In this document: positions 1 through 64,000 of the stretch, piece after piece
Layout of the letters: the number at the start of each line of letters is the position of its first letter
Numbering within the stretch: the stretch's first letter is position 1
Assembly: GCA_036344135.1 (NCBI GenBank)
Contig: JAYYUG010000097.1
Coordinates: 8,034 to 72,033 of the forward strand
Length of the DNA: 64,000 bases
Source: Pseudomonadota bacterium
Lineage (GTDB): Bacteria; Pseudomonadota; Alphaproteobacteria; MED-G09
Direction: 5' to 3'
Translations under genes and position numbers: made by a program
Notes under the pieces: generated by a model
Seen by the model: only the letters and a program-made list of their open reading frames with translations
Database searches by the model: none
What the model was told of the DNA's origin: nothing

Positions 1-1096
1 TAGTTGTTGCTCTTTCAACCCATTCCATATTCGAGGTATAGAGACCGGCTTGCCATTGCAAATTGCTGTCAGTAGTAGATGTTAAGCGAATTTCTTGAGT
101 AGTAGTTTCAAATGTTTCATCTTGTCGAGCGTCAAGCCACAATTCTGGTTGAAGGTCAACATCTGTTAATCGTTTAGCTTCTGTGTCTGTATAAGAAGTA
201 ATTGAAGTTACATCATATCCATCTAATTCCCAAACAAGTTCAAGATGAGCACCAAATGTTTCCTTATCATTATTAGATTTTGTGTCGATATCATTGATAA
301 AAGGATATTCAAAATTAGGCGGAGTTCCTCTCTCCATAGCCCAGTTATTATTAGGCCCATCATATTGATTAGATCTTATAGATGCATAAAGTGACAAATT
401 ATCAGATATAGGTCCAGCGACAGAAAGTCGACCTCCACTTTCTTCATATCCAGCAACACTTTCATCATCTTTAGTTGGATTGTACATAAATCCGTCATCT
501 TCTCTTGTAAATGCAAAGAGACGTGCTGCCCAACCATCGCCAAATGGAACATTAATTGAACCCTCAACATCTCTTGAGCTTTGTTCACCTACCATTATTT
601 TTACATTACCGCTTACAGCATCTGGAGATGGTCTAGTGCTAATAAACTTAATTGCACCACCAATATTGCTTCCACCATATAAAACGCCTTGTGGACCCTT
701 TAATATCTCTATCCTATCCAGATCACCAAACCTGGAAGAGGCATCACCAAAAAGCTGGACATCATCAAGATAAAAACCTACACCCTGAGTAAGACTAAAC
801 GCACCCATACCTCTCATAGTAACATTCGGCCAGCCATCCGTTCTTGTGTTTAGATTGAAATTAGGAACTGTCATGCCAATCTTATCAAGAGTTTTCATAT
901 TATGTTGGGATATAGTTTCACCTGATATTGCAACAACGGTTTCCGGAATATCTAAAAGACTTTCTTCCCTTTTTCTTGCAGTAACAACAATTTCTTCGAT
1001 TGTTACTATAGATGATCCTTCTGTCACATCAGTTTGTGCGTGTGACTCAATATTGACTAATGACAACAGCACAAACACAATAATTAATATTTTCAT
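1..1096 (-). CDS. TonB-dependent receptor, partial: N-terminal signal peptide, plug and start of barrel; C-terminal part runs off the left window edge
   Basis: Minus-strand ATG at 1096 preceded by GGGAGGG RBS; translation MKILIIVFVLLSLVNIESHAQTDVTEGSSIVTIEEIVVTARKREESLLDIPETVVAISGE is a classic TonB-box/plug N-terminus; not in ORF track because it lacks a stop within the window. Confidence 0.75.
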   Translation of the reverse strand, partial: MKILIIVFVLLSLVNIESHAQTDVTEGSSIVTIEEIVVTARKREESLLDIPETVVAISGETISQHNMKTLDKIGMTVPNFNLNTRTDGWPNVTMRGMGAFSLTQGVGFYLDDVQLFGDASSRFGDLDRIEILKGPQGVLYGGSNIGGAIKFISTRPSPDAVSGNVKIMVGEQSSRDVEGSINVPFGDGWAARLFAFTREDDGFMYNPTKDDESVAGYEESGGRLSVAGPISDNLSLYASIRSNQYDGPNNNWAMERGTPPNFEYPFINDIDTKSNNDKETFGAHLELVWELDGYDVTSITSYTDTEAKRLTDVDLQPELWLDARQDETFETTTQEIRLTSTTDSNLQWQAGLYTSNMEWVERATT

Positions 1097-1200
1097 TAAA
1101 ATACCCTCCCAGACTATTATTTGTAATTATTATAGATCAATTATTATTTACATTCCTTAAAATTCTAATATTTATTGTGTATAATTCTTGAAAAGCAACT

Positions 1201-1566
1201 TTACATTGCAGCAAAAACCAGCTTGTTCCCGTCCAAATCTCTAAAATAGCCTCCGTAAAAACCATTTCCACGATCCCCCGGAGGTCCTTCGTCTGTGCCT
1301 CCTAATTCTATGGCTTTTGCATATAAAAAATCAACTTGATCAGGTGTCTTAGCGCTAATTGCGACCATTCCTCCATTTCCGATAGTGGCATCTTTTTTGT
1401 CATACGGTTCAGCAATTGCCAGCATTGGTTGGCCGGGGCCGGTACCCCAACCAATAAGCCTCTCGTTTTCAAAAGCTCTTTTCGCTCCAAGCTCACCTAA
1501 TAAGGCATCATAAAATTCGGCAGCACGTTCTTTATTATTTGTACCAATGGTAACATAACTTATCAT
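1201..1566 (-). CDS. VOC (glyoxalase/bleomycin-resistance/dioxygenase) family protein
   Basis: 121 aa; MISYVTIGTNNKERAAEFY...LDGNKLVF pattern typical of single-domain VOC fold proteins. Confidence 0.8.
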   Translation of the reverse strand: MISYVTIGTNNKERAAEFYDALLGELGAKRAFENERLIGWGTGPGQPMLAIAEPYDKKDATIGNGGMVAISAKTPDQVDFLYAKAIELGGTDEGPPGDRGNGFYGGYFRDLDGNKLVFAAM

Positions 1567-1645
1567 TAGAAATCTCCTGAGTTAAAACTTAAATTTCTTT
1601 TATAAATAATTATCCAAATAATTGAAATAACAGATTCTTTTTGTA

Positions 1646-2716
1646 TTAATCTATATAGAGATCAAATATTTGTTTTAATGGAATTAACTTAAAATTCTGA
1701 TTAACTTTTCTTTCTCCTGAAGTGTAAGGTTCGGTGTCGAGATAATTGACATTAGAATCGTCTTGAACAATAAAAATTCCTTCTTCAAAACGTGTACCTA
1801 AATTTTGAGAAAAAGCCTCTATGCCGTCAGTATTTGAAACAGCATCAATATCATTATTTCTTCCAATGGCAAATCTTCCTAGATATTGATTTGTATCATT
1901 TGCATTATAAACCACAAAATCGCTAGAACCTTGTGAGGAGGCAATTAATAGTTTGTCTTTTCCGCGAGTGGCAAGAGCTAAACCTTCGGAATCCCCATTA
2001 ATGTGGCCACCCTTTTTTATGCTTTGATCAATTTGTGTTACTTCTACATTCTTAGAATTAATTTCTGTTTTATAAATTCCGGTCTCATCATCTTCTTGAG
2101 AAAAATATAAAATACCATCATCATCGTCAGCAACACAACCTTCTGAAATCGAACCGGTTCGTATTTTTCTGACCATTTTTGCTTTAGCGGGAACGAGTGA
2201 AAGAAGTTCGAACTGATAAATAGATTTAGACTTCTCATCGCTTACAAAAATATATGTCTTATTATTTATTTTATTTTTGTACAGACATAAACCATAAATG
2301 CTTGAAAGACGGGTCTTTATTTCGTTTTCTTTGTATCGTATAAGTTCTCCATCCTCAGTAATCAAAAATAATTTTACTGTATTATTATCTCTTTTTGATC
2401 CTGCCATTAAAGATATATTTTTGTCATCGAAAGAGAAACCTGACCGTATATCAATATTATTAATTCTTCCTGCTGGAATGAAATCTAAACGAACGCCATT
2501 TAAAGAGAACGCATGAATCCCAGCTTTTTTATCCGTACCAAACACAACACTTTTTGAAGGTCGGTTTTTGTTAAACCAGAAAGCAGGATCATCAGCAGCA
2601 TCACCCCAAGAGTAAACTGAATCCGTTTCTTCCTCAGGAAGGATAAGCTCAAGACTATAAGCATAAGGACTTAAAACAAAAACGATTATAAATAAGATTA
2701 AAAATTTAATTTTCAA
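1646..2716 (-). CDS. Beta-propeller phytase (3-phytase), secreted
   Basis: Signal peptide; strong matches to Bacillus PhyC motifs: GDAADDPAFW (DDPAIW), TDKKAGIHAFSLNG, NNIDIRSGF, LIASSQGSSDFVVY, QNFKLIPLKQI. Confidence 0.85.
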   Translation of the reverse strand: MKIKFLILFIIVFVLSPYAYSLELILPEEETDSVYSWGDAADDPAFWFNKNRPSKSVVFGTDKKAGIHAFSLNGVRLDFIPAGRINNIDIRSGFSFDDKNISLMAGSKRDNNTVKLFLITEDGELIRYKENEIKTRLSSIYGLCLYKNKINNKTYIFVSDEKSKSIYQFELLSLVPAKAKMVRKIRTGSISEGCVADDDDGILYFSQEDDETGIYKTEINSKNVEVTQIDQSIKKGGHINGDSEGLALATRGKDKLLIASSQGSSDFVVYNANDTNQYLGRFAIGRNNDIDAVSNTDGIEAFSQNLGTRFEEGIFIVQDDSNVNYLDTEPYTSGERKVNQNFKLIPLKQIFDLYID

Positions 2717-2768
2717 TTAATATTACCTCAAAGGAGCTTAATTTATCACCTTATAAACGAAAAAAATA

Positions 2769-4208
2769 TTAGTCTTTTTCAATACCCAAAGTGTCGAGAG
2801 CCTCTTCGTGAGAAGATTTTGAAATATTGTAAAAGAAAATACATGAAATAGATGCTAGACTTAAAAGGGGTGATAAAATTGCTTGAAAATACGCCAAACG
2901 GTAAATAGGCTGTTGCATTTCCAGTACCGTAGGATTCTTTACATCAAATCCTACAATTTCTAAAAGTATACCAACAATCACCACACCTAAACCACTAATT
3001 ATTTTTTGAATAAATCCATTAGCAGATAAGTAAAGTCCCTCATCTCTTCTACCTGTCTTTAGTTGACCATCTTCGACGACATCAAAAACCATTGAAATCA
3101 CTAGTATCCAACCCGCAGTTCTTAAAAAATAACCTACACATAAAAAGAGAATAATTAACCACCATAGAGCATCTGTTCCATTTTCAGGGAATAGCTGAAT
3201 AGGAACATAAGGGTCTAACAATCTTAACCATAACGGCATTGGTTCTATGATAAGATTTAAAAGGAACAGCCCTATTGCAAAGTTTTTTTTGCTTTTTCCT
3301 TTAGCCAAAGGAGCAGCAAAAAATCCAGCCAAAACGACTGGAAGAGCGATAATAATCGGAAATAATTTAATTTCCTCTGGTGTCCATTGCCAAAAATAAA
3401 TACTAAAATATGTATCTAAGCTTGAAAATATTCCAACATTTAGAGCTAAAATAATTCCGCCAATAAAAAGGATTAACCAATTCCTATTGGAAAGAGATTC
3501 AAATATTTCTTTCCAGAATTGAGAAAATTTAAAAGGCTTTGGTTCTGGCTTAACCATATCGGGTATATGTTTGTGTGTTGAGTAAGCTGATATAAAACCA
3601 AATACTATAATTAAAAAACAAGCCAAAAGACCAAATTTTGGGTATGCATCAGGGTTTAAGAAGGCTCGTGGACCTGAAAATGTTTCGGTTTCAACAAGAA
3701 AGTAAGCTAGCATTATATAGCTCATAATTCCTAACCCCATGTTTCCGTAAAGGACTCCATAACCACTTAAAGTGTTTCTCCTTTCATAAGCAGTAATTAA
3801 TTCAGGACCAATAGCTGCTCTTGGTGTTTCATAAAAAGTAAACAATGTCCTTAAAAGGATTGCTGACACTAATAATTTTATAAAAAGAGTAGATTGGGAA
3901 TTGTCAGAAGGAGTTGAATAAAGATAATAAGCACATAAACCGAAAGGTATTATTGATAGATAAACAAAAGGATGTCTTCTACCCCATTTCGAACGAAAAC
4001 GATCTGACCAGGCACCAACCAAAGGGTCTGAAATTGCGTCAAATACTAAAGCGATAGCAAGTGCGTAGGAAGCAAGTAAAGGCTCAAGCCCTAGAATCTG
4101 ATTAAAGTAAACAAGCAGCCATGATCCAAATAAGACATTTTTAACACCGACCGCTCCTGAGCCCAGCGTATAAAGATGTAGGGTGTTATTTGTAACTTTT
4201 TTATTCAT
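2769..4208 (-). CDS. MFS transporter, glycoside-pentoside-hexuronide (GPH):cation symporter family
   Basis: 12 predicted TM segments; GPH signature D-x-(x)-R-x-x-WGRR-x-P (DRFRSKWGRRHPF) after TM2. Confidence 0.8.
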   Translation of the reverse strand: MNKKVTNNTLHLYTLGSGAVGVKNVLFGSWLLVYFNQILGLEPLLASYALAIALVFDAISDPLVGAWSDRFRSKWGRRHPFVYLSIIPFGLCAYYLYSTPSDNSQSTLFIKLLVSAILLRTLFTFYETPRAAIGPELITAYERRNTLSGYGVLYGNMGLGIMSYIMLAYFLVETETFSGPRAFLNPDAYPKFGLLACFLIIVFGFISAYSTHKHIPDMVKPEPKPFKFSQFWKEIFESLSNRNWLILFIGGIILALNVGIFSSLDTYFSIYFWQWTPEEIKLFPIIIALPVVLAGFFAAPLAKGKSKKNFAIGLFLLNLIIEPMPLWLRLLDPYVPIQLFPENGTDALWWLIILFLCVGYFLRTAGWILVISMVFDVVEDGQLKTGRRDEGLYLSANGFIQKIISGLGVVIVGILLEIVGFDVKNPTVLEMQQPIYRLAYFQAILSPLLSLASISCIFFYNISKSSHEEALDTLGIEKD

Positions 4209-4212
4209 TTAT

Positions 4213-5535
4213 TTAATTTTGTTTTTTTAATTGAGCCTGAATTTTTGAGTGCATCTCTTCAGTAATAGGGTATTTCCATATTATGGCTACAGCCAATAAG
4301 AAAAATATAGAAGGCAAGGTAGAAAATAAGAACTTAAGTCCAAATAACTGACTTGAATTGTTGTAAACATCTGGCCCAGTATTGAAACCGATCCAAGCTA
4401 ATGCAGTTAATGCAATCCATGTTCCAACAGAGCCAGTCATTTTCGAAGTGAATGACCATGAAGAGAAGAATAAACCAGATCTATTCTCTCCGCTTTTTAA
4501 TGTATCAAGGTCAATAACGTCTGCTTTCATAGAATTAGGTAACGCAGCAAAACCACCTGCCGAAAATCCTGTTACTACAGTAATTGGTAACATCCACCAG
4601 AAATCTCCTTCTCCTAAAAAAAGATAGAAAGGATGTGCTAAAGCTATCATTGTAAAACTGCCAATGTAAGCTCTGTGTTTCCCTATTTTTTTTGATAACC
4701 AAACCCAAAAAGGCACAGCTGCAAAATTAGTTAGATAGAAGAAAGTAAGCATATAAATAGCCATAGCTTCTGCTTTTAGAACATAGGTAATAAAGAACAG
4801 ATATAGTGGTGTTGTTATGGAAATAGCAATTCCTCCAACCATGAAAGCCAGAATTAATCTTTTAAAAGGAGCATTCTCTAACATTAGTTTAAAACCTTTT
4901 ATGGGCGAAATAGTTGATGGAACATGTTCTTTGGATTCTGGAACATTAGCTACGGTTAAGAAAACACAAATAGGCATAATAATTACCATAGCAATTCCAA
5001 CAATATAGAGAACATTTGCGCTTCCTCCAAAACCAAAAAATAGTAAAGCTATTGCAGGTATTAATTGAGCGCTTAAGCTACCAACTACTCCCAACATGGA
5101 TCGCCAGCCTGTTATTCGTGATCTTTCATTATAATCAGAGGATAATTCGGCGCCCCAAGCATAATAAGGGATTATTAACATTGTTGTCGCTATTGAAAGA
5201 AGCATCATCCATATAAAAAGATGGGTAGCGCCAGACCCTTCTGGTGGTAGAAAGAGCATAAAAATACTTATCATCATTAAAGGGGTCGCGAGTACTATCC
5301 ATGGTCTTCTTCTACCCCATCTCGTATTTGTTCTATCATTTATATAACCAAATATTGGATCAGTGATGACATCAAAAATACGTACAAGTAGGATGATATT
5401 AGCTGCAAGAATTAAGGGAACACCCATCTCGCCGGTATAGAATTTAGGAATAAAAACTAAAATTGGGAACAAAGCAATATTAATAGGCATTTCTGTTAAG
5501 CCGTAATAGAATAAGGTTGATCTTTTAAGTTTCAA
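4213..5535 (-). CDS. MFS transporter, GPH:cation symporter family (tandem paralog)
   Basis: Signature DRTNTRWGRRRPW; multi-TM; 4-bp gap to downstream paralog suggests co-transcription. Confidence 0.8.
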   Translation of the reverse strand: MKLKRSTLFYYGLTEMPINIALFPILVFIPKFYTGEMGVPLILAANIILLVRIFDVITDPIFGYINDRTNTRWGRRRPWIVLATPLMMISIFMLFLPPEGSGATHLFIWMMLLSIATTMLIIPYYAWGAELSSDYNERSRITGWRSMLGVVGSLSAQLIPAIALLFFGFGGSANVLYIVGIAMVIIMPICVFLTVANVPESKEHVPSTISPIKGFKLMLENAPFKRLILAFMVGGIAISITTPLYLFFITYVLKAEAMAIYMLTFFYLTNFAAVPFWVWLSKKIGKHRAYIGSFTMIALAHPFYLFLGEGDFWWMLPITVVTGFSAGGFAALPNSMKADVIDLDTLKSGENRSGLFFSSWSFTSKMTGSVGTWIALTALAWIGFNTGPDVYNNSSQLFGLKFLFSTLPSIFFLLAVAIIWKYPITEEMHSKIQAQLKKQN

Positions 5536-5619
5536 TTTTAGTACTCTCTAGAATACAGACTACATTTTATTTTCTAAATTGGTAGATCAAATACAAATAC
5601 TAATTAATGGAGTTAGAAT

Positions 5620-6654
5620 TTGAATCTAGATAATAAAGAAAAAAATAATAAATGGCTAAATCAAGTTGTGGAACCAATTCTCGAACCTGATTTACCCATA
5701 ATAGATCCCCATCATCATCTTTGGCCAGCACCATGGGGGAGAAGTAAAATACCCGTAGAATCTTATTATCTTTTAGAAGATCTTTGGAATGATACCCAAA
5801 GTGGACACAATATTGTCAAAACAGTTTTTGTTGAATGCGGCCAGGGTTATTATCTAGAAGGTCCAGAATCCTTGAGACCTGTTGGGGAAACTGATTTTGT
5901 TCTTGGTATAGCTAAAGAAGCTCGGCAAGATACTTCGAAAGCTCAAATTGCTGGAATAGTAGGTCATGCTGACCTGATGCTTGGAAAATCAGTAAAGGAA
6001 GTACTCGAAGCACATCGAGAAAAAGGTGGGGGTCTTTTTAAAGGTATTCGTCATGCAGCAGGATGGGATCAAAACGAAGAAATAAGAAACTCTCACTCTA
6101 GACCTATAAGACACATATATCTTGATGATGACTTTCAAAAAGGTATAGAACAATTAGAGAGTTTAGATATGAGTTTCGATGCTTGGCATTATCATCACCA
6201 AATCAAAGAATTAACTCTATTAGCCAAAACATTCCCAAATTTAATTATAATTCATAATCACTTTGGAGGTCCCTTAGGAATTGGTCCATACGAAGGAAAT
6301 AGAGAAAAGATATTTAGTCAGTGGAAGGAGGATATCTTTGAATTATCTGGTTGCAAAAATGTTGTTTCTAAGCTTGGAGGTATGGCGATGCCAATTAACG
6401 GGTGGGATTGGCACAAAACAACTAAACCCGCCACATCAAACGAGTTAGTGCTTGCTCAAAAAGAATATTATTTACATGTGATAGACTCATTTGGATCGGA
6501 AAGATGTCTATTTGAAAGTAATTTTCCAGTAGACAAACAATCGATATCCTATCCGGTTCTTTGGAATGCCTTTAAGAAGCTGACTTCCAATTTTAGTGAG
6601 AAAGACAAAAATCAACTCTTTTATGAAACAGCGGCTAGAGTTTATAAAATATAA
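5620..6654 (+). CDS. Amidohydrolase-2 family metal-dependent hydrolase (TIM barrel)
   Basis: N-terminal IIDPHHHLW metal-binding motif characteristic of PF04909 (LigI/ACMSD-like); only in-frame start is TTG at 5620 with GGAG 8 nt upstream. Confidence 0.75.
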   Translation: MNLDNKEKNNKWLNQVVEPILEPDLPIIDPHHHLWPAPWGRSKIPVESYYLLEDLWNDTQSGHNIVKTVFVECGQGYYLEGPESLRPVGETDFVLGIAKEARQDTSKAQIAGIVGHADLMLGKSVKEVLEAHREKGGGLFKGIRHAAGWDQNEEIRNSHSRPIRHIYLDDDFQKGIEQLESLDMSFDAWHYHHQIKELTLLAKTFPNLIIIHNHFGGPLGIGPYEGNREKIFSQWKEDIFELSGCKNVVSKLGGMAMPINGWDWHKTTKPATSNELVLAQKEYYLHVIDSFGSERCLFESNFPVDKQSISYPVLWNAFKKLTSNFSEKDKNQLFYETAARVYKI

Positions 6655-6664
6655 TAGTTTAAGA

Positions 6665-7759
6665 TTAACCTGCAGACTTTAAAGGAGCCCATGCAAGCAA
6701 TGTTTTGTCATTTGATTTTGAGTTTGGAACAAGCTTACATCCGCCCTCTTCAGCCATAGCCTTATAATCTAACCAAGATACTACCGCTTCAACTGGAGTG
6801 CCTGGTCCAGAATCAAAAACTAATGGGCCGTAAATATTAGCAGTATAGATCAAATCCTCGTCAGTAACCCTTTGCGTTGCATCGTGCCTAGCTCCAGCAG
6901 GCTCATAGAACCATATGCCTGGTCCATAACCTTCAGCAGGTCCTGCGCGAACACCTAAAGCTCCACTCAATACCAAGAAATCACTTGCACCAATATGTGT
7001 ATGCGGAAGGGCAACACCGTTATGTCGAACAATCATTGAAACAAAACCTGTTTCTTCGCTAACACGCAAAAGCTTGAGACCTACATCTGGCATTGTAGGC
7101 ATTGTAAACCATGGTACATCTCTTGTATCAACAAAATGAGGATGAGAAATTTCTGAAGACAAGACCGAGCCTGCGTCCGAATCCACTAATGTAGCTGCAT
7201 TTGATGACGCAATAGCAAGAGGTTCTCCTGGACCATTATAAGTTTGAGATCCTCTCTCCCAACATTCTGATGATGAATTAGGAACAAGCGAAATATTTTT
7301 CTTTTTAGCGAGGCTCATTAAATCAGTTCCTGTTAAAATCGATTTTAAAGAACCATCTTCTTTTAAAAAGGCTACCGCACTATAAAAATTCGCTAATACC
7401 TCTGCTTCTTCATGAGCAGTAATTGAATTCACTTTAGAATTAGCCGAAATGAAACCCCAAGTACCAGGCGCTAAGATACTTTCTTTGTCTTCTTCAGTAT
7501 AGCCAAGTTGGCCTGATAAGACGAGAAGATCCATACCACCTAAATATATTGAGCTCGGAAATGAAGATCCTTTGTCTAATTTAAAAATCATAGAAAACAT
7601 TCCACTTTCAGGACTTACCCTAATTGGCTTAACAGATAGGCCCGGTACATCTTCAATAGGTATCCAAGGTAATTTATTTGTATCAATGGATCCTTCAGCG
7701 CCATTTGGATTGTGATCAGGATTAAATTGTTCCGTGCTTTCACTCATGTTGTCCCCCAT
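6665..7759 (-). CDS. Cupin-fold protein with two cupin-like halves (possible dioxygenase)
   Basis: Two repeated halves each with His-rich metal motifs (e.g. HNGVALPHTHIGASDFLVLSG, NSKVNSITAHEEAEV); no closer assignment possible by eye. Confidence 0.5.
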   Translation of the reverse strand: MGDNMSESTEQFNPDHNPNGAEGSIDTNKLPWIPIEDVPGLSVKPIRVSPESGMFSMIFKLDKGSSFPSSIYLGGMDLLVLSGQLGYTEEDKESILAPGTWGFISANSKVNSITAHEEAEVLANFYSAVAFLKEDGSLKSILTGTDLMSLAKKKNISLVPNSSSECWERGSQTYNGPGEPLAIASSNAATLVDSDAGSVLSSEISHPHFVDTRDVPWFTMPTMPDVGLKLLRVSEETGFVSMIVRHNGVALPHTHIGASDFLVLSGALGVRAGPAEGYGPGIWFYEPAGARHDATQRVTDEDLIYTANIYGPLVFDSGPGTPVEAVVSWLDYKAMAEEGGCKLVPNSKSNDKTLLAWAPLKSAG

Positions 7760-7878
7760 AAATATAATTTTTAAATTATATTAACTATTCCCATGTGTCA
7801 AAGTTAGGTTACTGAAAATTCAGGAAATTTATTGAAATTTTATCTTTATGTTAAGATCAAAATAAATTCAGATTTCTT

Positions 7879-8316
7879 TTAAATTGAGTAATCTTGAAGC
7901 ATTTTTTTTAGTTCGATAGTATGTTGTTCTTCTTGACCTATCATCGTTCTGGCATATTCTTCTAAATAAACAGAGGCGTTTTCTACCAAATCAAGAAGGC
8001 TTTTGTAGAGATTTAAAGCGTGCACTTCGTGTTCTAAACTTTCTTCAAGAATGTCTTTAATAGAATGTTTGTTGCTTTCTTCTATTGGAGTTATTTTTTG
8101 GCTAGGATGACCATCTAATCCAGTAAGAAGCTCTCCGGCCTGTTGAGCATGTAAAAGTGATTCATTTGCCTGACCTTGAAGAAAGGCAACAATTGGAATC
8201 CTATGAGGACCTGTAACCATAAGGGAGGAATGAGTATAACGAACTACACCCGCTAACTCATATTCCATTATAGAATTCAGAATCTCACATATCTGTTTTT
8301 CATCAATTTGCTTCAT
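7879..8316 (-). CDS. Ferritin-like diiron protein (bacterioferritin family)
   Basis: 145 aa; ExxH pairs (ANESLLH, ESLEHEVH) spaced as in bacterioferritin four-helix bundle. Confidence 0.5.
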   Translation of the reverse strand: MKQIDEKQICEILNSIMEYELAGVVRYTHSSLMVTGPHRIPIVAFLQGQANESLLHAQQAGELLTGLDGHPSQKITPIEESNKHSIKDILEESLEHEVHALNLYKSLLDLVENASVYLEEYARTMIGQEEQHTIELKKMLQDYSI

Positions 8317-8425
8317 AAATAAGCTCCAAAAATAGATATAATATTGCCTATTTACATTAAAAAATTTATAAAATCATTTCTTTTCTGTGCTACTGCATAT
8401 CAGTCGCAAAAAAAAATAAGTCTAT

Positions 8426-9589
8426 TTATTTATGGGATACAGGGAGTTTCGATCTTCCCCAAAACAGAAAAGGTCCTACACGTTCGCCATCATCCACTAG
8501 TCTTAAATTTGGAAATCTTCTACGTAAGGCATTAAGAGCAATCCTTGCCTCCATTTTGGCCAACTCTTTTCCAAGACAAACGTGAATTCCTACACTAAAA
8601 GATAAAACCTTTTTGCCATCTCTACTTACATCAAAAACGTTCGGATTGTTAAAAACTTCTGGATCCCGATTCGCCGCACCATAATGCATCATAATTTTAG
8701 TGTTTTTCGGAATTATTGAGCCTTCAATATCAACATCTTTTGATGTGGTTTTAAACAAACCCAGGATTGGTGGATCAAAACGTAAGCTTTCGCTGATCGC
8801 ATCTTCAATATTAATTTTATCTTCAATAAAATCATTCCAAAGATTATCAATAGATAATAATCGCCAAACAAGATTGGAAATTAAAGATGTGGTTGTTTCG
8901 TTTCCTGCAACAAAAATTTGTCTCGTCAATTTAACAGCCTCATCTTTAGACAAATGTTTTGAATCTATTTTTGCATGAGCAATTCTTGATAACAAAGATT
9001 CTTCTTCTTTTTCATTTCTTTTCAGGAGCATCAAATCTAATAAATATTTATCCATACACTGTAATTCTTCCTCAAAGTCATTCGGGTTATCACTGCACAT
9101 CTGTGCTATTGAAGCGTCTGCCCATTTCTTAAATTTATTAATATCGTCGGTCGGAATTCCTAAAATTTCACAAATAATAATGACCGGAAGAGGAAAAGAA
9201 AGATCGTCATGCAAATCCCAGACTTCCTTATTTTCAACTTTATTAAGCAGCTCATCGGCTATATCTTCAAGTCTCGTTTTCAAATTTTTGATCGAACCCA
9301 TAAGAAAGTCCGGCTGAACAATTCTCCTGATATATGTGTGATGAACTCCGTCCGATAAAATCCCGTTCGATTCTACAAAATTAGGACCATTACCAAAACC
9401 TTCAATAAAGGTTTCGGGATCCCTCAGAGCTGAACTGACGTCGTTATGGCGCGAAAGGATGTAGAATGGAGGATTGAAAAGATCGTAATAATAGGTGCGA
9501 TCTCCCCTTAAAAGTTTTTCCGCAGAGATGGATGGATCAGCAAGTTCTTCTGGACTCATTAAATCAATTGTATTATTCGTCTCGCTCAT
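8426..9589 (-). CDS. Cytochrome P450
   Basis: Heme-thiolate loop FSVGIHVCLGKELA (FxxGxHxCxG); AGNETT oxygen-binding helix motif; ExxR (ESLR). Confidence 0.9.
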   Translation of the reverse strand: MSETNNTIDLMSPEELADPSISAEKLLRGDRTYYYDLFNPPFYILSRHNDVSSALRDPETFIEGFGNGPNFVESNGILSDGVHHTYIRRIVQPDFLMGSIKNLKTRLEDIADELLNKVENKEVWDLHDDLSFPLPVIIICEILGIPTDDINKFKKWADASIAQMCSDNPNDFEEELQCMDKYLLDLMLLKRNEKEEESLLSRIAHAKIDSKHLSKDEAVKLTRQIFVAGNETTTSLISNLVWRLLSIDNLWNDFIEDKINIEDAISESLRFDPPILGLFKTTSKDVDIEGSIIPKNTKIMMHYGAANRDPEVFNNPNVFDVSRDGKKVLSFSVGIHVCLGKELAKMEARIALNALRRRFPNLRLVDDGERVGPFLFWGRSKLPVSHK

Positions 9590-9723
9590 ATCGCTAAACC
9601 AGAATTTGATTCATAAAAAAAATATTTTTCGTCACTTGATAGATTCTCCTTTGTGAACTTTAATACAAATGGTTATTCAAGAATTGTCAATCCCTCAAGA
9701 AAAAACTTATATAGGAGAAAAGA

Positions 9724-10143
9724 ATGACTTTTAAAGGGCCGGTTGAAGATAGACTAGCTATACATGAGCTGGTTATGAGTTATGGTGATGCGGTAACTAG
9801 AAAAGACGCAAAAGATTGGGGTAAAACTTGGGCAGAAGACGCAATATGGAGAATTCCACATTTTCCACTCTTAGAAAAAGTTAAGGGACGCGAAGAGATA
9901 GTAAGGCTATGGTCTCAAGTAATGGAAGATTACAAATATATTGTCTTTACGGCAGTTTTGGGATCGCTATCAATTGAAAACGATACCGCTAAAGGGGTTA
10001 CATACACCACCGAAACGGGTATGGATATTAAGGATAATAAATTACGAACACATGGCCAATACGAAGATGAATTTATAAAAAAGGATGGGAATTGGTACTT
10101 CTTAAAGAGAACTTTCTCTATCCTTCATCAGGATCGATTATAA
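9724..10143 (+). CDS. NTF2-like / SnoaL-like (SnoaL_4) protein
   Basis: 139 aa; paralogous (~40% id by eye) to 32562..33035; DRLAIHELVMSY...WAEDAIW motif typical of SnoaL_4. Confidence 0.6.
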   Translation: MTFKGPVEDRLAIHELVMSYGDAVTRKDAKDWGKTWAEDAIWRIPHFPLLEKVKGREEIVRLWSQVMEDYKYIVFTAVLGSLSIENDTAKGVTYTTETGMDIKDNKLRTHGQYEDEFIKKDGNWYFLKRTFSILHQDRL

Positions 10144-10149
10144 AAAAAA

Positions 10150-10188
10150 GACCTTGATTCCAATAAAAGGAAGCAAGGTCAATTTTTT
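10150..10188. terminator. Bidirectional rho-independent terminator between convergent genes
   Basis: Perfect 7-bp stem GACCTTG(10150-10156)/CAAGGTC(10174-10180), preceded by A8 and followed by T6. Confidence 0.5.
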
Positions 10189-10196
10189 CATTCAAT

Positions 10197-12668
10197 TTAT
10201 CTTTGGTAAGACAACTCAAGCATCATAGTTCTTCCGGGTTTCATATAGGAATATCTATCAGCTTGGAAGCCGTAAATACTTCCGGCGTTACCACCTGTAG
10301 ATGGAGTATCTGATGCATAGGTTTGGATATACTCGTCATTAAGATTTTTTCCAATAAGACTGAGCTTCCATCCTTGATCCGGAGAGCTAACACTAACGGC
10401 AGCATCAAAAACATGATATGAACCTTGTATTGCATTGGGTATGGTATCTCTCAATACATAATCATCAGAGAATTTCACATTTCCGTTAAGACCCAATTCC
10501 AGTTCACCCCCAATATCGGTAATATAATTGAAACCAAGGTTGTAACGCAAATCTGGAGACATAGCTTTATCACTTCCATTAAGACTTTGTTCCCATAAAC
10601 CTCCGACTTGTGTCGTACATCCTTCTGAAGGTTTTTGACCGCCATAACAAGGACCGCTAAATTTTACATAGTTGGCATCATTATAACCTAATGCTCCGGT
10701 CAATCTAAGACCTTCCACAGAAGGCGGTAAGTAAGTAAGTTGTATTTCAAATCCTTCAGATTCAGTTTCCTCTGCATTCAAGGTTCTGTAGGCAAAAGTA
10801 GCAGAATTAAAGAAGTTTAATTGAAGATCTTCATACTCGTATTTATAGATATCAAACTCAACATTAAGAGCTCCATCTAAGAGAATAGCTTTAACTCCCG
10901 CTTCTACACCTTTTACCGTTTCAGGATCATAAGTGATGTCAGCAATCGGATCAGCATTTAATGTGCTATCAATAGAACCGTTATCAAATCCAGCTGACTT
11001 CCAGCCTTCTTTGTAAGCAACGAAATAAGTAACGTTTTCAGACGGTTGATAACGAAGAGTTAGCTCAGGAACCAATTCATCAAGTTTTGTTTTCGAAGCT
11101 AATACTCTGCCTTCAACAAATAAGAATCCAAACATTGGATTAACATAAGGTTGAGTAAAATAAGAATCCTTTTCTTCCTCAATATAACGCGCACCGACAG
11201 TTATTTGGGTTGTGTCAGACATATCCCAAATCAATTCACCATAAACAGAAATGGTTTTTCCATCTGTTTCAGATACCTTATCGTAAGCCACAAAACGATT
11301 TGACGGATCAGCTAAAGAATTTTCAGCTCCAGCAAAAATTACCTCTTGAATGAAGTATCTTTCAGTGTTGGCATAATACGCTCCTAATGCCCAGTTGAAG
11401 TTTCCTTCGTTCTTTGAAATAACTTTTGATTCTATAGAAAAATTCTCGAAATCATTACCTTCACCAGCAAAACATCCAACACTTGCTCCACCATCACAAT
11501 CAATTACCCAACCAACATTTTGTTCGTGATGGTTCACAATTGTTTGAATAAAAACTTCATCCAAATCCACATTTAAATGCGCGGTAATAATTTTGGACTC
11601 GTAATTTTCTCCCAAATCTCCACCCAATTGACCTGTAAGTGGTAATGCAGCAGCAGGAGTCGTTGGAATAGGATTAGCGCCGCTTCGTCGGTCTTTATTA
11701 CATTCACCACCGCCCACATTCTCAATCGGCATTAAAAAACCAGGATTGTCTGGATTTGCCGTGTTTACGTGAGGTTTTCCACCTAAAGTGGTGCAATCAT
11801 ACCATTCACTAACACCCATGTTTGCATAAGTATTATCTGCAAAAGAGGCTTTTAATTTAAAAAATACATTTTCAGAAAAATTTCCCGCAAGTGTCAAACG
11901 ACCAGCGCTAAGTTCTGATTGGGGTGAATGGCTGGAAACAGGTCCTCTAGTCTCATGAACTGTTGGGGCAAATCCTTGAGATACATCAACCGTTGTATAG
12001 GTTGTTGGTCCTGCAGTATTTTCTAACCATCCTTTATCCATCTCGGAATTAAACAACGCAAGTCGTATTCCCCAATTATCACTTAGTGGAGAAGAAACCA
12101 TAAATTCTGCAGTGTTTGTCTCATATTCAAACTCATTAGCCACCTTAAATCCCCATTCAAGTTCGTCTCCAGGATCATTAGTTGTAATTACAACCGCGCC
12201 TGATGTAGCATTTTTACCGAAATAAAGCGCTTGGGGACCCTTAAGGATAGCAACTTGGCTTACATCAAATAAACCTTCATTGATAACTCTTCCTTGTGGA
12301 AAGTAAACACCATCAATCATGACAGCTGTTGATTGTTCAATACCTAAACTACCTGGACTGGATGCAATACCACGAATGGCAATCTGAACACCACTACCAC
12401 TGCTCAACCTATTGATCTCAAGAGAAGCGGAGCTATTAGCAATATCGTCCAAAGTTTGGAATCCGTACGTATCCATTTCTTCCTCGCTTATAGCTGTAAT
12501 TGCTACAGGAATATCTCTCACTGATTCATCGCGTGCTCTCGCTGTAACAACAATCTCTTCTATGTATCTTGAAAGATTACTAGATGAAGAATTATCCTGT
12601 GCCTGAGTATAAGAAAAACTAAAAATTAAAGAAAAAACAAAAAATAACGAAGGAACAAATCTCATCAC
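10197..12668 (-). CDS. TonB-dependent receptor (complete)
   Basis: 823 aa; signal peptide; TonB box/plug (EEIVVTARARDESVRDIPVAITAI); long beta-barrel with alternating amphipathic strands. Confidence 0.9.
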   Translation of the reverse strand: MMRFVPSLFFVFSLIFSFSYTQAQDNSSSSNLSRYIEEIVVTARARDESVRDIPVAITAISEEEMDTYGFQTLDDIANSSASLEINRLSSGSGVQIAIRGIASSPGSLGIEQSTAVMIDGVYFPQGRVINEGLFDVSQVAILKGPQALYFGKNATSGAVVITTNDPGDELEWGFKVANEFEYETNTAEFMVSSPLSDNWGIRLALFNSEMDKGWLENTAGPTTYTTVDVSQGFAPTVHETRGPVSSHSPQSELSAGRLTLAGNFSENVFFKLKASFADNTYANMGVSEWYDCTTLGGKPHVNTANPDNPGFLMPIENVGGGECNKDRRSGANPIPTTPAAALPLTGQLGGDLGENYESKIITAHLNVDLDEVFIQTIVNHHEQNVGWVIDCDGGASVGCFAGEGNDFENFSIESKVISKNEGNFNWALGAYYANTERYFIQEVIFAGAENSLADPSNRFVAYDKVSETDGKTISVYGELIWDMSDTTQITVGARYIEEEKDSYFTQPYVNPMFGFLFVEGRVLASKTKLDELVPELTLRYQPSENVTYFVAYKEGWKSAGFDNGSIDSTLNADPIADITYDPETVKGVEAGVKAILLDGALNVEFDIYKYEYEDLQLNFFNSATFAYRTLNAEETESEGFEIQLTYLPPSVEGLRLTGALGYNDANYVKFSGPCYGGQKPSEGCTTQVGGLWEQSLNGSDKAMSPDLRYNLGFNYITDIGGELELGLNGNVKFSDDYVLRDTIPNAIQGSYHVFDAAVSVSSPDQGWKLSLIGKNLNDEYIQTYASDTPSTGGNAGSIYGFQADRYSYMKPGRTMMLELSYQR

Positions 12669-12797
12669 ATTCTCCCAAAAAAAGGTTATCTTTTAGAAGT
12701 TTACTGCTTTAATCTCATTTGTAAATCTTAATTGCATATTTAATTATTTATATACCAAATAATGCAATGCTATTAATATGGGGTTGGAGGGAATTAA

Positions 12798-14144
12798 ATG
12801 AGTGAAAAAAGACTAGAGGAGCGTTCAGCAAGGGTTTCTGGGTCTGCCAATAGGGTATATTCGGAAGATGTTTTAATCACCGGAGATCGTTATACTTCAA
12901 TAGATTTCATGGAAAAAGAGATGGATAAACTGTGGTCAAGAGTTTGGAACATAGGAGGTTGGAGTAATGAAATTCCAAAATCGGGAGACTTTGTTACTCA
13001 CCATATAGGACGTGAATCTATACTAATGGTTCGTCAAACGGATGGTTCTGTTAAAGCGTTTCATAATGTCTGTCCTCATAGAGGAAATCGTCTTGTTCAT
13101 AACGATATTGGTTCAGTCCCGGAATTCACGTGCACTTACCATGGTTGGAAATTTGACCTCGGCGGTACGCTTATCTATGCTCAAGATGAAGAGGACTTTC
13201 CCAAAGGTAACCCATGTGGAAAACTTACTTTATCAGAAATCCCATGCGAAGTGTACGGTGGTTTTATTTGGTACAATATGGATGAAAATTGCTTCCCACT
13301 AAGCGGATTTTTGGGTGAAGTCAAAACCTACTTTGATATGCATGATTTAGAGGGCATGAAACGTATCTACCACAAAGTATGTGAAGTCCCTTTTAACTGG
13401 AAAGCATTAAGGGATAATTTTTGCGAATCCTACCATTTGCCAATGACTCATCCTCAAATCATAGATTACTTTGATGACGATTATAAAAATACTGATTTTG
13501 AACTTTTCGAAACCGGTCATAATTTAATGAAAATGAAAGGTTGCTTACCTTCTCTTCGCGATGCAGGAACATTTGAGATTAATGACAAACTTGAGGCAGA
13601 CCTTCTCAACTGGGGGCTGGATCCTGCTGATTTTGAAGGAAAAGCTCATAACGTTAGAGAAGCTCTTCAAAAACAAAAAAAGAAATTAGGTTCTAAAAGA
13701 GGTTTCAAACATTTTGAGAAAATGCCAGACGCTTGGCTTACAGATGCTTTCCATTTTAATGTTTTCCCGGGCACGTCCATCACCTTCACAGCTGAAGTTG
13801 TCTCTCTTCAGAGGACCGAACCACATCCGACCGATCCAAATAAATCGATTTATGATCATTGGCAAATGGCTTTGAAAGCAGATAATTCCGACAGCCCTGA
13901 AACTAACCCAACGATGTTGGTATCCAGTCCCGAAGAAATGGTTGAATGGGAAGAAGTTGAAAAGACAGTGGTAATATTTGGCGAAGAAACACTTAGTGAG
14001 GTCGCTGATCAAGATTTGGAAAGATCGAGCGGTCAACAACTGGGTTTTCACTCCCGAGGATTCAAGGGTGCTTATTTGTCTGGTCAAGAAAATCGTGTGC
14101 AACAATTTCATAACTTCATTGACCGTTATATAAATAAAATATAA
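12798..14144 (+). CDS. Rieske [2Fe-2S] non-heme iron oxygenase, alpha subunit (alpha-only type)
   Basis: CPHRGNRLVH...CTYHGWKF Rieske motif; catalytic-iron motif ESYHLPMTH; GGAGGG RBS. Confidence 0.9.
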   Translation: MSEKRLEERSARVSGSANRVYSEDVLITGDRYTSIDFMEKEMDKLWSRVWNIGGWSNEIPKSGDFVTHHIGRESILMVRQTDGSVKAFHNVCPHRGNRLVHNDIGSVPEFTCTYHGWKFDLGGTLIYAQDEEDFPKGNPCGKLTLSEIPCEVYGGFIWYNMDENCFPLSGFLGEVKTYFDMHDLEGMKRIYHKVCEVPFNWKALRDNFCESYHLPMTHPQIIDYFDDDYKNTDFELFETGHNLMKMKGCLPSLRDAGTFEINDKLEADLLNWGLDPADFEGKAHNVREALQKQKKKLGSKRGFKHFEKMPDAWLTDAFHFNVFPGTSITFTAEVVSLQRTEPHPTDPNKSIYDHWQMALKADNSDSPETNPTMLVSSPEEMVEWEEVEKTVVIFGEETLSEVADQDLERSSGQQLGFHSRGFKGAYLSGQENRVQQFHNFIDRYINKI

Positions 14145-14247
14145 TTCTCAACCACTAATATAGGATTTTCGAAGCGTGTTTATCCCTATTTCTATTTCCT
14201 TGGATTGCAAATATTAAAGCTTAGTATATCCATATAGATTAAGTATT

Positions 14248-16203
14248 TTAAATTTTTCTCGTTAATTCGACAGCCTCATGAATTGCGCTCATCATCGAGT
14301 TTCGACCACGTACATCACCAATAAGATGAGTGTTTCGATTTGTTTTAGCTAGAGCTTCTGAGAGCTCTCTATTAGGTTGATTGAAACTCACCAAGAATAC
14401 GGTTTTGGCTTCTAGTTTACGTTTTCGTTCTGTAAACAAGACTCCTATTTCTACCTCCTCTTCAGTGATTCCACGTAAATAATGACCGCCAATAAAATCA
14501 AAATCTCCTGACATTAATCGCTCTCTAGCAGCGCCTACTGTGACAGGAGGATATGGAACATTTTGCGCCATTTGTTCCATCCTAGAAACCAGAGTTACGT
14601 GAACGCCTGCATTGAGTAGTACATCAGCTACAGAGATTGATTCAAACGTTCCTGTATCGTCAAATATCACAGCTGGTCCCTCTATTTCTGGCTTTTTACC
14701 AACACCAAATAGACTCCAGGAATTATACACATGAGATAAATCAAACCCTGGTATAGGTTCTGCAGGACTAGATACCTGAAAGCCATCGTCGCGCGGTGTT
14801 GTTCCTGTTGCTATTATGATTTCATCTGGAGAAATTTCTCTGACCTTTTCTTCATCAACCATTGAGTTTAAGTGAACATCTACTGTAAGCTCTTCAATTT
14901 CATCCATTAGATACTGGATAATAGCTCCTAAATCCCCACGATTCGGCGCACTAGCAGCCATTGCCACTTGTCCGCCAAGACGACGAGAGGCTTCGTGTAG
15001 CTCTACTTCATGTCCTCTAATAGCTAATGTTCTTGCGGCTTCCAACCCTGCAAGACCTCCTCCAACTATAAGTATTTTTTTGGAATCAAGCACCTTGTCC
15101 TGAGGATCGAAAGGGATAGATTTTTCTTGTGCGGCAGCGACATTTACTACGCAACTTAATGTGGAACCGTTCATTATACGTCCCACACAACCCATATTAG
15201 AACCTACACAAGGTCGAATCTTACGTTCATTACCCGATCGAGCCTTATTGACTAACTCAGGGTCAGCAATAAGCGCACGAACCATAGAAACCATACTGGC
15301 TTCTCCACTAGCTACAATGGAGCTTGCATGGTCGAGGGTCATTATTCTCCCTGTAACAATTGTAGGTTTTGTGATTCCAGGAGTAACAACTTTATTAGGG
15401 ATCATCTCTACCCCTAGTGGATCATCTGAAGGTGCAATCAATTTGTGAAACCTCCAATATGCACCCATATGAAGAGAAATATAGTCAACTAGAGGATCAA
15501 CTATTTTTGCTATCTCAGCATTGTCTTCCGGTTTAAGTCCACCTGGTACATGGTCTTCATTAGGGATACGAACCCCCACCACAAAGGAACTGTCTTTAAC
15601 TTCTTCTCTTATCGCATTTATAATCTCAAGTAGAAAACGAACCCGATTATTTAATGACCCGCCATATTCATCAGTACGATGATTAGTAGCAGGTGATAAA
15701 AACTCATGAATTAAATACCCGCTGGAAGCATGTATATCTACACCATTCATGCCGCCATCACGACATCGTCGTGCAGCTGAAGCAAATGCTGCGGTAATTT
15801 CACCAATTTGCTCCTTCGTCATTTCTAATGGTATAACTCCTATCATAGGGTTAGGTATTGGGCTAGCTGACCAATTCTCAGGTGCTGCTCCATCAGGAAA
15901 ACTTGCCCCAGCATGATAAATTTGCTGGAACAGCTTCATTCCATAGGGTTTTATAGTAGAAGTCAGTTTTTCGTAAAATGGGATGCATTCATCTGACCAC
16001 AAAGGTAATAGGCCTGGTGCGCTAGGATGTACGCCAGTAGCTTCCAAGGTTGACATACCAACTCCTCCCCGGGCCCTAGCCTCGTGATAAGCAATCAAAT
16101 CATCTCCAAGGGTCAAAGTTGCATGAGGGGTTCTCACAATACGGTTCGGGATTGTAATCCCACCTACCTTTATGGGAACAAAGAGGTTATCATATTGAGC
16201 CAT
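14248..16203 (-). CDS. OYE-like NADH:flavin oxidoreductase fused to FAD/NAD(P)-binding domain (2,4-dienoyl-CoA reductase / TMA-dehydrogenase-like)
   Basis: N-terminal OYE TIM-barrel (HATLTLGDD...QIYHAG); partial Fe-S motif CVGSNMGCVGRIMNGSTLSC; Rossmann GGGLAGLEAARTLAIRGHEV. Confidence 0.85.
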   Translation of the reverse strand: MAQYDNLFVPIKVGGITIPNRIVRTPHATLTLGDDLIAYHEARARGGVGMSTLEATGVHPSAPGLLPLWSDECIPFYEKLTSTIKPYGMKLFQQIYHAGASFPDGAAPENWSASPIPNPMIGVIPLEMTKEQIGEITAAFASAARRCRDGGMNGVDIHASSGYLIHEFLSPATNHRTDEYGGSLNNRVRFLLEIINAIREEVKDSSFVVGVRIPNEDHVPGGLKPEDNAEIAKIVDPLVDYISLHMGAYWRFHKLIAPSDDPLGVEMIPNKVVTPGITKPTIVTGRIMTLDHASSIVASGEASMVSMVRALIADPELVNKARSGNERKIRPCVGSNMGCVGRIMNGSTLSCVVNVAAAQEKSIPFDPQDKVLDSKKILIVGGGLAGLEAARTLAIRGHEVELHEASRRLGGQVAMAASAPNRGDLGAIIQYLMDEIEELTVDVHLNSMVDEEKVREISPDEIIIATGTTPRDDGFQVSSPAEPIPGFDLSHVYNSWSLFGVGKKPEIEGPAVIFDDTGTFESISVADVLLNAGVHVTLVSRMEQMAQNVPYPPVTVGAARERLMSGDFDFIGGHYLRGITEEEVEIGVLFTERKRKLEAKTVFLVSFNQPNRELSEALAKTNRNTHLIGDVRGRNSMMSAIHEAVELTRKI

Positions 16204-16341
16204 TATCCTGCTTTCTAAAAATTAAGGTTACCGCAAGTGTATCATAAAGAATTCTTAGTATGCCTTTCTTTCTTTTGATAATGATTTATTGTAGGTTTAA
16301 TATAACGTGTAAACAACTGAAAATATTGATAGAGGTTAATC

Positions 16342-17697
16342 ATGGGAAAAATGTTTAAAGATCTTGACCCGGACACGATGGTTCGATCGCCAGGTATTAC
16401 TTATCAGGAACTACTTGATACTGATTCACACGATGTTCCTGATGTATTAAGAATCCAATCACCAAAAGATCTTGGGCATTCAGAATTCTCGGTAGAACGT
16501 TACATTTCTAAAGACTGGCATGACAAAGAAGTTGAAAGAATGTGGAAAAAAATCTGGCAATTTGTATGTAGGGAAGAAGATATTGCTGAACCAGGCGACC
16601 ATTATCGTTATGATATTGCTGGAATTTCATTTCTCATTCTTCGTACAGAGACGAATGAGATTAAAGCCTATCCCAATTCATGTCTTCACCGTGGTCGGAT
16701 GCTCAAAGAGTTTGATGGTCACGCTTCCGAATTACGATGCCCTTTCCATGGATTCTGTTGGCACCTTGATGGCTCATTAAAGCATATACCTGCAGATTGG
16801 GATTTCCCTCAGATAGATAAAGAAAATTTTTCTTTACCTGAACTACCAATCGCTATCTGGGGAGGATTTGTGTTTATTAATCCTGACCAGCAATGCGAAC
16901 CATTTGATGATTTCATTAAGGATATGAAGACTCAGTTTGAACGTTGGGAACCAGAAAAGCTATATAAACAAGCGCATGTTGCAAAAATCGTGCCTTGTAA
17001 CTGGAAAATCGCACAAGAGGCTTTCTGCGAGGCCTATCATGTCAGCGGAACCCATCCACAAATTTTACCAAGTTTGGGGTGTGTTAATAGTCAGATCGAT
17101 GTTTGGGATAATTGCGCCCGAGTTATTACACCATCAATGACACCTAGTCCTCTTTTAGATTACGAACTTTCTGAAAAAGATATGATGCGTACCATGATGG
17201 ATCTACCACCGGAAGCCCAGGTTCCAGAATTACCAAAAGACATGAATCCTCGAGAGTTTATGGCGAATAGTAGCAGAGAGGATTTAAGGCCTAACGCAGG
17301 AAGTAAAGTTGATGAATATTGTGATGCTGAAATATTAGATAGCCTCGATTATACCTTGTTTCCAAATTTTCATCCGTGGGGTGCATTTAATAAAATAGTG
17401 TATAGATTTAGGCCCAATGGTAACGATCACCGATCAGCGATTATGGAATGCATTATGCTTTCGCCATTTCAAGGAGAAAGACCGCCTCCAGCTCCCATTC
17501 ATTGGTTGAAAGAAGATGAAAAATGGTCCAGTGCCTTGGGTTTTTTAGGTAAAGTTTTCGATCAAGATACTTTCAATATGCCTAAGGTACAACTTGGACT
17601 AGAATCTACCTACAAGTCAGGAATCACACTATCTGGTTACCAGGAAGGGAAGGTTCGTTGGTTACATCACAAATTGACTGAATGGGTGGGAGAATAA
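16342..17697 (+). CDS. Rieske non-heme iron oxygenase, alpha subunit (paralog 2)
   Basis: CLHRGRML...CPFHGFCWH; catalytic-iron motif EAYHVSGTH; clear paralog of 39763 and 60993 genes. Confidence 0.9.
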   Translation: MGKMFKDLDPDTMVRSPGITYQELLDTDSHDVPDVLRIQSPKDLGHSEFSVERYISKDWHDKEVERMWKKIWQFVCREEDIAEPGDHYRYDIAGISFLILRTETNEIKAYPNSCLHRGRMLKEFDGHASELRCPFHGFCWHLDGSLKHIPADWDFPQIDKENFSLPELPIAIWGGFVFINPDQQCEPFDDFIKDMKTQFERWEPEKLYKQAHVAKIVPCNWKIAQEAFCEAYHVSGTHPQILPSLGCVNSQIDVWDNCARVITPSMTPSPLLDYELSEKDMMRTMMDLPPEAQVPELPKDMNPREFMANSSREDLRPNAGSKVDEYCDAEILDSLDYTLFPNFHPWGAFNKIVYRFRPNGNDHRSAIMECIMLSPFQGERPPPAPIHWLKEDEKWSSALGFLGKVFDQDTFNMPKVQLGLESTYKSGITLSGYQEGKVRWLHHKLTEWVGE

Positions 17698-17939
17698 TGC
17701 CTTCTGTAAAACATCCATTTGACCCAAATATTTTATATGAGCTAGATAAGGATGGCAACATAAGAGTGACCAATGGAGAAAAATTCGGTGTATTTACTAC
17801 TGAAGGTAGGCATATTACAGGAGAAATTCGTGAAGCCGATCCACAATTATGTGTTTGGGTCGGAAACAATCCTGATGTTGAACAACAGCAAGCGAGGGAT
17901 GAACGTTTTACGGAACGTCATGGTTTTAGGAAAAAATAA
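17697..17939 (+). CDS. Small hypothetical protein translationally coupled to Rieske oxygenase (TAATG overlap)
   Basis: 80 aa from ATG 17697 with GGGAGA RBS inside the end of the upstream gene; no recognizable motif, no Cys cluster. Confidence 0.35.
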   Translation: MPSVKHPFDPNILYELDKDGNIRVTNGEKFGVFTTEGRHITGEIREADPQLCVWVGNNPDVEQQQARDERFTERHGFRKK

Positions 17940-17979
17940 ATATCACGACTTCCAAACCTTAAGTTTTATTCTGTCAGTG

Positions 17980-18183
17980 TTATTTAAACCATAAATATGG
18001 TTTATTTCCAGTTATCCTAAAGTAAATTGACATGTTTACCATATGCGTAATCAAAAGAGCTACTGCTATTCCGATTGCCCATATAGGATCGCGGTAATTT
18101 AAATGCGCCCCGATCAAATATAAAGCAATAAGAACCACAATAGTCCATACACCCATTACCAAAAATGCTTTTAAAGAGCTCAT
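17980..18183 (-). CDS. Small two-TM membrane protein (hypothetical)
   Basis: 67 aa, two hydrophobic helices; last gene of minus-strand alkB operon; 3' end overlaps a hairpin (17986-18003). Confidence 0.3.
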   Translation of the reverse strand: MSSLKAFLVMGVWTIVVLIALYLIGAHLNYRDPIWAIGIAVALLITHMVNMSIYFRITGNKPYLWFK

Positions 18184-18185
18184 AT

Positions 18186-18524
18186 TTATGTCCTCCTAAT
18201 TCTCTTTTGCTTAAAATCCAGTTCTACTTTGATGTCGGATTTAAGGACCGATTGACAAGCAAGAATATATCCTTCTTTTAATTGTTCATCAGCCAACACA
18301 TATCCGAAATCTGTAAGTGGTCTAATCTTTCCCTCTAACAATTTGCATCTACATGTCCCGCAACTTCCGACCCGACAATAATGTGGCCATTTAATACCAT
18401 TGTCCAAAGCAGCTGTAAGTAATTTCTCTTCCCGTCTTACTTTCAAAGTTTCATTAGCATTTACAATATTTGCCACAAAATGCTTATCTTTTTTTATAAA
18501 AAAATTAAGCACATTTTCAAACAT
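18186..18524 (-). CDS. [2Fe-2S] ferredoxin (plant/adrenodoxin-like Cys spacing)
   Basis: CRVGSCGTCRC...C (Cx4Cx2C...C) cluster-binding motif. Confidence 0.8.
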   Translation of the reverse strand: MFENVLNFFIKKDKHFVANIVNANETLKVRREEKLLTAALDNGIKWPHYCRVGSCGTCRCKLLEGKIRPLTDFGYVLADEQLKEGYILACQSVLKSDIKVELDFKQKRIRRT

Positions 18525-18553
18525 AAATAATTCTGGCCAGTACTGAGTAAAAC

Positions 18554-18913
18554 TTAAAGTTTAATTACTTCAGGTCTAAGAGACCATAAAATAGCCAATA
18601 TTTCGTCTTTTATACCCTGATCAATATTGTTTTCATCTAAAGCAGCCATCATATCATCAACAACCGCATTGAATTCCTCTTCGGAAATATTCATACTCGT
18701 ATGTGCAGTTATCATGTCTTTACCTGTATACTCTTCAGGCCCTCCAAACCCGTTACACATAAACTCGGTCACTAATCTTATAACTTCATTAGGATCACTA
18801 TTAGCATAACGATTATTAACCGTTGGATTTGAAGTATGATTCTTAAACAATGATGTAGCAATTTCTTTAATTGAATCGGGACCACCAATCCTTTCATAAA
18901 GACTATCAGACAT
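18554..18913 (-). CDS. Truncated hemoglobin (group I trHb, HbN-like)
   Basis: LYERIGG start, GGPEEYTGKDM...H motif matching 2/2 globin signature. Confidence 0.75.
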   Translation of the reverse strand: MSDSLYERIGGPDSIKEIATSLFKNHTSNPTVNNRYANSDPNEVIRLVTEFMCNGFGGPEEYTGKDMITAHTSMNISEEEFNAVVDDMMAALDENNIDQGIKDEILAILWSLRPEVIKL

Positions 18914-18971
18914 AATTTTCTCCTTTTTATAAAGCCTTAGTAAAATAGACTAAAGCTATAATCAATATTTA

Positions 18972-20120
18972 TTAAGCATAACCAACTTGTTTGTTAATCT
19001 TAGTTGCAATTTCACGCTCTGCATCAGTTGCAAAAGTATTATCCCAATGATCAAGCTTTTTCTTAATTAAAGCATGCCATAAAGGTGGCACAAGGGCTAA
19101 AGTAAATCCAGTAAAGTAACCCCACCCAGGATTGGGTCCTCCAACATCATCCAATTCCCAGAAATGTGTTTCTCCACGAACATGGTGATCGCATTGACGA
19201 CCAATTTCTATGAAAAACCAACTCGTAAAAGCCGTATCATTATCCCAAGAATGACGGTGTTCAATGGGTTTGTCCTTTTCTCGTACTAACCCAAAATGCT
19301 CCATATAGTTAAGAGCTTCCAGCTCAAAATTAGATATAGTCCAGACAAAGAACATGCAAGCAACTCCGACTATACCGCCTGCCCACACAAACAGGATTAT
19401 AGTTGGAAGACTTATTAAATAACCTGTAATCCATTTGTTATCTAATGAGAAAAACGATTTCCCTTGTTTCTCAAGTTTTTCTTGTTCCAACTCAAAAGAA
19501 AATTTTGACTGTCCCATATGTGATAACCAAAAATGTTTGTAAAGACTTCTACCCCTAGGAGAAGTGGCAGGATCATTTTCATGGGCAAGTTCTAAATGAT
19601 GGTTATAGACATGTGCGTAACAAAAATGTGCAGCACCGCTCAACCCCATCATCAATCTTGAAATAGGCCAACCTATATCTTTAGTATGAGATAATTCATG
19701 ACCATAAATTATTCCAAGTCCTGCAAATGCACCTGCTGACAAAGAAGCTCCGTACAATTCAAGACCTGTAATGCCTGTTTGAACAGGTAACCAACCCAAC
19801 AACGTAACAGTCCCAAAATCAGCTCCACTCGTATACTGATAAACTCTCCAAGCTAATACTACTTGTAAGATAATGAATATTGGCAGCATCAAATACATTA
19901 CTAGATTTTGTAATTCTTTTATTCCATAAGACTTTCCATTTTTATCAAATCCAGCACCTTTAGTATGGAAGTTGATCACCAGAGTATCTATAGTAATGCC
20001 AACTAAAAATAAAACAGCTCCTGTCCAAACAAAAGGTCCGCCAACAATGAGACCTAATATCGTGACAGACGTCAAAACTGGTACAATAAAGTATCTAATA
20101 TTAATAAAAAATTTTTTCAT
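18972..20120 (-). CDS. alkB: AlkB-family integral-membrane alkane 1-monooxygenase (fatty-acid-desaturase-like diiron hydroxylase)
   Basis: His boxes HELSH, HVYNHH, RQCDHH and the AlkB-specific NYMEHFGL (NYIEHYGL) motif; about 6 TM helices. Confidence 0.8.
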   Translation of the reverse strand: MKKFFINIRYFIVPVLTSVTILGLIVGGPFVWTGAVLFLVGITIDTLVINFHTKGAGFDKNGKSYGIKELQNLVMYLMLPIFIILQVVLAWRVYQYTSGADFGTVTLLGWLPVQTGITGLELYGASLSAGAFAGLGIIYGHELSHTKDIGWPISRLMMGLSGAAHFCYAHVYNHHLELAHENDPATSPRGRSLYKHFWLSHMGQSKFSFELEQEKLEKQGKSFFSLDNKWITGYLISLPTIILFVWAGGIVGVACMFFVWTISNFELEALNYMEHFGLVREKDKPIEHRHSWDNDTAFTSWFFIEIGRQCDHHVRGETHFWELDDVGGPNPGWGYFTGFTLALVPPLWHALIKKKLDHWDNTFATDAEREIATKINKQVGYA

Positions 20121-20412
20121 TTTATCCTCTCTTTAGTGCTTTCAGAAAACCCTTGGGCGCACAATCTGAAAATCAAATACCCTGCTCTTTGGCGAGCAAA
20201 CCATGACCACACTAAACTTTCGTTTAGCTTTTTACATTTTGAGATTTATAAACGGACCGTTTTTTTGCTTCCTGAGCCACATTGTATCACCACCTTCGCA
20301 CGGTATGCAGGTTGGCAGGGGTAATTCCCCCTCTCAAAATGTACTGACATTTAATGACAGAAGTCTATAAAATGCAACTAAAAATTGTATATAATATTAA
20401 AAAAGGGCAAAT

Positions 20413-21150
20413 CTAGGCGCCTTGAGCCGTAGGGCGTACAACTATTTCATTTACGGCTACACCAGGATCCTGCTGCAAAGCATAAATAATAGCTTCTGCA
20501 ATCCTCTCTGCAGGCTGAGCAACAGCTGCGAGATTTCCCTTCATAAGAAACTCCAACATAGATTCATCTTTAATTGAACTTCCTAATTCCGTCTGAAATG
20601 CGCCCGGATAAACGCATGTCACTTGCAATTTACCCGCGCTTTCCATTCTTAGACCTTCAGAAATTGCGCTTACGGCAAACTTGGTGCCAGAATAAACTGC
20701 ACTTCCCGGCATGACTCTTTTTCCCGCTACAGATGAAACATTAATAATCTGACCATCTCCTCTCTCTAACATGTGCGAATAAACAGCATCAATACCATAA
20801 AGGACGCCCTTAATGTTGACATCAATCATAAGATCCCACTCATCGGTTCGACCTTTTTCTAATAAAGACAAAGGCATAACACCAGCATTATTGACAATGG
20901 CATCAATACGACCAAAAGTTGAAATGCCGTGACTTGCTAATTCGTGGATCTCTTGTTTGTTCGTTACATCTGTTGTTTTAAAAATTGCATTTTGATTTCC
21001 AAGACTAGCACACAATTCTTCAAGTCTGTCTTGTCTACGGGCACCCAAAATTACTTTTGCTCCAAGGTCTACACACATTTTGGCGGTTACCATACCAAAA
21101 CCGGAACTGGCACCTGTGATTAATATAACTCTATCTTTAATATCTCTCAT
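20413..21150 (-). CDS. Short-chain dehydrogenase/reductase (SDR)
   Basis: TGASSGFG cofactor motif, YxxxK (YSGTK) catalytic motif. Confidence 0.9.
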   Translation of the reverse strand: MRDIKDRVILITGASSGFGMVTAKMCVDLGAKVILGARRQDRLEELCASLGNQNAIFKTTDVTNKQEIHELASHGISTFGRIDAIVNNAGVMPLSLLEKGRTDEWDLMIDVNIKGVLYGIDAVYSHMLERGDGQIINVSSVAGKRVMPGSAVYSGTKFAVSAISEGLRMESAGKLQVTCVYPGAFQTELGSSIKDESMLEFLMKGNLAAVAQPAERIAEAIIYALQQDPGVAVNEIVVRPTAQGA

Positions 21151-21171
21151 TTCTTACCTCATTAACTTTTT

Positions 21172-21531
21172 TTATATATCGGACTCAAATTCATCAAGAA
21201 TATAAGACCTCATATTTTTTACGTTAGTATCAAAAAGCTTTTCTTCATCCGTATAAATCTCCTTATTAGCCTCCGGCTCACTTAGCTTTTCGCTACAAGA
21301 TTGCATAGTTTCCATATCCGGATACCATATCTCTAAAAAGACATCGAATTCAGGATCGGTTAAATTTCCATCGCGATCCGGTGTGGGGTTGGTAAATCTT
21401 CTAAGATATTTGCTAGCATACCCACTAAGATATTTTTCACCAATCAATCTGTGATGATTTTCATAATATTCCCTGAACTCTTCAACTGTCATTCCTGGCC
21501 TTCGCTTCATTGGCATTACAATCTTAATCAT
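21172..21531 (-). CDS. EthD-domain protein
   Basis: ~119 aa; size and composition (MTVEEFREYYENHH...) consistent with EthD/dimeric alpha-beta barrel family found beside monooxygenases. Confidence 0.55.
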   Translation of the reverse strand: MIKIVMPMKRRPGMTVEEFREYYENHHRLIGEKYLSGYASKYLRRFTNPTPDRDGNLTDPEFDVFLEIWYPDMETMQSCSEKLSEPEANKEIYTDEEKLFDTNVKNMRSYILDEFESDI

Positions 21532-21630
21532 GACTTAGTCCTCTTAAAAATTAATTAATATTCAAATTATAGTATTAATTGTGAGTTTTATACCCTTCAC
21601 TTCAATAATTATTAATGGTAACTGAAAAGA

Positions 21631-21903
21631 ATGGAAAACAAAATTATATCACCTTGTATTTCGGTTTGTGTGCATGATCCATACAATGACTTTTGCTATG
21701 GATGCGGAAGAACACAAGAAGATAAGAAAATATGGATAGAACCTCAAACGACCAACGAATGGAAAGAAAAGAACCTTATTGAAATAATCGATCGCTTAGA
21801 GGAAAAACAAAAAAAATCCTTCGAACTGCAATATCAATACAAACTGAAAAATGGTATCTCACCTATTAAAGAAAAAAAATTAAAATTAGAAAAAGGGTTA
21901 TAA
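21631..21903 (+). CDS. DUF1289-type small Fe-S/cysteine-cluster protein
   Basis: SPCISVCVHDPYNDFCYGCGRTQEDKKIW matches the C-x-x-V-C...C-x-G-C-x-R-T motif of DUF1289. Confidence 0.55.
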   Translation: MENKIISPCISVCVHDPYNDFCYGCGRTQEDKKIWIEPQTTNEWKEKNLIEIIDRLEEKQKKSFELQYQYKLKNGISPIKEKKLKLEKGL

Positions 21904-21907
21904 AAGT

Positions 21908-22306
21908 ATGATGGGTACTGAAGATAAATTTCTCATAACAGAAGTAATGGCAAAATACGCTGCTGCAATAGATGGGAAAGATTTTGAATTGTTCTCGACT
22001 TGTTTTCAACAAAATGTCGAAGTTCTTAGGAATGGAGACAATACTACAGCTATTAAGGGACTTGATGATTGGATATCGTATGTAAAAGAATCTGTTGGCA
22101 AATGTAAATTTACTCATCACTTGCTCAGCATACCATTAATTCAGAAAGATGGTCAGTTAGCAAAAGTTAGAACTAACTTCAAACTCTTCACTCGCTATAT
22201 TGAACCTGAGGGAGAAATTGCGGATTTTTTTGGTTTCTATGAGACAAAAATGATCAAAGAAATAGACCAATGGAAAATAACACAACACAACTTGAATTTT
22301 TTCTAA
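21908..22306 (+). CDS. NTF2-like / SnoaL-like protein
   Basis: 132 aa, AKYAAAIDGKDFELFSTCF pattern typical of SnoaL-like cone fold; 4 nt downstream of DUF1289 gene. Confidence 0.5.
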   Translation: MMGTEDKFLITEVMAKYAAAIDGKDFELFSTCFQQNVEVLRNGDNTTAIKGLDDWISYVKESVGKCKFTHHLLSIPLIQKDGQLAKVRTNFKLFTRYIEPEGEIADFFGFYETKMIKEIDQWKITQHNLNFF

Positions 22307-22322
22307 GGGATTGTAGAATTAT

Positions 22323-24191
22323 ATGATTATACCAATTCAGATTGACCCAGAAAACGGCCTAAAAATCTTCAATACTCGCGCATCCAAAGCAAGTGAAAAA
22401 ATTTCCGGTAAGGGTTATTCGGTAATGCAAGATGATACTCTTACTGATCTTCCCGCAGCACCTAAGGGTGCAGTCTTTAATGCCGAAGAACAGTCAAAAT
22501 ATCGAGAATTTAAGAAAAAAAGAACAGGTTCAGCTAACTATATGGCTATGGATGGAGACTTCAAAAAATATCTTGAAGATCTTTATTCTACAGATCCTAT
22601 TCCCAGAGATTCACTCAAGGATGAATGTGAGATACTTGTTGTTGGCGCGGGCTTAGCTGGACTATTACTCTGGTACAAACTTCAGAAAGCAGGTTTCAAC
22701 GATGTTCGTTTTTGTGAAAAAGGAGGCGATGTAGGTGGAACCTGGTACTGGAACCGTTACCCAGGTGTAGCTTGTGATGTGGAATCATACAGTTACCTGC
22801 CCCTACTCGAAGAAATGGATTACTTTCCAACAATGAAATTTGCTTCTGGATTTGAAATCATGGAATATTGTCAGGGTTTAGCTGAAAAATTCGGTTTCTA
22901 TAAGCGGTGTCTTTTCCACACGACCGTAGAAAAAACTGTCTGGGATGAAACTACATCAAAATGGACTATTTCAACAGATCGTGGAGATGAAATGAAAGCT
23001 CGTTTCGTTGTCCTTGCTAACGGTCTTCTCACTTCTCCTCGACTAGCAAGAATAGAAGGTATGGAGACTTTTAAAGGCGAATCCTTTCATACATCTCGTT
23101 GGAACTATGATGTTGATCTGTCAAATAAGGTTGTAGGTATTATTGGAACAGGTGCTACTGCCGTACAAACAATACCGGAATTAGCAAAAACAGTTAAAGA
23201 ACTTTTCGTTTTTCAACGAACTCCTTCTTCCATAGATGTCCGGGATCAAAGGGAAACTACTCAAGAAGAAGTCCAAACCTGGAAACGGGAACCTGGATGG
23301 GCAAAAGCTAGGCGCGCTAGATTTGCAAAAATTTCGGCTGGTCGTACTGCAATGAAAGCAAACGACGACTATCTATCTGGGAAAAAAGACCACTTTAAAG
23401 AAATAAAGCGCCATGAGGGAGATCTGTCTCCCGAGGAAATGATTGAAAAGCAGCTAGACACAAATTTTCGTATTATGGAGCAAATCCGAGCTAGAGTAGA
23501 TGCCATCATAGAAGATCCGGAAGTGGCCACCTCACTTAAACCATATTATCCCTATGGTTGCAAAAGACCAACTTTTCATGATGAATATCTTCCAACCTTT
23601 AATTTAAAGCACGTAACTTTAGTCGATACAGCACCTTTAGGTGTCACAAAAATCAATAAAGATGGAGTTGTGTATGATGATAAAGAATATCCTTTGGACG
23701 TATTAATTTATGCAACAGGCTTTAGATGGATGGAAGCTGCAACTTTTAATATGGTCATAGGTAAAGACGGAAAATCCTTAAAAGAAAAATGGGCTTTAAA
23801 TGGTACAAAAACTTTCCTTGGAATTCATAGCAACGGTTTTCCAAATCTATTCATTGTTACTGGCCCTCAAGGAGGTGGAGGAAGTTTCAATTTCACAGAT
23901 GCCATTGAAGCCCACGGCGATTATATAATATGGATGTTAGAAACCATGAAAAATCAGAATACAGGAGTTCTTGATGTTAAGAAAAAACATGAGGATGAAT
24001 ATTCTGAACACTGCAGAGACGTTGATACAAGAACCAGTGCCTTTAGAGACTGCATTTCCTATTACAACGATGAAGGAAAAGCTGAACCAGGGAGTTTAGC
24101 CTATTATGGTGGTGGACAATGGCACAAAAGAAGAATTAAAGCTCAGAAAACCCTCAAACCCTATCTTTTTAATACTGTTCCTCGTCAATAA
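22323..24191 (+). CDS. Baeyer-Villiger monooxygenase (type I flavin-containing, NADPH-dependent)
   Basis: FAD GxGxxG (VVGAGLAGL), BVMO fingerprint FKGESFHTSRW, second Rossmann GIIGTGATAVQ. Confidence 0.9.
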   Translation: MIIPIQIDPENGLKIFNTRASKASEKISGKGYSVMQDDTLTDLPAAPKGAVFNAEEQSKYREFKKKRTGSANYMAMDGDFKKYLEDLYSTDPIPRDSLKDECEILVVGAGLAGLLLWYKLQKAGFNDVRFCEKGGDVGGTWYWNRYPGVACDVESYSYLPLLEEMDYFPTMKFASGFEIMEYCQGLAEKFGFYKRCLFHTTVEKTVWDETTSKWTISTDRGDEMKARFVVLANGLLTSPRLARIEGMETFKGESFHTSRWNYDVDLSNKVVGIIGTGATAVQTIPELAKTVKELFVFQRTPSSIDVRDQRETTQEEVQTWKREPGWAKARRARFAKISAGRTAMKANDDYLSGKKDHFKEIKRHEGDLSPEEMIEKQLDTNFRIMEQIRARVDAIIEDPEVATSLKPYYPYGCKRPTFHDEYLPTFNLKHVTLVDTAPLGVTKINKDGVVYDDKEYPLDVLIYATGFRWMEAATFNMVIGKDGKSLKEKWALNGTKTFLGIHSNGFPNLFIVTGPQGGGGSFNFTDAIEAHGDYIIWMLETMKNQNTGVLDVKKKHEDEYSEHCRDVDTRTSAFRDCISYYNDEGKAEPGSLAYYGGGQWHKRRIKAQKTLKPYLFNTVPRQ

Positions 24192-24239
24192 TTATTATTA
24201 AATTAGATAAGGTCCAGAGAAAAAAATTTATTTTCTTTT

Positions 24240-25493
24240 CTACCACAAGTCATATTTTTGAAGTTCAGCCCTTCCAACAACCATATGGTGGACTTCATCT
24301 GGTCCATCAGCAAATCTTAAATGCCTCATGTCAGTATACATATCTGCTAAAGGAGTCCATTGCGATATACCTGCAGCTCCATGCATTTGAATGGCTTGAT
24401 CAACAATTAAACAAGCTTTTTCAGGAACCATTGCCTTCACAGCGCTAATGTAAATTCTTGCTTCTTTATTTCCTAATACATCCATGGCCTTTGCTGCTTG
24501 CAGTACGGATAAACGCATAGCGTTGATTTCTATTCGAGCGCGAGCAATTACTTCTAGATTTTTACCCAATTTGGCTATGGGTTTTCCAAAAGCTTCCCGA
24601 GAACCTGCGCGTTTTACCATTAACTCCAGTGCAGTTTCAGCTTTTCCTATAGTCCTCATACAATGATGGATACGCCCTGGACCTAGACGCACTTGGGATA
24701 TTTCAAATCCTCTTCCCTCTCCCAATAAGATATTGCTTTTAGGTACTCTCACATTATTAAATTTTATATGCATATGACCCTGAGGCGCATGATCGTGTCC
24801 AAACACTTCCATTGCTTCTAACATTTCCACTCCCGGAGTATCTATGGGTACAAGAATTTGTGATTGTTGTTTTGAAGGTGAGGCATCAGGACTGGTTTTA
24901 ACCATCGTGATCATAATCTTACAACGAGGATCTCCTGCGCATGAAATATAGAATTTCTCTCCATTGATAACCCATTCATCACCTTCTAAGACAGCACTTG
25001 TACTAATGTTTTTTGCATCCGAAGAAGCTAGATTAGGCTCGGTCATAGCATATGCTGATCGTATTTCACCATTCAATAAGGGCTTTAACCATTGCTCTTT
25101 CTGTTCTTCTGTACCGACTCTTTGTAAGACTTCCATATTCCCTGTATCAGGAGCACTGCAATTTAAAGTTTCCGAGGCAAGCGGGTATTTCCCTAATTCT
25201 GCAGCAATGTAAGTGTAATCTAAGTTTGTTAACCCATCGCCAATTATCCCATCAGAATCAGGTAAGAAGAAGTTCCATAAACCTATTTCTTTTGCTTTAT
25301 CTTTAGCACCATCTAAGAGTTCAAGTTGACGTGGGTGCCAAGACCATCTGTCCTCTTTCTCCTTGTGAAGAGCAAAAAATTCTTCACTTATAGGCACAAC
25401 ATTTTCTTTAATGTGTTTATTTACCAGGTCCAACAATGGTTTTGCTTTTTCGGACATTGCTAATTGAAAAAGCTCACTGTTTAAAGTTGTCAT
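24240..25493 (-). CDS. Acyl-CoA dehydrogenase
   Basis: 417 aa; ACAD N/M/C domain pattern, YAMTEP, GGxG flavin region, C-terminal helical domain. Confidence 0.85.
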   Translation of the reverse strand: MTTLNSELFQLAMSEKAKPLLDLVNKHIKENVVPISEEFFALHKEKEDRWSWHPRQLELLDGAKDKAKEIGLWNFFLPDSDGIIGDGLTNLDYTYIAAELGKYPLASETLNCSAPDTGNMEVLQRVGTEEQKEQWLKPLLNGEIRSAYAMTEPNLASSDAKNISTSAVLEGDEWVINGEKFYISCAGDPRCKIMITMVKTSPDASPSKQQSQILVPIDTPGVEMLEAMEVFGHDHAPQGHMHIKFNNVRVPKSNILLGEGRGFEISQVRLGPGRIHHCMRTIGKAETALELMVKRAGSREAFGKPIAKLGKNLEVIARARIEINAMRLSVLQAAKAMDVLGNKEARIYISAVKAMVPEKACLIVDQAIQMHGAAGISQWTPLADMYTDMRHLRFADGPDEVHHMVVGRAELQKYDLW

Positions 25494-25542
25494 AATTTAT
25501 TCTCCTTATTTAATTCTCTTTCTTATCTTTGCGTCTAAAAGG

Positions 25543-26157
25543 TTATTGTGGCTCTATAACACCTTTTTTAAAAGCAGGACGGTCCATCAACCTCTGAATA
25601 TAGCCTTTTATATTAGTCATTTCTTCAGAAACACAACCTAAGTTGTTGCTCATAAAACAAGCATGTCCCAACATTGTATCTGCCGCTGTAAAATCTCCAA
25701 CTAGATAGTCCTTACCTTCTAGATTTTCTTCTATAGGTTTAAGAGCATTTGCTAAAAGTCTTTGAGCTTGACCTAATACAGTTTCATCTCTCCTCTCAGG
25801 AGGCAAAAGGATAGTATGCACTACAATAGTATTCATTGGAGGCATAACCATGCCTTCACAATAATGAAACCATTGAAGGTATTTTGGGAAGCGTTCATCG
25901 TCTGCACTAGGTTTTAAACCTCCATTTTTGTGCCTTTCAAGGATGTAATCAATAATTGCTCCTGATTCCCAGATTTGGATATCTCCATCATCCAGAACAG
26001 GAACCCTTCCAAGAGGATGCCTGGCTCTGTGTTCATCCGATTTAAGGTCTTTAGGATGAAAATCCATTCTATTTAATTCATATTCAAGCCCTAGCTCTTC
26101 TAAGAGCCATAGAACCCTTCCAGCTCTGCAATTAGGTGCAAAATGTAATTTCAACAT
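25543..26157 (-). CDS. Glutathione S-transferase
   Basis: N-terminal thioredoxin-like GST domain (RVPVLDDGDIQIWESGAI) plus helical C-domain. Confidence 0.85.
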   Translation of the reverse strand: MLKLHFAPNCRAGRVLWLLEELGLEYELNRMDFHPKDLKSDEHRARHPLGRVPVLDDGDIQIWESGAIIDYILERHKNGGLKPSADDERFPKYLQWFHYCEGMVMPPMNTIVVHTILLPPERRDETVLGQAQRLLANALKPIEENLEGKDYLVGDFTAADTMLGHACFMSNNLGCVSEEMTNIKGYIQRLMDRPAFKKGVIEPQ

Positions 26158-26178
26158 AATTAATCCCCTTCTTTAATT

Positions 26179-28083
26179 TTATTTCTTATCGGATTGATTT
26201 CCCGTTTTACAAGATGGCGGGATATCTAAGGTCGGATTTTTATCAAAAAACCCTACTGGCATTAAATGAAAACCACAATACTCCACAGGCATTACCGGCC
26301 AATCCTCTGGTCTAGGAATATGACTTAACCCAAAAGTATGCCATGTCACAAGATCACATTTTGAAATATCTCTATCATTTTTAGTATAATCTTCTAAACC
26401 TGATTCTCCATCACTCATCACTGTATAACTTCCGGCCGCTCCTAGCTCCTCAGAATTATAAGGAGTAGCCCACAAGTTATGTTTCGCAAAAGCGGCTCTT
26501 TTACTAACGATAGAATCTGGATTGGAAAGAAGTTTAGGTGTCGCTCCTGGTAAAAGTTTATATGCTACTGGAACTCCCAAAGAATTTTTTTTATTAGGAT
26601 TAACCACTTTCCAGACTCGACTTGTTTCAGGAGAGATTTCTCTTTTTGCATCACTTTCTTTTGTTAGATGGGAAGCAACAGAGCTGAATTGCGTCCCATT
26701 TGGATTGTTCTCACTGACGGGAAGCAATTGAATTTCTGTTTCAAATAACTGATTTTCTTTTCCATCCAACTCCCAATCTAATCGAAAACAAAAAAGATGT
26801 TGATGAAGAGGTGCAGCTAAATTGTTCGCAACTTTTGGAGCTTGTGAAGGATTGTACGTCTCCTCAGTTATAGCACTAATTCCCATTATACCGGTCAACT
26901 TAACTTCCATCTGAATTGTTCCATCTAAATACAAATACCAAAATAATCCATAATCGTAATTGCCTACAGTAAATATAGAGCTAATAACGAGTCTTCGGGA
27001 TCTACGTACTTCACTTGCTCCACCCCTATCATCGGAATGCTTCCATTGAATCCCATAATCTTCCTCATGAAGACAAATGGCATTCTCAGTCTTGATTATT
27101 TCTCCATCCCAATTGATTTGATTAATATCAAAGTATTGAATCTCTCCAATACAATCACAACCAAGTGTAAGAGAATTAATAAATCTTCCTAAACCAAACT
27201 CGCTTCCGTCGAAAACATGCTTCCATGAATGCATGGGGTCGGAATCACCATATGGAACAACCATATCAGACAAGGCTGCACGGTATAAAATTGAGCGATC
27301 GTTTAAGGATAACTCATGTAGAACTAGACCATGAACATCGTGAATAGAAATTCTAAATTTCCAACCCTGCCAAGATATATGATAACCGTCCACCTCAAAA
27401 CTTGGTCCATTCGGTTGAGTTATATTTATAGTTTTTAATCCTTCGCGTATCTTAGACTGAGACTCAATATCGTAACGCGCCTGTTCCTTTGGAATTGGCA
27501 CCACCCCATGATCTTCTACATGAACAACTTTACCAAGTGTGACATCTACCCAAGAAATTACTCCCTGAATAGGTTTGGCATAACCATTATCATCTATACT
27601 TTCTTTAAGGAATGAAATGCATTTAAGGGCTCGATGACCAGGTTTTACGGTTTCATGAACAAAACCTCCTGCGGGCCATGGATCAATATGAAGAAGTTCA
27701 AAATTGGTTATACCTCGTTTCTCTAAGGCTTTTTGGTATTCAGGGTTTTGAATTGTTAACCCTATCGCAGTCATCATTTCTTCCATATTATATGGAGCTT
27801 GGCCATTAGCCTTTAATCTTTCATATGAAACAAACTGATTTTTGACGATATCAATTTTAGCACAAAAACCCCCGTCTGGATTTTTATCAGATCCTAATAA
27901 TTTGACCTTTCGTGGAATAGGGTCATTTTCTTTATAATCTCTAACAATAGATTTATCCGGCTCATCAAGAATAGCAGAAATAAATGTTGATCCTTCTTTA
28001 AATCTTTTATCTGACTTTAGTAATTCCACTGCTTTTTCAATTTCATGAGATTCCAAGGGATCTAAGGGATGTTTTAAAGTCAT
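26179..28083 (-). CDS. Copper amine oxidase (TPQ-dependent primary-amine oxidase), no signal peptide
   Basis: TPQ consensus TVGNYDY; His copper ligands in C-terminal domain; 634 aa. Confidence 0.85.
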   Translation of the reverse strand: MTLKHPLDPLESHEIEKAVELLKSDKRFKEGSTFISAILDEPDKSIVRDYKENDPIPRKVKLLGSDKNPDGGFCAKIDIVKNQFVSYERLKANGQAPYNMEEMMTAIGLTIQNPEYQKALEKRGITNFELLHIDPWPAGGFVHETVKPGHRALKCISFLKESIDDNGYAKPIQGVISWVDVTLGKVVHVEDHGVVPIPKEQARYDIESQSKIREGLKTINITQPNGPSFEVDGYHISWQGWKFRISIHDVHGLVLHELSLNDRSILYRAALSDMVVPYGDSDPMHSWKHVFDGSEFGLGRFINSLTLGCDCIGEIQYFDINQINWDGEIIKTENAICLHEEDYGIQWKHSDDRGGASEVRRSRRLVISSIFTVGNYDYGLFWYLYLDGTIQMEVKLTGIMGISAITEETYNPSQAPKVANNLAAPLHQHLFCFRLDWELDGKENQLFETEIQLLPVSENNPNGTQFSSVASHLTKESDAKREISPETSRVWKVVNPNKKNSLGVPVAYKLLPGATPKLLSNPDSIVSKRAAFAKHNLWATPYNSEELGAAGSYTVMSDGESGLEDYTKNDRDISKCDLVTWHTFGLSHIPRPEDWPVMPVEYCGFHLMPVGFFDKNPTLDIPPSCKTGNQSDKK

Positions 28084-28116
28084 ATTTCTTTCTTTTCCTT
28101 CTTAATTAAGAGGTAT

Positions 28117-29322
28117 TTAATCTTCCACAACCTCAAAGGTAACGCCCGCTCCTTCAGGAAGACGTGTTAATAATGCTTCCCCCATTGCAGAAGCTGGGGT
28201 CCAGAAACCCCCTCCAACATTTAAATCATCTTGAGCTAGAGCAAGTGCACTTTCAGCTATCATCTTTGATGTAGAACCATAACCTGGGTCTTTATCTCCC
28301 TTAACGCGAACTTTAATATTTTTGCTGATATCATTAGAATGAATTCCCAATAAGTCGATTTCAAAGAATCCTTTATCCATAGATTCTTTTGAAGGACCTT
28401 CCCCTGGTTTTGGTAGGACACGTTTTAGCAGAGATCGCGTAGGCGAAAAGCTTGCAAGACCAGCAAACGCTCCTGTACCAATTCCAACACCAGTGGCCCC
28501 TAGAAAACCAGTCGCGCCCTTGCCTGAGAGAGTTCCCTCATCATATTGAAAATCACTACCATATGCACTCTTCAAAAGTTCATTAGTGCGACGCACCACT
28601 CTAGTATTGATGGCGGCCATAACAAATGGTCCTACCCAAGAATCAAAGTCTTCATCGAAATAAGCAGCTACACGATCAGGACCGTCTTGACCTATATCTT
28701 TGTCATTCAGCGAGTAAGGATCTGCCATAATCTTGAATATAGAAGGGTCTTCTTTAGCTTTCTCCATCATAGACATCATACTGTCCATAGTACCGCCACT
28801 AAAACCACCAGAAAATCCTTTTACCCGGTATTTTATACGATTTGCTACAACATCATGCCGTTCTTTCATCTGCTTCTGAAGATAAAAGACACCGATGTCT
28901 GAAGGAATACTATCAAAACCACAAGTGTGAACTATTTTTGCCCCACTATTTATAGCTTCTAATTGATGCTTCGATATCATCTCTCGCATCCAATGAACTT
29001 CTCCTGTTAAGTCGCAATAATGCGTCCCATGACGAACACAAGCAGCCACTAACTCGGAACCATAACGAGCATAAGGGCCTACTGTTGTAAGAATGACTCG
29101 TCCCTGCTGTACCAGTTGATTTAAGGATTCAGTGTCATGGCTTTCAGCTTCCAATACTGGAATATTTCTACCTTCAAGAACTTGTTCCAATTTATTAATA
29201 TTTCGACCGGCAACTGCCCAACGAAGGTTGCTATTTGCTTGTCGTTCCGACATATAATCGACAACCAACTGACCTGTAAAACCACTAGCACCCCAAACAA
29301 TGATATCATAAGGCCTTTCCAT
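28117..29322 (-). CDS. Saccharopine dehydrogenase-like NAD(P)-binding oxidoreductase (SCCPDH family)
   Basis: DIIVWGASGFTGQLVVDY N-terminal Rossmann matching Sacchrp_dh_NADB. Confidence 0.8.
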   Translation of the reverse strand: MERPYDIIVWGASGFTGQLVVDYMSERQANSNLRWAVAGRNINKLEQVLEGRNIPVLEAESHDTESLNQLVQQGRVILTTVGPYARYGSELVAACVRHGTHYCDLTGEVHWMREMISKHQLEAINSGAKIVHTCGFDSIPSDIGVFYLQKQMKERHDVVANRIKYRVKGFSGGFSGGTMDSMMSMMEKAKEDPSIFKIMADPYSLNDKDIGQDGPDRVAAYFDEDFDSWVGPFVMAAINTRVVRRTNELLKSAYGSDFQYDEGTLSGKGATGFLGATGVGIGTGAFAGLASFSPTRSLLKRVLPKPGEGPSKESMDKGFFEIDLLGIHSNDISKNIKVRVKGDKDPGYGSTSKMIAESALALAQDDLNVGGGFWTPASAMGEALLTRLPEGAGVTFEVVED

Positions 29323-29342
29323 GTTAAACTTTCTCCTTTGAA

Positions 29343-29771
29343 TTAAGTATTTGCTTCATATGTATCCCCAGATTCCCACTGAACATCGATTGGGCCAGAA
29401 GAAATGAGAATAAATTCGCATCCATCTGGACCAGACTCTTCAGGGCCATAAGTGTGATTTGCTCTAACCCAGCGTACATCACCTCTTTCGTACCATCCCG
29501 TTCCATCATTGAAAGTCATGGAACCGCGCATAATAACATAAATTGTATCGTCAGCATGGGCATGACGATCAGCTTTCGTGTTTGGTGGGAATTTGTTTGG
29601 AACTACCCAAGGTCCTCTTTCCCAGTTCTCTCCCATAAATTTTACCTTAACAACGTCGCTCATATGATCAAAAAAATCAGGTGAGGTTTCAGGATCAACA
29701 AAAGTTGTCCATTCGCCATCATCTAAATTAGCTTTACCACGCCAATCATTGTGTTTAGCAATAGTTTCCAT
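29343..29771 (-). CDS. Cupin-domain protein
   Basis: 142 aa, small beta-barrel with HAHADDTIYVIMRG His cluster. Confidence 0.45.
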   Translation of the reverse strand: METIAKHNDWRGKANLDDGEWTTFVDPETSPDFFDHMSDVVKVKFMGENWERGPWVVPNKFPPNTKADRHAHADDTIYVIMRGSMTFNDGTGWYERGDVRWVRANHTYGPEESGPDGCEFILISSGPIDVQWESGDTYEANT

Positions 29772-29788
29772 TTCTCCCTCCTTAACAT

Positions 29789-30928
29789 TTATTTATTAGG
29801 ATTAATAAGATATTTTTCTCCAGTCGCTTGTTTTGAGTAAACATTAATATTTTCAGGTAGTAAAACCTCCGCAAGCGATATTTCCTTTGTGTAGTGGCTA
29901 GCAAAAGTTGTTTTTATTTCATCAATGACTCTCTGTTTTAATTTATTAAATCTCTCTGGCCCTATTTTCGTTATAAATGGTGTAAGAAGCCATCCTCCCA
30001 GACCCCACGAAAACCCAAAAGATCGTGTTAAAGTTGTAGGAGATCTATCGAGGCCACCATAGATATAGACTTGTTTAAAGGTGTCCGATCCATAACGATT
30101 GTAATCTGAGGAAGTTTTGGATGCTGCAACTTCCATTGCCGTAAGTATTTGTCCTGAAAGCTTTCCTCCACCTGTTGCATCAAAACCTATAGTTGCTCCA
30201 GTTTCAACTAGAGCTTCTATTAAATCTTCCATAAAGGTATCGCTGCTAGAATTACAAACATTTTTTGCTCCAATAGCTTTCAATTTTTCAACATGTTCAT
30301 CTTTTCGAACTATATTCACCAGAGATACATCTTCGCTTAAACAAATTTTAATTAGCATCTGGCCTAAATTTGAACCAGCAGCGGTATGTACTAGGGCAGA
30401 ATGATTCTCCATTCTCATAGTTTCGACCATTGCTAAAGATGTCAGAGGATTTACGAAACAAGACGCGCTTTCTGAGGGTGAAGTCCCTTCGTTCATTACA
30501 AAACAGGAGGATGCTTTCACACATCGGTATTGCGAATACATTGAGCCTCCTGCAACACCGACCGTTTTCCCTACCAAGTCCTTGAAGTCTTTTCCTCCAG
30601 AAGCAACTACTATTCCTCCGCCTTCATTGCCTACAGGAAGAGATTGACCTATTCGAGCCGTAACCACTCTTAGAAAGTTCTCTTGGATATCCATCTTCAC
30701 TTGTGCATTCTCCCCTTCACCTGTAACGGTCATGGTAGAAACTTCTGCGGGCCCAATCAACAAACCTAAATCCGAGGGATTAATAGGAGAAGCCTCAATC
30801 TTAATAAGAACTTCATCTTCTTTAGGTTCGGGAATTTTAGTTTTTTCAATATATATTCTTAGTTTTCCTTCTTTTGTTACTTCTGATCTGATTTGCTTAG
30901 AACTCTCTTCACTCATATCTCTCTCCAA
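29789..30928 (-). CDS. MDR-superfamily zinc-type/quinone oxidoreductase
   Basis: GroES-like N-domain (EVLIKIEASPINPSD) and Rossmann (TVGVAGGS) organisation. Confidence 0.7.
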   Translation of the reverse strand: MERDMSEESSKQIRSEVTKEGKLRIYIEKTKIPEPKEDEVLIKIEASPINPSDLGLLIGPAEVSTMTVTGEGENAQVKMDIQENFLRVVTARIGQSLPVGNEGGGIVVASGGKDFKDLVGKTVGVAGGSMYSQYRCVKASSCFVMNEGTSPSESASCFVNPLTSLAMVETMRMENHSALVHTAAGSNLGQMLIKICLSEDVSLVNIVRKDEHVEKLKAIGAKNVCNSSSDTFMEDLIEALVETGATIGFDATGGGKLSGQILTAMEVAASKTSSDYNRYGSDTFKQVYIYGGLDRSPTTLTRSFGFSWGLGGWLLTPFITKIGPERFNKLKQRVIDEIKTTFASHYTKEISLAEVLLPENINVYSKQATGEKYLINPNK

Positions 30929-30994
30929 AAAAATTTACGCTCAGATTTTCTACAAGAATTAGAAATTGATGCTTGTAAATGATTCTTTTTTAAA

Positions 30995-31357
30995 TTAATC
31001 CGAACTAGCTCCATCTACTGTGCCTATTATATTTTCAGCTGGCAAACTAATATTTTCTATACAGGCAATATTTACACTAATTTGGTTGGGGTCTTTTCTT
31101 CTCTTGTGGTGGGTATAAATACCACAAACTTTACAAAAAAAGTGTTCGGCAATATTTTTGTTCCATTTGTAGGAACTCAGAAACTCCTCGCCTTCAAGAA
31201 GAGAAAAGTCATGTTTGTCTACAAATTTCATAATTATTGATTTCTTCATGCATAAAGAACAATTACATCTATATAGTTCATCCATTACATTTTTAGCTTT
31301 GATTTGAAAGCTTACCTTTTCACAATGACATGACCCTTTGTATAAATTCATTTTCAA
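30995..31357 (-). CDS. Gfa-like protein (glutathione-dependent formaldehyde-activating / CENP-V fold)
   Basis: Zn-Cys motifs GSCHCEKV, CNCSLC, CKVCG. Confidence 0.8.
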   Translation of the reverse strand: MKMNLYKGSCHCEKVSFQIKAKNVMDELYRCNCSLCMKKSIIMKFVDKHDFSLLEGEEFLSSYKWNKNIAEHFFCKVCGIYTHHKRRKDPNQISVNIACIENISLPAENIIGTVDGASSD

Positions 31358-31464
31358 ATCTCAATAACTCACTTTAATCTTCATGAACAAAATAAATATA
31401 CTGATTAATATTTTCTTTTGCCCAACAAAAGAAGCATAAGCTTTAATTCTTCTCATAGATTTTC

Positions 31465-32529
31465 CTAAGATTCTGATTTTATAAATTTTATTAGGATTTC
31501 AGACAACTCTTTTGCTTTAGTCCATTGATAAAAATGACCTCCACCAATATGGGGTGCACTTTTTGCATTCGGTACCATCGCCAGTACATCTCGTTCAATT
31601 CCATTGGTAACTGGGTCATCTCCAGCAAAAACACTTAAAAAAGGTTTCTCAAAGTTATTAAAAAATTCTCTTGCTTTCTTTTGGGCTTCTAAAGAAGAGT
31701 CTGGGATAATTGGCACATGGCTTGGCATAGCCCTAGGCCCCATTTTATAACTTGAATCAGGAAATGGAGCTTCGTAAACCTTAACTAATTCTGAGCTGCA
31801 TGGAGAAAATCTTTCCAAACCAATTCTTTGAAAAAAATATTGAATAGCTGTGCTTATTTTTGATCTTTTTTCCATCATTTGAGAGCTCAAAAAGCCAATT
31901 GGAAGGTCAACAGTATCCCAGCAAAATTTCTGCCAAAACATAAATTTTAAAGCAGGAGAGCTACTATCGTCCATTTTTCTTAGCTCTTTAGCCATTGATA
32001 TTGGGGTTAGTTTTAAGTCGCTATTTCTAAATTCTATTACTCTTTCAATAACCTCATCGGAAACATCAGGATTATAGGGTAAACCTGTATTTCCTATTGA
32101 GACCTTAGTAAACTTATCTGGGTGTTCAGCTATAACTCTTAAACCTATTAATCCTCCCCAATCTTGCCCGAAAAAAGATAAATCCGAAAAATTATTTTTA
32201 GTGAGCCACTGACTCATCCAATCAACTTGGCGTTGATAACTATAATCTTTTCTAGATGCTGGTTTGTCAGATTTACCATAACCTGGAAGATCAGGTGCAA
32301 TCACTCTAATTCCCGCTGAATTAAAGTATGGAATCATCCTCGCGTACAAATAACTCCATACAGGTTGTCCGTGCATACATAAAATTGATGGACCGTCTTT
32401 CGGTCCCTCATCTATATGATGAATTCTAAGATCGCTGCCATCATGTGTCTTGATAACTGTATAAATGGGTTCAAAAGGATAATCTTTTATTTTTGAAAAA
32501 CATTTATCGGGTGTCCTTAGTATATCCAT
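31465..32529 (-). CDS. Alpha/beta hydrolase with Asp nucleophile (haloalkane dehalogenase / epoxide hydrolase-like)
   Basis: HGQPVWSYLY...APDLPGYGKSDKP and nucleophile elbow GQDWGG (D-W-G). Confidence 0.7.
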   Translation of the reverse strand: MDILRTPDKCFSKIKDYPFEPIYTVIKTHDGSDLRIHHIDEGPKDGPSILCMHGQPVWSYLYARMIPYFNSAGIRVIAPDLPGYGKSDKPASRKDYSYQRQVDWMSQWLTKNNFSDLSFFGQDWGGLIGLRVIAEHPDKFTKVSIGNTGLPYNPDVSDEVIERVIEFRNSDLKLTPISMAKELRKMDDSSSPALKFMFWQKFCWDTVDLPIGFLSSQMMEKRSKISTAIQYFFQRIGLERFSPCSSELVKVYEAPFPDSSYKMGPRAMPSHVPIIPDSSLEAQKKAREFFNNFEKPFLSVFAGDDPVTNGIERDVLAMVPNAKSAPHIGGGHFYQWTKAKELSEILIKFIKSES

Positions 32530-32561
32530 ACGATTTATCTATTTTTGCATTAGACAGAAAA

Positions 32562-33035
32562 TTATTCACCATGTAGTGGAGTGAAAACCCTTCTGGAAAA
32601 CTTCCATTCTCCACCTTCTTTAATACATTCATCATCATACTGCCCGCAAGGGTGTATCTCTGTTCCATCAGGCAAGACGGCTGTCTCAATTGTGTAGCTT
32701 CTCATAGTAGCCTTATCGCCATTGATTTCTATGTGTGCGGGTTGCGCCATCATGTGCACAAAAGGATAACCTTTCATTGCTTCCACCCAGATATTTACGA
32801 TATTTTCTTTTCCTTCATTTCTGATTTCCAAATGCGGAATTTCCCAGAAAGATTCTTCTGCCCATGAACTTCCCCATCTTTCAGCGTCTCTCTGATTAAC
32901 ACCGTCACAATACCTATCAAGTAATTCCCGGATTGCTAACCTATCAGCAACTTGGTCTAAATCTGTCATTTTCGTTTGTCCTCCGTATATAATGCGATGC
33001 CTTACAATTATGAAGTAAATCTTTAACTGAAACAA
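32562..33035 (-). CDS. NTF2-like / SnoaL_4 protein (paralog of 9724..10143)
   Basis: DRLAIRELLDRY...WAEESFWEIPH; likely true start is internal ATG (MTDLDQ, near 32969) with GGAGGA RBS; the ORF-track start is a TTG. Confidence 0.6.
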   Translation of the reverse strand: MFQLKIYFIIVRHRIIYGGQTKMTDLDQVADRLAIRELLDRYCDGVNQRDAERWGSSWAEESFWEIPHLEIRNEGKENIVNIWVEAMKGYPFVHMMAQPAHIEINGDKATMRSYTIETAVLPDGTEIHPCGQYDDECIKEGGEWKFSRRVFTPLHGE

Positions 33036-33094
33036 GAAAGAAAGATGTTATTGGTGTTTAGCTCACAAATTTTCTAAACAATCATTATTATATA

Positions 33095-34015
33095 TTATCC
33101 ACTCGTGGCTTTTTTGAGGACTGCTAAGTATGAACCTTCAACACACATTTGTTCTAAATATCCATTCTTTACTAGTATGTCATGCACCTTAGGTAAGTTG
33201 TACCAAGGACAACTAGTAAATAGATGGTGCTCTAAATGGTAATTTACATTATGGGGAACCATAAAGAATTTTATTAATCTCGAAGCTTTTGTCGTCCTGG
33301 TATTATCAAGATCAGATAGACCAGGCGTTACAGCATGTTCCGCAATATTTCTTATACGTATTATCAGGCTGTAATATGTGAAAGAGGGTAACCACCAAAG
33401 TAAGAAAAACAAAGACCAGTGAAATAATGTGCTTATAATAGCCAAAATAATAAGATTAGTTATTGTGAAACCTGATATTTTTTTCCATATCTTTTCTCGT
33501 TTCGTTCCATTTTCATCACCTTTTGAGGAAAAAATTGAAATTAATGATCCTCTATAACGCCTTAAACCAGTGATTCCCAACAAGTCTCTAACAACTTTAC
33601 GAAAAAAACTGGTTTTCTTAATGGGAAATGGATCACTCAAAACCTTGTCTGGATCTTTTGATGTTTCTGTAAAACGATGATGCTTTAGGTGATAAGGTCG
33701 ATATTGCCTATTATCTTGAAATAATGGGAATGAACAAAACCATTGTGTTATGAAATCATTTATTTTGGGATTTTTAAATAAGAGATTGTGTGCACCCTCA
33801 TGAGCTAAAACTGCTAAAGCAAACTGCCTACATCCAATAATAATAATGGCCAAAATAAAAGTCAAAAAAGAAGGGAAATAAGAAAACAATGAAATAGCCG
33901 CAAAAATCTGCACCCAATTGGATAGAATTGAAAAAATGTTTATCCAATCTTTCTTTTCTTTTATTGTTCTCAGTTGTTCTGCAGTAACTAACTCGGAAGG
34001 ATTGACGCTATCCAT
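33095..34015 (-). CDS. Fatty-acid desaturase family membrane protein
   Basis: His boxes HEGAHNLLF, HLKHHRF, HNVNYHLEHHLF; multi-TM. Confidence 0.75.
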   Translation of the reverse strand: MDSVNPSELVTAEQLRTIKEKKDWINIFSILSNWVQIFAAISLFSYFPSFLTFILAIIIIGCRQFALAVLAHEGAHNLLFKNPKINDFITQWFCSFPLFQDNRQYRPYHLKHHRFTETSKDPDKVLSDPFPIKKTSFFRKVVRDLLGITGLRRYRGSLISIFSSKGDENGTKREKIWKKISGFTITNLIILAIISTLFHWSLFFLLWWLPSFTYYSLIIRIRNIAEHAVTPGLSDLDNTRTTKASRLIKFFMVPHNVNYHLEHHLFTSCPWYNLPKVHDILVKNGYLEQMCVEGSYLAVLKKATSG

Positions 34016-34027
34016 TCTAACTCCTGT

Positions 34028-34468
34028 TTAAATCCATCTTCTTACTTCCTTTATATACGAAAGATATTCTTCTCCAAAAGTCTCTTTCAATAATTCTTCT
34101 TCTTTCATCACAAATTTATTACGAATCAAAAGAAAAAATCCGCTAATTACTGCTATGTTATAGAAATTATTTAAGATTACACCTAACCCTACTAAAAAGA
34201 TTGTCATTCCGGTGTACATTGGGTTTCTAGAAAATCTAAAAATCCCTTTTTTTACTAAGAAAGATGATTCAGTAAGTGGAATTATACTTGTTTTAGCCTT
34301 TATAAATTGATTTGCTGCAATTACATTACATGTTAGCCCACTAACTATTAATACCCACCCCGTTGACATAAGAAAGATATTCTTCGGATTACTGGAAGAA
34401 AATACGTACCATATAGCTAGCATTACAATGACGCTAATCAATAAAAAATGCGGTGGATATAACTTCAA
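34028..34468 (-). CDS. ICMT/PEMT-family membrane methyltransferase
   Basis: RNPMYTG ... EEELLKETFGEEYLSYIKEVRRWI C-terminal SAM-binding signature of isoprenylcysteine carboxyl / phospholipid methyltransferases. Confidence 0.65.
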   Translation of the reverse strand: MKLYPPHFLLISVIVMLAIWYVFSSSNPKNIFLMSTGWVLIVSGLTCNVIAANQFIKAKTSIIPLTESSFLVKKGIFRFSRNPMYTGMTIFLVGLGVILNNFYNIAVISGFFLLIRNKFVMKEEELLKETFGEEYLSYIKEVRRWI

Positions 34469-34595
34469 TTTTTTTCCTATAATATAAATCTATTAAATGA
34501 TAATTGATTATTTTAAAATAAAAAATGCAAGAATGTGTAAAAAATCTTAAAATGTTTTTAGAATCGTTCCGATATGCTAAGGGATAAGAAAATAA

Positions 34596-35342
34596 ATGAA
34601 ATTTTTTTTTAAATTCTCTGTTGTAATATTATCTTTTGTTGTTTCTTTCTCATCTTACTCTTGGTCAAAATCACCAGAATCTATCATTGATGAGGTTGAA
34701 AAGCTTTATCAAGGTAATTCAAGTAGAGTAAAGATAACAATGAAGATTGTTACAGAAGATTATGAAAGATCCCTTTCTTTACAAGGCATAACTGTCGGTG
34801 ATGATCTTGCGAATTTTCGAATTCTAACACCAAAGAAAGATCGGGGTGTAGCAACTTTGATGAGATTTAAAGAAATGTGGAATTTTCTTCCAAAAATTGA
34901 TCGCGTTATTAAAGTCCCACCTTCCATGATGATGAGTTCGTGGATGGGAAGTGATTTCACAAATGATGACCTTGTAAAACAAACTCATCTTTCAGAAGAG
35001 TATGATCTTACGTTATCTGAGAAAGAAGATAGTTACATAATAACTTTAATTCCTAGGGTTTCGACAGTTACTGTTTGGGGGAAAATTCAATATCATATAT
35101 TGAAAGAGCCTTTAATACCGACAAAGCAAATATTTTATGATGAAAAAGGAGTCGCTATTCGTCAGTTGGATTTTATTGATCCTAAAATTTTTGATGGGAA
35201 ACTATTACCCTCTAAACTTGTTATGGTTCCACTAAATAAAGAAGGTCATAAAACTATCATAATCTATGATTCAATTTCTTTTGATCCCGATGATATTTCT
35301 GAAGACATGTTTACCCTCAGATATCTTAAAAGGAGATTTTAG
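34596..35342 (+). CDS. Periplasmic LolA-like (outer-membrane lipoprotein-sorting-like fold) protein, secreted
   Basis: Signal peptide; ~250-aa beta-rich protein immediately upstream of an FtsX/ABC module; assignment tentative. Confidence 0.5.
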   Translation: MKFFFKFSVVILSFVVSFSSYSWSKSPESIIDEVEKLYQGNSSRVKITMKIVTEDYERSLSLQGITVGDDLANFRILTPKKDRGVATLMRFKEMWNFLPKIDRVIKVPPSMMMSSWMGSDFTNDDLVKQTHLSEEYDLTLSEKEDSYIITLIPRVSTVTVWGKIQYHILKEPLIPTKQIFYDEKGVAIRQLDFIDPKIFDGKLLPSKLVMVPLNKEGHKTIIIYDSISFDPDDISEDMFTLRYLKRRF

Positions 35343-36562
35343 TGCTTGTAATACGCATGGCTTTTAGGAATCTTTTTCGTCAATACAGAAGAACAATACT
35401 TACCGGATTATCAATTGGCGGAGGATATATTGTCTTTGTCTTATCTGTTTCACTTGTCGAAGGAAGTTACGGTAATGTCATTGATATATTTACAAAAGAT
35501 AGTGTAGGGCATATTCAGATACATCAGAAAAGTTATCGAGAAAAGCCTAAGACATATTTGACAATAAAAAACCGTCAAGAAGTAGAAGAATTATTTCTTA
35601 AAGAATCTAAAATTATAAGTTTTACACCTAGGGTTCTTTCAATGGCGTTAGCGTATGGAAAAGATAAGTCTACTCCTGTAAAGGTTCTTGGAATTGATCC
35701 AAATCTTGAATCAGATGTAACTAGAATTAAAGAGAAAATTTTTAGTGGAGATTATTTTGACAACATTCCCAATGCTGATGGTTACTACAAAGCCATGATT
35801 GGCTCTTCTATTGCTAAGTCATTAAAAATTAATATTGGCGATGAACTAATTTTAATTGGCCAAGGAGCAGAAGGGTCAATTGCTAATGATATTTTTATCG
35901 TAAGTTCAATTGTTGGAAATGAAGATTCTTTTGATAGAATGACCGTTTACCTACCTTTAATTGCAGCACAAAGTTTTTTATCTTTATCCGATGAGGTTCA
36001 TCAATATGCTCTCTTAGTAAATACTCCGAAGAGAAATGTAGAGATTGCGGATGAATTACAAGAAACTCTTTCCAATTTAGAGGTTGCGCCCTGGCAAAGA
36101 ATTGAAACTACTTTTTATCAAACGATGCAGGCAGATAAGAAAGGAAATAATTATGTTCTTGTATTAATTGTGTTCCTTGTTTTTGTGGGGGTGTTAAATA
36201 CTATTTTAATGTCAGTGCTTGAAAGAACAAAGGAATTTGGCGTAATTCGGGCAATAGGCTGTAGACCTTCAAAATTAATACTTCTCATAAATCTTGAAAC
36301 CATGTTTCTTACTTTCTTAAGTATTTCCCTTTCTCTCGTTATAGTTATTCCTATGATCTACTGGTTTGCTAACACTGGGTTTTTACTTTCAGAACCTATT
36401 GATATGGGTGGTGTAATGTTTCAGCATATGAGGGGAGAATTTTCATTATATGTATTTTTAAAACCTTTGATAATTATCTTTATAACTTCAATGTTAGTAA
36501 GCCTTCCTCCAGGTTTTCGTGCTGCTAGAATGACACCTAAGAATGCAATGGATATTAATTAA
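35342..36562 (+). CDS. ABC transporter permease, FtsX/MacB/LolC-like (4 TM with large periplasmic loop)
   Basis: N-terminal TM after MAFRNLFRQYRRT, large periplasmic domain, three C-terminal TMs; GTG start overlapping upstream stop with AGGAGA RBS. Confidence 0.8.
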   Translation: MLVIRMAFRNLFRQYRRTILTGLSIGGGYIVFVLSVSLVEGSYGNVIDIFTKDSVGHIQIHQKSYREKPKTYLTIKNRQEVEELFLKESKIISFTPRVLSMALAYGKDKSTPVKVLGIDPNLESDVTRIKEKIFSGDYFDNIPNADGYYKAMIGSSIAKSLKINIGDELILIGQGAEGSIANDIFIVSSIVGNEDSFDRMTVYLPLIAAQSFLSLSDEVHQYALLVNTPKRNVEIADELQETLSNLEVAPWQRIETTFYQTMQADKKGNNYVLVLIVFLVFVGVLNTILMSVLERTKEFGVIRAIGCRPSKLILLINLETMFLTFLSISLSLVIVIPMIYWFANTGFLLSEPIDMGGVMFQHMRGEFSLYVFLKPLIIIFITSMLVSLPPGFRAARMTPKNAMDIN

Positions 36563-37783
36563 ATGTTAATGATTAGACAGGCTTGGAGAAATATATTTAG
36601 GAATATCCGTAGAACGGTATTGACCTGTACTTTAATTGCAAGTTCATTAGTCATTATAATTTTAGTTGATACTTTAATCAATTCAATGACCGGGTTAATG
36701 GTTAAAGGAATTACTGAAACTATAGAAGGTGAAGCCCAAATTTATCATTCGGGCTTTAGAGATCAATATGATCCAGAATTATATATAAGCGATCCCAAAT
36801 CCATTATTTCAAAATTAGATTCTGATGATGAGATAAAGACATATGCATCAAGAGTAATAGTCCCATCAATGATCGGCTCTAGCTACAACTCAGATGGAGT
36901 TGTACTCTATGGAGTTGATGCAGAAAAAGAATCAAACACCAGCAGATTGCAATCAGCAATTATTGAAGGCGATTATTTAAGTGGCTCTGATAGGGAGTTA
37001 TTACTTGGACGACTTATTGCTGAAAAATTAGAAGTAGGTATTGGAGATAGAATTGTCATAACATCTTCAGAAATAAATACTAATCAAATGATTCAAGAGT
37101 TATTTAGAGTATCAGGAATTGTCCAATTTGGTCCAAAAGAGTTAGATGAAGGTTTTGCTTTTATAAATCTTTCTACCGCACAAAGAATGTTTAATATTGG
37201 AGAAGGGGTTCATCAAATAGCTATAAGATTTAATAATCCGGAATTAGCCAATTCGCCAGATTTAGACATTTATAAAACCTTACCGTCAGATACTTTAGAG
37301 GCAAAAGGTTGGTTAGCTTTACAGCCTGGATTGGGGGCTATGCTTGAAATGACTGGCTTATCAACGCTTATAATGGGCACAATTCTTTTTATACTTGCTT
37401 CTTTAGGTGTTGTTAATTCGATATTTATGTCAATTTATGAACGAACTTATGAACTTGCGGTAAGCAAGGCAATTGGCACGCGTCCATCAGGAATTGCATC
37501 TTTGGTTTTACTTGAAGGGTTATTTCTTGCTTTAATAAGTTGTTTTTTTGGTATCATAATAACTTTTATTTTAGGGATTTTTCTTCAAGAAAGTGGATTG
37601 TCTTTAGGGGTAATGGAATTTTCAGGAGTTGCCTTTCCAGATAACATACCTGTTAAACTAACATTAGACCAATATGTTAATTTCCCTTTTTATGTTGTTT
37701 TATTAACTTTAGTAGCTGCAACTTACCCAGCAATTTTTGCCGCCCGCATTGTACCAGCGCAAGCTGTTCAAAAGGCTTTATAG
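36563..37783 (+). CDS. ABC transporter permease, FtsX/LolE-like (paralog)
   Basis: Same architecture as upstream permease; start 1 nt after its stop. Confidence 0.8.
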   Translation: MLMIRQAWRNIFRNIRRTVLTCTLIASSLVIIILVDTLINSMTGLMVKGITETIEGEAQIYHSGFRDQYDPELYISDPKSIISKLDSDDEIKTYASRVIVPSMIGSSYNSDGVVLYGVDAEKESNTSRLQSAIIEGDYLSGSDRELLLGRLIAEKLEVGIGDRIVITSSEINTNQMIQELFRVSGIVQFGPKELDEGFAFINLSTAQRMFNIGEGVHQIAIRFNNPELANSPDLDIYKTLPSDTLEAKGWLALQPGLGAMLEMTGLSTLIMGTILFILASLGVVNSIFMSIYERTYELAVSKAIGTRPSGIASLVLLEGLFLALISCFFGIIITFILGIFLQESGLSLGVMEFSGVAFPDNIPVKLTLDQYVNFPFYVVLLTLVAATYPAIFAARIVPAQAVQKAL

Positions 37784-37795
37784 GAGAAAGTACGT

Positions 37796-38497
37796 ATGTC
37801 TAGGGTTATTGAAATTGAAAATCTTACGCGCAAATATGGTAAGGGCATAGGAGAAGTTGTGGCAATAAATGAAATCTCCCTGAATATTGAGTACGGCGAA
37901 TTTACAGCAATTATTGGTCCTTCAGGTTCTGGTAAATCAACTTTACTTAATTTAATAGGGGGTTTGGATAAGTCCGATTCTGGTTGTGTCCTTCTGGCTG
38001 GAAAGGATATAGCAAAAATGTCTGGCTCGCAGATGTCAGATTTCAGAAGAGATCGTATTGGGTTTATTTTTCAGGCTTATAACCTGATTCCCGTTCTCTC
38101 AGCAGCAGAAAATATTGAATACATAATGCTTTTACAAGGTATTTCTTCGGTTAAACGTAAGGAACGAGTCCAAGAAATGCTATCTCTCGTTGGTTTGGAA
38201 GGATTAGGACATAGAAGACCATCCGAATTATCTGGGGGTCAACAGCAAAGAGTCGCTGTTGCCAGAGCAATGGCCTCCGAACCCGAAATTATCCTCGCTG
38301 ACGAACCTACTGCGAATTTGGACTCTAAAAATGGAATGGCCTTACTGGATATGATGAGACAACTAAACGAGGATCAAGGCGTAACCTTTATTTTTTCCAC
38401 ACATGATGAGATGATTATGAAACGGGCTCGCAGATTAATCCACCTTCGTGATGGTTTGGTTGCACTTGATGAAAGAAATAGTAATGCCACGCCTTAG
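37796..38497 (+). CDS. ABC transporter ATP-binding protein (LolD/MacB-type)
   Basis: Walker A GPSGSGKST, signature LSGGQQQRVAVARA, Walker B ILADEPT. Confidence 0.9.
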   Translation: MSRVIEIENLTRKYGKGIGEVVAINEISLNIEYGEFTAIIGPSGSGKSTLLNLIGGLDKSDSGCVLLAGKDIAKMSGSQMSDFRRDRIGFIFQAYNLIPVLSAAENIEYIMLLQGISSVKRKERVQEMLSLVGLEGLGHRRPSELSGGQQQRVAVARAMASEPEIILADEPTANLDSKNGMALLDMMRQLNEDQGVTFIFSTHDEMIMKRARRLIHLRDGLVALDERNSNATP

Positions 38498-39677
38498 CTT
38501 GGTATTGATAATGCTAATTTTATCATCAGAGGCTTATTGTGCTGAACTTTCTGGTTATTTAAAAACTTATGCAGTTATACAAAAAGAAAAAGACCTTGAT
38601 GTTATTGAGGTTCCCAAAATGGATCTCTTGCAGACAACGTTACGCCTAAAAATTGAATCTAAGGGTGAAAGATCAGCATGGGAAATTCACTATGAACTCA
38701 ATACAATAAATAGTTCCAGACGATTATCCTCGTACGTCTTACCGGGGTCATCTGATGAAATACTACCTGTAGAGAGAACTTATCGATACAATGACTTAAA
38801 TCGTGAAATTTCGAAAGATGATCAGTATTCTCTTCAACAGAATCTGGATCGCTTAAACATTCAGTTTCAACTCGACTCTGGAGACCTCACTTTGGGTCGT
38901 CAAGCTATATCCTTAGGAACTTCACGATTTGTAAATCCAATGGATGTATTTTTACCTTTTGATCTACGAGCATTGAACACAGAGTATAGGCCCGGTATTG
39001 ATGCCATACGATTTCAAAAGCCATTGGGAAATCTTGGAGAATTGGATGTTGGATGGGTTTTTGGAAGAGACGGAGAAAAGAAAAATTCGGCTGCTTACGC
39101 TAAGCTTTCCAGGCGTTTTCGTGGTCAGGATTTTCAAATTACCTTTGTGAATACCGATTCACTCTTACTGGTGGGCGCTGGAATCCAAGGGGCAGTTGGT
39201 AATAGTGGGTACTGGCTAGAGATTGCTAATATCTCGGGTGATGATGACTATACGAGGATTTCCATTGGTCTTGATCACGCTTTTACAGACAATATTTATT
39301 TTATGACTGAGTATCATTACAATGGTATCGGAACAACTTCACCAGAAAAATACTTTGAACAATACGAACGGGATGCCTACCAAGAACATGGGGTTTTCCT
39401 TCTAGGTGAACAATATCTCGCCAGCAGTTTGAGTGTACAAATCTCACCAGTAACTATCGCAGGTCTACAAATGCTTTATAATCTTGACGATCGTTCGGCG
39501 TTTACAGCATTAAGTATTGAACGTCATCTGACCGATGACCTGTATCTAGATCTTGGATATTACAGGTTTTTTGGTGATAAAAAATTAGTATTCTCTGAAA
39601 AAAATGGGATTGTCCCAACGTCGGAATATGGTTTAAATCCTGATATGGCATATATAAGTCTTAGATATTATTTTTAA
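38484..39677 (+). CDS. Outer-membrane beta-barrel protein (hypothetical), secreted
   Basis: ATG at 38484 overlaps the ATPase stop; signal peptide MPRLSLVLIMLILSSEAYCAE; alternating amphipathic strands; C-terminal ...RYYF aromatic terminus typical of OMP. Confidence 0.5.
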   Translation: MPRLSLVLIMLILSSEAYCAELSGYLKTYAVIQKEKDLDVIEVPKMDLLQTTLRLKIESKGERSAWEIHYELNTINSSRRLSSYVLPGSSDEILPVERTYRYNDLNREISKDDQYSLQQNLDRLNIQFQLDSGDLTLGRQAISLGTSRFVNPMDVFLPFDLRALNTEYRPGIDAIRFQKPLGNLGELDVGWVFGRDGEKKNSAAYAKLSRRFRGQDFQITFVNTDSLLLVGAGIQGAVGNSGYWLEIANISGDDDYTRISIGLDHAFTDNIYFMTEYHYNGIGTTSPEKYFEQYERDAYQEHGVFLLGEQYLASSLSVQISPVTIAGLQMLYNLDDRSAFTALSIERHLTDDLYLDLGYYRFFGDKKLVFSEKNGIVPTSEYGLNPDMAYISLRYYF

Positions 39678-39762
39678 TATTTATAAAGGAAAGTATTTAC
39701 TAAAGTTTAATTTTGTCTTTAAATCTGATACAAACTCTAAATACTTAAAGTTAGGAAGAAGA

Positions 39763-41175
39763 ATGAGCGAGAGAATTAAAGAAAAAGAAGAAAATTTAGA
39801 ACCGGGAGAGGCCCGATCTCCATTTACAAGTTACACTGAATATTTAGAAGAAGACTCAAAAAAATTACCAGATTTTATGATGGACGAAAACTATGAGTTT
39901 CTTGGTTCTGAAGATATTTCAATGGAAAGATATACTTCCAAAGAATTCTTCAAAAAAGAAGCGGAATGCATGTGGACTAGAGTCTGGCAATTTGCTTGTA
40001 GAGTGGAAGATATTCCTGAGGTAGGTGATAGCCTAGTTTATGATATTCTTGATTACTCATTCCTAATAGTAAGATCTGAAGAAAATAAGATTCAAGCTTT
40101 TTACAACTCTTGCCTTCATAGAGGAAGAAAATTAAAAACAGAAAGAGGTATTAGTAAAGATATCGAATGCCCATTCCACGGATATTGTTGGAATCTTGAT
40201 GGTACATTGAAACACACACCTGCTGCATGGGATTTTCCTCATGTCAAAGCAGATAAGTGGAGCCTTCCAGAAGTAAGAGTTGAACTTTGGCAGGGTTTTG
40301 TTTTTATTAATATGGATGATAATGCGGTTTCTCTCGAAGAATATTTAGCCCCATTACCCGAACATCATGAAAGATGGAATTTAGCAGATTGTAAAAAAGT
40401 TATTCATGTTTCTAAAGTAGTCCCAGGAAATTGGAAAACGGTTCAAGAGGCTTTTATGGAAGCCTTTCATGCTACAAAAATTCATCCTGAGATACTTCCT
40501 TTCCAAGCTGATGAAAACGCAAGATATGATATTTATGGTGATCATATGAATAGAAACTTAGCTCTTGTTGGTAAGCCCGGACCCCATTGTTGGCCAGTTA
40601 CTGAACAAGAAATACTAGATACAATCTCTTATGGTTCTGGGAGGGTTTTTGATGAAAATAAGACTATAGTTCCAGAAGGAGAAGAAGCAAGAAAAGTAGC
40701 AGCAGAAGCTGCTAGAAAAGCTTATAATGAGGCTGATGGACATGATTACTCAGATAAATCCGACGCGGAAATGCTCGATGCTTTAGTCTATAATGTTTTT
40801 CCAAATTTTTCACCTTGGGGTGGATTTCCTAGAAATCTTATTTATAGGTTTAGACCAAATGGTACTAGAGAAGATTCAGCTATTATGGAAGCTTTCTTTC
40901 TTCAAAGGAATCATAAAGACCCTGAAAAACAAGAACCTTACGAACCTATTCCTATTCACTACCTTAGTGAAGATGAAAACTGGGATGACGCTGAAGAGTT
41001 AGTAGGTATCGGTTTCATATTTGATCAGGATATGTCAAATATACCGGAAGTTGAAAAAGGAATGAGAGCCTCAAAAAAAGGTGCAGTGACTTATGCAAAC
41101 TATCAAGAAAGCCGTATCCGTCATTACCATCAGACAATAGATAAATATATTTCTAAAGGACCTTTTAAACCTTAA
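39763..41175 (+). CDS. Rieske non-heme iron oxygenase, alpha subunit (paralog 3)
   Basis: CLHRGRKL...CPFHGYCWN; catalytic-iron motif EAFHATKIH. Confidence 0.9.
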   Translation: MSERIKEKEENLEPGEARSPFTSYTEYLEEDSKKLPDFMMDENYEFLGSEDISMERYTSKEFFKKEAECMWTRVWQFACRVEDIPEVGDSLVYDILDYSFLIVRSEENKIQAFYNSCLHRGRKLKTERGISKDIECPFHGYCWNLDGTLKHTPAAWDFPHVKADKWSLPEVRVELWQGFVFINMDDNAVSLEEYLAPLPEHHERWNLADCKKVIHVSKVVPGNWKTVQEAFMEAFHATKIHPEILPFQADENARYDIYGDHMNRNLALVGKPGPHCWPVTEQEILDTISYGSGRVFDENKTIVPEGEEARKVAAEAARKAYNEADGHDYSDKSDAEMLDALVYNVFPNFSPWGGFPRNLIYRFRPNGTREDSAIMEAFFLQRNHKDPEKQEPYEPIPIHYLSEDENWDDAEELVGIGFIFDQDMSNIPEVEKGMRASKKGAVTYANYQESRIRHYHQTIDKYISKGPFKP

Positions 41176-41190
41176 TTAAGAAAATAAGTT

Positions 41191-41955
41191 CTAATGATTC
41201 CACCAAGCTAAGTCAGAGAAAGATCTCATGTCTATTTCATGAGTCCAGCTTGATCTGTGTTGTTGTGATAAATGGTAATATGTTTCAGCAATCTTCTCAG
41301 GCAAGAGTAATCCGTCATGCTCCATACCTTTTGTTTCTCTTAATTGTTTATACATTTTAGGTCCTAACATTTTCCCTAAAGTATCTGGAGCATCGACTGC
41401 TCCATCAATAACAATATGGGCAACATGAATTCCCTTGGAAGAAAATTCTGCACTTAATGATTGGCATAACATTCTCCTGCCTCCCATAGCAGATGCATGA
41501 GAATGTTGGTTTTTGTTTCCTCTGACGGCTGCAGTAGCAGAAGTCACTAAAATGGTTCCTTTGCCTCTTTCTTCCATCATAGGGCATAAAACCTTTGCTG
41601 CTCTAAAAAGACCAAAACTCGCTATTCTCCAACCCCATTCAAATTCCTTATGAGTAGTTTCATTCAGAAGTTTCATGCCAGTTTGAGCGCCTAAATTGTA
41701 TACCAAAACTTCTATTGGGCCTATATCGGCCTCTATTGAGGTTATAATATTCTCAATTACATCATCTTCAATTGCGTTAACTAAATATCCTGTTGCCGTA
41801 CCGCCTTCACTCTCTATAGTTTCAACCAATCTATCCAAACCTTCTTGGTCCGTCCTTCGGCATAGACAAGAATGATATCCCTCTTTAGCAAATTTTATTG
41901 CAACGGTACCTCCAATGCCGGCACCTGCCCCAAGAACTAGACACACTGGTTTCAT
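41191..41955 (-). CDS. SDR-family oxidoreductase
   Basis: GAGAGIGG Rossmann motif; 254 aa. Confidence 0.8.
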   Translation of the reverse strand: MKPVCLVLGAGAGIGGTVAIKFAKEGYHSCLCRRTDQEGLDRLVETIESEGGTATGYLVNAIEDDVIENIITSIEADIGPIEVLVYNLGAQTGMKLLNETTHKEFEWGWRIASFGLFRAAKVLCPMMEERGKGTILVTSATAAVRGNKNQHSHASAMGGRRMLCQSLSAEFSSKGIHVAHIVIDGAVDAPDTLGKMLGPKMYKQLRETKGMEHDGLLLPEKIAETYYHLSQQHRSSWTHEIDMRSFSDLAWWNH

Positions 41956-42050
41956 ATTTTATTTACTCCTTCTAAATAGTTACATATTGTAAAAGTCTTT
42001 ACTAGCAAGAGTTTTAAAGTCATGCTTTTATTTGATAGATAGAGGTAATT

Positions 42051-43043
42051 ATGCAAAAGAGAAAATTCAAACCTTTTGGAGAGGTGAGCTCACTGACTTT
42101 AGGGGGTGGAGGGTTAGGTCAAGTTTGGGGGAAAACAACTCGGGAAGAAGCTATCCTAACTGTTCACATGGCTCTTGAAGCGGGAATTAACCACTACGAT
42201 GTTGCTCCTATGTATGGAAAAGGAGAAGCAGAAAGAGTTATAGGGCAAGCTTTTGAAGGTAAGAAGCTTGATGAAATATTTATTACTACAAAATGTTGGC
42301 TTGGTACTTTACCTGAAGAAGGTGTTTATGAACGTTTAAGTATATCTTTGAAAAGAAGCCTTGAGACTATGAATATTGAAAAGGTAAACCTTTTTCTTTT
42401 GCATTCTCAATTGATAGAAGATGATTATGAACTTTCCAAATTTAAAGAGATGAGGGATAGCAATACTACTTCATTAAGTTGTTATTTCAATGCTGTCATT
42501 CCTGCTTTCGAAAAATTAAAGCAAGAAGGAAGAATTGATCACTGGGGCATAGGAGGACTGGGTCAAAATGAAGCCTTATTGCAAGCTATAAATTTTGAAA
42601 CTCCACCTGAGGTAATTCAATGCGCAGTAAATCCTCTGAATTCAGCGGGAGCAATAAGTTTCATCGATGATAATTTCGATCCAAAAATAATCTTAACTGA
42701 AAGTCAAAACAAAAATATCCCTATCTTAGCTATTAGAGCTGTACAAGCAGGTGCTTTAACTACGAATATGGATAGGAATCCCGATCCCTCAGGATTTGAT
42801 AAAAAGGACTTCGATGACTATGAGCGTGCTGCCTCGTTTAGAAATTTAGCAAAAGAAATGGGGCAGTCCCCTGCCAGTTTAGCGCATAGATACACATTAA
42901 GCATTCCCAAAGTAAGTTCTGTTATCCTAGGAGTTAAAAATAGATCTGAATTGGATGAATGTATAAACGCTGAAAGAAAAGGCAAGCTAACATCGGAAGA
43001 GATTGAGACCATAGAGAATCTTTTCCAGGATAAAAAAAGTTAA
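42051..43043 (+). CDS. Aldo/keto reductase
   Basis: AKR (alpha/beta)8 barrel pattern (GINHYDVAPMYG, catalytic tetrad region). Confidence 0.85.
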   Translation: MQKRKFKPFGEVSSLTLGGGGLGQVWGKTTREEAILTVHMALEAGINHYDVAPMYGKGEAERVIGQAFEGKKLDEIFITTKCWLGTLPEEGVYERLSISLKRSLETMNIEKVNLFLLHSQLIEDDYELSKFKEMRDSNTTSLSCYFNAVIPAFEKLKQEGRIDHWGIGGLGQNEALLQAINFETPPEVIQCAVNPLNSAGAISFIDDNFDPKIILTESQNKNIPILAIRAVQAGALTTNMDRNPDPSGFDKKDFDDYERAASFRNLAKEMGQSPASLAHRYTLSIPKVSSVILGVKNRSELDECINAERKGKLTSEEIETIENLFQDKKS

Positions 43044-43052
43044 ATAATTTAT

Positions 43053-44027
43053 ATGAAAGTTTTTTCATTTTTTTTCATAATTTTAACATTTAATGTCTCC
43101 ATTTTTGCCGAGGAAGGATTCACAAATTCTGATGGAAAATCAAACAATAAGTCCCTTAGCGAAATAATCAGATGGAGTTCTGAAAGAAACAGACCCGATC
43201 CTGAATATCTTGAAGTTTTCAATATTAACAATCCCTATATTTTTAAAACTGATAAGCCTTATGCATTCTGGATAGGGCACGCCAGTTTCCTAGTTTTTAA
43301 TGGAGATATAACAATATTATTTGATCCCATCTTCTCAGATAGAGCCTCTCCATTTAAATTGTTTGGACCAAAGAGGTTAATCAAGCCAGCTATTGAAATT
43401 TCGAATTTACCTAATATTGATTTGGTGGTGATTAGTCACAATCATTATGATCATTTAGATATTCAAAGTTTGAAAGATCTTCAAAATAGATTCCCTGATA
43501 TTGCAATTCTTATACCAAAGGGAGATGGTAAACTACTGAAAAAATATAATATAAAAAAAGCTAAAGAGTTTCTTTGGTGGGATAATTATAAAATAAAAGA
43601 CAGCACTATTACCTTTACGCCTTCACAGCATTGGTCAGCAAGAGGGCTGACTGATAGAAACAAGAGCTTATGGGGTAGTTGGTATGTAAGTTATATGGGA
43701 AAGAACATTTTTCATGCCGGGGATACGGGTTATTCTAGCGACTTTAAAGAAATTAGGAAAAGGCTAGGAAAAGTAGATTTTGCAATGATACCCATCGGAG
43801 CATATTCACCAAATTGGTTTATGAATTATTCTCATGTAACTCCTGAACAGGCCGTAGAAATAGCAATTGATTTAAATGCTAAAGAAAGTGTCGCTATGCA
43901 CTGGGGTACATTCATCTTATCAGACGAACCCGTACTAGAGCCCCAAGAAAGGCTTAAGATAGCAGCAAAGAACAAAGAAATAAATTTCTATACAACTTCT
44001 CCAGGAACTTTATTAAGAATAAATTGA
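43053..44027 (+). CDS. MBL-fold metallo-hydrolase (NAPE-PLD-like), secreted
   Basis: Signal peptide; VISHNHYDHLD (HxHxDH) motif. Confidence 0.8.
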   Translation: MKVFSFFFIILTFNVSIFAEEGFTNSDGKSNNKSLSEIIRWSSERNRPDPEYLEVFNINNPYIFKTDKPYAFWIGHASFLVFNGDITILFDPIFSDRASPFKLFGPKRLIKPAIEISNLPNIDLVVISHNHYDHLDIQSLKDLQNRFPDIAILIPKGDGKLLKKYNIKKAKEFLWWDNYKIKDSTITFTPSQHWSARGLTDRNKSLWGSWYVSYMGKNIFHAGDTGYSSDFKEIRKRLGKVDFAMIPIGAYSPNWFMNYSHVTPEQAVEIAIDLNAKESVAMHWGTFILSDEPVLEPQERLKIAAKNKEINFYTTSPGTLLRIN

Positions 44028-45341
44028 TTAGCAATCAGTAATTGATATTTTTTCTTTATTGCTAACAAGACGGATGTCATTATGAGAGACGAGAGTATTT
44101 AATTCTTTTTCGTCTATTTCAAGCAGCAATTTTATAATACCTACCTCATTTGTTGTCTCTTCTACAACCTTGTCTAATGAATAAAGTTTAGACCTAATTT
44201 TTCCTTGATTAGGCTCTAACTCTATCCATTGTCTCATAATATTTTTTTGTCTATGGAAGTGGATTGAACTTACAAGTTCATTTATTCCTTGATTTCTTAA
44301 AGCTGATATCCAAACTTCATAACTAGACTTCTTCACTAAATTACTATTTAAATTTGGCTCAATCTTATCGCATTTATTGTAAACTTTGATTTGAGGTATG
44401 CTAGATAAACCCAACTCTTCGAGAATTTTTAAGACTTGTTCAGATTTAAAAAGAAAGTCGGTATCAGAGATATCTATAACATGGATTAATACATCTGCTG
44501 CTTTCAATTCATCTAATGTGGCTTTGAATGATTCAATTAGTTGTGTAGGTAAATCTGAGATAAACCCCACGGTATCAGAGAAAAGAATATCTTCTAGACC
44601 TAAAATGGAATTTTTCCTGGTAATTGAATCTAGGGTGGCAAAAAGCTTATCATCAGCATATAGCTGACTTTGAGTTAATAAATTAAAGAGGGTAGTCTTT
44701 CCTGCATTGGTATAACCAATTAGAGCTACTAAGGTTTGACTGCTTTTCTTTCTTGAATATCGGTTAACCTTCCTTTGTTTGTGAGTTTTATCTAGTCTTT
44801 TCTTTATACTCTTAATCCTATGATTTAGGAGTCTCCTGTCGGTCTCTAATTGAGTTTCCCCTGGACCCCTTAAGCCTATCCCACCTTTTTGCCTTTCCAA
44901 ATGACTCCATCCTCTAACAAGTCGAGTTGAAAGATGGGATAATTGAGCTAGCTCAACTTGCAATTTTCCGACATGGCTAGAGGCTCGAACAGAAAATATA
45001 TCTAAGATTAATCCAGTTCTATCTAAAACTCTCTTCTGGAAGATATTTTCTAAGTTCCTTTCCTGAGAGGGAGATAAGTCGTGATTAAAAATTACCAGGT
45101 CTGAGTGTGTTTCTTCTGCAAGAATCTTAATTCTTTCCACCCTTCCTTTACTTATAAATAATCCTGAAATTGGTTTAGTTTGCTTAAAAATCTTTTCGTA
45201 AGATATTTTGGCGCCCGAGGAAAGAACCAACCCTTTAAATTCTGCAAAAGCATCCAAAGAAGAAAATTCTTCTCTTTTTTTGGGAAAATCAACCTGTATA
45301 ATTATAGCTCTTTGATCAAAAGATTCTTTTATTTCTAACAT
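44028..45341 (-). CDS. hflX: GTPase HflX
   Basis: HflX N-domain, G1 GYTNAGKTTLFN, G3 DTVGF, G4 NKCD; 437 aa. Confidence 0.9.
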   Translation of the reverse strand: MLEIKESFDQRAIIIQVDFPKKREEFSSLDAFAEFKGLVLSSGAKISYEKIFKQTKPISGLFISKGRVERIKILAEETHSDLVIFNHDLSPSQERNLENIFQKRVLDRTGLILDIFSVRASSHVGKLQVELAQLSHLSTRLVRGWSHLERQKGGIGLRGPGETQLETDRRLLNHRIKSIKKRLDKTHKQRKVNRYSRKKSSQTLVALIGYTNAGKTTLFNLLTQSQLYADDKLFATLDSITRKNSILGLEDILFSDTVGFISDLPTQLIESFKATLDELKAADVLIHVIDISDTDFLFKSEQVLKILEELGLSSIPQIKVYNKCDKIEPNLNSNLVKKSSYEVWISALRNQGINELVSSIHFHRQKNIMRQWIELEPNQGKIRSKLYSLDKVVEETTNEVGIIKLLLEIDEKELNTLVSHNDIRLVSNKEKISITDC

Positions 45342-45399
45342 ATCTTTTGTCTCAAAATATTATCTTTCTAGAGGTTTTGATATCACAGACTGCTTTCAT

Positions 45400-46341
45400 T
45401 TATTCCCAAACAATAACCATTCTTCCTCTTGTTCCACCTGCATCAAGACTCTTATGTGCTTCAGAGGCATTTTCCGGTGTTACAGTATCAGCAACTCTTA
45501 ATGTAATTAAACCGTCTTCAACTTGTTGGCGAATTTTATCTAGCCTTTCAAAATCACAATCGTAAACTCTAACCCATGTCGTTGAAAATTTGATATCTCT
45601 TTGTGGATCCCCTTTAAATCCCCTTATAGAGGTAAAAGATCCACCATCTTTTACGGCCCCAATAGCTAACTCATTTAGCAAAGCTCCATCAGCTAATCCA
45701 TCTACTCCATCAGGATAGATTCCTCTAATTTTTTCAGAAAAATTATCTCCTCTTGGAATAATGTGATCAACTCCAAGATCATTTAGTAACTTTTTATCGC
45801 TTTCGTTTGAATCAACTATTACAATTAGACCATCTGCCTTGGCAAGCTGTATTGCATAACCTCCATAAGCCCCAGGCCCACCAGTGACAGCTAATACTTG
45901 TCCTGATTTTAAGTTTAATAAATCTAGAGATAAGCGGGCAGTCAAACTATTCATAGGAAGTGTACAGGATTCAATATGTGAGGCATTTATAGGAGATCTT
46001 ACAACGGCATATTGATCAAGTATTATTTGCTCTCGATAAGCACCATAATCTCCTTTTGGGATTACCATACCCATAACCCGATCACCAACTTTTATATCAG
46101 TTTTTATTCCATCACCAACTTGATCAACGATACCAGCAATATCCATCCCTGGCACACAAGGCAGGGAAAAATCTTTTTGGAATTGTGCAATTAATCCACT
46201 TCTTGAAACAATATCTGTAGGATTTACTGCTGATGCATAATTTCGAATTCGTACCTCACCTGAGCCAGGATAAACTTCTGGAACTTCCATAATCTCGAGA
46301 ACCTCAGGCCCTCCAAAATTTTTAAATCCTACCGCTTTCAT
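45400..46341 (-). CDS. MDR-family NADPH:quinone oxidoreductase
   Basis: GroES-like N-domain, Rossmann GGPGAYGGYAIQLAK. Confidence 0.85.
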   Translation of the reverse strand: MKAVGFKNFGGPEVLEIMEVPEVYPGSGEVRIRNYASAVNPTDIVSRSGLIAQFQKDFSLPCVPGMDIAGIVDQVGDGIKTDIKVGDRVMGMVIPKGDYGAYREQIILDQYAVVRSPINASHIESCTLPMNSLTARLSLDLLNLKSGQVLAVTGGPGAYGGYAIQLAKADGLIVIVDSNESDKKLLNDLGVDHIIPRGDNFSEKIRGIYPDGVDGLADGALLNELAIGAVKDGGSFTSIRGFKGDPQRDIKFSTTWVRVYDCDFERLDKIRQQVEDGLITLRVADTVTPENASEAHKSLDAGGTRGRMVIVWE

Positions 46342-46406
46342 TTTTACCTCTCTCTTTTACTGGATAATATTAAAATCTATCATTTTTTGTTGCCCTCACT
46401 CAATAG

Positions 46407-46778
46407 TTAGTCTACAAGACTTCCTTCAAACGCTTTGACTTCCTGAGGAAAAGAGCCTGAAAATTTATAAAAATTAAATAATCTCTCTCCTTTAGCATTT
46501 TTTATAGATATAAGTCCTTCACCACCTTTATCTCCTTTATCAGTACTCACTTCAACTTTACAAATATCATTCCAGTTAACATGGATATGGGTGTCGTCGT
46601 CAATATCTAGTCTATCTTCATCAGTCATCTCATTAATAAAAAATTTTCCACTCATATCAGCACTATAGCTTCCTAACTTTTCACTTTGGAATAATAATTC
46701 TCCGCACTCAAACAATGTCTCAAAAAACGCTCTTTGTTTATTACTGATTATTTTGTTCATTTTTCTATACCTAGTCAA
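46407..46778 (-). CDS. Hypothetical protein
   Basis: 123-aa ORF without recognizable motifs. Confidence 0.35.
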   Translation of the reverse strand: MTRYRKMNKIISNKQRAFFETLFECGELLFQSEKLGSYSADMSGKFFINEMTDEDRLDIDDDTHIHVNWNDICKVEVSTDKGDKGGEGLISIKNAKGERLFNFYKFSGSFPQEVKAFEGSLVD

Positions 46779-46838
46779 ATAAATCCCTAAACCAGGGAAT
46801 AATTGGAAATAATATCTCAGTAAACTAAGGTATTACAG

Positions 46839-46891
46839 CTAATTCTATTATTGTGCCATCTGGATCATAAAAGGCCACTATACCACTGGAA
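46839..46891. repeat. 53-bp perfect direct repeat, copy A (intergenic; encodes an orphan VOC C-terminal fragment ..SSGIVAFYDPDGTIIEL.. on minus strand)
   Basis: CTAATTCTATTATTGTGCCATCTGGATCATAAAAGGCCACTATACCACTGGAA identical to 48152..48204; flanks show decaying similarity. Confidence 0.85.
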
Positions 46892-46950
46892 TAATTTGAT
46901 GCATGATGATTATAAGAAATATTGGCCAAATTAATTAGATAGGAGAAATT

Positions 46951-48054
46951 ATGAGTGAATTGCAGACCTTAAAAAGAGATTTAACTAAGACCCGTATTGT
47001 TGATGGAGGCAGTGATCGAGTTAATTTAGATGAGGGAGAGATTGCAGTAAAAATTGAGCGCTTTGCCTTTACTGCAAACAATATAACTTATGGCGTTGCC
47101 GGCGATACGATGGGATATTGGCAATTTTTTCCATCATCAGATGATCCAACAGAGGAATGGGGGTGTATCCCTATGTGGGGGTTTGCTGAAATCAGTCATT
47201 CAAATAGTGAAAATTTAGAGGTTGGAGAAAAGATTTTTGGGTATTTTCCCCCAGCTAGTTTGTTAACCCTAAAACCAACAAAAGTTACTAATCAAAGTTT
47301 TAGTGATGGTAGGAATCATCGTAGGGAGCTTCCCCCAGTTTATAACAACTATGTGAGGCTTTCTGGTGAAGAAAATTATGACAACAAGATGGATAATATT
47401 AGGGCCCTTTTGTTCCCGCTTCACATAACATCATTTTGTTTATGCGACACTCTTCAAAATGAGTCGTATTTGGGGGCATCCCAAGTAATTATTATTAGCG
47501 CTTCAAGCAAAACAGCAATTGGTCTAGCTCAAGGTCTAGCAGATGAAGATCAAGCACCAAAAATTATTGGTCTTACCTCTTCAAATAATATTAATTTTGT
47601 TGAGAGCTTAGGTTGTTACGATGAGGTAATATCATATGATCAACTTGATATAGTTAATTCTAATAACCCAAGCGTAATGGTTGATATGGCCGGTAACAGA
47701 GAAATCTTGGGAACTCTTCATGAGTTTTTGGGAGATAATATGCTGAAGTGTTTTACCGTGGGAATGACCCACTGGGATAATAAAACGACAGCAGAAGATG
47801 CTCTAGGTCAATTGATGATTCGAGATCGGACTGAATTCTTTTTTGCTCCATCTCATATCCAAAAAAGAATTAGTGACTGGGGCTCAGAAAGCTATAACAA
47901 AAAAACCGCATCTTTTATGGCTTCTCGGGCAACTCAAAGTCAGGATTGGATGCAGGTAAAAGAAATCTCTGGCCTAGAGGATTTTTTAGGCACTTACAAT
48001 GAAGTTGTTGCGGGAAATATCAATCCTAATGAGGGAATAATTGTTGTTCTTTGA
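46951..48054 (+). CDS. Hypothetical protein with MDR/Rossmann-like features (possibly DUF2855-type)
   Basis: 367 aa; degenerate nucleotide-binding stretch IIISASSKTAIGLAQGLA; lies between the two 53-bp repeats. Confidence 0.45.
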   Translation: MSELQTLKRDLTKTRIVDGGSDRVNLDEGEIAVKIERFAFTANNITYGVAGDTMGYWQFFPSSDDPTEEWGCIPMWGFAEISHSNSENLEVGEKIFGYFPPASLLTLKPTKVTNQSFSDGRNHRRELPPVYNNYVRLSGEENYDNKMDNIRALLFPLHITSFCLCDTLQNESYLGASQVIIISASSKTAIGLAQGLADEDQAPKIIGLTSSNNINFVESLGCYDEVISYDQLDIVNSNNPSVMVDMAGNREILGTLHEFLGDNMLKCFTVGMTHWDNKTTAEDALGQLMIRDRTEFFFAPSHIQKRISDWGSESYNKKTASFMASRATQSQDWMQVKEISGLEDFLGTYNEVVAGNINPNEGIIVVL

Positions 48055-48083
48055 TCAATGAAAGTCTCCTATATGCACAATAT

Positions 48084-49463
48084 TCAATCAAATAAGTCTT
48101 TGAACCAGATGATAACTGGGAATAATATTCTTGCATAGAAAGGCATTTCAACTAATTCTATTATTGTGCCATCTGGATCATAAAAGGCCACTATACCACT
48201 GGAAGAATTTGGTCCATCACAACAAGGTGTTATATCTGAAATGAATTCAACACCTTGGGTTTTAAGAATTTCCACATCCTCTTCTAAATTACTAGTTGCT
48301 AAAGCGATCCTATGAATACCTAGATGATTAATAGGTATAGGATATGGTTTGTCTAAATCAAAAGGTCTTATCCACTGAACCAACTCCAATTTTGATTTGT
48401 CTTCATTGTGACTAAATAAACCTCCCTTTAATTCAATTTCTTTTTCAAACCCTAAAGCTTTAGAGACCTCAAGAGAATATTTATTAGGCTTTTCATGCAA
48501 TAGCTCGTAACCAAACATTTTATACCAAGATCTAGACCTTTCAAAATCACTCACATTAATTGTAACTTCTCCGAGGCTTTCAATGAAAGTAGTTTTAGTT
48601 TCTTGAAGTTTTCCTGATTTTTCTACTAACTTATAAAAAGTACCATCTGGATCTTTAAAAAAAACAAACTTTATACCTGTGGGATCAGTTACTGGGGTTG
48701 AAATAAAACTAATTCCATTTTCTCTCATATACTCATAGTCATGATCTAATTTACTCGTATACATAGTAGCACTAACCATACCAAGATGATTCAATCGCCT
48801 GTATGGAACATCTGCATTTCGAGGTATTTTAAATTCGATCAAATCTATAACACCGCCTTTAAAATTATTAATCCCTAGAAGTTCCCCGTAAAGAAGATAA
48901 CCCCCTGCTTCACCCCCTTGAGAACCATCGTAAGAGGTTGGATTCTTAATGCCCATAGCTCTTGCCATATCAAGAGTATTTGTTTCAGGAAAACCACTTA
49001 ATGATTCAAAACCTAAGATGCTATAAAAAGCCTTTGAAATATCAAAATCCTTAACATTTGTATTAAAATGAACACGAGATATTACATTCAAATTTATATC
49101 CGCTTTTTGCTTAATTCTTATAGAAATTTTTCCATCAGCAAGATTTTCAAAGTAAGTAGCTAAATCATTATTTTTAGAAAGCTTAATATCTTCTTTAAAA
49201 CATTTTTTTGATAAGTTTGTAACGTTTTGAAAAACTTGAATACCATTTAATTCTATTATCAGTTTTGTTTTTGAATCTGGAATACAAATATATAAATGAG
49301 CAGGACCACTTACTCCAAAGAAACTTACCTTATTCTGCTTATCATCATTAGGAAGGTGATGGGATAGATATCTAGTAAAATCTATCTCAACAGCATAAGA
49401 AATTTCAGAATATGAAATTAGATAAAAAACTACAAAAAAAATTTTAATAAGTTTTAGTATCAT
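48084..49463 (-). CDS. Secreted protein with N-terminal unknown domain and two tandem VOC/glyoxalase domains
   Basis: Signal peptide; two VOC modules (HLGMVSAT...FKDPDGTFYKLVE and HLGIHRIALAT...FYDPDGTIIELVE); its 3' end carries repeat copy B. Confidence 0.7.
   Translation of the reverse strand: MILKLIKIFFVVFYLISYSEISYAVEIDFTRYLSHHLPNDDKQNKVSFFGVSGPAHLYICIPDSKTKLIIELNGIQVFQNVTNLSKKCFKEDIKLSKNNDLATYFENLADGKISIRIKQKADINLNVISRVHFNTNVKDFDISKAFYSILGFESLSGFPETNTLDMARAMGIKNPTSYDGSQGGEAGGYLLYGELLGINNFKGGVIDLIEFKIPRNADVPYRRLNHLGMVSATMYTSKLDHDYEYMRENGISFISTPVTDPTGIKFVFFKDPDGTFYKLVEKSGKLQETKTTFIESLGEVTINVSDFERSRSWYKMFGYELLHEKPNKYSLEVSKALGFEKEIELKGGLFSHNEDKSKLELVQWIRPFDLDKPYPIPINHLGIHRIALATSNLEEDVEILKTQGVEFISDITPCCDGPNSSSGIVAFYDPDGTIIELVEMPFYARILFPVIIWFKDLFD
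48152..48204. repeat. 53-bp perfect direct repeat, copy B (within 3' coding end of the tandem-VOC gene)
   Basis: Identical to 46839..46891. Confidence 0.85.
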
Positions 49464-49669
49464 AATGATTCATTTTGATAACTTGTACTAGAGCAATCCA
49501 TCACCTATCTACATGAGTAAGAAAATTGGTGCTTTGATTTTTCTAATAAGTCTTTGCATTGCGATAAATTAATATTGACAAATGACAAAGAATTAAATGC
49601 CAAAAAAATGCACTGAAATGTATTGGAAAAATACATAAGATTCAATCTTAAAGGTAATTTATCGGCTTA

Positions 49670-50368
49670 CTACCAGGGGTGAATTTCTCCATTCCATTTA
49701 TAAAAGTTACCCGAATCTTCTTTTGACAAACCTGCTATCACTTTGCGAATCCCAGAAGCACTTTCTTCGGAAGTAATTTCTGCCTGGGGACCGCCCATAT
49801 CGGTCTGTACCCAGCCTGGATGCATGATTGAGACTGTTATTGGTTCTGCCGCCCAATCAAGTGATAGTATTTTCCCGACCTTTCCCACAGCAGCTTTTGT
49901 TGTAGAGTAAATATACATACCCCCCATTGGCCAAGTTGATGCCCCCAACTGACTAGAAAGGATCATTAAATTACCATTACCTGAAGCAACCAAGTTTTGT
50001 TTGAAGGCTCTAGCAACAAGGAGTGGTCCAATAGTATTGGTATCAAAATTTCTATGCCATTCCTCTATGTCAATATTATCAATTGACTGCTGATTCACAG
50101 GATCTCCTCCTACTGCTCCCGCAACAATTATAATGGTATCAATTGCATCATCTCCTATACGACCAGCAGCAGCTTCGATAGAAGAAGGATTAGCTACGTC
50201 TAATTGCTCAATTGTAATATTATCTGAGCCAGATGCCAATTCATCAAGCAGTGATGCTGCGTCAGTGTCCCGAGCACAGGCAATAACATTATTACCCTCA
50301 TCAGCATATTGTTTGGTGAGCTCTAAACCTATTCCTCGTGTTGCACCTACAATCATAACATTAGACAT
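49670..50368 (-). CDS. SDR-family oxidoreductase
   Basis: VGATRGIG cofactor motif. Confidence 0.85.
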   Translation of the reverse strand: MSNVMIVGATRGIGLELTKQYADEGNNVIACARDTDAASLLDELASGSDNITIEQLDVANPSSIEAAAGRIGDDAIDTIIIVAGAVGGDPVNQQSIDNIDIEEWHRNFDTNTIGPLLVARAFKQNLVASGNGNLMILSSQLGASTWPMGGMYIYSTTKAAVGKVGKILSLDWAAEPITVSIMHPGWVQTDMGGPQAEITSEESASGIRKVIAGLSKEDSGNFYKWNGEIHPW

Positions 50369-50524
50369 ATTTTATCTCCCTTCCTAAGTGAAATGTTTTC
50401 AGTTATTTGTTCTCTTGAGGATGTATAAATAACTCGCGTTTTGCAAGCTAAAAGTTTTGAAAATATTTGAATCAGCGCCCACTGCGTTATAGCACAAAAA
50501 GTATAAAATATAATGAATCTATAA

Positions 50525-51319
50525 TTACTGTTCTAATTTTTTGAGAATATTTTGAATTAAATTGATCATTTCTACGCTCCCAAAATCCTCTCCCTTTTCA
50601 AAGTCACCTTCCTTTTGTGCCATTGTATTGGTTAGGTTGGCAAAACAGATAACCTCTTTATCATTTGCTTTTGCGAATGCATATAGTGCTGATGCCTCCA
50701 TTTCTACGCATGTTACATTATTCTTCTTCATAGCATTTATTGCAGATTGTGTTTCTCTATAAGGTGCATCTGTTGTCCAGCTTTTTACCTCCAACCAGAG
50801 ACTGTTATTATTTTTTAATTTATTAAGTAATTTTTGACATAGTTCTGATGGTTCGCCTTTCGGTAAGTAGTGATAACTTGTTCCCTCATCTCTAATTGCT
50901 TGAGTAATCAAAGCAAATCGTTTATCTGGTTTTGACTCCGTGATTATACCAGCAGAAGTGATGCTAATTAAAAGTTCACAACCCGAAACAAAGAGTTGTT
51001 CTGCTATTAACACAGCATACGAAGCTCCTACCGCTCTCGGAATTATCCCTACTGTTAATCCACTAATTTCAAATGTATACAAATATGAGTGGTAGCATGC
51101 CCAATATTTACTTTTTACTGTTTCGTTTTTGTTATTTAGATGATCCAGCAAATTGCCGTCGGGATCCAGAATGCAAATACTGGGTACTTCTCCAAGAGGG
51201 ACTCCATTCTGTCTTCTTGACTCTCGCAAAAGATTTGTAGGTTGAAATACCGAAGGTTCAGCATAGCTCTTATGTCTAAGAATATCCGTTGTAATAAGTT
51301 CTTTATCTGGATTTTCCAA
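50525..51319 (-). CDS. Nucleoside phosphorylase (PNP/UDP family 1)
   Basis: VEMEASALYAFAK resembles the VEMEAAA motif of MTA/PNP-family phosphorylases. Confidence 0.55.
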   Translation of the reverse strand: MENPDKELITTDILRHKSYAEPSVFQPTNLLRESRRQNGVPLGEVPSICILDPDGNLLDHLNNKNETVKSKYWACYHSYLYTFEISGLTVGIIPRAVGASYAVLIAEQLFVSGCELLISITSAGIITESKPDKRFALITQAIRDEGTSYHYLPKGEPSELCQKLLNKLKNNNSLWLEVKSWTTDAPYRETQSAINAMKKNNVTCVEMEASALYAFAKANDKEVICFANLTNTMAQKEGDFEKGEDFGSVEMINLIQNILKKLEQ

Positions 51320-51341
51320 AATATTGCTCCAAATATCTCAA

Positions 51342-52460
51342 TTAATAAAGCACTACTGAACGAATGCTTTCTCCAGCATGCATGAGGTCGAAAGCCTTAT
51401 TGATATCTTCTAATGGCATTGTGTGAGTAATCAAATCATCAATATTTATTTTCTTATCCATATACCAATCAACAATCTTAGGCACATCAGTTCTTCCTCT
51501 TGCGCCACCAAAAGCAGTTCCATTCCAGGAACGCCCAGTAACTAACTGGAAAGGACGAGTAGAAATTTCCTGACCTGCCCCCGCAACTCCAATGATATAG
51601 GATTCACCCCAGCCTTTGTGGCAACACTCAAGAGCTTGGCGCATGACATTAACATTGCCAATACATTCAAAACTATAATCAACGCCGCCAGTCATTTGGA
51701 TAATATAGTCGACAACATTGTCTACTTTTTTGGGATTAATAAAATCTGTCATGCCAAAGTTTTTGCCTATTGCTTCACGTTTGGAATTAATATCAATACC
51801 AATAATTTTGTTGGCACCTGCCAGTTTAGCGCCCTGAATAACATTAAGACCAATACCTCCAAGACCAAACACTGCTACAGAAGAACCAATTTCAACTTTG
51901 GCCTGAAACAGAACAGCCCCCACGCCTGTGGTAACACCACATCCGATATAGCAGATTTTATCAAATGGAGCATCTTTGCGGACTTTGGCTAAAGAGATTT
52001 CAGGTAAAACACTATAGTTAGAAAAAGTGGAACAGCCCATGTAGTGCAGCAAAGGCTTACCATTAAGGGAAAATCGGCTTGTCCCATCAGGCATCACACC
52101 CTGACCTTGGGTAACTCTAACGGCCTGACAAAGATTAGTTTTGGGATTTAGGCAGTAATCACATTCCCGACATTCAGCTGTATAAAGAGGGATAACGTGG
52201 TCACCTGCTTTGAGGCCTTTAACGCCCGAGCCAACTTCAACAACAATTCCTGCTCCTTCATGCCCAAGAATAGCAGGAAATGCACCTTCAGGATCTTCTC
52301 CACTTAGAGTAAAAGAATCTGTATGACAAACGCCTGTTGCTTTTAATTCTACCAAAACTTCACCATTTTTAGGACCGTCTAAATCAACTTCACAGATTTC
52401 TAATGGTTTACCTGCATCAAAGGCTACGGCGGCACGTGTTTTCATTTTCTTTTCCTCCAC
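51342..52460 (-). CDS. frmA: Class III alcohol dehydrogenase / S-(hydroxymethyl)glutathione dehydrogenase
   Basis: 372 aa; [14 protein letters not shown], structural Zn Cys cluster [15 protein letters not shown]; near-canonical class III ADH sequence. Confidence 0.9.
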
Positions 52461-52630
52461 TCAATAACACCTTTAAGTAAGGAGTTTTGATATTTGGTTT
52501 GTTATAATTTTATTTAAAAATACAACACTAAAAAATAGTAGGATTATTTTAGTATTTAGTGTTTACGTTTGAAATCAAAAAATAAAAAAATTCTAGTTAA
52601 AGAATATTTCAATTTTAGAACTGAAAATCT

Positions 52631-53575
52631 TTATTTAGATGTTTTAATAAAAGAAAAATTAAAGTCTTGATCTCTTTTAAGAACAATATCCGCAAAACTT
52701 GGCATCTCTTCCAAAATATAACGCGTTAATCTTTCATAGTGCATGACAAACCTCCAAACCTCTTCTTTTGTCATAATCTTTTTCTTTAATTCTGGATCAG
52801 CGAGAGTTTTAGCAAGAGTTTTCTCTTGTATCCACCTACTTTCGTATACATGCTCCATACTTGGGACCTTAATCATTAATAGAATATCGAATCTATTAAA
52901 CAATACCTGGTAGTTTCCACTTAATTCTTTATTGCTCCATTTTGACCAAAAACCTTCTGGGTCTTCCTCCTCCTCCAATTTATTCATTGGTGGTTTCCAA
53001 TTTTCTGTTGAGATTGGTTTAGACCCAACGCACCAGCCATCAAAAAAAATAAAATCAGGTCTCCCCTTATATTTAGCCCAGGTATCCTTTGGTGTATGTC
53101 GATCCAAAGGTTTTGAAAAAGCTGGAATAGATGTCAAAGTAGAAGAATCCGCGTTACATAAGGAATCCAGTGTATCCAAACCTAGTTGTATATCGTGGGT
53201 ACCAGGAACTCCCCTTACTTGGCAAAGTGGGTGGATATTTTTAGCATCCTCCTCTCTTTCTTCTGGTGTTTTGTATATATCATCCAAAGAAAACCCTATT
53301 GTTTTTTTATCAAAACCTAGTTGAAGAACTAATTGTACAAATTCAGATAATGTGGTCTTTCCGGAACCTTGTCCTCCTGTAAAACCTATAAAATGAGGGC
53401 CTTTCTTTCGTTCTAGGGAATTAAAATAAACCGCTAAGGGAATTACAATTTCTTTTAAGAAATACCTTGAGAAATTATCAATTTTTAAGCTGTTTGAAAG
53501 TTTTATGAGAGCTGACTCTGTTTTCTCGAGAATTTCACTACAAACAGGGCTATTTGGATCTGGAAAAGACATCAT
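52631..53575 (-). CDS. P-loop kinase of the plant/cyanobacterial D-glycerate 3-kinase (GLYK/Tda10) type
   Basis: P-loop GGQGSGKTT; SLDDIYKT, VRGVPGTHDI, FFDGWCVGSKP align with GLYK motifs SIDDFYLT, LRGNAGSHDL, LFEGWMLGFKP. Confidence 0.65.
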   Translation of the reverse strand: MMSFPDPNSPVCSEILEKTESALIKLSNSLKIDNFSRYFLKEIVIPLAVYFNSLERKKGPHFIGFTGGQGSGKTTLSEFVQLVLQLGFDKKTIGFSLDDIYKTPEEREEDAKNIHPLCQVRGVPGTHDIQLGLDTLDSLCNADSSTLTSIPAFSKPLDRHTPKDTWAKYKGRPDFIFFDGWCVGSKPISTENWKPPMNKLEEEEDPEGFWSKWSNKELSGNYQVLFNRFDILLMIKVPSMEHVYESRWIQEKTLAKTLADPELKKKIMTKEEVWRFVMHYERLTRYILEEMPSFADIVLKRDQDFNFSFIKTSK

Positions 53576-53590
53576 TACTCCTACTAATGA

Positions 53591-53764
53591 TTATTTCTCA
53601 GCGGCAATCCCTTTCTTCAAGGAACCTAATGCAATTACTGCTAACACAGTTAACAATAACCAAACTGATTTGCTAGGAACAACTAAGACACTAGAAATTA
53701 TTGCTGCTGCCCAAAGAATTGCTTGTGTAGTGATAATGTTCTTCAAAATAATTTTCCTTATCAT
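53591..53764 (-). CDS. Possible small two-TM membrane peptide (57 aa), not in ORF track
   Basis: ATG 53764 to TAA 53591; MIRKIILKNIITTQAILWAAAIISSVLVVPSKSVWLLLTVLAVIALGSLKKGIAAEK; no obvious RBS. Confidence 0.25.
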   Translation of the reverse strand: MIRKIILKNIITTQAILWAAAIISSVLVVPSKSVWLLLTVLAVIALGSLKKGIAAEK

Positions 53765-53986
53765 TAATTATATTTTATTCTAACGAAGCAGTACATATAA
53801 TAAATAGATTGTGCTAAGTAAAGATCAATTTTGATTGTCTAAAAGATAAGAAGAAATATAATACATCAAGAGGAAGTATTTATTTATCTTCTTTTATAAA
53901 TAGTTAATTTATCTTGATTTTGACATAATTATTTTTTATAGAAACTGAAGTATGAATATTTTATTTCTACAGAAGGAGTAAATTAA

Positions 53987-54385
53987 ATGAAGTTAGAAAA
54001 GTTTAAAAACTTTCGATTTAAAGCCCTTTTAGCTGTACTTATATTTTCTTTTTCTTCTGTGAGCTCTTGGGCAGCAATCGTTGATATAGGATATGTTGGC
54101 GAAGATGAAACTGAAATCGAAATAACAAGAGGGTATTCCAAACAACCTACTTTCCCGAGAAAAGCAATCAGACTCGGAAAAGAGGGATATGTAGTGGTCG
54201 AATTTGATATAGACACTGATGGTGCTGTTCTGGACCCCTATGTGGTCGTCGCAGTTCCCCAAGGAGTTTTTGAAAGAGCTGCAATTAAGGCTGTTAGAAA
54301 ATGGGTTTATGAAGCTCCTACTTACAATGGTCAATCAGTTAAAGCCAATAACGTCCAAGTTAAATTAACTTTTTCACTGAATTAA
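53987..54385 (+). CDS. Periplasmic TonB C-terminal-domain protein
   Basis: Signal peptide; PTFPRKAIRLGKEGYVVVEFDIDTDGAV...AAIKAVRKWVYEAP matches TonB_C fold signature. Confidence 0.6.
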   Translation: MKLEKFKNFRFKALLAVLIFSFSSVSSWAAIVDIGYVGEDETEIEITRGYSKQPTFPRKAIRLGKEGYVVVEFDIDTDGAVLDPYVVVAVPQGVFERAAIKAVRKWVYEAPTYNGQSVKANNVQVKLTFSLN

Positions 54386-54426
54386 CTTATGAGATTGTTT
54401 GAATTTACAAACAATCTAAGTTTAGC

Positions 54427-57423
54427 TTGATGTCTATTAGGGCTCAGCTACTCTTATTTGTAGTTATAGGTTACTTATTAATTGCCGTTGTCTTTTTCTT
54501 ATCCACTCAAACTAGAGATTCGATTCAGCAAGATGCTGCTGGTGAGTCCTTGGTTGTTCTTTATGAATCCGCCTGGTATCAGACATACAACAACACCTAT
54601 GATTTAATGGGTCGTTGGTTACCTGGTTACGGCGAAAAAGGAAATATATGGGATCCCGATGACGAAACATTTATAGATGAGGTAGATGCACAGGGAAAAT
54701 ATTTAAACCCAATATTCAATACGATAGAAAACAGATCATTGGGAGATCTTCAGTATCTAATTGAGTTTATCTTCGAAGAAGAGTTAGACGAAGGTGACTT
54801 GAGTTTTGTTATGGCTTATTTTCCCACTGGCGAAAGATTTTACTGTGGAAGCGCCTTAGATTTGCTTGGTATAGATCCTTGTAGCCCAAAAGCGAGACTA
54901 GGGTTTTTCTCATATCTCGACTCCTACATAAAAGATATTTCACAAAGACCTAAACAATCTACTCTCAAGATTCTTGATTCAGAAAACAAGCAGACAACAA
55001 CTCTTAATCAAACTTATTCTTTTCCAATAAAGGTGAACAAAAAAACAATTGCTTTGATAGTTCTAGGGGTTGATGTACGAAAGGCAATTGAGGTTTTTGA
55101 AGATGAGTTTGAAGTAAGAACCGGTATAAAAACTCCTGAGGGTTTAATTTCCTTAGAGGAAGATTATTCATCCGACGATTTGAATATCGAAGCAAGATAC
55201 GGTATAGAAAATTACTCAGAGTTGGTTGCAAAGGCTAACCTTCTTATGGAATCGAAAGGAAGTAGATACAGCGACAAAGATTTTTCTCTTGGTACCTCAA
55301 TTACTCTGTTACCTTTAAGTTCATATCTTTCCTCTGACAAGGCAGAATTATTTATTTTTAAAGATGAGAAGATCTCAATGGCTAGATCTTCTGAGGTTCT
55401 TACGAGAAGCTATATTATTGTAACTTTAATGCTTTTGCTTATTGTCTCTTTAACCTCATTCGTCACTTACCGGACATTCGGAGGTATAACAAGAGCAATT
55501 AAAGTTTTAGAAGGTCTTACAAAAGGTGATCATACTCAACAAATGCCAAAAAGATCAGGTCTGATGGCTTCTGAAAATGATGAAGTAGGTCAACTATCAA
55601 CTGCTCTTCATAGCTATAGAGGTCATTTATTGGAGATGGAGGATATTAGAAAAGAACAAGCCCAAAGAAGAAAAGAAAGAGACAGAGTTATTATTGAGAA
55701 GATGTCTTTTCTAGCTGATCAACTAGAGGGAGACGCACAAAAACTTATTCTTGAGGATGTCGAAAAAATGACAGAACTGGCAAAGAAGGGTGATGATGTG
55801 GACTCCGAAGAGGCATCAGTCGAATTAATGTCTCTAGCATTCTCTCGAATGTCTGATGAAGTAAATGCTTTGATCGCAGCAAGAACAACTGAGATGGAAT
55901 CTTCCAGAGATGAAGCAAGGGACGCTAATGAAGAAAAGACAAGATTTTTCGCAAACATGAGTCATGAACTTAGGACTCCGCTTAACGCTATTTTAGGATA
56001 CGGAGAGATGCTTGCAGAAGATTGTGAAGACCTGGGTTATGATGATCTTTTGCCTGACTTAAAGAAAATTACTTCTGCAGGTAGTCACCTTCTCTCATTA
56101 ATCAACAATATTCTGGATATTTCAAAGATTGAAGCAGGAAGGATGGAGCTCTATTTAACCAGTTTTGAAATAGAATCCATGGTGGAGACAATTAAAGATG
56201 TTACCGGACCTTTAGCCTCTGCTAATGATAATGGTTTTAAAGTCAATTTACAGGACGTTTTAGGATCCATGACTCAAGATGAAACAAAGATTAGACAATG
56301 CTTGACCAACTTCTTGAGTAATGCATTTAAATTCACTTTAAGTGGAACGGTAACTCTTGATGTAGATACTTTCATGCAAGACGAATTAGAAATGATCAGG
56401 TTCGCGGTAACGGATACGGGCGAAGGAATGACAGAAGAAGGTCTCAGTAAAGTATTTAGGGAATATGAGCAAGCTGAAAGATCAACATCTGCTAAACACG
56501 GTGGTACTGGTCTAGGTCTACCTATCACAAAGAAACTCGCAGAAATGATGGGAGGAGATGTAATGGTTACCAGTGAGCTTGGAGCGGGGTCAGTTTTTAC
56601 CCTTTATGTTCCAAGAGTATGTCCACAAGAACACGATGAAGTAGAGGACGCTAATGCAATAAGCAAACTCTCTGATAAGGAGAAAGTAGTTGTCTTAATT
56701 GATGATGATGTCCCAATTCATGATATTATTAGAAGGACTCTATCAAAGATTGGTCTCACTCTTATCGGTGCAACTGATGGTGAAAAAGGCTTACAAATAG
56801 TCAGAGAAATGAAACCCAAGCTTCTTTTATTAGATGTCTTGATGCCTGGTAGGGATGGATGGTCTATCCTTAAAGAGTGCAAGTCTGATCCTGAACTAAG
56901 AGATATGCCAGTAGTTATGGTCAGCCAGCTATCACAGGACGTTCTTTCAGAATCATTAGGTGCGGATGATTATCTTACAAAACCTATCGATAGAGATTTG
57001 TTTCTAGAAACTGTCCAACGACTAATTAAAGATTCTCCGAATGGCGAAAATAAAGTTCTTGTTATTGACGATGATGCTGATGTCAGAGAATTACTTTCTA
57101 GGATGCTTAAGGATGCAGGATGGATTTCAGTAACAGCAAGAGATGGTAAAGAGGGTCTGGAAAAAGTAAAAGACACACCTTCGTTAATAGTTCTTGACCT
57201 TGAGATGCCGCGAATGGATGGATTTGAATTCTTAGATGCCTATATGAAGAACTATAACGAGTTAAACCGTGCACCTATACTGGTTTACTCTGGAAAAGAT
57301 CTTTCCGAAGTTCAAAAAGATATTTTGAATAAGAATGTCGCCGGTATGGTTAGAAAAGATGAGGTTTCAATGGATGAACTCTCAAAAATTGTGAAAAATA
57401 TTTATCAAGAATCTATCTCCTAG
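54427..57423 (+). CDS. Hybrid sensor histidine kinase (periplasmic sensor-TM-HisKA-HATPase_c-REC-REC)
   Basis: Two TM segments flanking a ~300-aa periplasmic domain; H-box FFANMSHELRTPLNAILGY; N/G boxes; two receiver domains (VLIDDD...LLDVLMPGRDG and VLVIDDD...LDLEMPRMDG). Confidence 0.9.
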   Translation: MMSIRAQLLLFVVIGYLLIAVVFFLSTQTRDSIQQDAAGESLVVLYESAWYQTYNNTYDLMGRWLPGYGEKGNIWDPDDETFIDEVDAQGKYLNPIFNTIENRSLGDLQYLIEFIFEEELDEGDLSFVMAYFPTGERFYCGSALDLLGIDPCSPKARLGFFSYLDSYIKDISQRPKQSTLKILDSENKQTTTLNQTYSFPIKVNKKTIALIVLGVDVRKAIEVFEDEFEVRTGIKTPEGLISLEEDYSSDDLNIEARYGIENYSELVAKANLLMESKGSRYSDKDFSLGTSITLLPLSSYLSSDKAELFIFKDEKISMARSSEVLTRSYIIVTLMLLLIVSLTSFVTYRTFGGITRAIKVLEGLTKGDHTQQMPKRSGLMASENDEVGQLSTALHSYRGHLLEMEDIRKEQAQRRKERDRVIIEKMSFLADQLEGDAQKLILEDVEKMTELAKKGDDVDSEEASVELMSLAFSRMSDEVNALIAARTTEMESSRDEARDANEEKTRFFANMSHELRTPLNAILGYGEMLAEDCEDLGYDDLLPDLKKITSAGSHLLSLINNILDISKIEAGRMELYLTSFEIESMVETIKDVTGPLASANDNGFKVNLQDVLGSMTQDETKIRQCLTNFLSNAFKFTLSGTVTLDVDTFMQDELEMIRFAVTDTGEGMTEEGLSKVFREYEQAERSTSAKHGGTGLGLPITKKLAEMMGGDVMVTSELGAGSVFTLYVPRVCPQEHDEVEDANAISKLSDKEKVVVLIDDDVPIHDIIRRTLSKIGLTLIGATDGEKGLQIVREMKPKLLLLDVLMPGRDGWSILKECKSDPELRDMPVVMVSQLSQDVLSESLGADDYLTKPIDRDLFLETVQRLIKDSPNGENKVLVIDDDADVRELLSRMLKDAGWISVTARDGKEGLEKVKDTPSLIVLDLEMPRMDGFEFLDAYMKNYNELNRAPILVYSGKDLSEVQKDILNKNVAGMVRKDEVSMDELSKIVKNIYQESIS

Positions 57424-57782
57424 CTTATTAAGCTTTCGATTTTTTCGAGAAGTCTTTTAAAATCTATAGGTTTTGTATCAAAATCATCTGCTCCGCACGC
57501 CAAAGCCTTTACTCTATCGGACTCTAAAGCGTGTGCTGTCAAAGCTATAATTGGTATCTCTTTAATTTCATCATCTGCCTTTGCAGTTGTTGTGGCCTCC
57601 CAACCGTCCATGACCGGTAATCCCATATCCATTAGCACTAGATCAGGTTTCTCAGATTTCATCATCTCAATTCCTTCTTTTCCGTCAAGGGCAAGGAAAA
57701 CCTCATAATTTCTTCTTTGAAGCCTTCTTGATAACATATCTCTATTCATTTCGTTGTCCTCAACATATAATATCTTTGCCAT
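57420..57782 (-). CDS. Single-domain response regulator (CheY-like REC)
   Basis: ILYVEDNEMNRDML...DLVLMDMGLPVMDG...ALTA...K. Confidence 0.9.
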   Translation of the reverse strand: MAKILYVEDNEMNRDMLSRRLQRRNYEVFLALDGKEGIEMMKSEKPDLVLMDMGLPVMDGWEATTTAKADDEIKEIPIIALTAHALESDRVKALACGADDFDTKPIDFKRLLEKIESLIS

Positions 57783-57795
57783 CTTATTTCCTTTT

Positions 57796-59265
57796 TTAAT
57801 TATTCAAAATAAACTTATCTCTTCCTGTCTTTTTCGCTTCATAAAGCCTCTTGTCTGCCTTATTAACTACATCAGAGATATTTCCAGATTCAGATGTTAA
57901 CGCTATTCCTCCACTCGCAGTGATAGTAATTGATTGACCTTCGTAATCAACTTTAACAGCATGAATACTAGATCTCAATTTATCGCAAAATTCAGAAATA
58001 TTTTTACCATCCTCATTAAAGATTACCGCTAAAAACTCTTCACCGCCGATTCTACCAACAATGTTAGGTTCAGAAATAAAGCTGTCTAAGGTATTAGCTA
58101 GAGCCTTCAAAACCTCATCACCTCCAGAATGACCATAAGTATCATTGACTGTCTTAAAGAAATCTATGTCAATCATAATAACTGTAAAATCTTTACGCTT
58201 TCCATCTTGTAGTTCTGAATATGCGTCTTCAAGAGTTTCGAAAATAACTCTTCTATTATGAATCCCTGTTAGTTGATCGGTGGTGGCTTGGATATGAAGC
58301 GTATTAACAAGCTCCTTTTCCCTTTCTCGAAAGAACTTTCTTTCCAAGGAAGATATAACTTTGGCTAATAATATAGTACCGTTAAGAGGTTTGGGAAGAT
58401 AATCTTGAGCTCCCAATTGTATGCATTTAGCAATTCCATCTACATCATTAAATGCAGAAACCATAATTATTGGGAGATTTTCGCTTCTGTTGTCCTTTCT
58501 AAATCTCTTAAGTAACTCCAATCCATTAATGTCGGGCAGTATTACATCTAGAAGAATTAGATCAGGTAGTTTTTTATTAACCTCCTCAATAGCACTATTT
58601 CCATCATAAGCTATTCTGCAATTCAAGCCCTGCAATTCAAGCCTTCTTTTAAGAACCTCACAATTAGTAACATTATCATCAACTATTAAAATATCTGCAC
58701 CCTGCAAGCTTTCATCTAAGTCGAGAGAAAAATCTATATCACCCAGAGATTTAAACAAAGATTCAGCAGTTTCTAATTGTGAAGAACCTTCATCATTTGT
58801 TTTTGAAGGCTCTCCTCGGATATAATCAACAAAAGTCTCTATGGCTTTCTCAGTCTCTCTGGAAAGATTTATTATCTTGTGGAAATCCAATAAGGCCTCC
58901 TTCGACAAATCGTCCTCTAAATCTTCTATTAGAATTTCGCTATAACCAATAATGGCATTTAGAGGGGTTCTTAGATTATGCCTTAACTCTGAATACTCCT
59001 CCGGTTTTCTTTCTTCTGTGGTAGCATTTGACCCGGTATTTTCTTCGAAAGCTTCCTCATATTGTTCAATAAGTTTAATACAACCTGATTTAATCTGATC
59101 TATCTCATCCCCAGCAGCAATATTGGCCTCGTTGATACTTTTTTCAATCATCTCTAGATAATCAGAGATTGCACCTACAGGAGTAGTGAATTCTTGTTTA
59201 ATCTGAGCTAAAATAATATCTCTAGCCCCTTTGGGAGCTTTATTTCCTGTGACCTTACTCATCAT
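57796..59265 (-). CDS. HisKA-like (x2, no ATPase) - REC - GGDEF diguanylate cyclase
   Basis: N-terminal H-box-like segments (QEFTTPVGAISDY lacking His; ELRHNLRTPLNAIIGY with His); REC ILIVDDN...LLDVILPDINGLE; GGDEF with GGEEF active site and RxxD I-site-like region. Confidence 0.85.
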   Translation of the reverse strand: MMSKVTGNKAPKGARDIILAQIKQEFTTPVGAISDYLEMIEKSINEANIAAGDEIDQIKSGCIKLIEQYEEAFEENTGSNATTEERKPEEYSELRHNLRTPLNAIIGYSEILIEDLEDDLSKEALLDFHKIINLSRETEKAIETFVDYIRGEPSKTNDEGSSQLETAESLFKSLGDIDFSLDLDESLQGADILIVDDNVTNCEVLKRRLELQGLNCRIAYDGNSAIEEVNKKLPDLILLDVILPDINGLELLKRFRKDNRSENLPIIMVSAFNDVDGIAKCIQLGAQDYLPKPLNGTILLAKVISSLERKFFREREKELVNTLHIQATTDQLTGIHNRRVIFETLEDAYSELQDGKRKDFTVIMIDIDFFKTVNDTYGHSGGDEVLKALANTLDSFISEPNIVGRIGGEEFLAVIFNEDGKNISEFCDKLRSSIHAVKVDYEGQSITITASGGIALTSESGNISDVVNKADKRLYEAKKTGRDKFILNN

Positions 59266-60349
59266 GATTTCCGATTAAAGTATCCAAAAACTCAGGTTTA
59301 TGCATAAGAAAACCCTGACCTATTTTGCATCCAATCTTTACCATGGAGGCTTTCTGTTCCTCTGTCTCTATGCCTTCTCCTATCATTTCTAATGAAAGGG
59401 AGTTGCAAACTTCAACTACAAATTTAATAAGTTGTGCTGTTGATTTATCATCTAATCCATTAGTAAAATGTTTATCCAGTTTAATGACGTCTAAGGGAAG
59501 ATCTTTGACATATTTAAGTGATGCATAACCAGCGCCAAAGTCGTCTAACGCAATTTTTATTCCTTTTTCTTTAAGTACATTTAGATATTTACTTGCCTTC
59601 ATAGTATCACTTAATTCAGCAGTCTCAGTTACTTCAAGTCCAAATTCTCCGGGTTCAAATTCAAAACTATCAGCAAAATCTGCAAATATTTTGCTGAACT
59701 CTGGGTGCATAATCGTATGAGCAGAAACATTTAAATATACAGTTGCGTTTTTCAGACCAATTTTATTTTTAACAGGAAATATTTCTGAAAGTTTCTTCAA
59801 AGATGATTTAACAACAAGAGAAAATAGACTTTCTCCTTCAATTTGAGGAATTATTATGTCATTAGGGATAATTTTACCCTCATCATCTCTTAACCTCAAC
59901 AGAGCCTCAACACCTGTCACTTCTCCCGTTTCTAGATTAAACTGCTTTTGATAAGCTAAATCAATACGGTCATACTCTACACAGGATATTGTTTGTTTGA
60001 GGGCTTCCAATCCAAGACGTGATTCACACAAAACCTCTATAAGTAGGAAATTATCAGAATCCTCTGAGGGGATTAGGTGAATTCTAGTTGTTATATAAAA
60101 TTCGATTTTTCGAAGACATATTTCAATAGAAGTGGAATAGGTGTTAGCTATTAAATCTTTGGAAGATTGAGAGTCTTCATCTATTTTAATATTTTTTATT
60201 GTTAGGTCAGATGTGTTTCCTGTACGAAATATGTACTCAGACGCCAGATTTATCCACTTAATGGTTCCATCTGTTTCACAGATAATGTAAGGGCTCGGAT
60301 GATGCATTAGAGATTTGAATAAATAATCTAGGTGATTTGAAGAATCCAT
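59255..60349 (-). CDS. EAL-domain c-di-GMP phosphodiesterase with N-terminal sensory domain
   Basis: EALLR, DDFGAGYAS, KLDKHF, GEGIETEEQ catalytic motifs. Confidence 0.85.
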   Translation of the reverse strand: MDSSNHLDYLFKSLMHHPSPYIICETDGTIKWINLASEYIFRTGNTSDLTIKNIKIDEDSQSSKDLIANTYSTSIEICLRKIEFYITTRIHLIPSEDSDNFLLIEVLCESRLGLEALKQTISCVEYDRIDLAYQKQFNLETGEVTGVEALLRLRDDEGKIIPNDIIIPQIEGESLFSLVVKSSLKKLSEIFPVKNKIGLKNATVYLNVSAHTIMHPEFSKIFADFADSFEFEPGEFGLEVTETAELSDTMKASKYLNVLKEKGIKIALDDFGAGYASLKYVKDLPLDVIKLDKHFTNGLDDKSTAQLIKFVVEVCNSLSLEMIGEGIETEEQKASMVKIGCKIGQGFLMHKPEFLDTLIGNHDE

Positions 60350-60359
60350 TTCCGAGCCT

Positions 60360-60815
60360 TTAAATTTTATTTCTTTGTTCTTCTACAAGCTTAACAAAAT
60401 TCTTGGGAAACGTTGGAGACACCCAATCCCAAATTTCGAGGTTCTTTTTATCTCTTAAGAGGGTTCTAAATGATGATAACATTGCTATCCATTCTTCCTC
60501 ATCTAGCATACCAATAACATATTGATAATGTTGGTTCTGTCTTGCTCTTAAAATGGCTGTAAAGTGGGTTAGGTATATTGAGTTCTCTTCTTCATCAAGT
60601 TCTTCACCTTTTCTCAGTTTTACTTTGATCTTTACGATATCTTTATTAAGTCCAGCTAATGTTAGTTTTTGGTGACTATCAGCCATATTTTGCCGAGCAT
60701 TAGCTCTCGCAACTCTATTTTGCTCCTTCAGCTCTGTAACAAGGAAATAGACCGTTACAAGAACAGTAAAAGGACCGACAGTCTGGAGAATTATTACTAT
60801 TGTCTCAAAACCCAT
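60360..60815 (-). CDS. Hypothetical membrane-anchored protein
   Basis: 151 aa; single N-terminal TM helix, charged coiled region. Confidence 0.4.
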   Translation of the reverse strand: MGFETIVIILQTVGPFTVLVTVYFLVTELKEQNRVARANARQNMADSHQKLTLAGLNKDIVKIKVKLRKGEELDEEENSIYLTHFTAILRARQNQHYQYVIGMLDEEEWIAMLSSFRTLLRDKKNLEIWDWVSPTFPKNFVKLVEEQRNKI

Positions 60816-60992
60816 AAGCAGACTCCTTACTCATAATTTTAATCATAATTTTCCTTATAGCTAATTATATTTTATTCCAACTCAATAGTACATATGAGAA
60901 AAAGCGTATGATTAGCAAATATTTTACAAAATAAAGTGTTGTTGTTAATATCGATGGTGCTGTTGTCAAGATGGCTGGGGGAATCTAAAACC

Positions 60993-62417
60993 ATGAAAGT
61001 GATCAAAGCAAAAGATATGAATTATAAAGCCAACGGTGATGGTCCCACCTTGCAAAAAGTTTTTGATGGTGACAGCATCCAACCACCAGCAGCCTTTCGA
61101 GAAGACCCCAGTATGGAACTGGGTACAGCTGACATCTCTATCGATCGTTACACTTCCCAAGAATGGCATCAAGCCGAAGTAAAGAATGTCTGGCAAAAGG
61201 TTTGGCAGGTTGCCTGCCGATTAGAGGAAATCCCCGAGATAGGCGACTACGTTGTCTACGACATTGTAGACGACAGCTTAATCATTACCCGTACGAGTGA
61301 AAACGAAGTACATGCCTATTTTAATGCCTGTCTGCATCGTGGGAATGCTCTATGTATGGAAAATGGCCATGCCGAGAAATTCCGCTGTCCTTTCCATGGT
61401 TTTACTTATTCTTTGCAAGGCAAACTTGAATCTATCCCCAGTGACTGGGATTTTCAGCATGTCGACAAGAATGAATATTCCTTGCCCGAGGCCAAGGTCG
61501 GTTTTTGGGGTGGTTTTGTCTTTGTTAATCTCGACCCGAATTGTGGGTCTCTGGAAGATTATCTGGAGATCATCCCTAAGCATCTTGATGGATTTGATTT
61601 TGATAAAAAGTATAAGGCTATCCATTTATCTAAGGTGATGCCGTGCAATTGGAAGGTCTGCCAAGAGGCCTTTATTGAAGGCTATCATGTCGCCGAAACC
61701 CATTATGAACATACAGCTGATGGTGGTATCGACCCAGATGGTATTGGCTCCTTCATGGATGATGTAATGATGCAATATGATGTCTGGCCTGAAAGCAAGC
61801 ACGTGACCCGCATGATCCTGGCAAGCGGTGTCGCCAGCCAACATGTCGCTAAGCACGACCGGTCCGAACAACACATTATCGATATGATGTTACACTATCT
61901 GCCTGAAGACCAACGCCCGCAGTTGAAAGAAGGTGAAAAGGCCCGCCCTGCCCTTGCTGAACATAGCCGAAAAACACTTGGTGCCTTGTATGGCGTTGAT
62001 CTATCGCAACACAGTGACACAGATGTTCTAGACCAGGTGGAATACACACTTTTTCCAAACTTTACCTTTTGGCCAACCCTGTTTGCACCGTTGCTGTATC
62101 GTTTCAGGCCCCACGGCCATAATGTCGATGAAAGCATCATGGAAGTGTACATGCTTTATCCTATCCCCGAAGATGGACGAGACTATAAAACAAGTGAAGA
62201 AGTACGGCTGGCACCCGGTGAAACGTGGTCTTCACGCTCCGAACTTGGTAATTACGGCCCTATTCTCGACGAAGACACTCCCAATATGATCCGCATGACC
62301 AAAGGGCTGAAGACATCGCGTAAGCCGGGAATCACTCTCGCCAACTACCAGGAAAACCGCTTGCGCCAGTTTCATGGAGTTTTGGATGATTATGTTGGCG
62401 GGAAATACAAGAAATGA
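60993..62417 (+). CDS. Rieske non-heme iron oxygenase, alpha subunit (paralog 4, in GC-rich island)
   Basis: CLHRGNAL...CPFHGFTYS; catalytic-iron motif EGYHVAETH; ATG 60993 with GGGGAA RBS preferred over upstream GTG 60936; GC ~50% vs ~37% background. Confidence 0.85.
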   Translation: MKVIKAKDMNYKANGDGPTLQKVFDGDSIQPPAAFREDPSMELGTADISIDRYTSQEWHQAEVKNVWQKVWQVACRLEEIPEIGDYVVYDIVDDSLIITRTSENEVHAYFNACLHRGNALCMENGHAEKFRCPFHGFTYSLQGKLESIPSDWDFQHVDKNEYSLPEAKVGFWGGFVFVNLDPNCGSLEDYLEIIPKHLDGFDFDKKYKAIHLSKVMPCNWKVCQEAFIEGYHVAETHYEHTADGGIDPDGIGSFMDDVMMQYDVWPESKHVTRMILASGVASQHVAKHDRSEQHIIDMMLHYLPEDQRPQLKEGEKARPALAEHSRKTLGALYGVDLSQHSDTDVLDQVEYTLFPNFTFWPTLFAPLLYRFRPHGHNVDESIMEVYMLYPIPEDGRDYKTSEEVRLAPGETWSSRSELGNYGPILDEDTPNMIRMTKGLKTSRKPGITLANYQENRLRQFHGVLDDYVGGKYKK

Positions 62418-63295
62418 ACCCCGGTATAACTGCCAAGGTCAGTAGTAGAGTCGGACTGGACCTAACAATTAACCCTCTTTCCGAAGGCGTTGCATATGCA
62501 ACCTCAGACGTTTGGACTCTTGGAGGATGGAAAATTCAATTCGTCCACATTGGCCCTGGTCAACGCTTGGAACTTAACCAGGCTGATGGCACCATCTATA
62601 TAAAGATTATTCTGGGTGACCTGATAAACCTTGAACAAGAGCGATTTGCACCCCCCAAACAGGCTAGAGATACGCTGGTGACAACAGACTTTGTAGATGC
62701 CGGTGTTGCGGGTGCTCTTGTAACTGTCATCATAGAAACAAGTATAGTTGCCGACAATATCCACTCCATGGATGAAGTCACTTTCAAAGGACCTTTCAGC
62801 GAAGAGTTTAAGTGGGTCCAATTTGACCAGAGTCATATCGGCAAGAGCATTCCTTATTTTAAGGGTCTTGATGCCTATCTATTGCCTGGCTTCCACCTGC
62901 TCGATACCAAGGGTGATGAAATAATCTATGTGCACTTTTGGTCGGCTGGTAAAGGTGTCGACATGTCACCCCACGACCATTCATTGGCCCCCACCAAGAA
63001 CGCCCCTGCATTCACTGAAACCCACTGGGTCTTTAACAACGGTACGGGAAAGGGAGGTATGTATGATTGCGACCCCACCGACCGGAGAAAGCGAACCTAT
63101 ATAATCATGCAACGGGGGCAAGACCATGGCCCATTCTGGGTAATTAACGAAGACACGGGCATGCCCAGATTACGGGAAAATGGCGCCATAGAATTTGGTT
63201 TCCATGGTTGGCAGGCGGGTAACGATAATGAGCCCCAGCAAGCCTATGACCTGGTAGGCGCTTTCGAAATGAACCAAGCGCACTCAAAAGTTTAA
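62414..63295 (+). CDS. Uncharacterized 293-aa protein translationally coupled (ATGA overlap) to Rieske oxygenase; possibly metal-binding beta-barrel
   Basis: No P-loop, Rossmann or Fe-S motif; His-rich HFWSAGKGVDMSPHDHS segment; same elevated GC as upstream gene. Confidence 0.55.
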   Translation: MNPGITAKVSSRVGLDLTINPLSEGVAYATSDVWTLGGWKIQFVHIGPGQRLELNQADGTIYIKIILGDLINLEQERFAPPKQARDTLVTTDFVDAGVAGALVTVIIETSIVADNIHSMDEVTFKGPFSEEFKWVQFDQSHIGKSIPYFKGLDAYLLPGFHLLDTKGDEIIYVHFWSAGKGVDMSPHDHSLAPTKNAPAFTETHWVFNNGTGKGGMYDCDPTDRRKRTYIIMQRGQDHGPFWVINEDTGMPRLRENGAIEFGFHGWQAGNDNEPQQAYDLVGAFEMNQAHSKV

Positions 63296-63340
63296 GACGT
63301 CTTTTCTTGCACAGTCCAACTAATTTTACCTGTTAAAGCC

Positions 63341-64000
63341 CTATTTGATTGTGTTAATAAGATCTACATAACCTTTAACAAGGTTGTTTGATCTTGGTCC
63401 GCCTAATATGTCTTCTTCCATCTTATATGGCGTATAACAAAATGAGGTGCGAGAATCCATATCAGCTATAGACAGCGACCCTCCCCATCCAGACCAAAAA
63501 ACAACATTTCTATTTCCAAAGTACCCGTGCCATATGTCTGAACTATCATCCTGAAGTGAGAAACCCAAGCCCCATACCACAGATGGACCCAACGCAAGAT
63601 CTTCTCCTCTTATTTGTTCATTTAAAGCCATTTTTACAATCTCATCAGATAATAAATTTTTATCGTGAGATACTCCTCCATTTGCCATCAGAGCCATACA
63701 TTTAGCCATGGATCTTGCGTTCCCGTGACCGTTACCAGCTGGAATTTCAGCTTTTCTCCATTCTTCAGTTAAAGCATCTGAAGGTTGTATCATTCCATTA
63801 ACAAATGTTTTTTCTGCAATAGAGCCGGGCCTAAGCTCCAGCATATCTGTTGGATTTGGATTATCTGGCATATGGATTTCTGCAACTCTATTAAAATGAG
63901 ATTTATCAAGTCCGATATGAAAATCAGCTTGCAAAGGATCTGCAATATTTTCTTTAAAAAAGGCTCCCAAACTCTGTCCGGATATTCTTCTTACAACCTC
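63341..64000 (-). CDS. Serine hydrolase of the beta-lactamase/esterase family, C-terminal part (N-terminus beyond right window edge)
   Basis: Reading frame continues past 63970 (ORF-track M there is a TTG); C-terminal FWSGWGGS-type motif as in PF00144 proteins. Confidence 0.5.
   Translation of the reverse strand, partial: EVVRRISGQSLGAFFKENIADPLQADFHIGLDKSHFNRVAEIHMPDNPNPTDMLELRPGSIAEKTFVNGMIQPSDALTEEWRKAEIPAGNGHGNARSMAKCMALMANGGVSHDKNLLSDEIVKMALNEQIRGEDLALGPSVVWGLGFSLQDDSSDIWHGYFGNRNVVFWSGWGGSLSIADMDSRTSFCYTPYKMEEDILGGPRSNNLVKGYVDLINTIK

What the first reader, a model, noticed from the sequence alone, without database searches (positions are those of the whole stretch)
17980..20120. alkB - truncated hemoglobin - [2Fe-2S] ferredoxin - small membrane protein operon
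An AlkB-type membrane alkane hydroxylase (NYMEHFGL plus His boxes) is followed on the same strand by a group I truncated hemoglobin, a plant-type [2Fe-2S] ferredoxin and a 67-aa two-TM protein. Gaps between them are 58, 29 and 2 bp. Canonical AlkB uses rubredoxin plus rubredoxin reductase. A ferredoxin partner is atypical, and a 2/2 hemoglobin inside the operon is unusual. It may act in O2 delivery or buffering, or in NO/oxidative-stress protection of the diiron enzyme. No reductase gene is adjacent.
Basis: partly seen in the sequence, partly recalled or inferred. Interest (0 to 1): 0.65.

Follow-up and report, generated by a model that had tools for sequence, protein, structure and literature searches.

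The report
Globin-linked AlkB-like membrane monooxygenase operon
Four tightly packed genes encode a compact form of a widespread but unstudied membrane oxygenase system with its own small haemoglobin, and relatives elsewhere link it to breakdown of the climate-relevant gas dimethylsulfide rather than to oil alkanes.

Summary
On the minus strand lie an AlkB/XylM-family hydroxylase (20120-18972), a group-N subgroup-2 truncated haemoglobin (18913-18554), a [2Fe-2S] ferredoxin (18524-18186) and a 67-aa two-helix membrane protein (18183-17980). The gaps are 58, 29 and 2 bp.

The hydroxylase is not a canonical AlkB. It is about 30% identical to both AlkB and XylM. An iron-ligand histidine is replaced by an invariant glutamine. 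Its ferredoxin is the N-terminal domain of an XylA/BenC-type reductase.

The gene set is conserved. Among 80 genomic loci found through the hydroxylase, 41/73 carry the ferredoxin or ferredoxin-reductase. The small membrane protein follows in 36/37 ferredoxin-bearing loci. The globin sits right after the hydroxylase in 21/75, and never without the ferredoxin. All 7 globin homologues sampled lie between this hydroxylase and its reductase, in lineages as distant as Thiobacillus.

Published transcriptomes of Methylophaga thiooxydans show a 'fatty acid desaturase', an NAD-binding oxidoreductase, glbN and a TodX-type porin induced 29-136-fold on dimethylsulfide. The first enzyme of that pathway is unknown. 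In four related loci, from at least two lineages, the cluster adjoins the methanethiol oxidase gene.

Best reading: a multicomponent membrane monooxygenase for a small hydrophobic substrate, with dimethylsulfide as the leading candidate. The substrate is inferred, not shown.

The parts
18972..20120 (-). Hydroxylase: an AlkB/XylM-superfamily membrane diiron monooxygenase of a distinct clade. Motifs are H141ELSH145, A169HVYNHH175, N271YMEH275FGL and R308QCDH312H313. Gln309 replaces the first histidine of box 3.
   Evidence: PF00487. PDB AlkB 8sbb/8f6t at E 1e-28. AF2 model matches only AlkB, TM 0.65-0.69. About 30% identical to XylM and AlkB. Q309 and A169 are invariant in 13 clade members. The equivalent FtAlkB His311 ligates Fe2 (PMC10113152).
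18554..18913 (-). Truncated haemoglobin, group N (I), subgroup 2. Phe B10, His B13, Tyr CD1 and proximal His F8 (His71) are conserved. E10 is Leu instead of Met.
   Evidence: PF01152. E 6e-35 to S. benthica SbHbN structures 8ugz, 7tt9 and others. Residue mapping and 53% identity. A globin sits directly after the hydroxylase in 21/75 loci. 7/7 sampled homologues lie between hydroxylase and reductase. Co-divergence with the hydroxylase: Mantel r 0.77, 0/5000.
18186..18524 (-). Stand-alone [2Fe-2S] ferredoxin, homologous to the N-terminal domain of XylA/BenC/MmoC-type oxygenase reductases. Inferred to be the direct electron donor to the hydroxylase.
   Evidence: PF00111. 54% identical over 100 aa to the ferredoxin domain of the M. 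sulfidovorans Fd-FNR, 52% to the Polaromonas Fd-FNR-AlkB fusion and 44% to XylA. Fd or Fd-FNR lies downstream in 41/73 loci. The Fd-only form occurs in 14 loci, so it is a stable variant and not a pseudogene.
17980..18183 (-). tm67: a 67-aa protein with two transmembrane helices. It is the most constant partner of the hydroxylase and is inferred to be a small membrane subunit.
   Evidence: Present in 47/69 loci and in 36/37 loci that carry the ferredoxin. Conserved motif M..lKA..M..WT...G.H.nyRdP.WA.G..LL..H.vN..iYF..aG..P..WFk. No Pfam family. Only 20 representatives among 1.84 billion proteins, all 57-91 aa. Strong AGGAGG ribosome-binding site, 2-bp gap to the ferredoxin gene.
20121..20412 (-). 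292-bp intergenic region upstream of the hydroxylase. Presumed promoter and regulatory region of the four-gene operon (inferred only).
   Evidence: It is the only long gap on this strand. The promoter/terminator scan found no more sites than in shuffles, so no specific site is claimed. The SD site GAGAGGA lies before the ATG.
20413..21531 (-). Upstream genes on the same strand: EthD-domain protein (21531..21172) and short-chain dehydrogenase (21150..20413). Possible local additions. They are not part of the conserved system.
   Evidence: Pfam EthD and adh_short. Found upstream only in the two 95%-identical Rhodobiaceae MAGs L001 and L002. Absent from the 91%-identical L003 and from all other loci.

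Best explanation
The four genes are an operon for a compact version of a conserved, so far uncharacterised multicomponent membrane monooxygenase.

Shown by sequence and comparison:
- The hydroxylase belongs to the AlkB/XylM diiron superfamily but forms its own clade, with 8 His plus 1 Gln at the metal site.
- It is almost always accompanied by a dedicated 2-TM micro-protein (tm67) and by a [2Fe-2S] ferredoxin. The ferredoxin is either free, as in the window, or fused to an FNR module as in XylA/BenC.
- In a subset, a TrHbN-2 globin is inserted between hydroxylase and reductase and has co-diverged with the hydroxylase.

Inferred mechanism:
1. NAD(P)H reduces an FNR-type reductase. In this genome it is encoded outside the 64-kb window.
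2. The reductase reduces the [2Fe-2S] ferredoxin, which reduces the diiron centre of the hydroxylase-tm67 membrane complex.
3. The diiron centre activates O2 and hydroxylates a C-H bond of a small hydrophobic substrate that enters from the membrane.

Most likely substrate (inference, roughly 40%): dimethylsulfide or a related methylated sulfur volatile. Hydroxylation would give a hemithioacetal that falls apart into methanethiol and formaldehyde.

The globin is an accessory component, kept reduced by the same ferredoxin. It most probably deals with a reactive small molecule at the enzyme, such as peroxide from uncoupled turnover, NO, or a thiol/sulfide product. It is unlikely to store or deliver O2.
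For: - Anatomy and translation signals.
- Clade identity and the Gln ligand.
- Fold.
- Ferredoxin homology to reductase N-domains.
- Synteny statistics for 80 loci picked through the hydroxylase alone: Fd 41/73; tm67 36/37 with Fd; globin 21/75; globin 19/37 with Fd against 0/32 without (Fisher 7.7e-7, not corrected for phylogeny).
- Reverse test: 7/7 globin homologues of 55-64% identity lie between a 415-426-aa member of the same hydroxylase clade and a Fer2-FNR reductase. These include Thiobacillus denitrificans and a Hyphomicrobium MAG.
- Co-divergence of hydroxylase and globin: Mantel r 0.77, 0/5000 permutations.
- Link to dimethylsulfide (DMS):
[quoted passage not shown] The primary DMS enzyme there is unidentified (PMC6548844).
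  - The cultured DMS degrader M. sulfidovorans carries hydroxylase-globin-Fer4-GST-FdFNR-tm-TodX OMP-secreted globin in one block.
  - The methanethiol oxidase gene (SBP56/MtoX) with SCO1-MauG lies next to the cluster in L010, L097 (with the PDO and SQR genes too) and L084/L085.
- A TodX/FadL porin in about 20 loci points to an imported hydrophobic substrate.
- SbHbN biochemistry argues against O2 storage.
Against: - No experiment ties this clade to any substrate.
- Orthology of the M. thiooxydans genes (MDMS009_226, _61, _199, _906) to this cluster rests on matching annotations and on conservation within the genus. I could not retrieve their sequences.
- Induction on DMS could be a response to sulfide, methanethiol or H2O2, as the authors assumed.
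- mtoX adjacency was seen in only 4 loci from 2-3 lineages, and not in the window.
- In the window the neighbours are SDR, EthD, BVMO, P450 and Rieske oxygenases. That setting would equally suit hydrocarbon or lipid catabolism.
- Boden et al., as cited in PMC6548844, did not detect DMS monooxygenase activity in M. thiooxydans extracts. A membrane enzyme needing its own reductase could have been missed.
- The globin is absent from 54/75 loci, including a 91%-identical relative (L003), so it is dispensable.
- The synteny statistics are not phylogenetically independent.
Confidence: 0.55

Rival explanations
1. It is a genuine alkane (or other hydrocarbon) hydroxylase, as annotated (K00496). It would use ferredoxin instead of rubredoxin, like the published Fd-FNR-AlkB fusions. 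It would feed marine bacteria on cyanobacterial or petroleum alkanes. The globin would be an optional helper.
For: - AlkB is the only structural match.
- The AlkB-specific NYxEH(Y/F)GL motif and the Glu ligand are kept.
- The ferredoxin is 52% identical to the ferredoxin domain of a fused AlkB, a class shown to be active on alkanes (PMC8918992).
- TodX/FadL porins are typical of hydrocarbon uptake.
- The window neighbourhood holds SDR, BVMO, P450 and ACAD genes.
- Genomes often carry several paralogues, as with alkB.
- Marine surveys count such genes as expressed alkB (PMC13488336).
Against: - Only about 30% identical to any characterised AlkB, and equally far from XylM.
- One metal ligand differs in the whole clade.
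- No alkJ/alkH/alkK-type genes or rubredoxin accompany the conserved cluster.
- Hosts include methylotrophs and sulfur oxidisers (Methylophaga, Thiobacillus, sponge sulfur-oxidising symbionts) not known as alkane degraders.
- The only expression data show induction by DMS in medium without hydrocarbons.
Confidence: 0.25
2. It is a stress-response module. The membrane enzyme would modify the cell's own lipids (desaturation or hydroxylation) under peroxide, sulfide or nitrosative stress. The globin plus ferredoxin-reductase would act as a split flavohaemoglobin-like detoxifier. DMS induction would be secondary to H2O2 and H2S made by methanethiol oxidase.
For: - The authors of PMC6548844 read the induction this way.
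- Beta-type loci are flanked by peroxiredoxin, Fur-family, AhpD-like CMD, OsmC, thioredoxin and DsbD genes.
- SbHbN reacts with peroxide.
- A globin with an FNR-type reductase recalls flavohaemoglobin. The reductase matches the Hmp model weakly, E 5e-20.
Against: - In M. thiooxydans the catalase-peroxidases rise only 3-5-fold. The cluster genes rise 29-136-fold, in the range of the sulfide-oxidation genes sqrA and pdo (35- and 65-fold) and below mtoX (about 200-470-fold).
- A TodX/FadL porin in the cluster argues for an external substrate.
- The hydroxylase-Fd-tm67 core exists without any globin in most loci.
- The motifs are AlkB/XylM-like, not acyl-lipid desaturase-like, and the fold search found no desaturase.
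Confidence: 0.13
3. The globin is an obligatory electron-transfer link between ferredoxin and the diiron centre. It would be the bacterial counterpart of cytochrome b5 in eukaryotic membrane desaturases and hydroxylases.
For: - The globin occurs only where a ferredoxin or Fd-FNR is present: 19/37 against 0/32.
- Its gene sits between the hydroxylase and reductase genes.
- Eukaryotic enzymes of the same class III diiron group use a haem protein plus an FNR-family reductase (PMC8918992).
- SbHbN is reduced by an Fd/FNR system in vitro and does not hold O2.
Against: - 54/75 loci lack the globin, including close relatives of the window (L003, 91%). It cannot be obligatory.
- In XylMA and the fused AlkBs the [2Fe-2S] domain suffices.
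- Ferric SbHbN has an open, hydroxide-ligated distal site, unlike typical electron carriers.
Confidence: 0.05
4. The adjacency is fortuitous: the globin and the small ORF are unrelated neighbours or spurious ORFs.
For: The promoter/terminator scan is uninformative. The ferredoxin has a weak ribosome-binding site.
Against: Order and orientation are conserved across three proteobacterial classes, and the genes co-diverge. tm67 is conserved at the residue level. Transcripts with matching annotations are co-induced in a cultured relative.
Confidence: 0.02

Closest known systems
AlkB alkane 1-monooxygenase with rubredoxin AlkG and reductase AlkT (P. putida GPo1; structures FtAlkB 8sbb, FtAlkBG 8f6t)
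   Same: - Six-helix membrane fold.
- Histidine boxes 1 and 2.
- The NYxEH motif with the Glu ligand.
- The last two histidines of box 3.
- Expected O2-dependent C-H hydroxylation.
   Different: - About 24-30% identity.
- The first histidine of box 3, an Fe2 ligand in FtAlkB, is Gln throughout the clade.
- Box 2 starts with Ala, not Glu.
- A clade-specific loop lies between TM1 and TM2.
- There is no rubredoxin or rubredoxin reductase; the electron donor is a [2Fe-2S] ferredoxin.
- Extra partners are present: tm67 and a globin.
Xylene monooxygenase XylM with its reductase XylA (TOL plasmids pWW0/pWW53)
   Same: - Best full-length match among plasmid-borne genes: 29.5% over 99% of the length.
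- Box 2 reads AHVxxHH.
- The electron donor is a plant-type [2Fe-2S] domain of an Fd-FNR reductase. XylA's ferredoxin domain is 44% identical to the window ferredoxin.
   Different: - XylM keeps the histidine in box 3 (NHINHH).
- There is no globin and no tm67.
- In the window the reductase is reduced to its ferredoxin domain.
- The gene context is not aromatic catabolism.
Fd-FNR-AlkB three-domain fusions (Limnobacter, Polaromonas, Leptospira; Nie 2014, Williams and Austin 2021-22) and the unfused Fd-FNR + AlkB pair on the Hydrocarboniclastica marina plasmid
   Same: Same electron-transfer solution. Their ferredoxin domain is 52% identical to the window ferredoxin, including the CRVG(S/G)CGTC(R/K)CKL cluster loop.
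   Different: - Their hydroxylase domain is a normal nine-histidine AlkB (RHSHHH), about 31% identical to the window protein.
- All domains are fused into one chain.
- No globin and no tm67.
Shewanella benthica TrHbN-2 (SbHbN; PDB 7tt9, 8ugz, 8uzu, 8tls, 8vsh, 8w3a, 9yg7)
   Same: - About 53% identical.
- Same heme-pocket residues: Phe B10, His B13, Tyr CD1, His F8.
- Even the E16 cysteine of the wild-type protein is present.
   Different: - E10 is Leu instead of Met.
- The physiological role of SbHbN is unknown, and its gene context is not discussed in the paper.
- I could not inspect its gene context.
DMS monooxygenase DmoAB (Hyphomicrobium sulfonivorans)
   Same: Possibly the same net reaction: DMS + O2 + NADH gives methanethiol + formaldehyde. 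It is likewise upstream of methanethiol oxidase.
   Different: There is no homology. DmoA is a soluble FMNH2-dependent luciferase-family enzyme. The resemblance would lie in function only, and that function is not demonstrated here.
Eukaryotic membrane desaturases and hydroxylases with cytochrome b5 and b5 reductase
   Same: A class III membrane diiron enzyme served by an FNR-family flavoprotein, with a small haem protein alongside.
   Different: The haem protein here is a 2/2 globin, not a b5 fold. It is optional, and a [2Fe-2S] centre is also present.

Membership tests
AlkB (alkane 1-monooxygenase, EC 1.14.15.3) | AlkB membrane fold with significant sequence similarity | tested here: met
   phmmer E 1e-28 and 1e-26 to 8sbb and 8f6t. 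Foldseek hits only AlkB, TM 0.65-0.69. The model is of moderate quality: pLDDT 68, pTM 0.73.
AlkB (alkane 1-monooxygenase, EC 1.14.15.3) | Nine conserved histidine ligands plus one glutamate at the diiron site | tested here: not met
   8 His plus Glu274 are present. The position of FtAlkB His311 (Fe2 ligand; PMC10113152) is Gln309. This Gln is invariant in 13 + 4 clade members, whereas XylM and AlkBs keep His.
AlkB (alkane 1-monooxygenase, EC 1.14.15.3) | Rubredoxin and rubredoxin reductase as electron donors | tested here: not met
   No rubredoxin-like ORF in the 64 kb. A [2Fe-2S] ferredoxin or Fd-FNR is the conserved neighbour.
AlkB (alkane 1-monooxygenase, EC 1.14.15.3) | Terminal hydroxylation of n-alkanes | not testable with these tools
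   Needs an enzyme assay.
XylM/XylA-type two-component membrane monooxygenase | Hydroxylase homologous to XylM over its full length | tested here: inconclusive
   29.5% identity over 99% of the length, E 1e-32. This is no closer than to AlkB (28-33% in the multiple alignment). No tree was built.
XylM/XylA-type two-component membrane monooxygenase | Reductase with an N-terminal plant-type [2Fe-2S] domain fused to an FAD/NAD(P)H (FNR) module | tested here: inconclusive
   Met in 23/69 related loci (Fer2 + FAD_binding_6 + NAD_binding_1; BenC/MmoC-like). In the window only the ferredoxin domain is encoded, and no FNR is found in the 64 kb.
Truncated haemoglobin group N (I), subgroup 2 (TrHbN-2) | 2/2 globin domain with proximal His F8 | tested here: met
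   PF01152, E 9e-15. His71 aligns with SbHbN His69 (F8).
Truncated haemoglobin group N (I), subgroup 2 (TrHbN-2) | Subgroup-2 distal pocket as in SbHbN (Phe B10, His B13, Tyr CD1) | tested here: met
   All three residues are conserved. E10 is Met in SbHbN and Leu here (residue names from PMC11904497).
Truncated haemoglobin group N (I), subgroup 2 (TrHbN-2) | Heme binding and ligand chemistry | not testable with these tools
   Needs the purified protein.
Plant-type [2Fe-2S] ferredoxin | Fer2 fold with the four-cysteine pattern Cx4Cx2Cx29C | tested here: met
   PF00111, E 3e-17. C50-x4-C55-x2-C58...C90 (YCRVGSCGTCRC...LACQS). TIGR02008 scores below its cut-off, so it is not a photosynthetic-type ferredoxin proper.
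DMS monooxygenase (functional class, not a protein family) | DMS-dependent NAD(P)H and O2 consumption yielding methanethiol and formaldehyde | not testable with these tools
   Only indirect evidence exists: DMS-induced transcripts with matching annotations in M. thiooxydans, and adjacency to mtoX in L010, L084/L085 and L097.

The most novel reading that the evidence does not exclude
This Gln-containing AlkB/XylM clade, with its tm67 subunit, XylA-type ferredoxin or reductase and dedicated TrHbN-2 globin, is the long-sought primary dimethylsulfide-oxidising enzyme of Methylophaga. It is also carried by marine bacterial groups (SAR86, Porticoccaceae, OCS116, Rhodobiaceae, sponge symbionts). It would convert DMS to methanethiol and formaldehyde upstream of methanethiol oxidase. 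Many marine 'alkB' genes now counted as alkane-degradation markers would then report on the sulfur cycle, and TrHbN-2 globins would gain their first physiological role.
Probability: 0.35. Interest if true: 0.9.

Novelty: new variant of a known kind. Interest (0 to 1): 0.74.

Why it matters
1. It defines a coherent and widespread gene system: 329 genomic loci in one scan, and more than 1100 protein clusters at E <= 1e-100. Until now the system has been split between the annotations 'alkane 1-monooxygenase', 'fatty acid desaturase' and 'hypothetical'.

2. It gives the little-studied TrHbN-2 globins a fixed genomic partner. One of them has seven crystal structures but no known role. This yields a testable function.

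3. It offers a concrete candidate for the missing first enzyme of dimethylsulfide degradation in Methylophaga. No dmoA, ddh or methyltransferase has been found there despite proteomics and transcriptomics. DMS turnover matters for marine sulfur flux and aerosol formation.

4. [quoted passage not shown]

5. The His-to-Gln change at Fe2 and the 2-TM micro-subunit are new features for the mechanistic study of class III diiron enzymes.

Tried and rejected
- NCBIfam gave no hit for the hydroxylase, the globin or tm67.
- Promoter and terminator scans found no more sites than in shuffled sequence, so they say nothing about transcription units.
- I tried to prove orthology of the M. thiooxydans genes in three ways: the paper's supplementary sequence file, which does not hold those loci; cluster membership; and a third homology search seeded with the M. 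sulfidovorans protein. None returned a named M. thiooxydans entry. The genome scan used exact peptide patterns and may have missed it.
- The S. benthica KT99 globin locus could not be inspected.
- The O2-delivery idea was rejected on the published SbHbN properties.
- The idea that the window ferredoxin is a decayed reductase gene was rejected. The Fd-only architecture recurs in 14 loci of several lineages.
- Searches for an FNR and a rubredoxin in the window were negative.
- A nitro/NO reading was considered, based on the NMO, ACAD, NorQ/NorD-like genes and the globin in Methylophaga-type clusters. It was not pursued. The family matches are generic: the NMO protein scores best as FabK-like and the ACAD as Rv1679-like, both far below cut-offs.
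- The AF2 model is only moderately confident around the metal site, so no pocket analysis was attempted.
- Literature searches found no paper describing this operon or a haemoglobin-AlkB link. The library is not exhaustive.


Full report
OBSERVATION

- hydroxylase, 20120..18972, 382 aa
- globin, 18913..18554, 119 aa
- ferredoxin, 18524..18186, 112 aa
- a 67-aa protein, 18183..17980

The gaps are 58, 29 and 2 bp. Pfam confirms FA_desaturase (E 2.5e-24), Bac_globin (9e-15) and Fer2 (3e-17). The 67-aa protein has no family. Clear Shine-Dalgarno sequences precede the hydroxylase, globin and 67-aa genes, and a weak one precedes the ferredoxin. The consensus promoter/terminator scan found no more sites than in shuffles and is uninformative. 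The window has about 36% G+C. It is 95% identical at protein level to contigs of marine 'Rhodobiaceae bacterium' MAGs (L001, L002).

WHAT THE PROTEINS ARE

Hydroxylase
- Its only solved relatives are the AlkB structures 8sbb and 8f6t, at E 1e-28 and 1e-26.
- An AlphaFold model (pLDDT 68, pTM 0.73) matches nothing but AlkB, with TM 0.65-0.69.
- Among annotated plasmid genes the best full-length match is XylM (29.5% over 99% of the length). AlkBs and the Polaromonas Fd-FNR-AlkB fusion score similarly. In a joint alignment the window protein is 30-32% identical to each. It therefore belongs to a third deep branch of the AlkB/XylM family.
- It keeps HELSH, AHVYNHH and NYMEHFGL. Box 3 reads RQCDHH. 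The first histidine of that box, His311 in FtAlkB and a ligand of Fe2 (PMC10113152), is glutamine.
- Gln309 and Ala169 are invariant in all clade members aligned. XylM (NHINHH) and AlkBs (RHSHHH) keep the histidine.

Globin
- It is a group-N truncated haemoglobin of subgroup 2. It is about 53% identical to Shewanella benthica SbHbN (E 6e-35).
- Phe B10, His B13, Tyr CD1 and His F8 are conserved. E10 is Leu rather than Met.
- SbHbN does not combine reversibly with O2 and readily forms heme d with peroxide. Its role is unknown (PMC11904497).

Ferredoxin
- It has the plant-type four-cysteine pattern.
- It is 54% identical, from its very N-terminus, to the ferredoxin domain of the Fer2-FAD-NAD reductase of Methylophaga sulfidovorans. 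It is 52% identical to the ferredoxin domain of the Polaromonas Fd-FNR-AlkB fusion and 44% identical to that of XylA.
- The full-length reductases of relatives score as BenC/MmoC/AntC-type oxygenase reductases.

The window holds no FNR module and no rubredoxin-like ORF.

CONSERVATION

A scan of one genome per species found 329 loci encoding a relative of the hydroxylase. I analysed the best 80. tblastn with the window proteins and with proteins of a fuller cluster (L009) shows recurrent architectures:
1. Compact, hydroxylase-[globin]-Fd-tm67: Rhodobiaceae, Porticoccaceae, SAR86, OCS116/MED-G09.
2. Expanded, hydroxylase-[globin]-GST-Fd-FNR-tm67-[TodX/FadL porin]-[secreted second globin]: Methylophaga/Piscirickettsiaceae and other Gammaproteobacteria.
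3. Hydroxylase-GST-tm67-GST-GST, with a porin further on: mostly unclassified Gammaproteobacteria MAGs.
4. Hydroxylase alone: many unclassified Gammaproteobacteria MAGs, including the sponge symbiont Candidatus Porisulfidus.

Counts in this set, which was chosen without reference to the globin:
- Ferredoxin, free or fused: 41/73.
- Among 69 loci with at least 3.3 kb downstream: Fd alone 14, Fd-FNR 23, neither 32.
- tm67: 47/69 overall, and 36/37 where a ferredoxin is present.
- Globin directly after the hydroxylase: 21/75.
- Globin with a ferredoxin 19/37, without one 0/32 (Fisher 7.7e-7, not corrected for shared ancestry).

The 91%-identical relative L003 lacks the globin, so the globin is dispensable.

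tm67 is conserved at the residue level. An exhaustive search of 1.84 billion representatives found only 20 relatives, all stand-alone proteins of 57-91 aa.

The reverse test is striking. I looked up seven globin homologues of 55-64% identity. They include Thiobacillus denitrificans, a Thiobacillus-related genome and a Hyphomicrobium MAG. Every one lies between a 415-426-aa member of the same hydroxylase clade and a Fer2-FNR reductase. Those hydroxylases are 56-59% identical to the window protein and carry the same RQxDHH and AHVYNHH motifs. Across 31 loci the pairwise identities of hydroxylase and globin are correlated (Mantel r 0.77, 0/5000 permutations). This fits long co-inheritance as a unit.

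Other recurrent neighbours:
- an ACAD-like gene with a PAS/GAF histidine kinase and a LuxR-type regulator upstream
- a divergent CbbQ/NorQ-like AAA+ and VWA pair
- TodX/FadL porins

The EthD and SDR genes upstream in the window are shared only with the two closest MAGs.

FUNCTIONAL EVIDENCE FROM ELSEWHERE

Kröber and Schäfer (PMC6548844) compared M. thiooxydans grown on dimethylsulfide (DMS) and on methanol. Their Table S6 lists these among the most DMS-induced transcripts:

| Annotation | Locus tag | DMS | Methanol |
|---|---|---|---|
| fatty acid desaturase domain protein | MDMS009_226 | 1359 | 10 |
| oxidoreductase, NAD-binding domain | MDMS009_61 | 618 | 12 |
| glbN, hemoglobin-like protein HbN | MDMS009_199 | 601 | 21 |
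| membrane protein, aromatic hydrocarbon degradation | MDMS009_906 | 1469 | 18 |

- For comparison, the catalase-peroxidases rise only 3-5-fold.
- The authors read the desaturase as lipid maintenance under peroxide stress.
[quoted passage not shown] There is no dmoA, no DMS dehydrogenase, and the postulated methyltransferase was never found.

These four annotations match four components of the cluster in the cultured DMS degrader M. sulfidovorans: hydroxylase-globin-Fer4_19-GST-Fer2/FNR-tm-Toluene_X porin-secreted globin.

I could not obtain the M. thiooxydans sequences, so orthology is inferred and not shown.

Independent support comes from gene neighbourhoods:
- In a Methylophaga-like contig (L097) the complete mto cluster ends 4.6 kb from the hydroxylase gene. 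That cluster holds SBP56/MtoX, SCO1-MauG, a TlpA-like gene, PDO-rhodanese and an SQR-like gene. Only two small ORFs and the CbbQ/VWA pair lie between.
- A Methylophaga MAG (L010) also has mtoX and SCO1-MauG upstream.
- In an unrelated 7-Mb genome (L084/L085) mtoX and SCO1-MauG directly follow the hydroxylase-globin-reductase triad.
- Thiobacillus-type loci place a dihydrolipoamide-dehydrogenase-like gene, a GcvH-like gene, a rhodanese and OsmC next to the triad. A 'dld' transcript is also DMS-induced in M. thiooxydans (1007 vs 15).

HOW IT MOST LIKELY WORKS

Shown:
- a conserved set comprising hydroxylase, tm67, ferredoxin or Fd-FNR, and an optional globin
- homology of each part
- co-induction of transcripts with matching annotations in one cultured species of the same genus as carriers of the cluster

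Inferred:
1. NAD(P)H reduces an FNR. It is fused to the ferredoxin in relatives. In this genome it is encoded outside the 64-kb window.
2. The FNR reduces the [2Fe-2S] cluster, which reduces the diiron centre of the hydroxylase-tm67 membrane complex.
3. The diiron centre activates O2 and hydroxylates a small hydrophobic substrate. In fuller clusters the substrate is admitted by a TodX-type porin.

I rank DMS, or a related methylated sulfur volatile, as the most likely substrate at about 40%. Alkanes or other hydrocarbons come next.

The chemistry is plausible, on my own recollection: AlkB is reported to demethylate methyl ethers and to sulfoxidise thioethers. C-hydroxylation of DMS would give methanethiol plus formaldehyde, which is the input of MtoX.

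The globin needs the ferredoxin context and resembles a protein that does not hold O2. I therefore favour an accessory redox or scavenging role over O2 delivery. Candidate targets are peroxide from uncoupling, NO, or the thiol/sulfide product. A cytochrome-b5-like obligatory relay is unlikely because most clusters lack the globin.

COMPARISON WITH KNOWN SYSTEMS AND NOVELTY

Ferredoxin-dependent AlkBs are known as three-domain fusions (PMC4021335, PMC8918992). XylMA uses the same type of reductase. In that sense the system is a variant of a known kind.

The following features appear in none of the papers I could search, though the library is incomplete:
- the Gln ligand that defines the clade
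- the dedicated micro-subunit
- the stand-alone ferredoxin form
- the conserved truncated haemoglobin

Membership in 'AlkB' in the strict sense fails on two tested features, the nine histidines and the rubredoxin partner. The claim 'works like AlkB/XylM' stands. Marine surveys currently count genes annotated K00496 in SAR86, Porticoccaceae and similar groups as alkane consumption (PMC13488336). That annotation deserves caution for this clade.

VERDICT

- It differs in another: the enzyme is not a typical alkane hydroxylase, O2 buffering is unlikely, and the evidence points to sulfur volatiles.
- The substrate assignment remains an inference that simple experiments could settle.

Noticed in passing
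L009 13417-13902; L088 12041-12523; L097 15249-15734: Methylophaga-type clusters encode a second truncated haemoglobin of about 160 aa. It has a typical Sec signal peptide (…SVYA/AD…) and sits right after the TodX/FadL porin gene. A periplasmic globin is unusual. It would sit in the compartment where one of the two M. thiooxydans methanethiol oxidases, which has a predicted signal peptide, would make H2S and H2O2.
   Followed up: partly
L088 3616-6514 (-); L097 6776-9693 (-); L009 5548-7713 (-): A CbbQ/NorQ-like AAA+ ATPase and a large VWA (NorD-like) protein are encoded divergently from the hydroxylase in about 15 loci. NorQ/NorD-type pairs are, as I recall, reported to insert non-haem iron into NO reductase. 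They may mature the diiron site here.
   Followed up: partly
L097 1-5380 (-); L010 1-3312 (-); L084 7705-11035 (+): Methanethiol oxidase (SBP56) with SCO1-MauG lies beside the cluster. In L097 the TlpA-like, PDO-rhodanese and SQR-like genes are there too.
   Followed up: yes
L081/L084/L086/L093/L094 upstream regions; L007, L009, L011, L015, L018-L020, L024: An ACAD-like gene lies upstream of the hydroxylase in Beta- and Gammaproteobacteria. Its best match is the Rv1679/FadE16 model, far below cut-off. It comes with a PAS/GAF histidine kinase and a LuxR-type response regulator, probably the cluster's sensor and regulator.
   Followed up: partly
L012, L015, L016 (contig OX044353.1, 1.95 Mb): One small gammaproteobacterial genome carries three paralogous hydroxylase loci with three different architectures: alone; GST-FdFNR-tm67-OMP-secreted globin; and Fd-tm67. 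Several other 1.8-2.7-Mb genomes have two copies.
   Followed up: no
window 17682-17939 (+): An 85-aa ORF overlaps the 3' end of the Rieske oxygenase gene (16342-17697) by 16 bp. It is conserved in L001 and L002. A 34%-identical paralogue follows the other Rieske gene in L001. It may be a small unannotated partner of these GbcA-like oxygenases.
   Followed up: no
window 8426-28083: The operon sits in an oxygenase-rich island: P450 (8426-9589), TonB-dependent receptor (10197-12668), two Rieske alpha subunits (12798-14144, 16342-17697), OYE/FadH-like flavoenzyme (14248-16203), BVMO/FMO-like (22323-24191), ACAD (24240-25493), GST (25543-26157) and copper amine oxidase (26179-28083). No matching reductase for any of them was seen in the part of the window I annotated.
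   Followed up: partly
window 31124-31261 (-): An ORF has a CxCxxC...CxxC pattern reminiscent of the GFA (glutathione-dependent formaldehyde-activating) family, about 11 kb from the operon. This is of interest only if the hydroxylase releases formaldehyde.
   Followed up: no
L096 876-5571: In a Hyphomicrobium-like contig the hydroxylase-globin-reductase triad is flanked by a 1-Cys peroxiredoxin, a Fur-family regulator and an AhpD-like CMD protein. This peroxide-stress context supports the rival stress-response reading.
   Followed up: no
L088 8445-8624; L097 11637-11816; L094 8746-8922: A 58-59-aa Fer4_19 (single [4Fe-4S]/[3Fe-4S]) ferredoxin lies between the globin and the GST in Methylophaga-type clusters. 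In L094 it lies nearby, next to a Pyr_redox_2 reductase. It could be a second electron carrier of the system.
   Followed up: no

Follow-up and report, generated by a model that had tools for sequence, protein, structure and literature searches.

Closest described systems

The movement of lipids and other hydrophobic molecules between the membranes of Gram-negative bacteria is only partly understood. In the E. coli-type LolCDE-LolA-LolB pathway, a heterodimeric pair of MacB-fold permeases with four transmembrane segments (TM) and a separate ATPase work with a soluble half-barrel carrier of the LolA superfamily, without adaptor protein, and the outer membrane partner is the lipoprotein LolB. 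The Mla system comprises an outer membrane channel (OmpC-MlaA), a soluble carrier (MlaC), and an inner membrane ABC complex (MlaFEDB). Type VII ABC machines have no transmembrane path for their substrate (PMC5985334) and, like MMPL pumps, work from the periplasmic face (PMC5985334 and established knowledge). In Borrelia burgdorferi, a computational study proposed that BBJ23-BBJ29 comprises a type VII ABC transporter resembling MacB, a LolA-like periplasmic protein, and an outer membrane barrel (PMC13078400). The DUF1302/DUF1329/BNR/RND systems (AmeABCD of Castellaniella defragrans and clusters of Pseudomonas and Shewanella) combine a LolA-superfamily protein, a dedicated outer membrane barrel, and an inner membrane exporter, and have hydrophobic substrates: the phenotype of AmeABCD has been tied to monoterpenes (PMC6394551) and DUF1302/DUF1329/BNR/RND genes show cofitness on Tween 20 (10.1101/072470, 10.1101/2020.07.04.188060).

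The five-gene operon described here, found in a 64-kb window (the whole stretch of DNA that was analysed), is a widespread and uncharacterised relative of the Lol pathway, very probably distinct from the housekeeping system. It shares with Lol the heterodimeric four-TM permease pair with a separate ATPase, the adaptor-free half-barrel carrier, and, presumably, the logic of extraction, shuttling, and delivery. However, its outer membrane partner is an integral 18-stranded barrel, its LolCE and LolD scores lie far under the equivalog cut-offs, and its five genes form a single operon with a patchy, partly plasmid-borne distribution. The Borrelia cluster also groups an ABC transporter of type VII, a LolA-like protein, and an outer membrane barrel, but that barrel belongs to the Omp85 (BamA/TamA-like) class instead of being OprD/AlgE-like with 18 strands, its permease is a homodimer instead of a heterodimer, and it includes two TPR proteins that have no counterpart here. 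The DUF1302/DUF1329 systems differ from the operon in their RND engine, their BNR protein, and the Pfam families of their barrel (DUF1302, ~600 aa) and carrier (DUF1329, ~450 aa). Membership in the Ame-type systems was rejected, since neither DUF1302 nor DUF1329 matched the operon proteins and there is no RND engine.

Organization and conservation of the operon

The five open reading frames were recovered on the forward strand between positions 34596 and 39677, where a preliminary description of this DNA had placed them, in the order carrier, permease 1, permease 2, ABC ATPase, and barrel (Table 1). Their successive junctions are a 1-nt overlap, an abutment, a 12-nt gap, and a 14-nt overlap. 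The program-called frame of the barrel begins with a GTG at 38448, although its signal peptide begins at Met13 (MPRLSLVLIMLILSSEAYC/AE); with the start taken at this methionine (38484), the overlap with the ATPase stop is exactly 14 nt and the frame terminates in ...ISLRYYF; the overlap length and the final RYYF are as described before. The region upstream of the operon is a probable, if weak, candidate promoter: a sigma-70-like match (34454-34483, TGGATA-18-TATAAT) conserves 10 of 12 positions, and promoter-like matches in the region do not exceed those in shuffled sequences.

Table 1. Coordinates of the operon and its flanking features in the 64-kb window
Feature	Position	Strand	Details
FA_desaturase-family protein (flank)	33095-34015	-	
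PEMT/ICMT-family protein (flank)	34028-34468	-	
Upstream intergenic region, probable promoter	34469..34595	+	common to operon and divergent ICMT-like gene
Soluble periplasmic carrier	34596..35342	+	248 aa; PF17131 LolA_like, E 2.6e-41
Permease 1 (type VII ABC)	35342..36562	+	406 aa; MacB_PCD + FtsX
Permease 2 (type VII ABC)	36563..37783	+	406 aa; MacB_PCD + FtsX
ABC ATPase	37796..38497	+	233 aa; ABC_tran E 4e-37
Outer-membrane 18-stranded beta-barrel	38484..39677	+	397 aa counted from Met13; C-terminal RYYF
Rieske/Ring_hydroxyl_A protein (flank)	39763-41175	+	

Of the 81 unique related loci, 72 carry the same five genes in identical order, their proteins being 40-73% identical in amino-acid sequence; the remaining nine end at a contig edge, so that no counter-example exists among the 72 with enough DNA. 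Such conservation is far beyond chance. The genomes closest to the window locus are MAGs labelled Rhodobiaceae, which leaves the former attribution to marine gammaproteobacteria unsupported. The location between lipid-modifying genes and a Rieske oxygenase had also been taken as a clue to function. These flanks are indeed in place, but they are common only to the near-identical MAGs L004 and L005 and were found neither in L007 (69% OMP identity) nor in the other, more distant loci (~40-47% OMP identity); since the flanks differ among loci, none of the three neighbours (desaturase, ICMT-like, Rieske) is a conserved partner of the operon and the argument fails. No biosynthetic neighbour conserved across the related loci, which might have hinted at the cargo, was found. 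The 64-kb window is rich in genes for oxidative catabolism (four Rieske oxygenases, a P450, an FMO-like protein, and an acyl-CoA dehydrogenase) and also contains a TonB-dependent receptor.

The carrier and a putative Lol-like route

The carrier bears an N-terminal signal peptide without lipobox cysteine, reaches the gathering score of Pfam PF17131 (LolA_like/TP_0789-like), and adopts in its predicted structure the half-barrel fold of the LolA superfamily, in keeping with the secreted LolA-like protein initially proposed. The LolA family model itself gave no match to it in the domain search, and its closest solved relative is LolA3 of P. gingivalis, a protein of no known function. The most conserved stretch (VPPSMMMxSWMGSDFTNDDLV, residues 106-127), invariant in the marine clade, is a loop modelled at pLDDT below 50; across clades, strict invariance is limited to its S, M, G, S, F, and D columns.

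We favour, somewhat above even confidence, an accessory and self-contained Lol-like route by which hydrophobic or lipid-anchored cargo would travel from the inner membrane through the periplasm to a dedicated barrel. This reading starts from the gene content, the folds, the fact that the five genes are strictly inherited together, and the pairing of carrier and barrel across different inner membrane engines. Two unlike permeases and two ATPase copies would assemble into a heterodimeric type VII (MacB/Lol-type) ABC machine that would pass its cargo, plausibly a lipid or a lipidated protein, or else a small hydrophobic molecule, to the soluble half-barrel. The carrier would then diffuse through the periplasm and dock on the barrel, which would either insert the cargo in the outer membrane or let it pass through, completing an outward movement. 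The original suggestion of an envelope trafficking set other than the housekeeping Lol system retains the support of the carrier fold, the 18-stranded barrel, the greater closeness of the permeases to LolF/LolE/LolC than to MacB, the Lol scores under cut-off, and the accessory replicons, but loses that of the neighbouring genes.

The pairing of carrier and barrel extends to the Fusobacteriia, where a PF17131 carrier and a barrel homologous to that of the operon (99.2% probability and E 9e-20 in hhalign; L3 motif in common) lie side by side, adjoining an MMPL/RND transporter that takes the place of the ABC genes. The pair therefore appears as the conserved core, with an exchangeable engine. These TetR-MMPL-PF17131-barrel clusters resemble the operon in the adjacency of the carrier family and a barrel with the L3 signature, but in them a TetR-regulated RND pump of the MMPL type stands as engine where the operon has its type VII ABC machine. 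A hemin-limitation-induced cluster of P. gingivalis (TetR/MMPL/'lipoprotein-sorting protein'/hypothetical; PMC10470040) has the same annotated layout and, likened by annotation only, probably belongs with them. We tentatively raise the possibility, which we hold to be the less probable outcome, that the carrier and the 18-stranded barrel (GRxxIxxGxxxxxNPxDxF) form an unrecognised, phylum-spanning delivery pair from the periplasm to the outer membrane, driven by either ABC or MMPL/RND engines. If true, it would be a general envelope route for the export of lipids or hydrophobes, distinct from Lol, Lpt, Mla, and tripartite pumps, in which the barrel would stand in for LolB as integral-membrane acceptor or exit.

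The outer membrane barrel and the direction of transport

Structure prediction, proposed earlier as a way to count the barrel strands, gave a confident model of a monomeric outer membrane channel with 18 strands; the protein also has a signal peptide. Its two long loops, L3 (~141-171, with the signature GRQxIxxGxxRxxNPxDxFxPF) and L7 (~281-309), are putatively of the in-folding type. Although no Pfam model covers it, the family is large, with 3340 clusters at 50% identity. In fold, strand number, and the length of L3 and L7, the modelled barrel is like the OprD/Occ, AlgE, and Wzi channels; no LolA-like carrier or type VII ABC transporter is encoded alongside these, however, and the operon barrel is only 8-13% identical to its nearest structural relatives in structural alignments. 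Sequence membership in OprD/Occ was rejected on account of this low identity and of the lack of any match to an OprD-family Pfam model, even at E<=1, among 38 members of the operon's barrel family. The structural kin are mostly uptake channels (OccAB4/BenP, ChiP, OpdQ, and OccD3) and not exporters, which counts against an outward reading.

These relatives would suit an inward or retrograde route, in which the OprD-like barrel would admit a hydrophobic or amphipathic nutrient or take up a mislocalised outer membrane lipid, the carrier would ferry it inward, and the ABC complex would receive or insert it. The layout of outer membrane channel, soluble carrier, and inner membrane ABC complex equals that of Mla, and the oxidative catabolic enzymes and TonB-dependent receptor packed in the window point the same way. 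We nevertheless consider this direction unlikely: type VII ABC transporters lack a transmembrane substrate pathway and no such importer is known (PMC5985334), no second inner membrane importer is conserved beside the module, the catabolic neighbours are not conserved, and the alternative engine of the Fusobacteriia, an MMPL-type RND transporter, belongs to an exporter family.

The inner membrane complex

The two permeases, of the FtsX/MacB type as stated in the preliminary description, each have one TM, a periplasmic MacB-type domain (MacB_PCD) of ~225 aa, and three further TM, and the ATPase retains intact Walker A, signature, Walker B, and H-loop motifs, as expected for a type VII (MacB-fold) ABC transporter. 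The permeases share only 26% identity, and permease 1 is predicted to be one half of a LolC/LolE-like heterodimer. Among the NCBIfam Lol equivalog models used (TIGR02212, TIGR02213, NF008076, and TIGR02211), lolCE (TIGR02212) gives 116.5 bits for permease 1 and 136.3 for permease 2 against a cut-off of 362.45, the LolE models at most 95 bits (cut-offs 439-540), and LolC at most 44 (cut-off 473). Among solved sequences, permease 1 is nearest to LolF and LolE, and permease 2 to LolF, LolE, and LolC, ahead of MacB; full-length alignments are obtained with LolF (E 5e-20) and LolE (E 2e-18), whereas the match to MacB is confined to the FtsX segment. The permeases accordingly belong to the Lol branch and not to the MacB branch. 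The best NCBIfam matches of the ATPase are DarD (224.6 bits, cut-off 375) and LolD (223.5, cut-off 307.75), both under cut-off; the ATPase is assigned to a LolD/MacB/DarD-like clade.

A MacB-type efflux pump, expelling amphipathic toxins, peptides, or antibiotics from the periplasm with the barrel instead of TolC as its exit, would account for the MacB_PCD/FtsX permeases, for an ATPase that scores about equally with MacB, DarD, and LolD models, and for the Burkholderia and Ralstonia copies in resistance islands, and would fit the upstream sigma factor genes discussed below, which suggest stress induction. Permease fold and ATPase are indeed related to those of MacAB-TolC, but the module has no fusion of nucleotide-binding domain and permease, no HlyD-family gene (window, L001-L003), and no membrane-fusion adaptor or OEP-family duct among its five contiguous genes in 72 loci; PF02321 (OEP/TolC) did not match the barrel in the Pfam search. 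A monomeric 18-stranded barrel offers no tunnel through the periplasm by which to contact the pump, and in L076 a canonical OEP-HlyD-ATPase-MacB operon, located within a few kb of the module, illustrates that architecture in these genomes. Together with the permease alignments, this makes a pump quite unlikely. Without a HlyD-type adaptor or OEP/TolC gene in the module, the soluble carrier alone could connect the two membranes, and, given Lol scores far under cut-off, the operon is in all likelihood neither a housekeeping Lol system nor a MacAB-TolC pump.

Distribution, regulation, and remaining alternatives

Uncultured marine Pseudomonadales carry the module in abundance. It occurs in identical gene order on chromosome 2 of Vibrio campbellii and on a Persicobacter plasmid, and rearranged, with fused permeases, on plasmids of Burkholderia (B. 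thailandensis) and Ralstonia.

In 13 related loci an ECF sigma/DUF6768 pair (sigma and anti-sigma-like) is fused upstream of the operon, overlapping the start of the carrier gene in L001 and L002, which suggests that in these lineages the operon is used in an envelope-stress-inducible rather than constitutive manner. The pair would also suit an envelope-stress sensor or regulator, with a LolA-fold protein acting like RseB/MucB (lipid-sensing anti-sigma partners) and an ABC complex acting like FtsEX, which would control a periplasmic partner instead of moving cargo, as such signalling is a known use of the type VII ABC fold (PMC5985334). We judge this improbable: the sigma/anti-sigma pair is not near most loci, the window included, RseB and MucB match the carrier much more weakly than PF17131 structures do, the barrel is a constant, co-inherited part of the module, and the association of carrier and barrel with MMPL pumps fits transport, not signalling.

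That the operon should be the housekeeping LolCDE-LolA lipoprotein-sorting system of its source organism is very improbable. This reading could appeal to lolCE/LolE as the best named NCBIfam matches of the permeases, to LolD among the top two of the ATPase, and to the PGAP-type name of the carrier family, 'outer membrane lipoprotein-sorting protein'. However, these scores miss the equivalog cut-offs by far, the carrier belongs to PF17131 and not to the LolA family, and the order of two permeases and an ATPase plus carrier and barrel is unlike lolC-lolD-lolE. The module is also patchy and located on accessory replicons, and Vibrio owns separate, solved LolA and LolB proteins (entries 8chx and 8cm1). 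No second Lol-type permease was found within the 64-kb window. Equally improbable is a role in periplasmic soft-metal (Cu/Ag) handling through the Met/Trp-rich carrier loop, suggested by SMMMxSWM, invariant in the marine clade, by the P-type ATPase, YHS, cupredoxin, and ICMT-family (CzcN-like) genes around the plasmid copies, and by the ICMT-like gene adjoining the window's operon, because conservation of the Met cluster does not extend beyond that clade (SMLSQSWM in Vibrio, SAKKGSMM in Haliovirga), ICMT-family neighbours are absent in ~75 other loci, and the Burkholderia and Ralstonia islands probably represent a single mobile element and would then count as evidence only once.

Significance

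The module joins a Lol-type extractor to a carrier from outside the LolA family and to an integral barrel. As it is present in tractable hosts (V. campbellii chromosome 2 and a B. thailandensis plasmid), the question of its function is directly testable. Identifying the cargo would give a function to thousands of proteins annotated as 'outer membrane lipoprotein-sorting protein' or 'hypothetical protein', annotations that at present imply, probably in error, a housekeeping role in lipoprotein sorting.

Operon structure and encoded proteins

All five co-directional genes announced in the preliminary description were recovered as forward-strand ORFs where it had placed them, and Pfam likewise identified the LolA-like protein (hereafter the carrier), two FtsX/MacB-type permeases and an ABC ATPase, followed by an outer-membrane protein (the barrel) that does end in RYYF (Table). 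A hydropathy scan of both permeases revealed one transmembrane segment, about 225 periplasmic residues and three further transmembrane segments, which is the MacB/Lol topology, and inspection of the ATPase sequence found all its motifs intact. Given its hydrophobic N-terminus and the lack of cysteine in residues 1-30, the carrier is predicted to be a soluble periplasmic protein rather than a lipoprotein. The longest-ORF rule starts the barrel gene at GTG 38448; its signal peptide, MPRLSLVLIMLILSSEAYC/AE, begins at Met13 (38484), and with this start the gene overlaps the ATPase stop by 14 nt, as reported before. From carrier to ATPase, the genes overlap by 1 nt, abut exactly and then leave a gap of 12 nt, and with such junctions translational coupling of all five within a single operon is likely. 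A promoter and terminator scan of this AT-rich region was uninformative.

Table. Features of the window and mean identity of the operon proteins to their homologues in the distant set
Feature	Positions	Strand	Length	Assignment	Mean identity to window
Carrier	34596-35342	+	248 aa	PF17131 (LolA_like), 141.7 bits, cut-off 30 (Pfam)	57%
Permease 1	35342-36562	+	406 aa	MacB_PCD + FtsX (Pfam)	52%
Permease 2	36563-37783	+	406 aa	MacB_PCD + FtsX (Pfam)	49%
ATPase	37796-38497	+	233 aa	ABC_tran (Pfam)	69%
Barrel	ends 39677 (...ISLRYYF)	+		No Pfam match in window copy	44%
Flanking 'desaturase'	33095-34015	-		Best NCBIfam GntB (guanitoxin L-arginine gamma-hydroxylase), 142 bits, cut-off 380
SAM-I/IV riboswitch	20251-20347	-		RF01725, 51.1 bits, gathering score 41.1
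Riboswitch-associated ORF	18972-20120	-		Sole Pfam match FA_desaturase, E 2.5e-24
Rieske alpha subunit	12798-14144	+
Rieske alpha subunit	16342-17697	+
Rieske alpha subunit	39763-41175	+		Best NCBIfam GbcA-like, far under cut-off (only copy scanned)
Rieske alpha subunit	60936-62417	+

Relation to Lol and MacAB-TolC

The permeases scored 116.5 and 136.3 bits against the NCBIfam lolCE model (cut-off 362.45) and lower still against LolE and LolC, while the ATPase reached 223.5 bits against LolD (cut-off 307.75), with about equal scores for DarD and MacB. Compared with the sequences of solved structures, both permeases align near full length with LolF, LolE and LolC, and their MacB alignment is confined to the FtsX segment. 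These comparisons place them, as distant paralogues, in the type VII ABC family on the Lol side. The name 'outer membrane lipoprotein-sorting protein' and the lipoprotein-transport GO terms now given in public annotation over-interpret homology. There is no second Lol-type permease within the 64-kb window, and neither a membrane-fusion adaptor nor an OEP/TolC gene accompanies the module in any locus. Additional ATPase matches downstream of the module in four loci (L021, L061, L067 and L076) were rejected as genuine lolD genes: in L076, the match belongs to an OEP-HlyD-ATPase-MacB operon. This canonical tripartite pump, encoded a few kb from the module, contrasts with the adaptor-less and duct-less module itself.

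Predicted structures of barrel and carrier

An AlphaFold2 model of the barrel built from 38 homologues was confident (pLDDT 84.9, pTM 0.82), and DSSP counted 18 main strands in it; two of its loops are long. Loop L3 (approximately residues 141-171) contains the most conserved block of the family, GRQAISxGxxRxxNPxDVFLPF, whereas L7 (approximately residues 281-309) is helical in the model. In the carrier, the loop VPPSMMMxSWMGSDFTNDDLV (residues 106-127) is invariant and forms the lowest-confidence portion of the model, as would be expected of an element that binds a partner or serves as a mobile lid. The second-best match in the structure comparison of the carrier was the crystal structure of LolA3 from Bacteroidota, a protein of unknown function that lacks LolB binding (PMC13103446, PMC11885536).

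Conservation in marine genomes

A word-index search for relatives of the barrel gave more than 300, nearly all unnamed and derived from marine metagenomes, and a full profile search retrieved 3340 clusters (50% identity) at E<=1e-3 and 516 at E<=1e-30. No Pfam family covers it, some members showing only weak generic matches to OMP_b-brl and Porin_4. Scanning a single genome for each species yielded 80 loci, the gene content of which was then established by tblastn. The order carrier-permease 1-permease 2-ATPase-barrel was kept in 72 of 81 unique loci, the other nine being cut by a contig end, without exception among the uncut ones. The module is hosted by MAGs of marine Pseudomonadales (OM182, Azotimanducaceae/HTCC2089, Pseudohongiella and K189A), and it also occurs in closed genomes (CP121333.1, CP170502.1 and OZ253946.1). 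Variants include L028 (5403-7838), where tandem duplication of permease 1 brings the permease genes to three, and L060 (6075-7761), where ~1.7 kb is inserted between those for permease 1 and permease 2. Some barrels from Azotimanducaceae/HTCC2089 and other Pseudomonadales MAGs (loci L015, L017-L019, L034, L068, L072 and L080; proteins P0040, P0064, P0089, P0111 and P0241) bear an N-terminal periplasmic extension of ~150 aa, annotated in several as a SPOR (PF05036) peptidoglycan-binding domain.

The closest relatives of the window, 92-97% identical in protein sequence and alike in their flanks, are two MAGs labelled Rhodobiaceae (L004 and L005), a label that leaves the earlier attribution to a gammaproteobacterium unverified. 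The more distant hosts in the survey are all Gammaproteobacteria, with a barrel identity of ~45%. Two possibilities are that the window, with 36% GC, is alphaproteobacterial or that the module was gained laterally. In another related locus, L007, the carrier and both permeases are 90-95% identical to those of the window (carrier 90%), the ATPase 81% and the barrel 69%; given such uneven divergence, the surface-exposed barrel may have evolved faster or been replaced.

The conservation of the operon does not extend to its surroundings. The lipid-modifying and Rieske context of the preliminary description is present, with FA_desaturase-family, PEMT/ICMT-family and Rieske/Ring_hydroxyl_A proteins recognized by Pfam, but it is lineage-specific, being common to L004 and L005 only and absent even from L007. 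When 815 flanking ORFs from ~80 loci were clustered all against all, no family occurred in more than 22 loci, and the top families were generic (SDR, LysR-like). The sole recurrent functional neighbour, directly upstream in 13 unique loci, is a pair of genes for an ECF sigma factor and for a membrane protein (DUF6768) that is putatively an anti-sigma factor. In L001 (pair at 5108-6107) and L002 (pair at 5184-6102), it overlaps the carrier gene or abuts on it; the pair is absent from the window.

The flanking 'desaturase' may be a membrane di-iron hydroxylase instead of a lipid desaturase, according to its best NCBIfam match. Elsewhere in the window, the SAM riboswitch lies ~130 nt upstream of an ORF with an FA_desaturase match, which would be an unusual gene under its control. 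The four paralogous Rieske alpha subunits share 27-40% identity, and we noticed no beta subunit or ferredoxin gene adjacent to them. Other oxidative enzymes are abundant (P450, FMO-like, OYE-fusion and Cu amine oxidase), and a TonB-dependent receptor is also encoded.

The module beyond the marine clade

A wider search, by tblastn of a plasmid collection followed by locus analysis, found the identical five-gene order on a plasmid of Persicobacter (Bacteroidota) and on chromosome 2 of V. campbellii, there between genes for a GGDEF protein and a chemoreceptor (NZ_CP050465.1, ~1359.3-1364.5 kb; hhalign probability of the V. campbellii barrel, 97.4%). Plasmids p1 of B. thailandensis AW34-19p (L084) and pRp12D0 of Ralstonia pickettii (L085) carry a rearranged version in the order carrier-ATPase-fused double permease-barrel (barrel hhalign probability 99.6%, E 7e-25), after which comes a gene for a UbiB/ABC1-family kinase. 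This version sits in a metal-resistance island with P-type ATPase, YHS, cupredoxin and ICMT-family proteins; an ICMT-like gene adjoins the window operon too. Plasmid carriage and presence in Vibrio, a genus with its own solved LolA and LolB (8chx, 8cm1), argue that the family is accessory.

Fusobacteriia, represented by Haliovirga and by three contigs from metagenomes, have a PF17131 gene adjoining a barrel homologue with the same L3 motif (hhalign probability 99.2%, E 9e-20), and in three of these four cases the pair is preceded by genes for a TetR regulator and, in place of an ABC, an MMPL-type RND transporter. The occurrence of the same pair with MMPL instead of ABC indicates that carrier and barrel form the conserved core and that the inner-membrane engine is exchangeable. 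In annotated layout only, with the hypothetical protein compared by annotation, this resembles a P. gingivalis cluster of TetR, MMPL, 'lipoprotein-sorting protein' and hypothetical protein that ranks with the most strongly induced genes under hemin limitation (PMC10470040).

A possible outward route

As the module lacks both an adaptor and a tunnel-forming duct, the soluble carrier is the only possible connection between ABC and barrel. MMPL pumps are exporters, also acting at the periplasmic face. This single link, together with the sharing of the pair with MMPL exporters, favours an outward route. Type VII ABC transporters do not pass substrates across their own membrane but convert ATP hydrolysis into periplasmic work, as exemplified by LolCDE, which extracts lipoproteins for LolA (PMC5985334). 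Beyond the folds, the operon and the co-inheritance of its genes, which the analysis shows, we infer as moderately probable that the ABC machine would extract a hydrophobic or lipid-anchored cargo from the inner membrane, the carrier would shuttle it toward the outer membrane and the barrel would receive it.

An inward, retrograde route, which would suit the uptake-channel fold of the barrel, is unlikely beside this outward one. Somewhat less likely still is an adaptor-less detoxification pump, to which the MacB-type parts and stress induction would point, and an RseB/FtsEX-like sensing device, as the ECF link at 13 loci might suggest, is improbable. Metal handling would agree with the Met-rich carrier loop and with the metal islands of Burkholderia and Ralstonia, but the clade-specific nature of the Met cluster and the rarity of ICMT neighbours among the loci make it very improbable; we give equally little credence to a housekeeping Lol system, which only nominal annotation backs.

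We found no functional study or description of this module in the literature searched. Among the nearest known items, besides LolA3 through the structure of the carrier, are the Borrelia BBJ23-29 system, proposed from computation only to combine a MacB-like ABC, a LolA-like protein and an Omp85-type barrel (PMC13078400), and the DUF1302/DUF1329/BNR/RND systems, which have monoterpene-growth and Tween 20 fitness phenotypes and a mechanism not yet established (PMC6394551; 10.1101/072470; 10.1101/2020.07.04.188060). We classify the module as a Lol-like pathway with another carrier family and an integral barrel as its outer-membrane partner.

Follow-up and report, generated by a model that had tools for sequence, protein, structure and literature searches.

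A perfect 53-bp direct repeat beside a marine bacterial VOC gene as the core of an old pseudogene relic

Judged from its letters and reading frame, one copy of a perfect 53-bp direct repeat in the 64-kb stretch of DNA considered here (the window) is what is left, as a pseudogene, of the final 44 codons of the adjacent VOC gene, and there can be little doubt that this relic is an old and inert remnant and not an active or recent insertion. Its identity and age, the junction shared with relatives, the absence of mobility signatures and the heterogeneity of rate along the sequence are demonstrated.

The repeat lies at 46839-46891 (copy A) and 48152-48204 (copy B), as the first-pass annotation had reported, with 0 mismatches and in exactly two copies, and a 53-mer match turned up in 0 of 100 shuffles of the sequence. 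A repeat search extends it to a 130-nt repeat of 82% identity around the 53-mer, and an in-frame comparison makes the 53-mer the core of 132 nt (44 codons) of homology between 46771-46902 and 48084-48215. Copy B is inside a 459-aa tandem-VOC gene of the glyoxalase/dioxygenase superfamily (48084-49463, minus strand; Pfam Glyoxalase in two stretches, E = 7e-18; a hydrophobic leader at the N-terminus), where it encodes SSGIVAFYDPDGTIIEL and belongs to the stretch that answers to the relic in the live gene, namely the final 44 VOC codons (48084-48215, minus strand). Copy A, with the 117/123-aa gene on one side and the 367-aa gene on the other, is an exact match that encodes IVAFYDPDGT(I/V)(I/V)EL, the most conserved motif of the VOC family; the relic of which it is the core (46771-46902, minus strand) is a non-functional remnant of the final 44 codons of a VOC allele, the stop counted among them, and reads ASNYSSGIVAFYDPDGTIIELAVIP, a stop, FTEILFPIIPWFRDLFD and a second stop. 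Homology to the live gene stays in the VOC frame, without an indel, as far as a stop at the equivalent position, with DLFD preceding it in both, which upholds the earlier suggestion of an orphan VOC 3′ fragment. The accompanying claim that the protein context diverges immediately on both sides does not stand: distal of the core the entire VOC C-terminal tail is recognisable in copy A up to its stop, and on the proximal side homology continues for ~11 nt before ending at a rearrangement junction. Sequence specific to the live gene upstream of the core is …TGTGATGGACCAAATTCTTCC… and that specific to the relic tail is …GAATTAGCTGTAATACCTT[A/G]GTTT…, the relic-type distal tail being …FPIIPWFRDLFD and a stop (...IIPWFRDLFD). 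There is one premature in-frame stop in the relic, a TAG at 46825-46827 (minus strand), a codon that is TGG in live alleles of the WFAK type and TTC in the VOC of the window. From the relic's stop codon it is 10 nt to the start (ATG) of the 117-aa gene (46407-46760), which is on the same minus strand, is also called in L001, L006 and L105, and has no function assigned.

At its other end the relic meets the junction (46903-46916), placed by aligning the window to L006, L015 and L109, where relic homology stops and the start bases of a SnoaL_4 gene (ATGATGATTAT) and the scar of a ~657-bp SnoaL_4 deletion follow; the rearrangement scar previously proposed for the 3′ end of VOC is supported. Convergent with VOC, and between the copies, is a plus-strand gene at 46951-48054. 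It had been described as a hypothetical Rossmann-like protein; the gene is indeed there, but its identity is now DUF2855, matching PF11017 end to end (E = 7.6e-100), and the literature searched contained no paper on DUF2855. That the repeats bracket exactly one gene holds for the window but not for relatives, in which two genes, SnoaL_4 and DUF2855, stand between the copies, and so the single gene of the window reflects a later deletion of SnoaL_4. Genes between and around the repeats include DUF2855, SnoaL_4, VOC, SDR, PNP, QOR, HflX and others. VOC orthologues ~90% identical occupy the same locus in related lineages, no record matches the window's VOC protein exactly, and a genome-collection scan with VOC gave one locus (L094). 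Nearly all of the intergenic space from which the 117-aa gene and SnoaL_4/DUF2855 diverge is taken up by the relic. The 123-aa ORF call runs into it, and the annotated start of SnoaL_4 sits at its edge.

Could two identical 53-mers, taken simply as such, signify a dispersed repeat of REP or MITE type, or an artefact of assembly? The chance is practically negligible. No third copy is present in the 64-kb window even with 3 mismatches tolerated, both copies are in-frame VOC coding sequence, and many independent assemblies from different samples recover the structure (L002, L105, L106, L109, L006, L007, L009, L010, L015). A widespread REP-like element had been named at the outset as what would overturn the initial interpretation; with no related locus exceeding two copies and unrelated loci lacking it altogether, the copy counts refute a dispersed repeat.

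How old, then, is the relic? The same relic, in the same place and with the same junction, recurs in relatives that differ from the window by 5% in the flanks (by 12% when fourfold-degenerate sites are counted). It is present in L001, L002, L006, L007, L009, L010, L015 and L105-L111, and half of it in L012/L013; at least four sublineages have it, relic and junction being shared by A (the window, L001, L109, L110), B (L006, L007, L009, L010, L015) and D (L105-L108), with a truncated version in C (L012/L013). In the L006-type lineage the two 53-mer copies differ at 3 positions. The first-pass annotation had implied the recent insertion of a single gene, while allowing that the same arrangement with diverged repeats in relatives would indicate an ancient event, and it is the latter that these relatives display. 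The TAG is in the relics of the window, L001, the L006-type loci and L109, but lineage D keeps TGG, so that the premature stop was a later step of decay. Between the window and the L006-type lineage the relic differs at 6 of 146 sites (4%), and at fourfold sites the two genes next to it are 3% and 6% diverged and the locus as a whole 12%; as the relic diverges at the local fourfold rate (3-6%), no purifying selection on it is detectable. The sampling is of metagenomic contigs from few sublineages, and these recombine with one another, fourfold-site divergence varying from 3% to 18% along the locus, which makes tree-based polarisation weak.

Might such a relic nevertheless have been retained for a function, be it as promoter or leader of the 117-aa gene, as terminator or insulator, as antisense partner of VOC mRNA (if transcribed with the SnoaL_4/DUF2855 leader), or as a silent cassette donating tails? 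Promoters must be in or beside it, given the divergent intergenic region that it fills; its distal tail is invariant among relics (0/29) and very unlike that of live alleles; at 46798-46784 the coding strand has a predicted hairpin and, after it, a T-run; and there are hints, considered below, of exchange with the live gene. Retention for any of these purposes is very improbable all the same, given a divergence between lineages no lower than that of local fourfold sites and the whole or partial loss of the relic, with neighbouring genes intact, in L008, L012/L013 and L014/L094. Rfam covariance models gave no match in 45000-50000 at E <= 1, and a promoter scan of the relic region gave no convincingly placed sigma-70-like site. 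The terminator-like hairpin in the relic tail was rejected as functional evidence, its stability being no better than that of shuffled sequence (z = -0.3).

Indels variable within the population affect VOC, SnoaL_4, and the 117-aa gene together with the relic. That of VOC comprises 1,483 bp between two CTTTGAT repeats, a 7-bp microhomology with its left member at 48049-48055, overlapping the DUF2855 stop codon, and its right member at 49532-49538; in L001 and L003 the left CTTTGAT point is joined straight to window position 49539 onward. In these closest relatives (99% identical) the presence/absence difference is thus loss of VOC and not of DUF2855. Further remnants are a truncated SnoaL_4 in L008 and a 42-aa NTF2-like fragment in T3 loci, and in L014/L094 the 117-aa gene and relic are replaced by 154 bp of non-coding sequence similar to no fetched sequence. 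The lack of VOC in L001 prompted the further thought that the VOC tail of the window may be a recent import from a foreign source; divergence along the locus rises to no more than a moderate peak at the tail.

The distribution of differences between relic and live gene is the more informative aspect of the pair. Overall the 132-nt block is 78% identical, but outside the 53-nt core the figure is 65%, and in 200,000 simulations of such a block with uniformly scattered differences a 53-nt identical run arose in 0. Counted by segment, the window's pair has 3/64 differences in the conserved block, 13/39 in the proximal tail and 10/29 in the distal tail (chi-square p = 0.0008), and that of lineage D has 3/64, 4/39 and 9/29 (p = 0.003). 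Evenly spread differences, as from a simple segmental duplication and neutral decay, are not what the pair exhibits. A perfect core with a diverged tail is not peculiar to the relic, as it is also seen between live alleles, the 64 block sites being the same in the window's VOC and the L014-type VOC and 13 of the 68 tail sites being different (p = 0.0003), and hence the core is the slowest-evolving stretch of VOC and not an att site. The candidacy of the 53-mer as att site or recombination hotspot, raised initially, lapses with that comparison of live alleles: as read from these alignments, the perfect 53-mer is no functional recombination site today but the remnant of a 64-nt slowest-evolving VOC stretch, a block that was either identical in both alleles or made so by crossover or gene conversion. 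The relic/live pair has the conserved core and variable tip of allelic rather than decayed divergence, though counts are small, and with the same small counts pN/pS is 0.3-0.5 for relic versus live gene and 0.2-0.5 among functional alleles. In its distal tail the relic is 9-10/29 (31-34%) from live alleles, as far as is the outgroup L016, while all relics are identical to one another there (0/29), so that the divergence predates the common ancestor of the relics.

If the core is not an att site now, was it one formerly? A decayed site-specific integrative element, with the 53-64 nt block as its att core, SnoaL_4 and DUF2855 as cargo, and the integrase and most of the rest deleted, would account for repeats that bound an insert, for an element-side 3′ end that restores the target and for an original 3′ end that is displaced; in a locus so rich in small deletions, one of them could have taken the integrase. 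Integrase-mediated insertion into the 3′ part of genes, with icd and tRNA genes as targets, is described as giving replacement sequences with stretches of identity as long as ~250 bp (PMC10111431), and the present locus resembles it in having flanking direct repeats, a near-identical 3′ end supplied by the insert and an original 3′ end that is now a pseudogene fragment. The direct repeats with a restored target are however unaccompanied by a recombinase, by an empty site or by the element elsewhere. Among Pfam-annotated gene calls between the repeats and within ~8 kb on either side there is no integrase, transposase or other recombinase in any variant, in keeping with what the first-pass annotation had said, and the window is without a tRNA gene. 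The comparison with relatives for an empty site that it had proposed yielded no empty attB in roughly 25 close loci, the 53-mer is in 0 of 2.9 million viral contigs, the region has no plasmid match, and of an element there is no trace beyond two metabolic-type genes. Moreover the arrangement of DUF2855 converging on VOC, with SDR next in the same direction as VOC, is present in the distant relative L016 (DUF2855 75%, VOC 57% and SDR 87% identical), in which there is neither the 117-aa/QOR/HflX block nor a relic; DUF2855 thus has the look of a long-standing neighbour of VOC in the chromosome, not of island cargo. L017 has the same convergent DUF2855/VOC/SDR arrangement with VOC reduced to a 14-codon 3′ stub. 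Descent of the locus from an integrative element is accordingly quite improbable.

On balance the relic is probably the scar of a 3′-end displacement brought about by recombination with a diverged VOC-bearing segment, both the mechanism and the donor partner being what we infer from the arrangement of the locus. There would have been one old recombination event, in an ancestor of the species-level clade, when a segment with a convergent VOC 3′ end, DUF2855 and SnoaL_4 met a chromosome on which the 117-aa gene came after VOC. The exchange would have been homologous at one side, within the conserved part of VOC or upstream of it; at the other side, 132 nt short of the resident stop, there would have been an illegitimate join, or else the homology carried by a circular intermediate would have ended. 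The incoming 3′ end would then have completed the live gene, with the resident 3′ end and the gene downstream of it pushed aside; the relic is positioned where the 3′ end of VOC would be, were VOC immediately upstream of the 117-aa gene. Thereafter the relic would have drifted neutrally, and microhomology deletions would have removed SnoaL_4 in the window, VOC in L001/L003, and the 117-aa gene with the relic in others. Possibly the block was not yet identical at the event and owes its uniformity to later gene conversion, of which there are weak hints in the relic/live pair. The data fit either party as donor, and they fit linear as well as circular incoming DNA.

The convergent source arrangement exists natively in L016. 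The putative parental arrangement, an intact VOC directly followed by the 117-aa gene, is in no contig of a limited sampling, including 0 of roughly 25 closely related loci; in close homologues of the 117-aa gene DUF2855 always intervenes, and among distant homologues none adjoins a VOC gene, those of ~75% identity being in unrelated contexts, after guaA. A relic-type tail is in 0 of 27 closely related VOC proteins with a readable C-terminus, and no live VOC has one among 120 representatives and 36 cluster members.

An origin within the genome is also to be considered, by duplication of the last 132 nt of VOC when SnoaL_4 and DUF2855 were placed there. The copies would have been identical at birth, the central block then kept so by RecA-dependent gene conversion while the tail diverged. 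A derived change, GTG to GTA, is found in the core of both the relic and its own live VOC in lineages C and D, for which the chance is ~2/(64x3) = 0.01, and the WFAK-type live tail is nearer to the relic proximally (4 versus 10 differences) and nearer to the window-type live tail distally (9 versus 3; Fisher p = 0.047), a mosaic that suggests sequence exchange between the copies. At 53-64 nt, the perfect repeat is longer than the minimum needed for RecA-dependent exchange. Duplication is nevertheless unlikely. With a distal tail 31-34% away from live alleles, no differences there among relics and a local neutral divergence of 3-6%, decay following the duplication would have to predate the clade many times over, and conversion to have spared exactly the distal tail. 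The pN/pS of 0.3-0.5, small counts again being involved, is below expectation for changes mostly on a non-coding relic, and the case for conversion consists of one shared site and one marginal test.

Nor is deletion by itself a likely source. Gene remnants left by microhomology deletions in flexible regions are well represented at the locus, by the VOC indel, the L017 stub, the L008 SnoaL_4, the half relic of L012/L013 and the T3 NTF2-like fragment, but derivation of the relic by deletion of a second full VOC needs a prior second copy. Its location beside the 117-aa gene and its allelic type of divergence point to recombination and not to deletion alone.

How does 3′-end displacement at this locus compare with its precedents? 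One proposal has an old 3′ end shifted, along with its downstream gene, by homology-facilitated illegitimate recombination (PMC5361080), and another has C-terminal tips displaced when circular intermediates enter by a single crossover (PMC2935791). As in the C-terminal displacement of rhs and T6SS effector-immunity loci (PMC2935791; PMC5361080), the incoming segment would have had the conserved part of the gene in common with the resident copy and a 3′ end of its own; the displaced 3′ end is orphaned just downstream on the same strand, with the original next gene retained (here the 117-aa gene, 10 nt after the relic stop); a conserved block is beside a variable tail, and no integrase is involved. 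The differences are that the gene is for an ordinary VOC-superfamily enzyme and not a polymorphic toxin, that the displaced tip is of 44 codons, 22 of them variable, that the new 3′ end came with opposite-strand DUF2855 and SnoaL_4 in place of a tip and cognate immunity gene, that there is a single displacement and no array, and that functional pairing of the 117-aa protein with VOC is unsupported. Of the characteristics of C-terminal displacement (HFIR), the orphaned same-strand 3′ fragment is thus present at the VOC locus, and neither a toxin and immunity module nor the pre-displacement arrangement was found. The locus works like a displacement event and is not a member of the toxin-locus family.

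The relic implies no new mechanism or function, its structure is ordinary, and the value of the result is mostly negative: a perfect repeat around one gene mimics the signature of a mobile cassette, and here it is the slowest-evolving stretch of an old pseudogene fragment. Gene stubs that deletions leave behind can likewise mislead annotation. It is a long shot that relic and live VOC still swap sequence by conversion across the 53-64 nt block, the relic being a silent store of C-terminal tails for a secreted enzyme. If true, one transfer would explain why in most lineages the proximal tail of the live VOC is W-F-A-K, like the relic's, against F-Y-A-R in the lineage of the window and in distant relatives, and integrase-free C-terminal displacement would be joined to cassette-like conversion on an ordinary metabolic gene of an uncultured marine bacterium. 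With the displacement itself as the probable origin, the locus is a clean and well-sampled case of flexible-region turnover in the genomes of uncultured marine bacteria, in which one homologous and illegitimate recombination would have been followed by repeated deletions of 0.5-1.5 kb between microhomologies of 4-7 bp, and 3′-end displacement, best known from toxin loci, may also be possible at the gene for an ordinary enzyme.

How does a piece of a gene come to lie in non-coding DNA on the far side of that gene's neighbour? The 53-mer CTAATTCTATTATTGTGCCATCTGGATCATAAAAGGCCACTATACCACTGGAA occurs at 46839-46891 (copy A) and at 48152-48204 (copy B). In the window there is no third copy even with up to 3 mismatches allowed, and shuffled sequence yields no match; these copy counts exclude a dispersed repeat, and recovery of the arrangement in independent assemblies excludes an assembly artefact. 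Copy B is within the minus-strand VOC gene (48084-49463), whose 459-aa product has an N-terminal hydrophobic leader and two glyoxalase/VOC domains. Copy A is in a 172-bp spacer flanked on one side by a small minus-strand gene and on the other by the plus-strand gene at 46951-48054, which the first-pass annotation called a hypothetical Rossmann-like protein but which matches Pfam DUF2855 end to end (E = 7.6e-100). The perfect repeat is real and copy A was correctly seen as an orphan VOC fragment, but the divergence said to begin at once on both sides of it does not: a repeat search of the window gives a 130-nt repeat of 82% identity around the 53-mer, and translation of both copies in the VOC frame reveals colinear homology, without indels, for 44 codons (132 nt) from ~46902 to 46771, while on the other side homology stops ~11 nt past the core. 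The translation of the copy A stretch, hereafter the relic, is ASNYSSGIVAFYDPDGTIIELAVIP*FTEILFPIIPWFRDLFD*, with a single internal TAG at 46825-46827, and that of the same 44 codons of the live gene is GPNSSSGIVAFYDPDGTIIELVEMPFYARILFPVIIWFKDLFD*. As the relic is in the VOC frame, has its terminal stop codon at the same position as the live copy, and is followed 10 nt downstream on the same strand by the ATG of a 117-aa gene, copy A is an orphaned VOC 3′ end, placed as if the 117-aa gene directly followed VOC. A 123-aa ORF in a mechanical listing has its TTG start inside the relic.

The perfection of the core is what gives the repeat the look of an att site. When 31 differences were scattered uniformly over 142 nt, a 53-nt identical run arose in 0 of 200,000 simulations, and the run is not compatible with evenly scattered differences. 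For counting, the 132 nt were split into a 64-nt block (the core plus 11 nt), a 39-nt proximal tail and a 29-nt distal tail. Relic and own live copy differ at 3/64, 13/39 and 10/29 positions respectively in the window (chi-square p = 0.0008), and at 3/64, 4/39 and 9/29 in lineage D, the related metagenome loci L105-L108 (p = 0.003); in neither comparison could identical copies have reached this state by uniform decay. The same heterogeneity is found between two live orthologous alleles, window-type versus L014-type (0/64, 10/39 and 3/29; p = 0.0003). The core encodes IVAFYDPDGT(I/V)(I/V)EL, which is near-invariant family-wide even at 50% identity, and the VOC C-terminal tail is the fast-evolving part of the gene, so that the att-core appearance is that of normal VOC allele divergence. 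The relic distal tail differs from either live allele at 9-10 of 29 positions, as distant as the outgroup L016, yet at 0/29 among all relics, and its divergence therefore predates the common ancestor of the relics. Taken with pN/pS values of 0.3-0.5 for relic versus live copies and 0.2-0.5 for functional alleles (small counts), the segment heterogeneity and distal-tail invariance favour a relic that would already have been a different allele when orphaned. A possible alternative is that the repeat arose by duplication within the genome and that conversion acted on the block, though the distal tail would then call for an implausibly old duplication.

Relatives were gathered by exact-protein look-ups and by a metagenome scan anchored on DUF2855, giving ~25 close loci (92-99% nucleotide identity) and more distant ones, with gene maps made by tblastn. 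In window orientation, the order QOR, 117-aa gene, relic, then convergent DUF2855 and VOC, then SDR, is that of the window, L002, L105 and L106. L006, L007, L009, L010, L015 and L109 have, in addition, a SnoaL_4 gene between relic and DUF2855. L008 has a truncated SnoaL_4 and neither relic nor 117-aa gene; L012 and L013 have lost the 117-aa gene and, of the relic, retain just the proximal half; and in L014 and L094 the 117-aa gene and relic are replaced by 154 bp of unrelated non-coding DNA (L014 2675-2828 and its L094 equivalent), with identical boundaries on both sides and no similarity to any sequence fetched. The relic is thus common to several sublineages, and many of those bearing it have two genes between the repeats. 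Since L109 is window-like yet retains SnoaL_4, the single bracketed gene of the window, correctly described as such there, is the product of a recent ~657-bp deletion. For the window's nearest relatives the polymorphism is VOC loss: L001 and L003, 99% identical to the window and otherwise of its gene order, have a 1,483-bp VOC deletion (L001 9089-9110) exactly between copies of CTTTGAT at 48049-48055, overlapping the DUF2855 stop codon, and 49532-49538. VOC-plus and VOC-minus variants are found together in metagenomes, where short contigs end at the CTTTGAT points. Truncated VOC proteins with aberrant C-termini (P0177, P0178, P0180, P0182 and P0187; e.g., …ISRIRLFCESNHIED) suggest that in some genomes VOC has undergone a frameshift or partial deletion, which fits recurrent VOC loss.

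Loci retaining SnoaL_4 (L009 at 4374-4502, and L109 in the equivalent region) have, between it and DUF2855, an extra 42-aa fragment similar to NTF2/SnoaL-like proteins at their N-terminus (…DFYSGISGGNIEIVESLLDDNFELIVPMSEG…), another gene stub. The start annotated for SnoaL_4 is an ATGATG at the relic edge and is probably incorrect; 27 codons further on, GGAGGAACTATG seems the better candidate. Some lineages have an additional 2.5 kb between SDR and VOC, another presence/absence cassette; in L012 (5511-7926) it encodes a PQQ-repeat protein, an RDD-family protein and a 120-aa protein, and in L094 (3402-6000) it is unannotated and deduced from spacing alone. As MAGs with near-identical VOC (P0155, P0175, L094) are labelled by NCBI either ‘Rhodobiaceae bacterium’ or ‘Dehalococcoidia bacterium’, the taxonomic assignment of the clade is unreliable; more distant VOC homologues are from Pseudomonadales/Halieaceae.

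Is the relic of any use to its bearers? Between the window and the L006-type lineage, overall divergence is 4.9%, and 12% at fourfold-degenerate sites, those beside the relic giving 3% (117-aa gene) and 6% (DUF2855). The relics themselves differ at 6 of 146 sites (4%), which is the local neutral rate, and so constraint on the relic is undetectable. A role as promoter, terminator, antisense RNA or silent cassette has no support from conservation, Rfam, promoter scanning or folding, and the relic is dispensable in several lineages. Lineage D has TGG in place of the TAG of the others, leaving all 44 relic codons open, and the TAG is thus a later decay step. In L109 the relic and live copy are identical over 60 nt; in the L006-type lineage three positions of the 53-mer no longer match, the change being in the relic at one of them and in the live gene at the other two, so the same arrangement exists with diverged copies, contrary to the recency first supposed. 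Along 46930-49480, fourfold divergence of the window from L006/L013 is mosaic (3% in the 117-aa gene, 6% in DUF2855, 18% in VOC, and 15% in HflX), with a step inside DUF2855 near 47.7-47.9 kb, a pattern indicating homologous recombination between lineages. A minus-strand hairpin in the relic distal tail, TCCCTG-GTT-TAGGGA then TTTATTT (46784-46798), is formed largely by relic-specific substitutions and is no more stable than shuffles (z = -0.3); the equivalent stem in the live VOC of L016 is significant (z = -2.6) and may be a terminator of VOC that overlaps the end of its coding sequence. Elsewhere in the window a 78-nt direct repeat of 77% identity, at 53748-53825 and 60845-60922, has each copy in the spacer of a divergent gene pair (314 aa (-) and TonB_C-like 132 aa (+) in one pair, 151 aa (-) and 493 aa (+) in the other); the two pairs may have an operator or promoter element in common.

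The distant relatives L016 and L017 bear on origin. L016 (DUF2855 75%, VOC 57% and SDR 87% identical) has DUF2855 convergent with VOC, and SDR behind VOC, without a relic; upstream of its DUF2855 are a GST-like gene and a hydrolase whose window homologue (31477-32529) is 14 kb away. In L017 the gene order is the same, but of VOC only a 14-codon 3′ stub (VFF*IILWFRGLID, 2196-2237) is left, right after the DUF2855 stop, through an independent loss. DUF2855 is accordingly an old neighbour of VOC and not the cargo of a recent insertion; of the earlier proposal, the rearrangement scar at the VOC 3′ end stands, and the recent, possibly mobile, single-gene insertion does not. Though the anatomy fits an integrase-type element, since decayed, that supplied a replacement 3′ end, of the kind found at icd and tRNA genes (PMC10111431), that old neighbourhood contradicts it; no recombinase gene was found, in agreement with the first-pass annotation, nor any tRNA gene in the window or viral or plasmid copy, and the expected empty site, with the 117-aa gene next after VOC, is in no locus of the set.

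What the relic does mark is the end of the …HflX-QOR-117aa block where, in this clade, it abuts the DUF2855/VOC arrangement. The simplest event would be recombination of two chromosome arrangements, giving a live VOC with its own 3′ end beside DUF2855, then SnoaL_4, then the orphaned VOC 3′ end and 117-aa gene. One end of the exchange would be within homologous VOC sequence; at the other, 132 nt short of the resident stop codon, the DNA would have been joined illegitimately, or homology carried on a circular intermediate would have run out. Such an event has been proposed elsewhere: for rhs tips, a single crossover involving circular intermediates (PMC2935791); for T6SS effector-immunity arrays, homology-facilitated illegitimate recombination in which an old 3′ end and immunity gene are shifted (PMC5361080). 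As the parental arrangement was not found among the loci, more distant 117-aa homologues following guaA and not a VOC gene, this mechanism is one that we infer. In L097-L104, homologues ~75% identical are in the context guaA/amine oxidase, 117-aa gene, GNAT acetyltransferase, or a 78-aa version is between guaA and purD; the protein has no match in Pfam or NCBIfam, and its gene, too, belongs to the flexible gene pool.

There is a small chance that the relic is still exchanging sequence with the live gene. Within the core, lineages C (L012/L013) and D have a derived GTG to GTA change that is found both in their relic and in their own live VOC; the probability of coincidence is ~0.01. The live tail of most lineages (…PWFAKILFPII…) has a relic-like proximal half and a distal half like that of the window type (Fisher p = 0.047). 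This would be compatible, as a lead only, with a single gene conversion in which the relic was donor to the live gene, and also with acquisition of a divergent allele by the window's lineage, whose tail (…PFYARILFPV…) resembles those of the distant relatives L016, P0013 and P0014. Of 27 VOC cluster members with a readable C-terminus, 26 are WFAK-type, one is FYAR-type and none has a relic-type tail.

The feature is, then, an old pseudogene fragment; it lies in a small hotspot of indels in the genome of an uncultured marine bacterium, and the scar at the VOC 3′ end is a further case of an already known kind of event.
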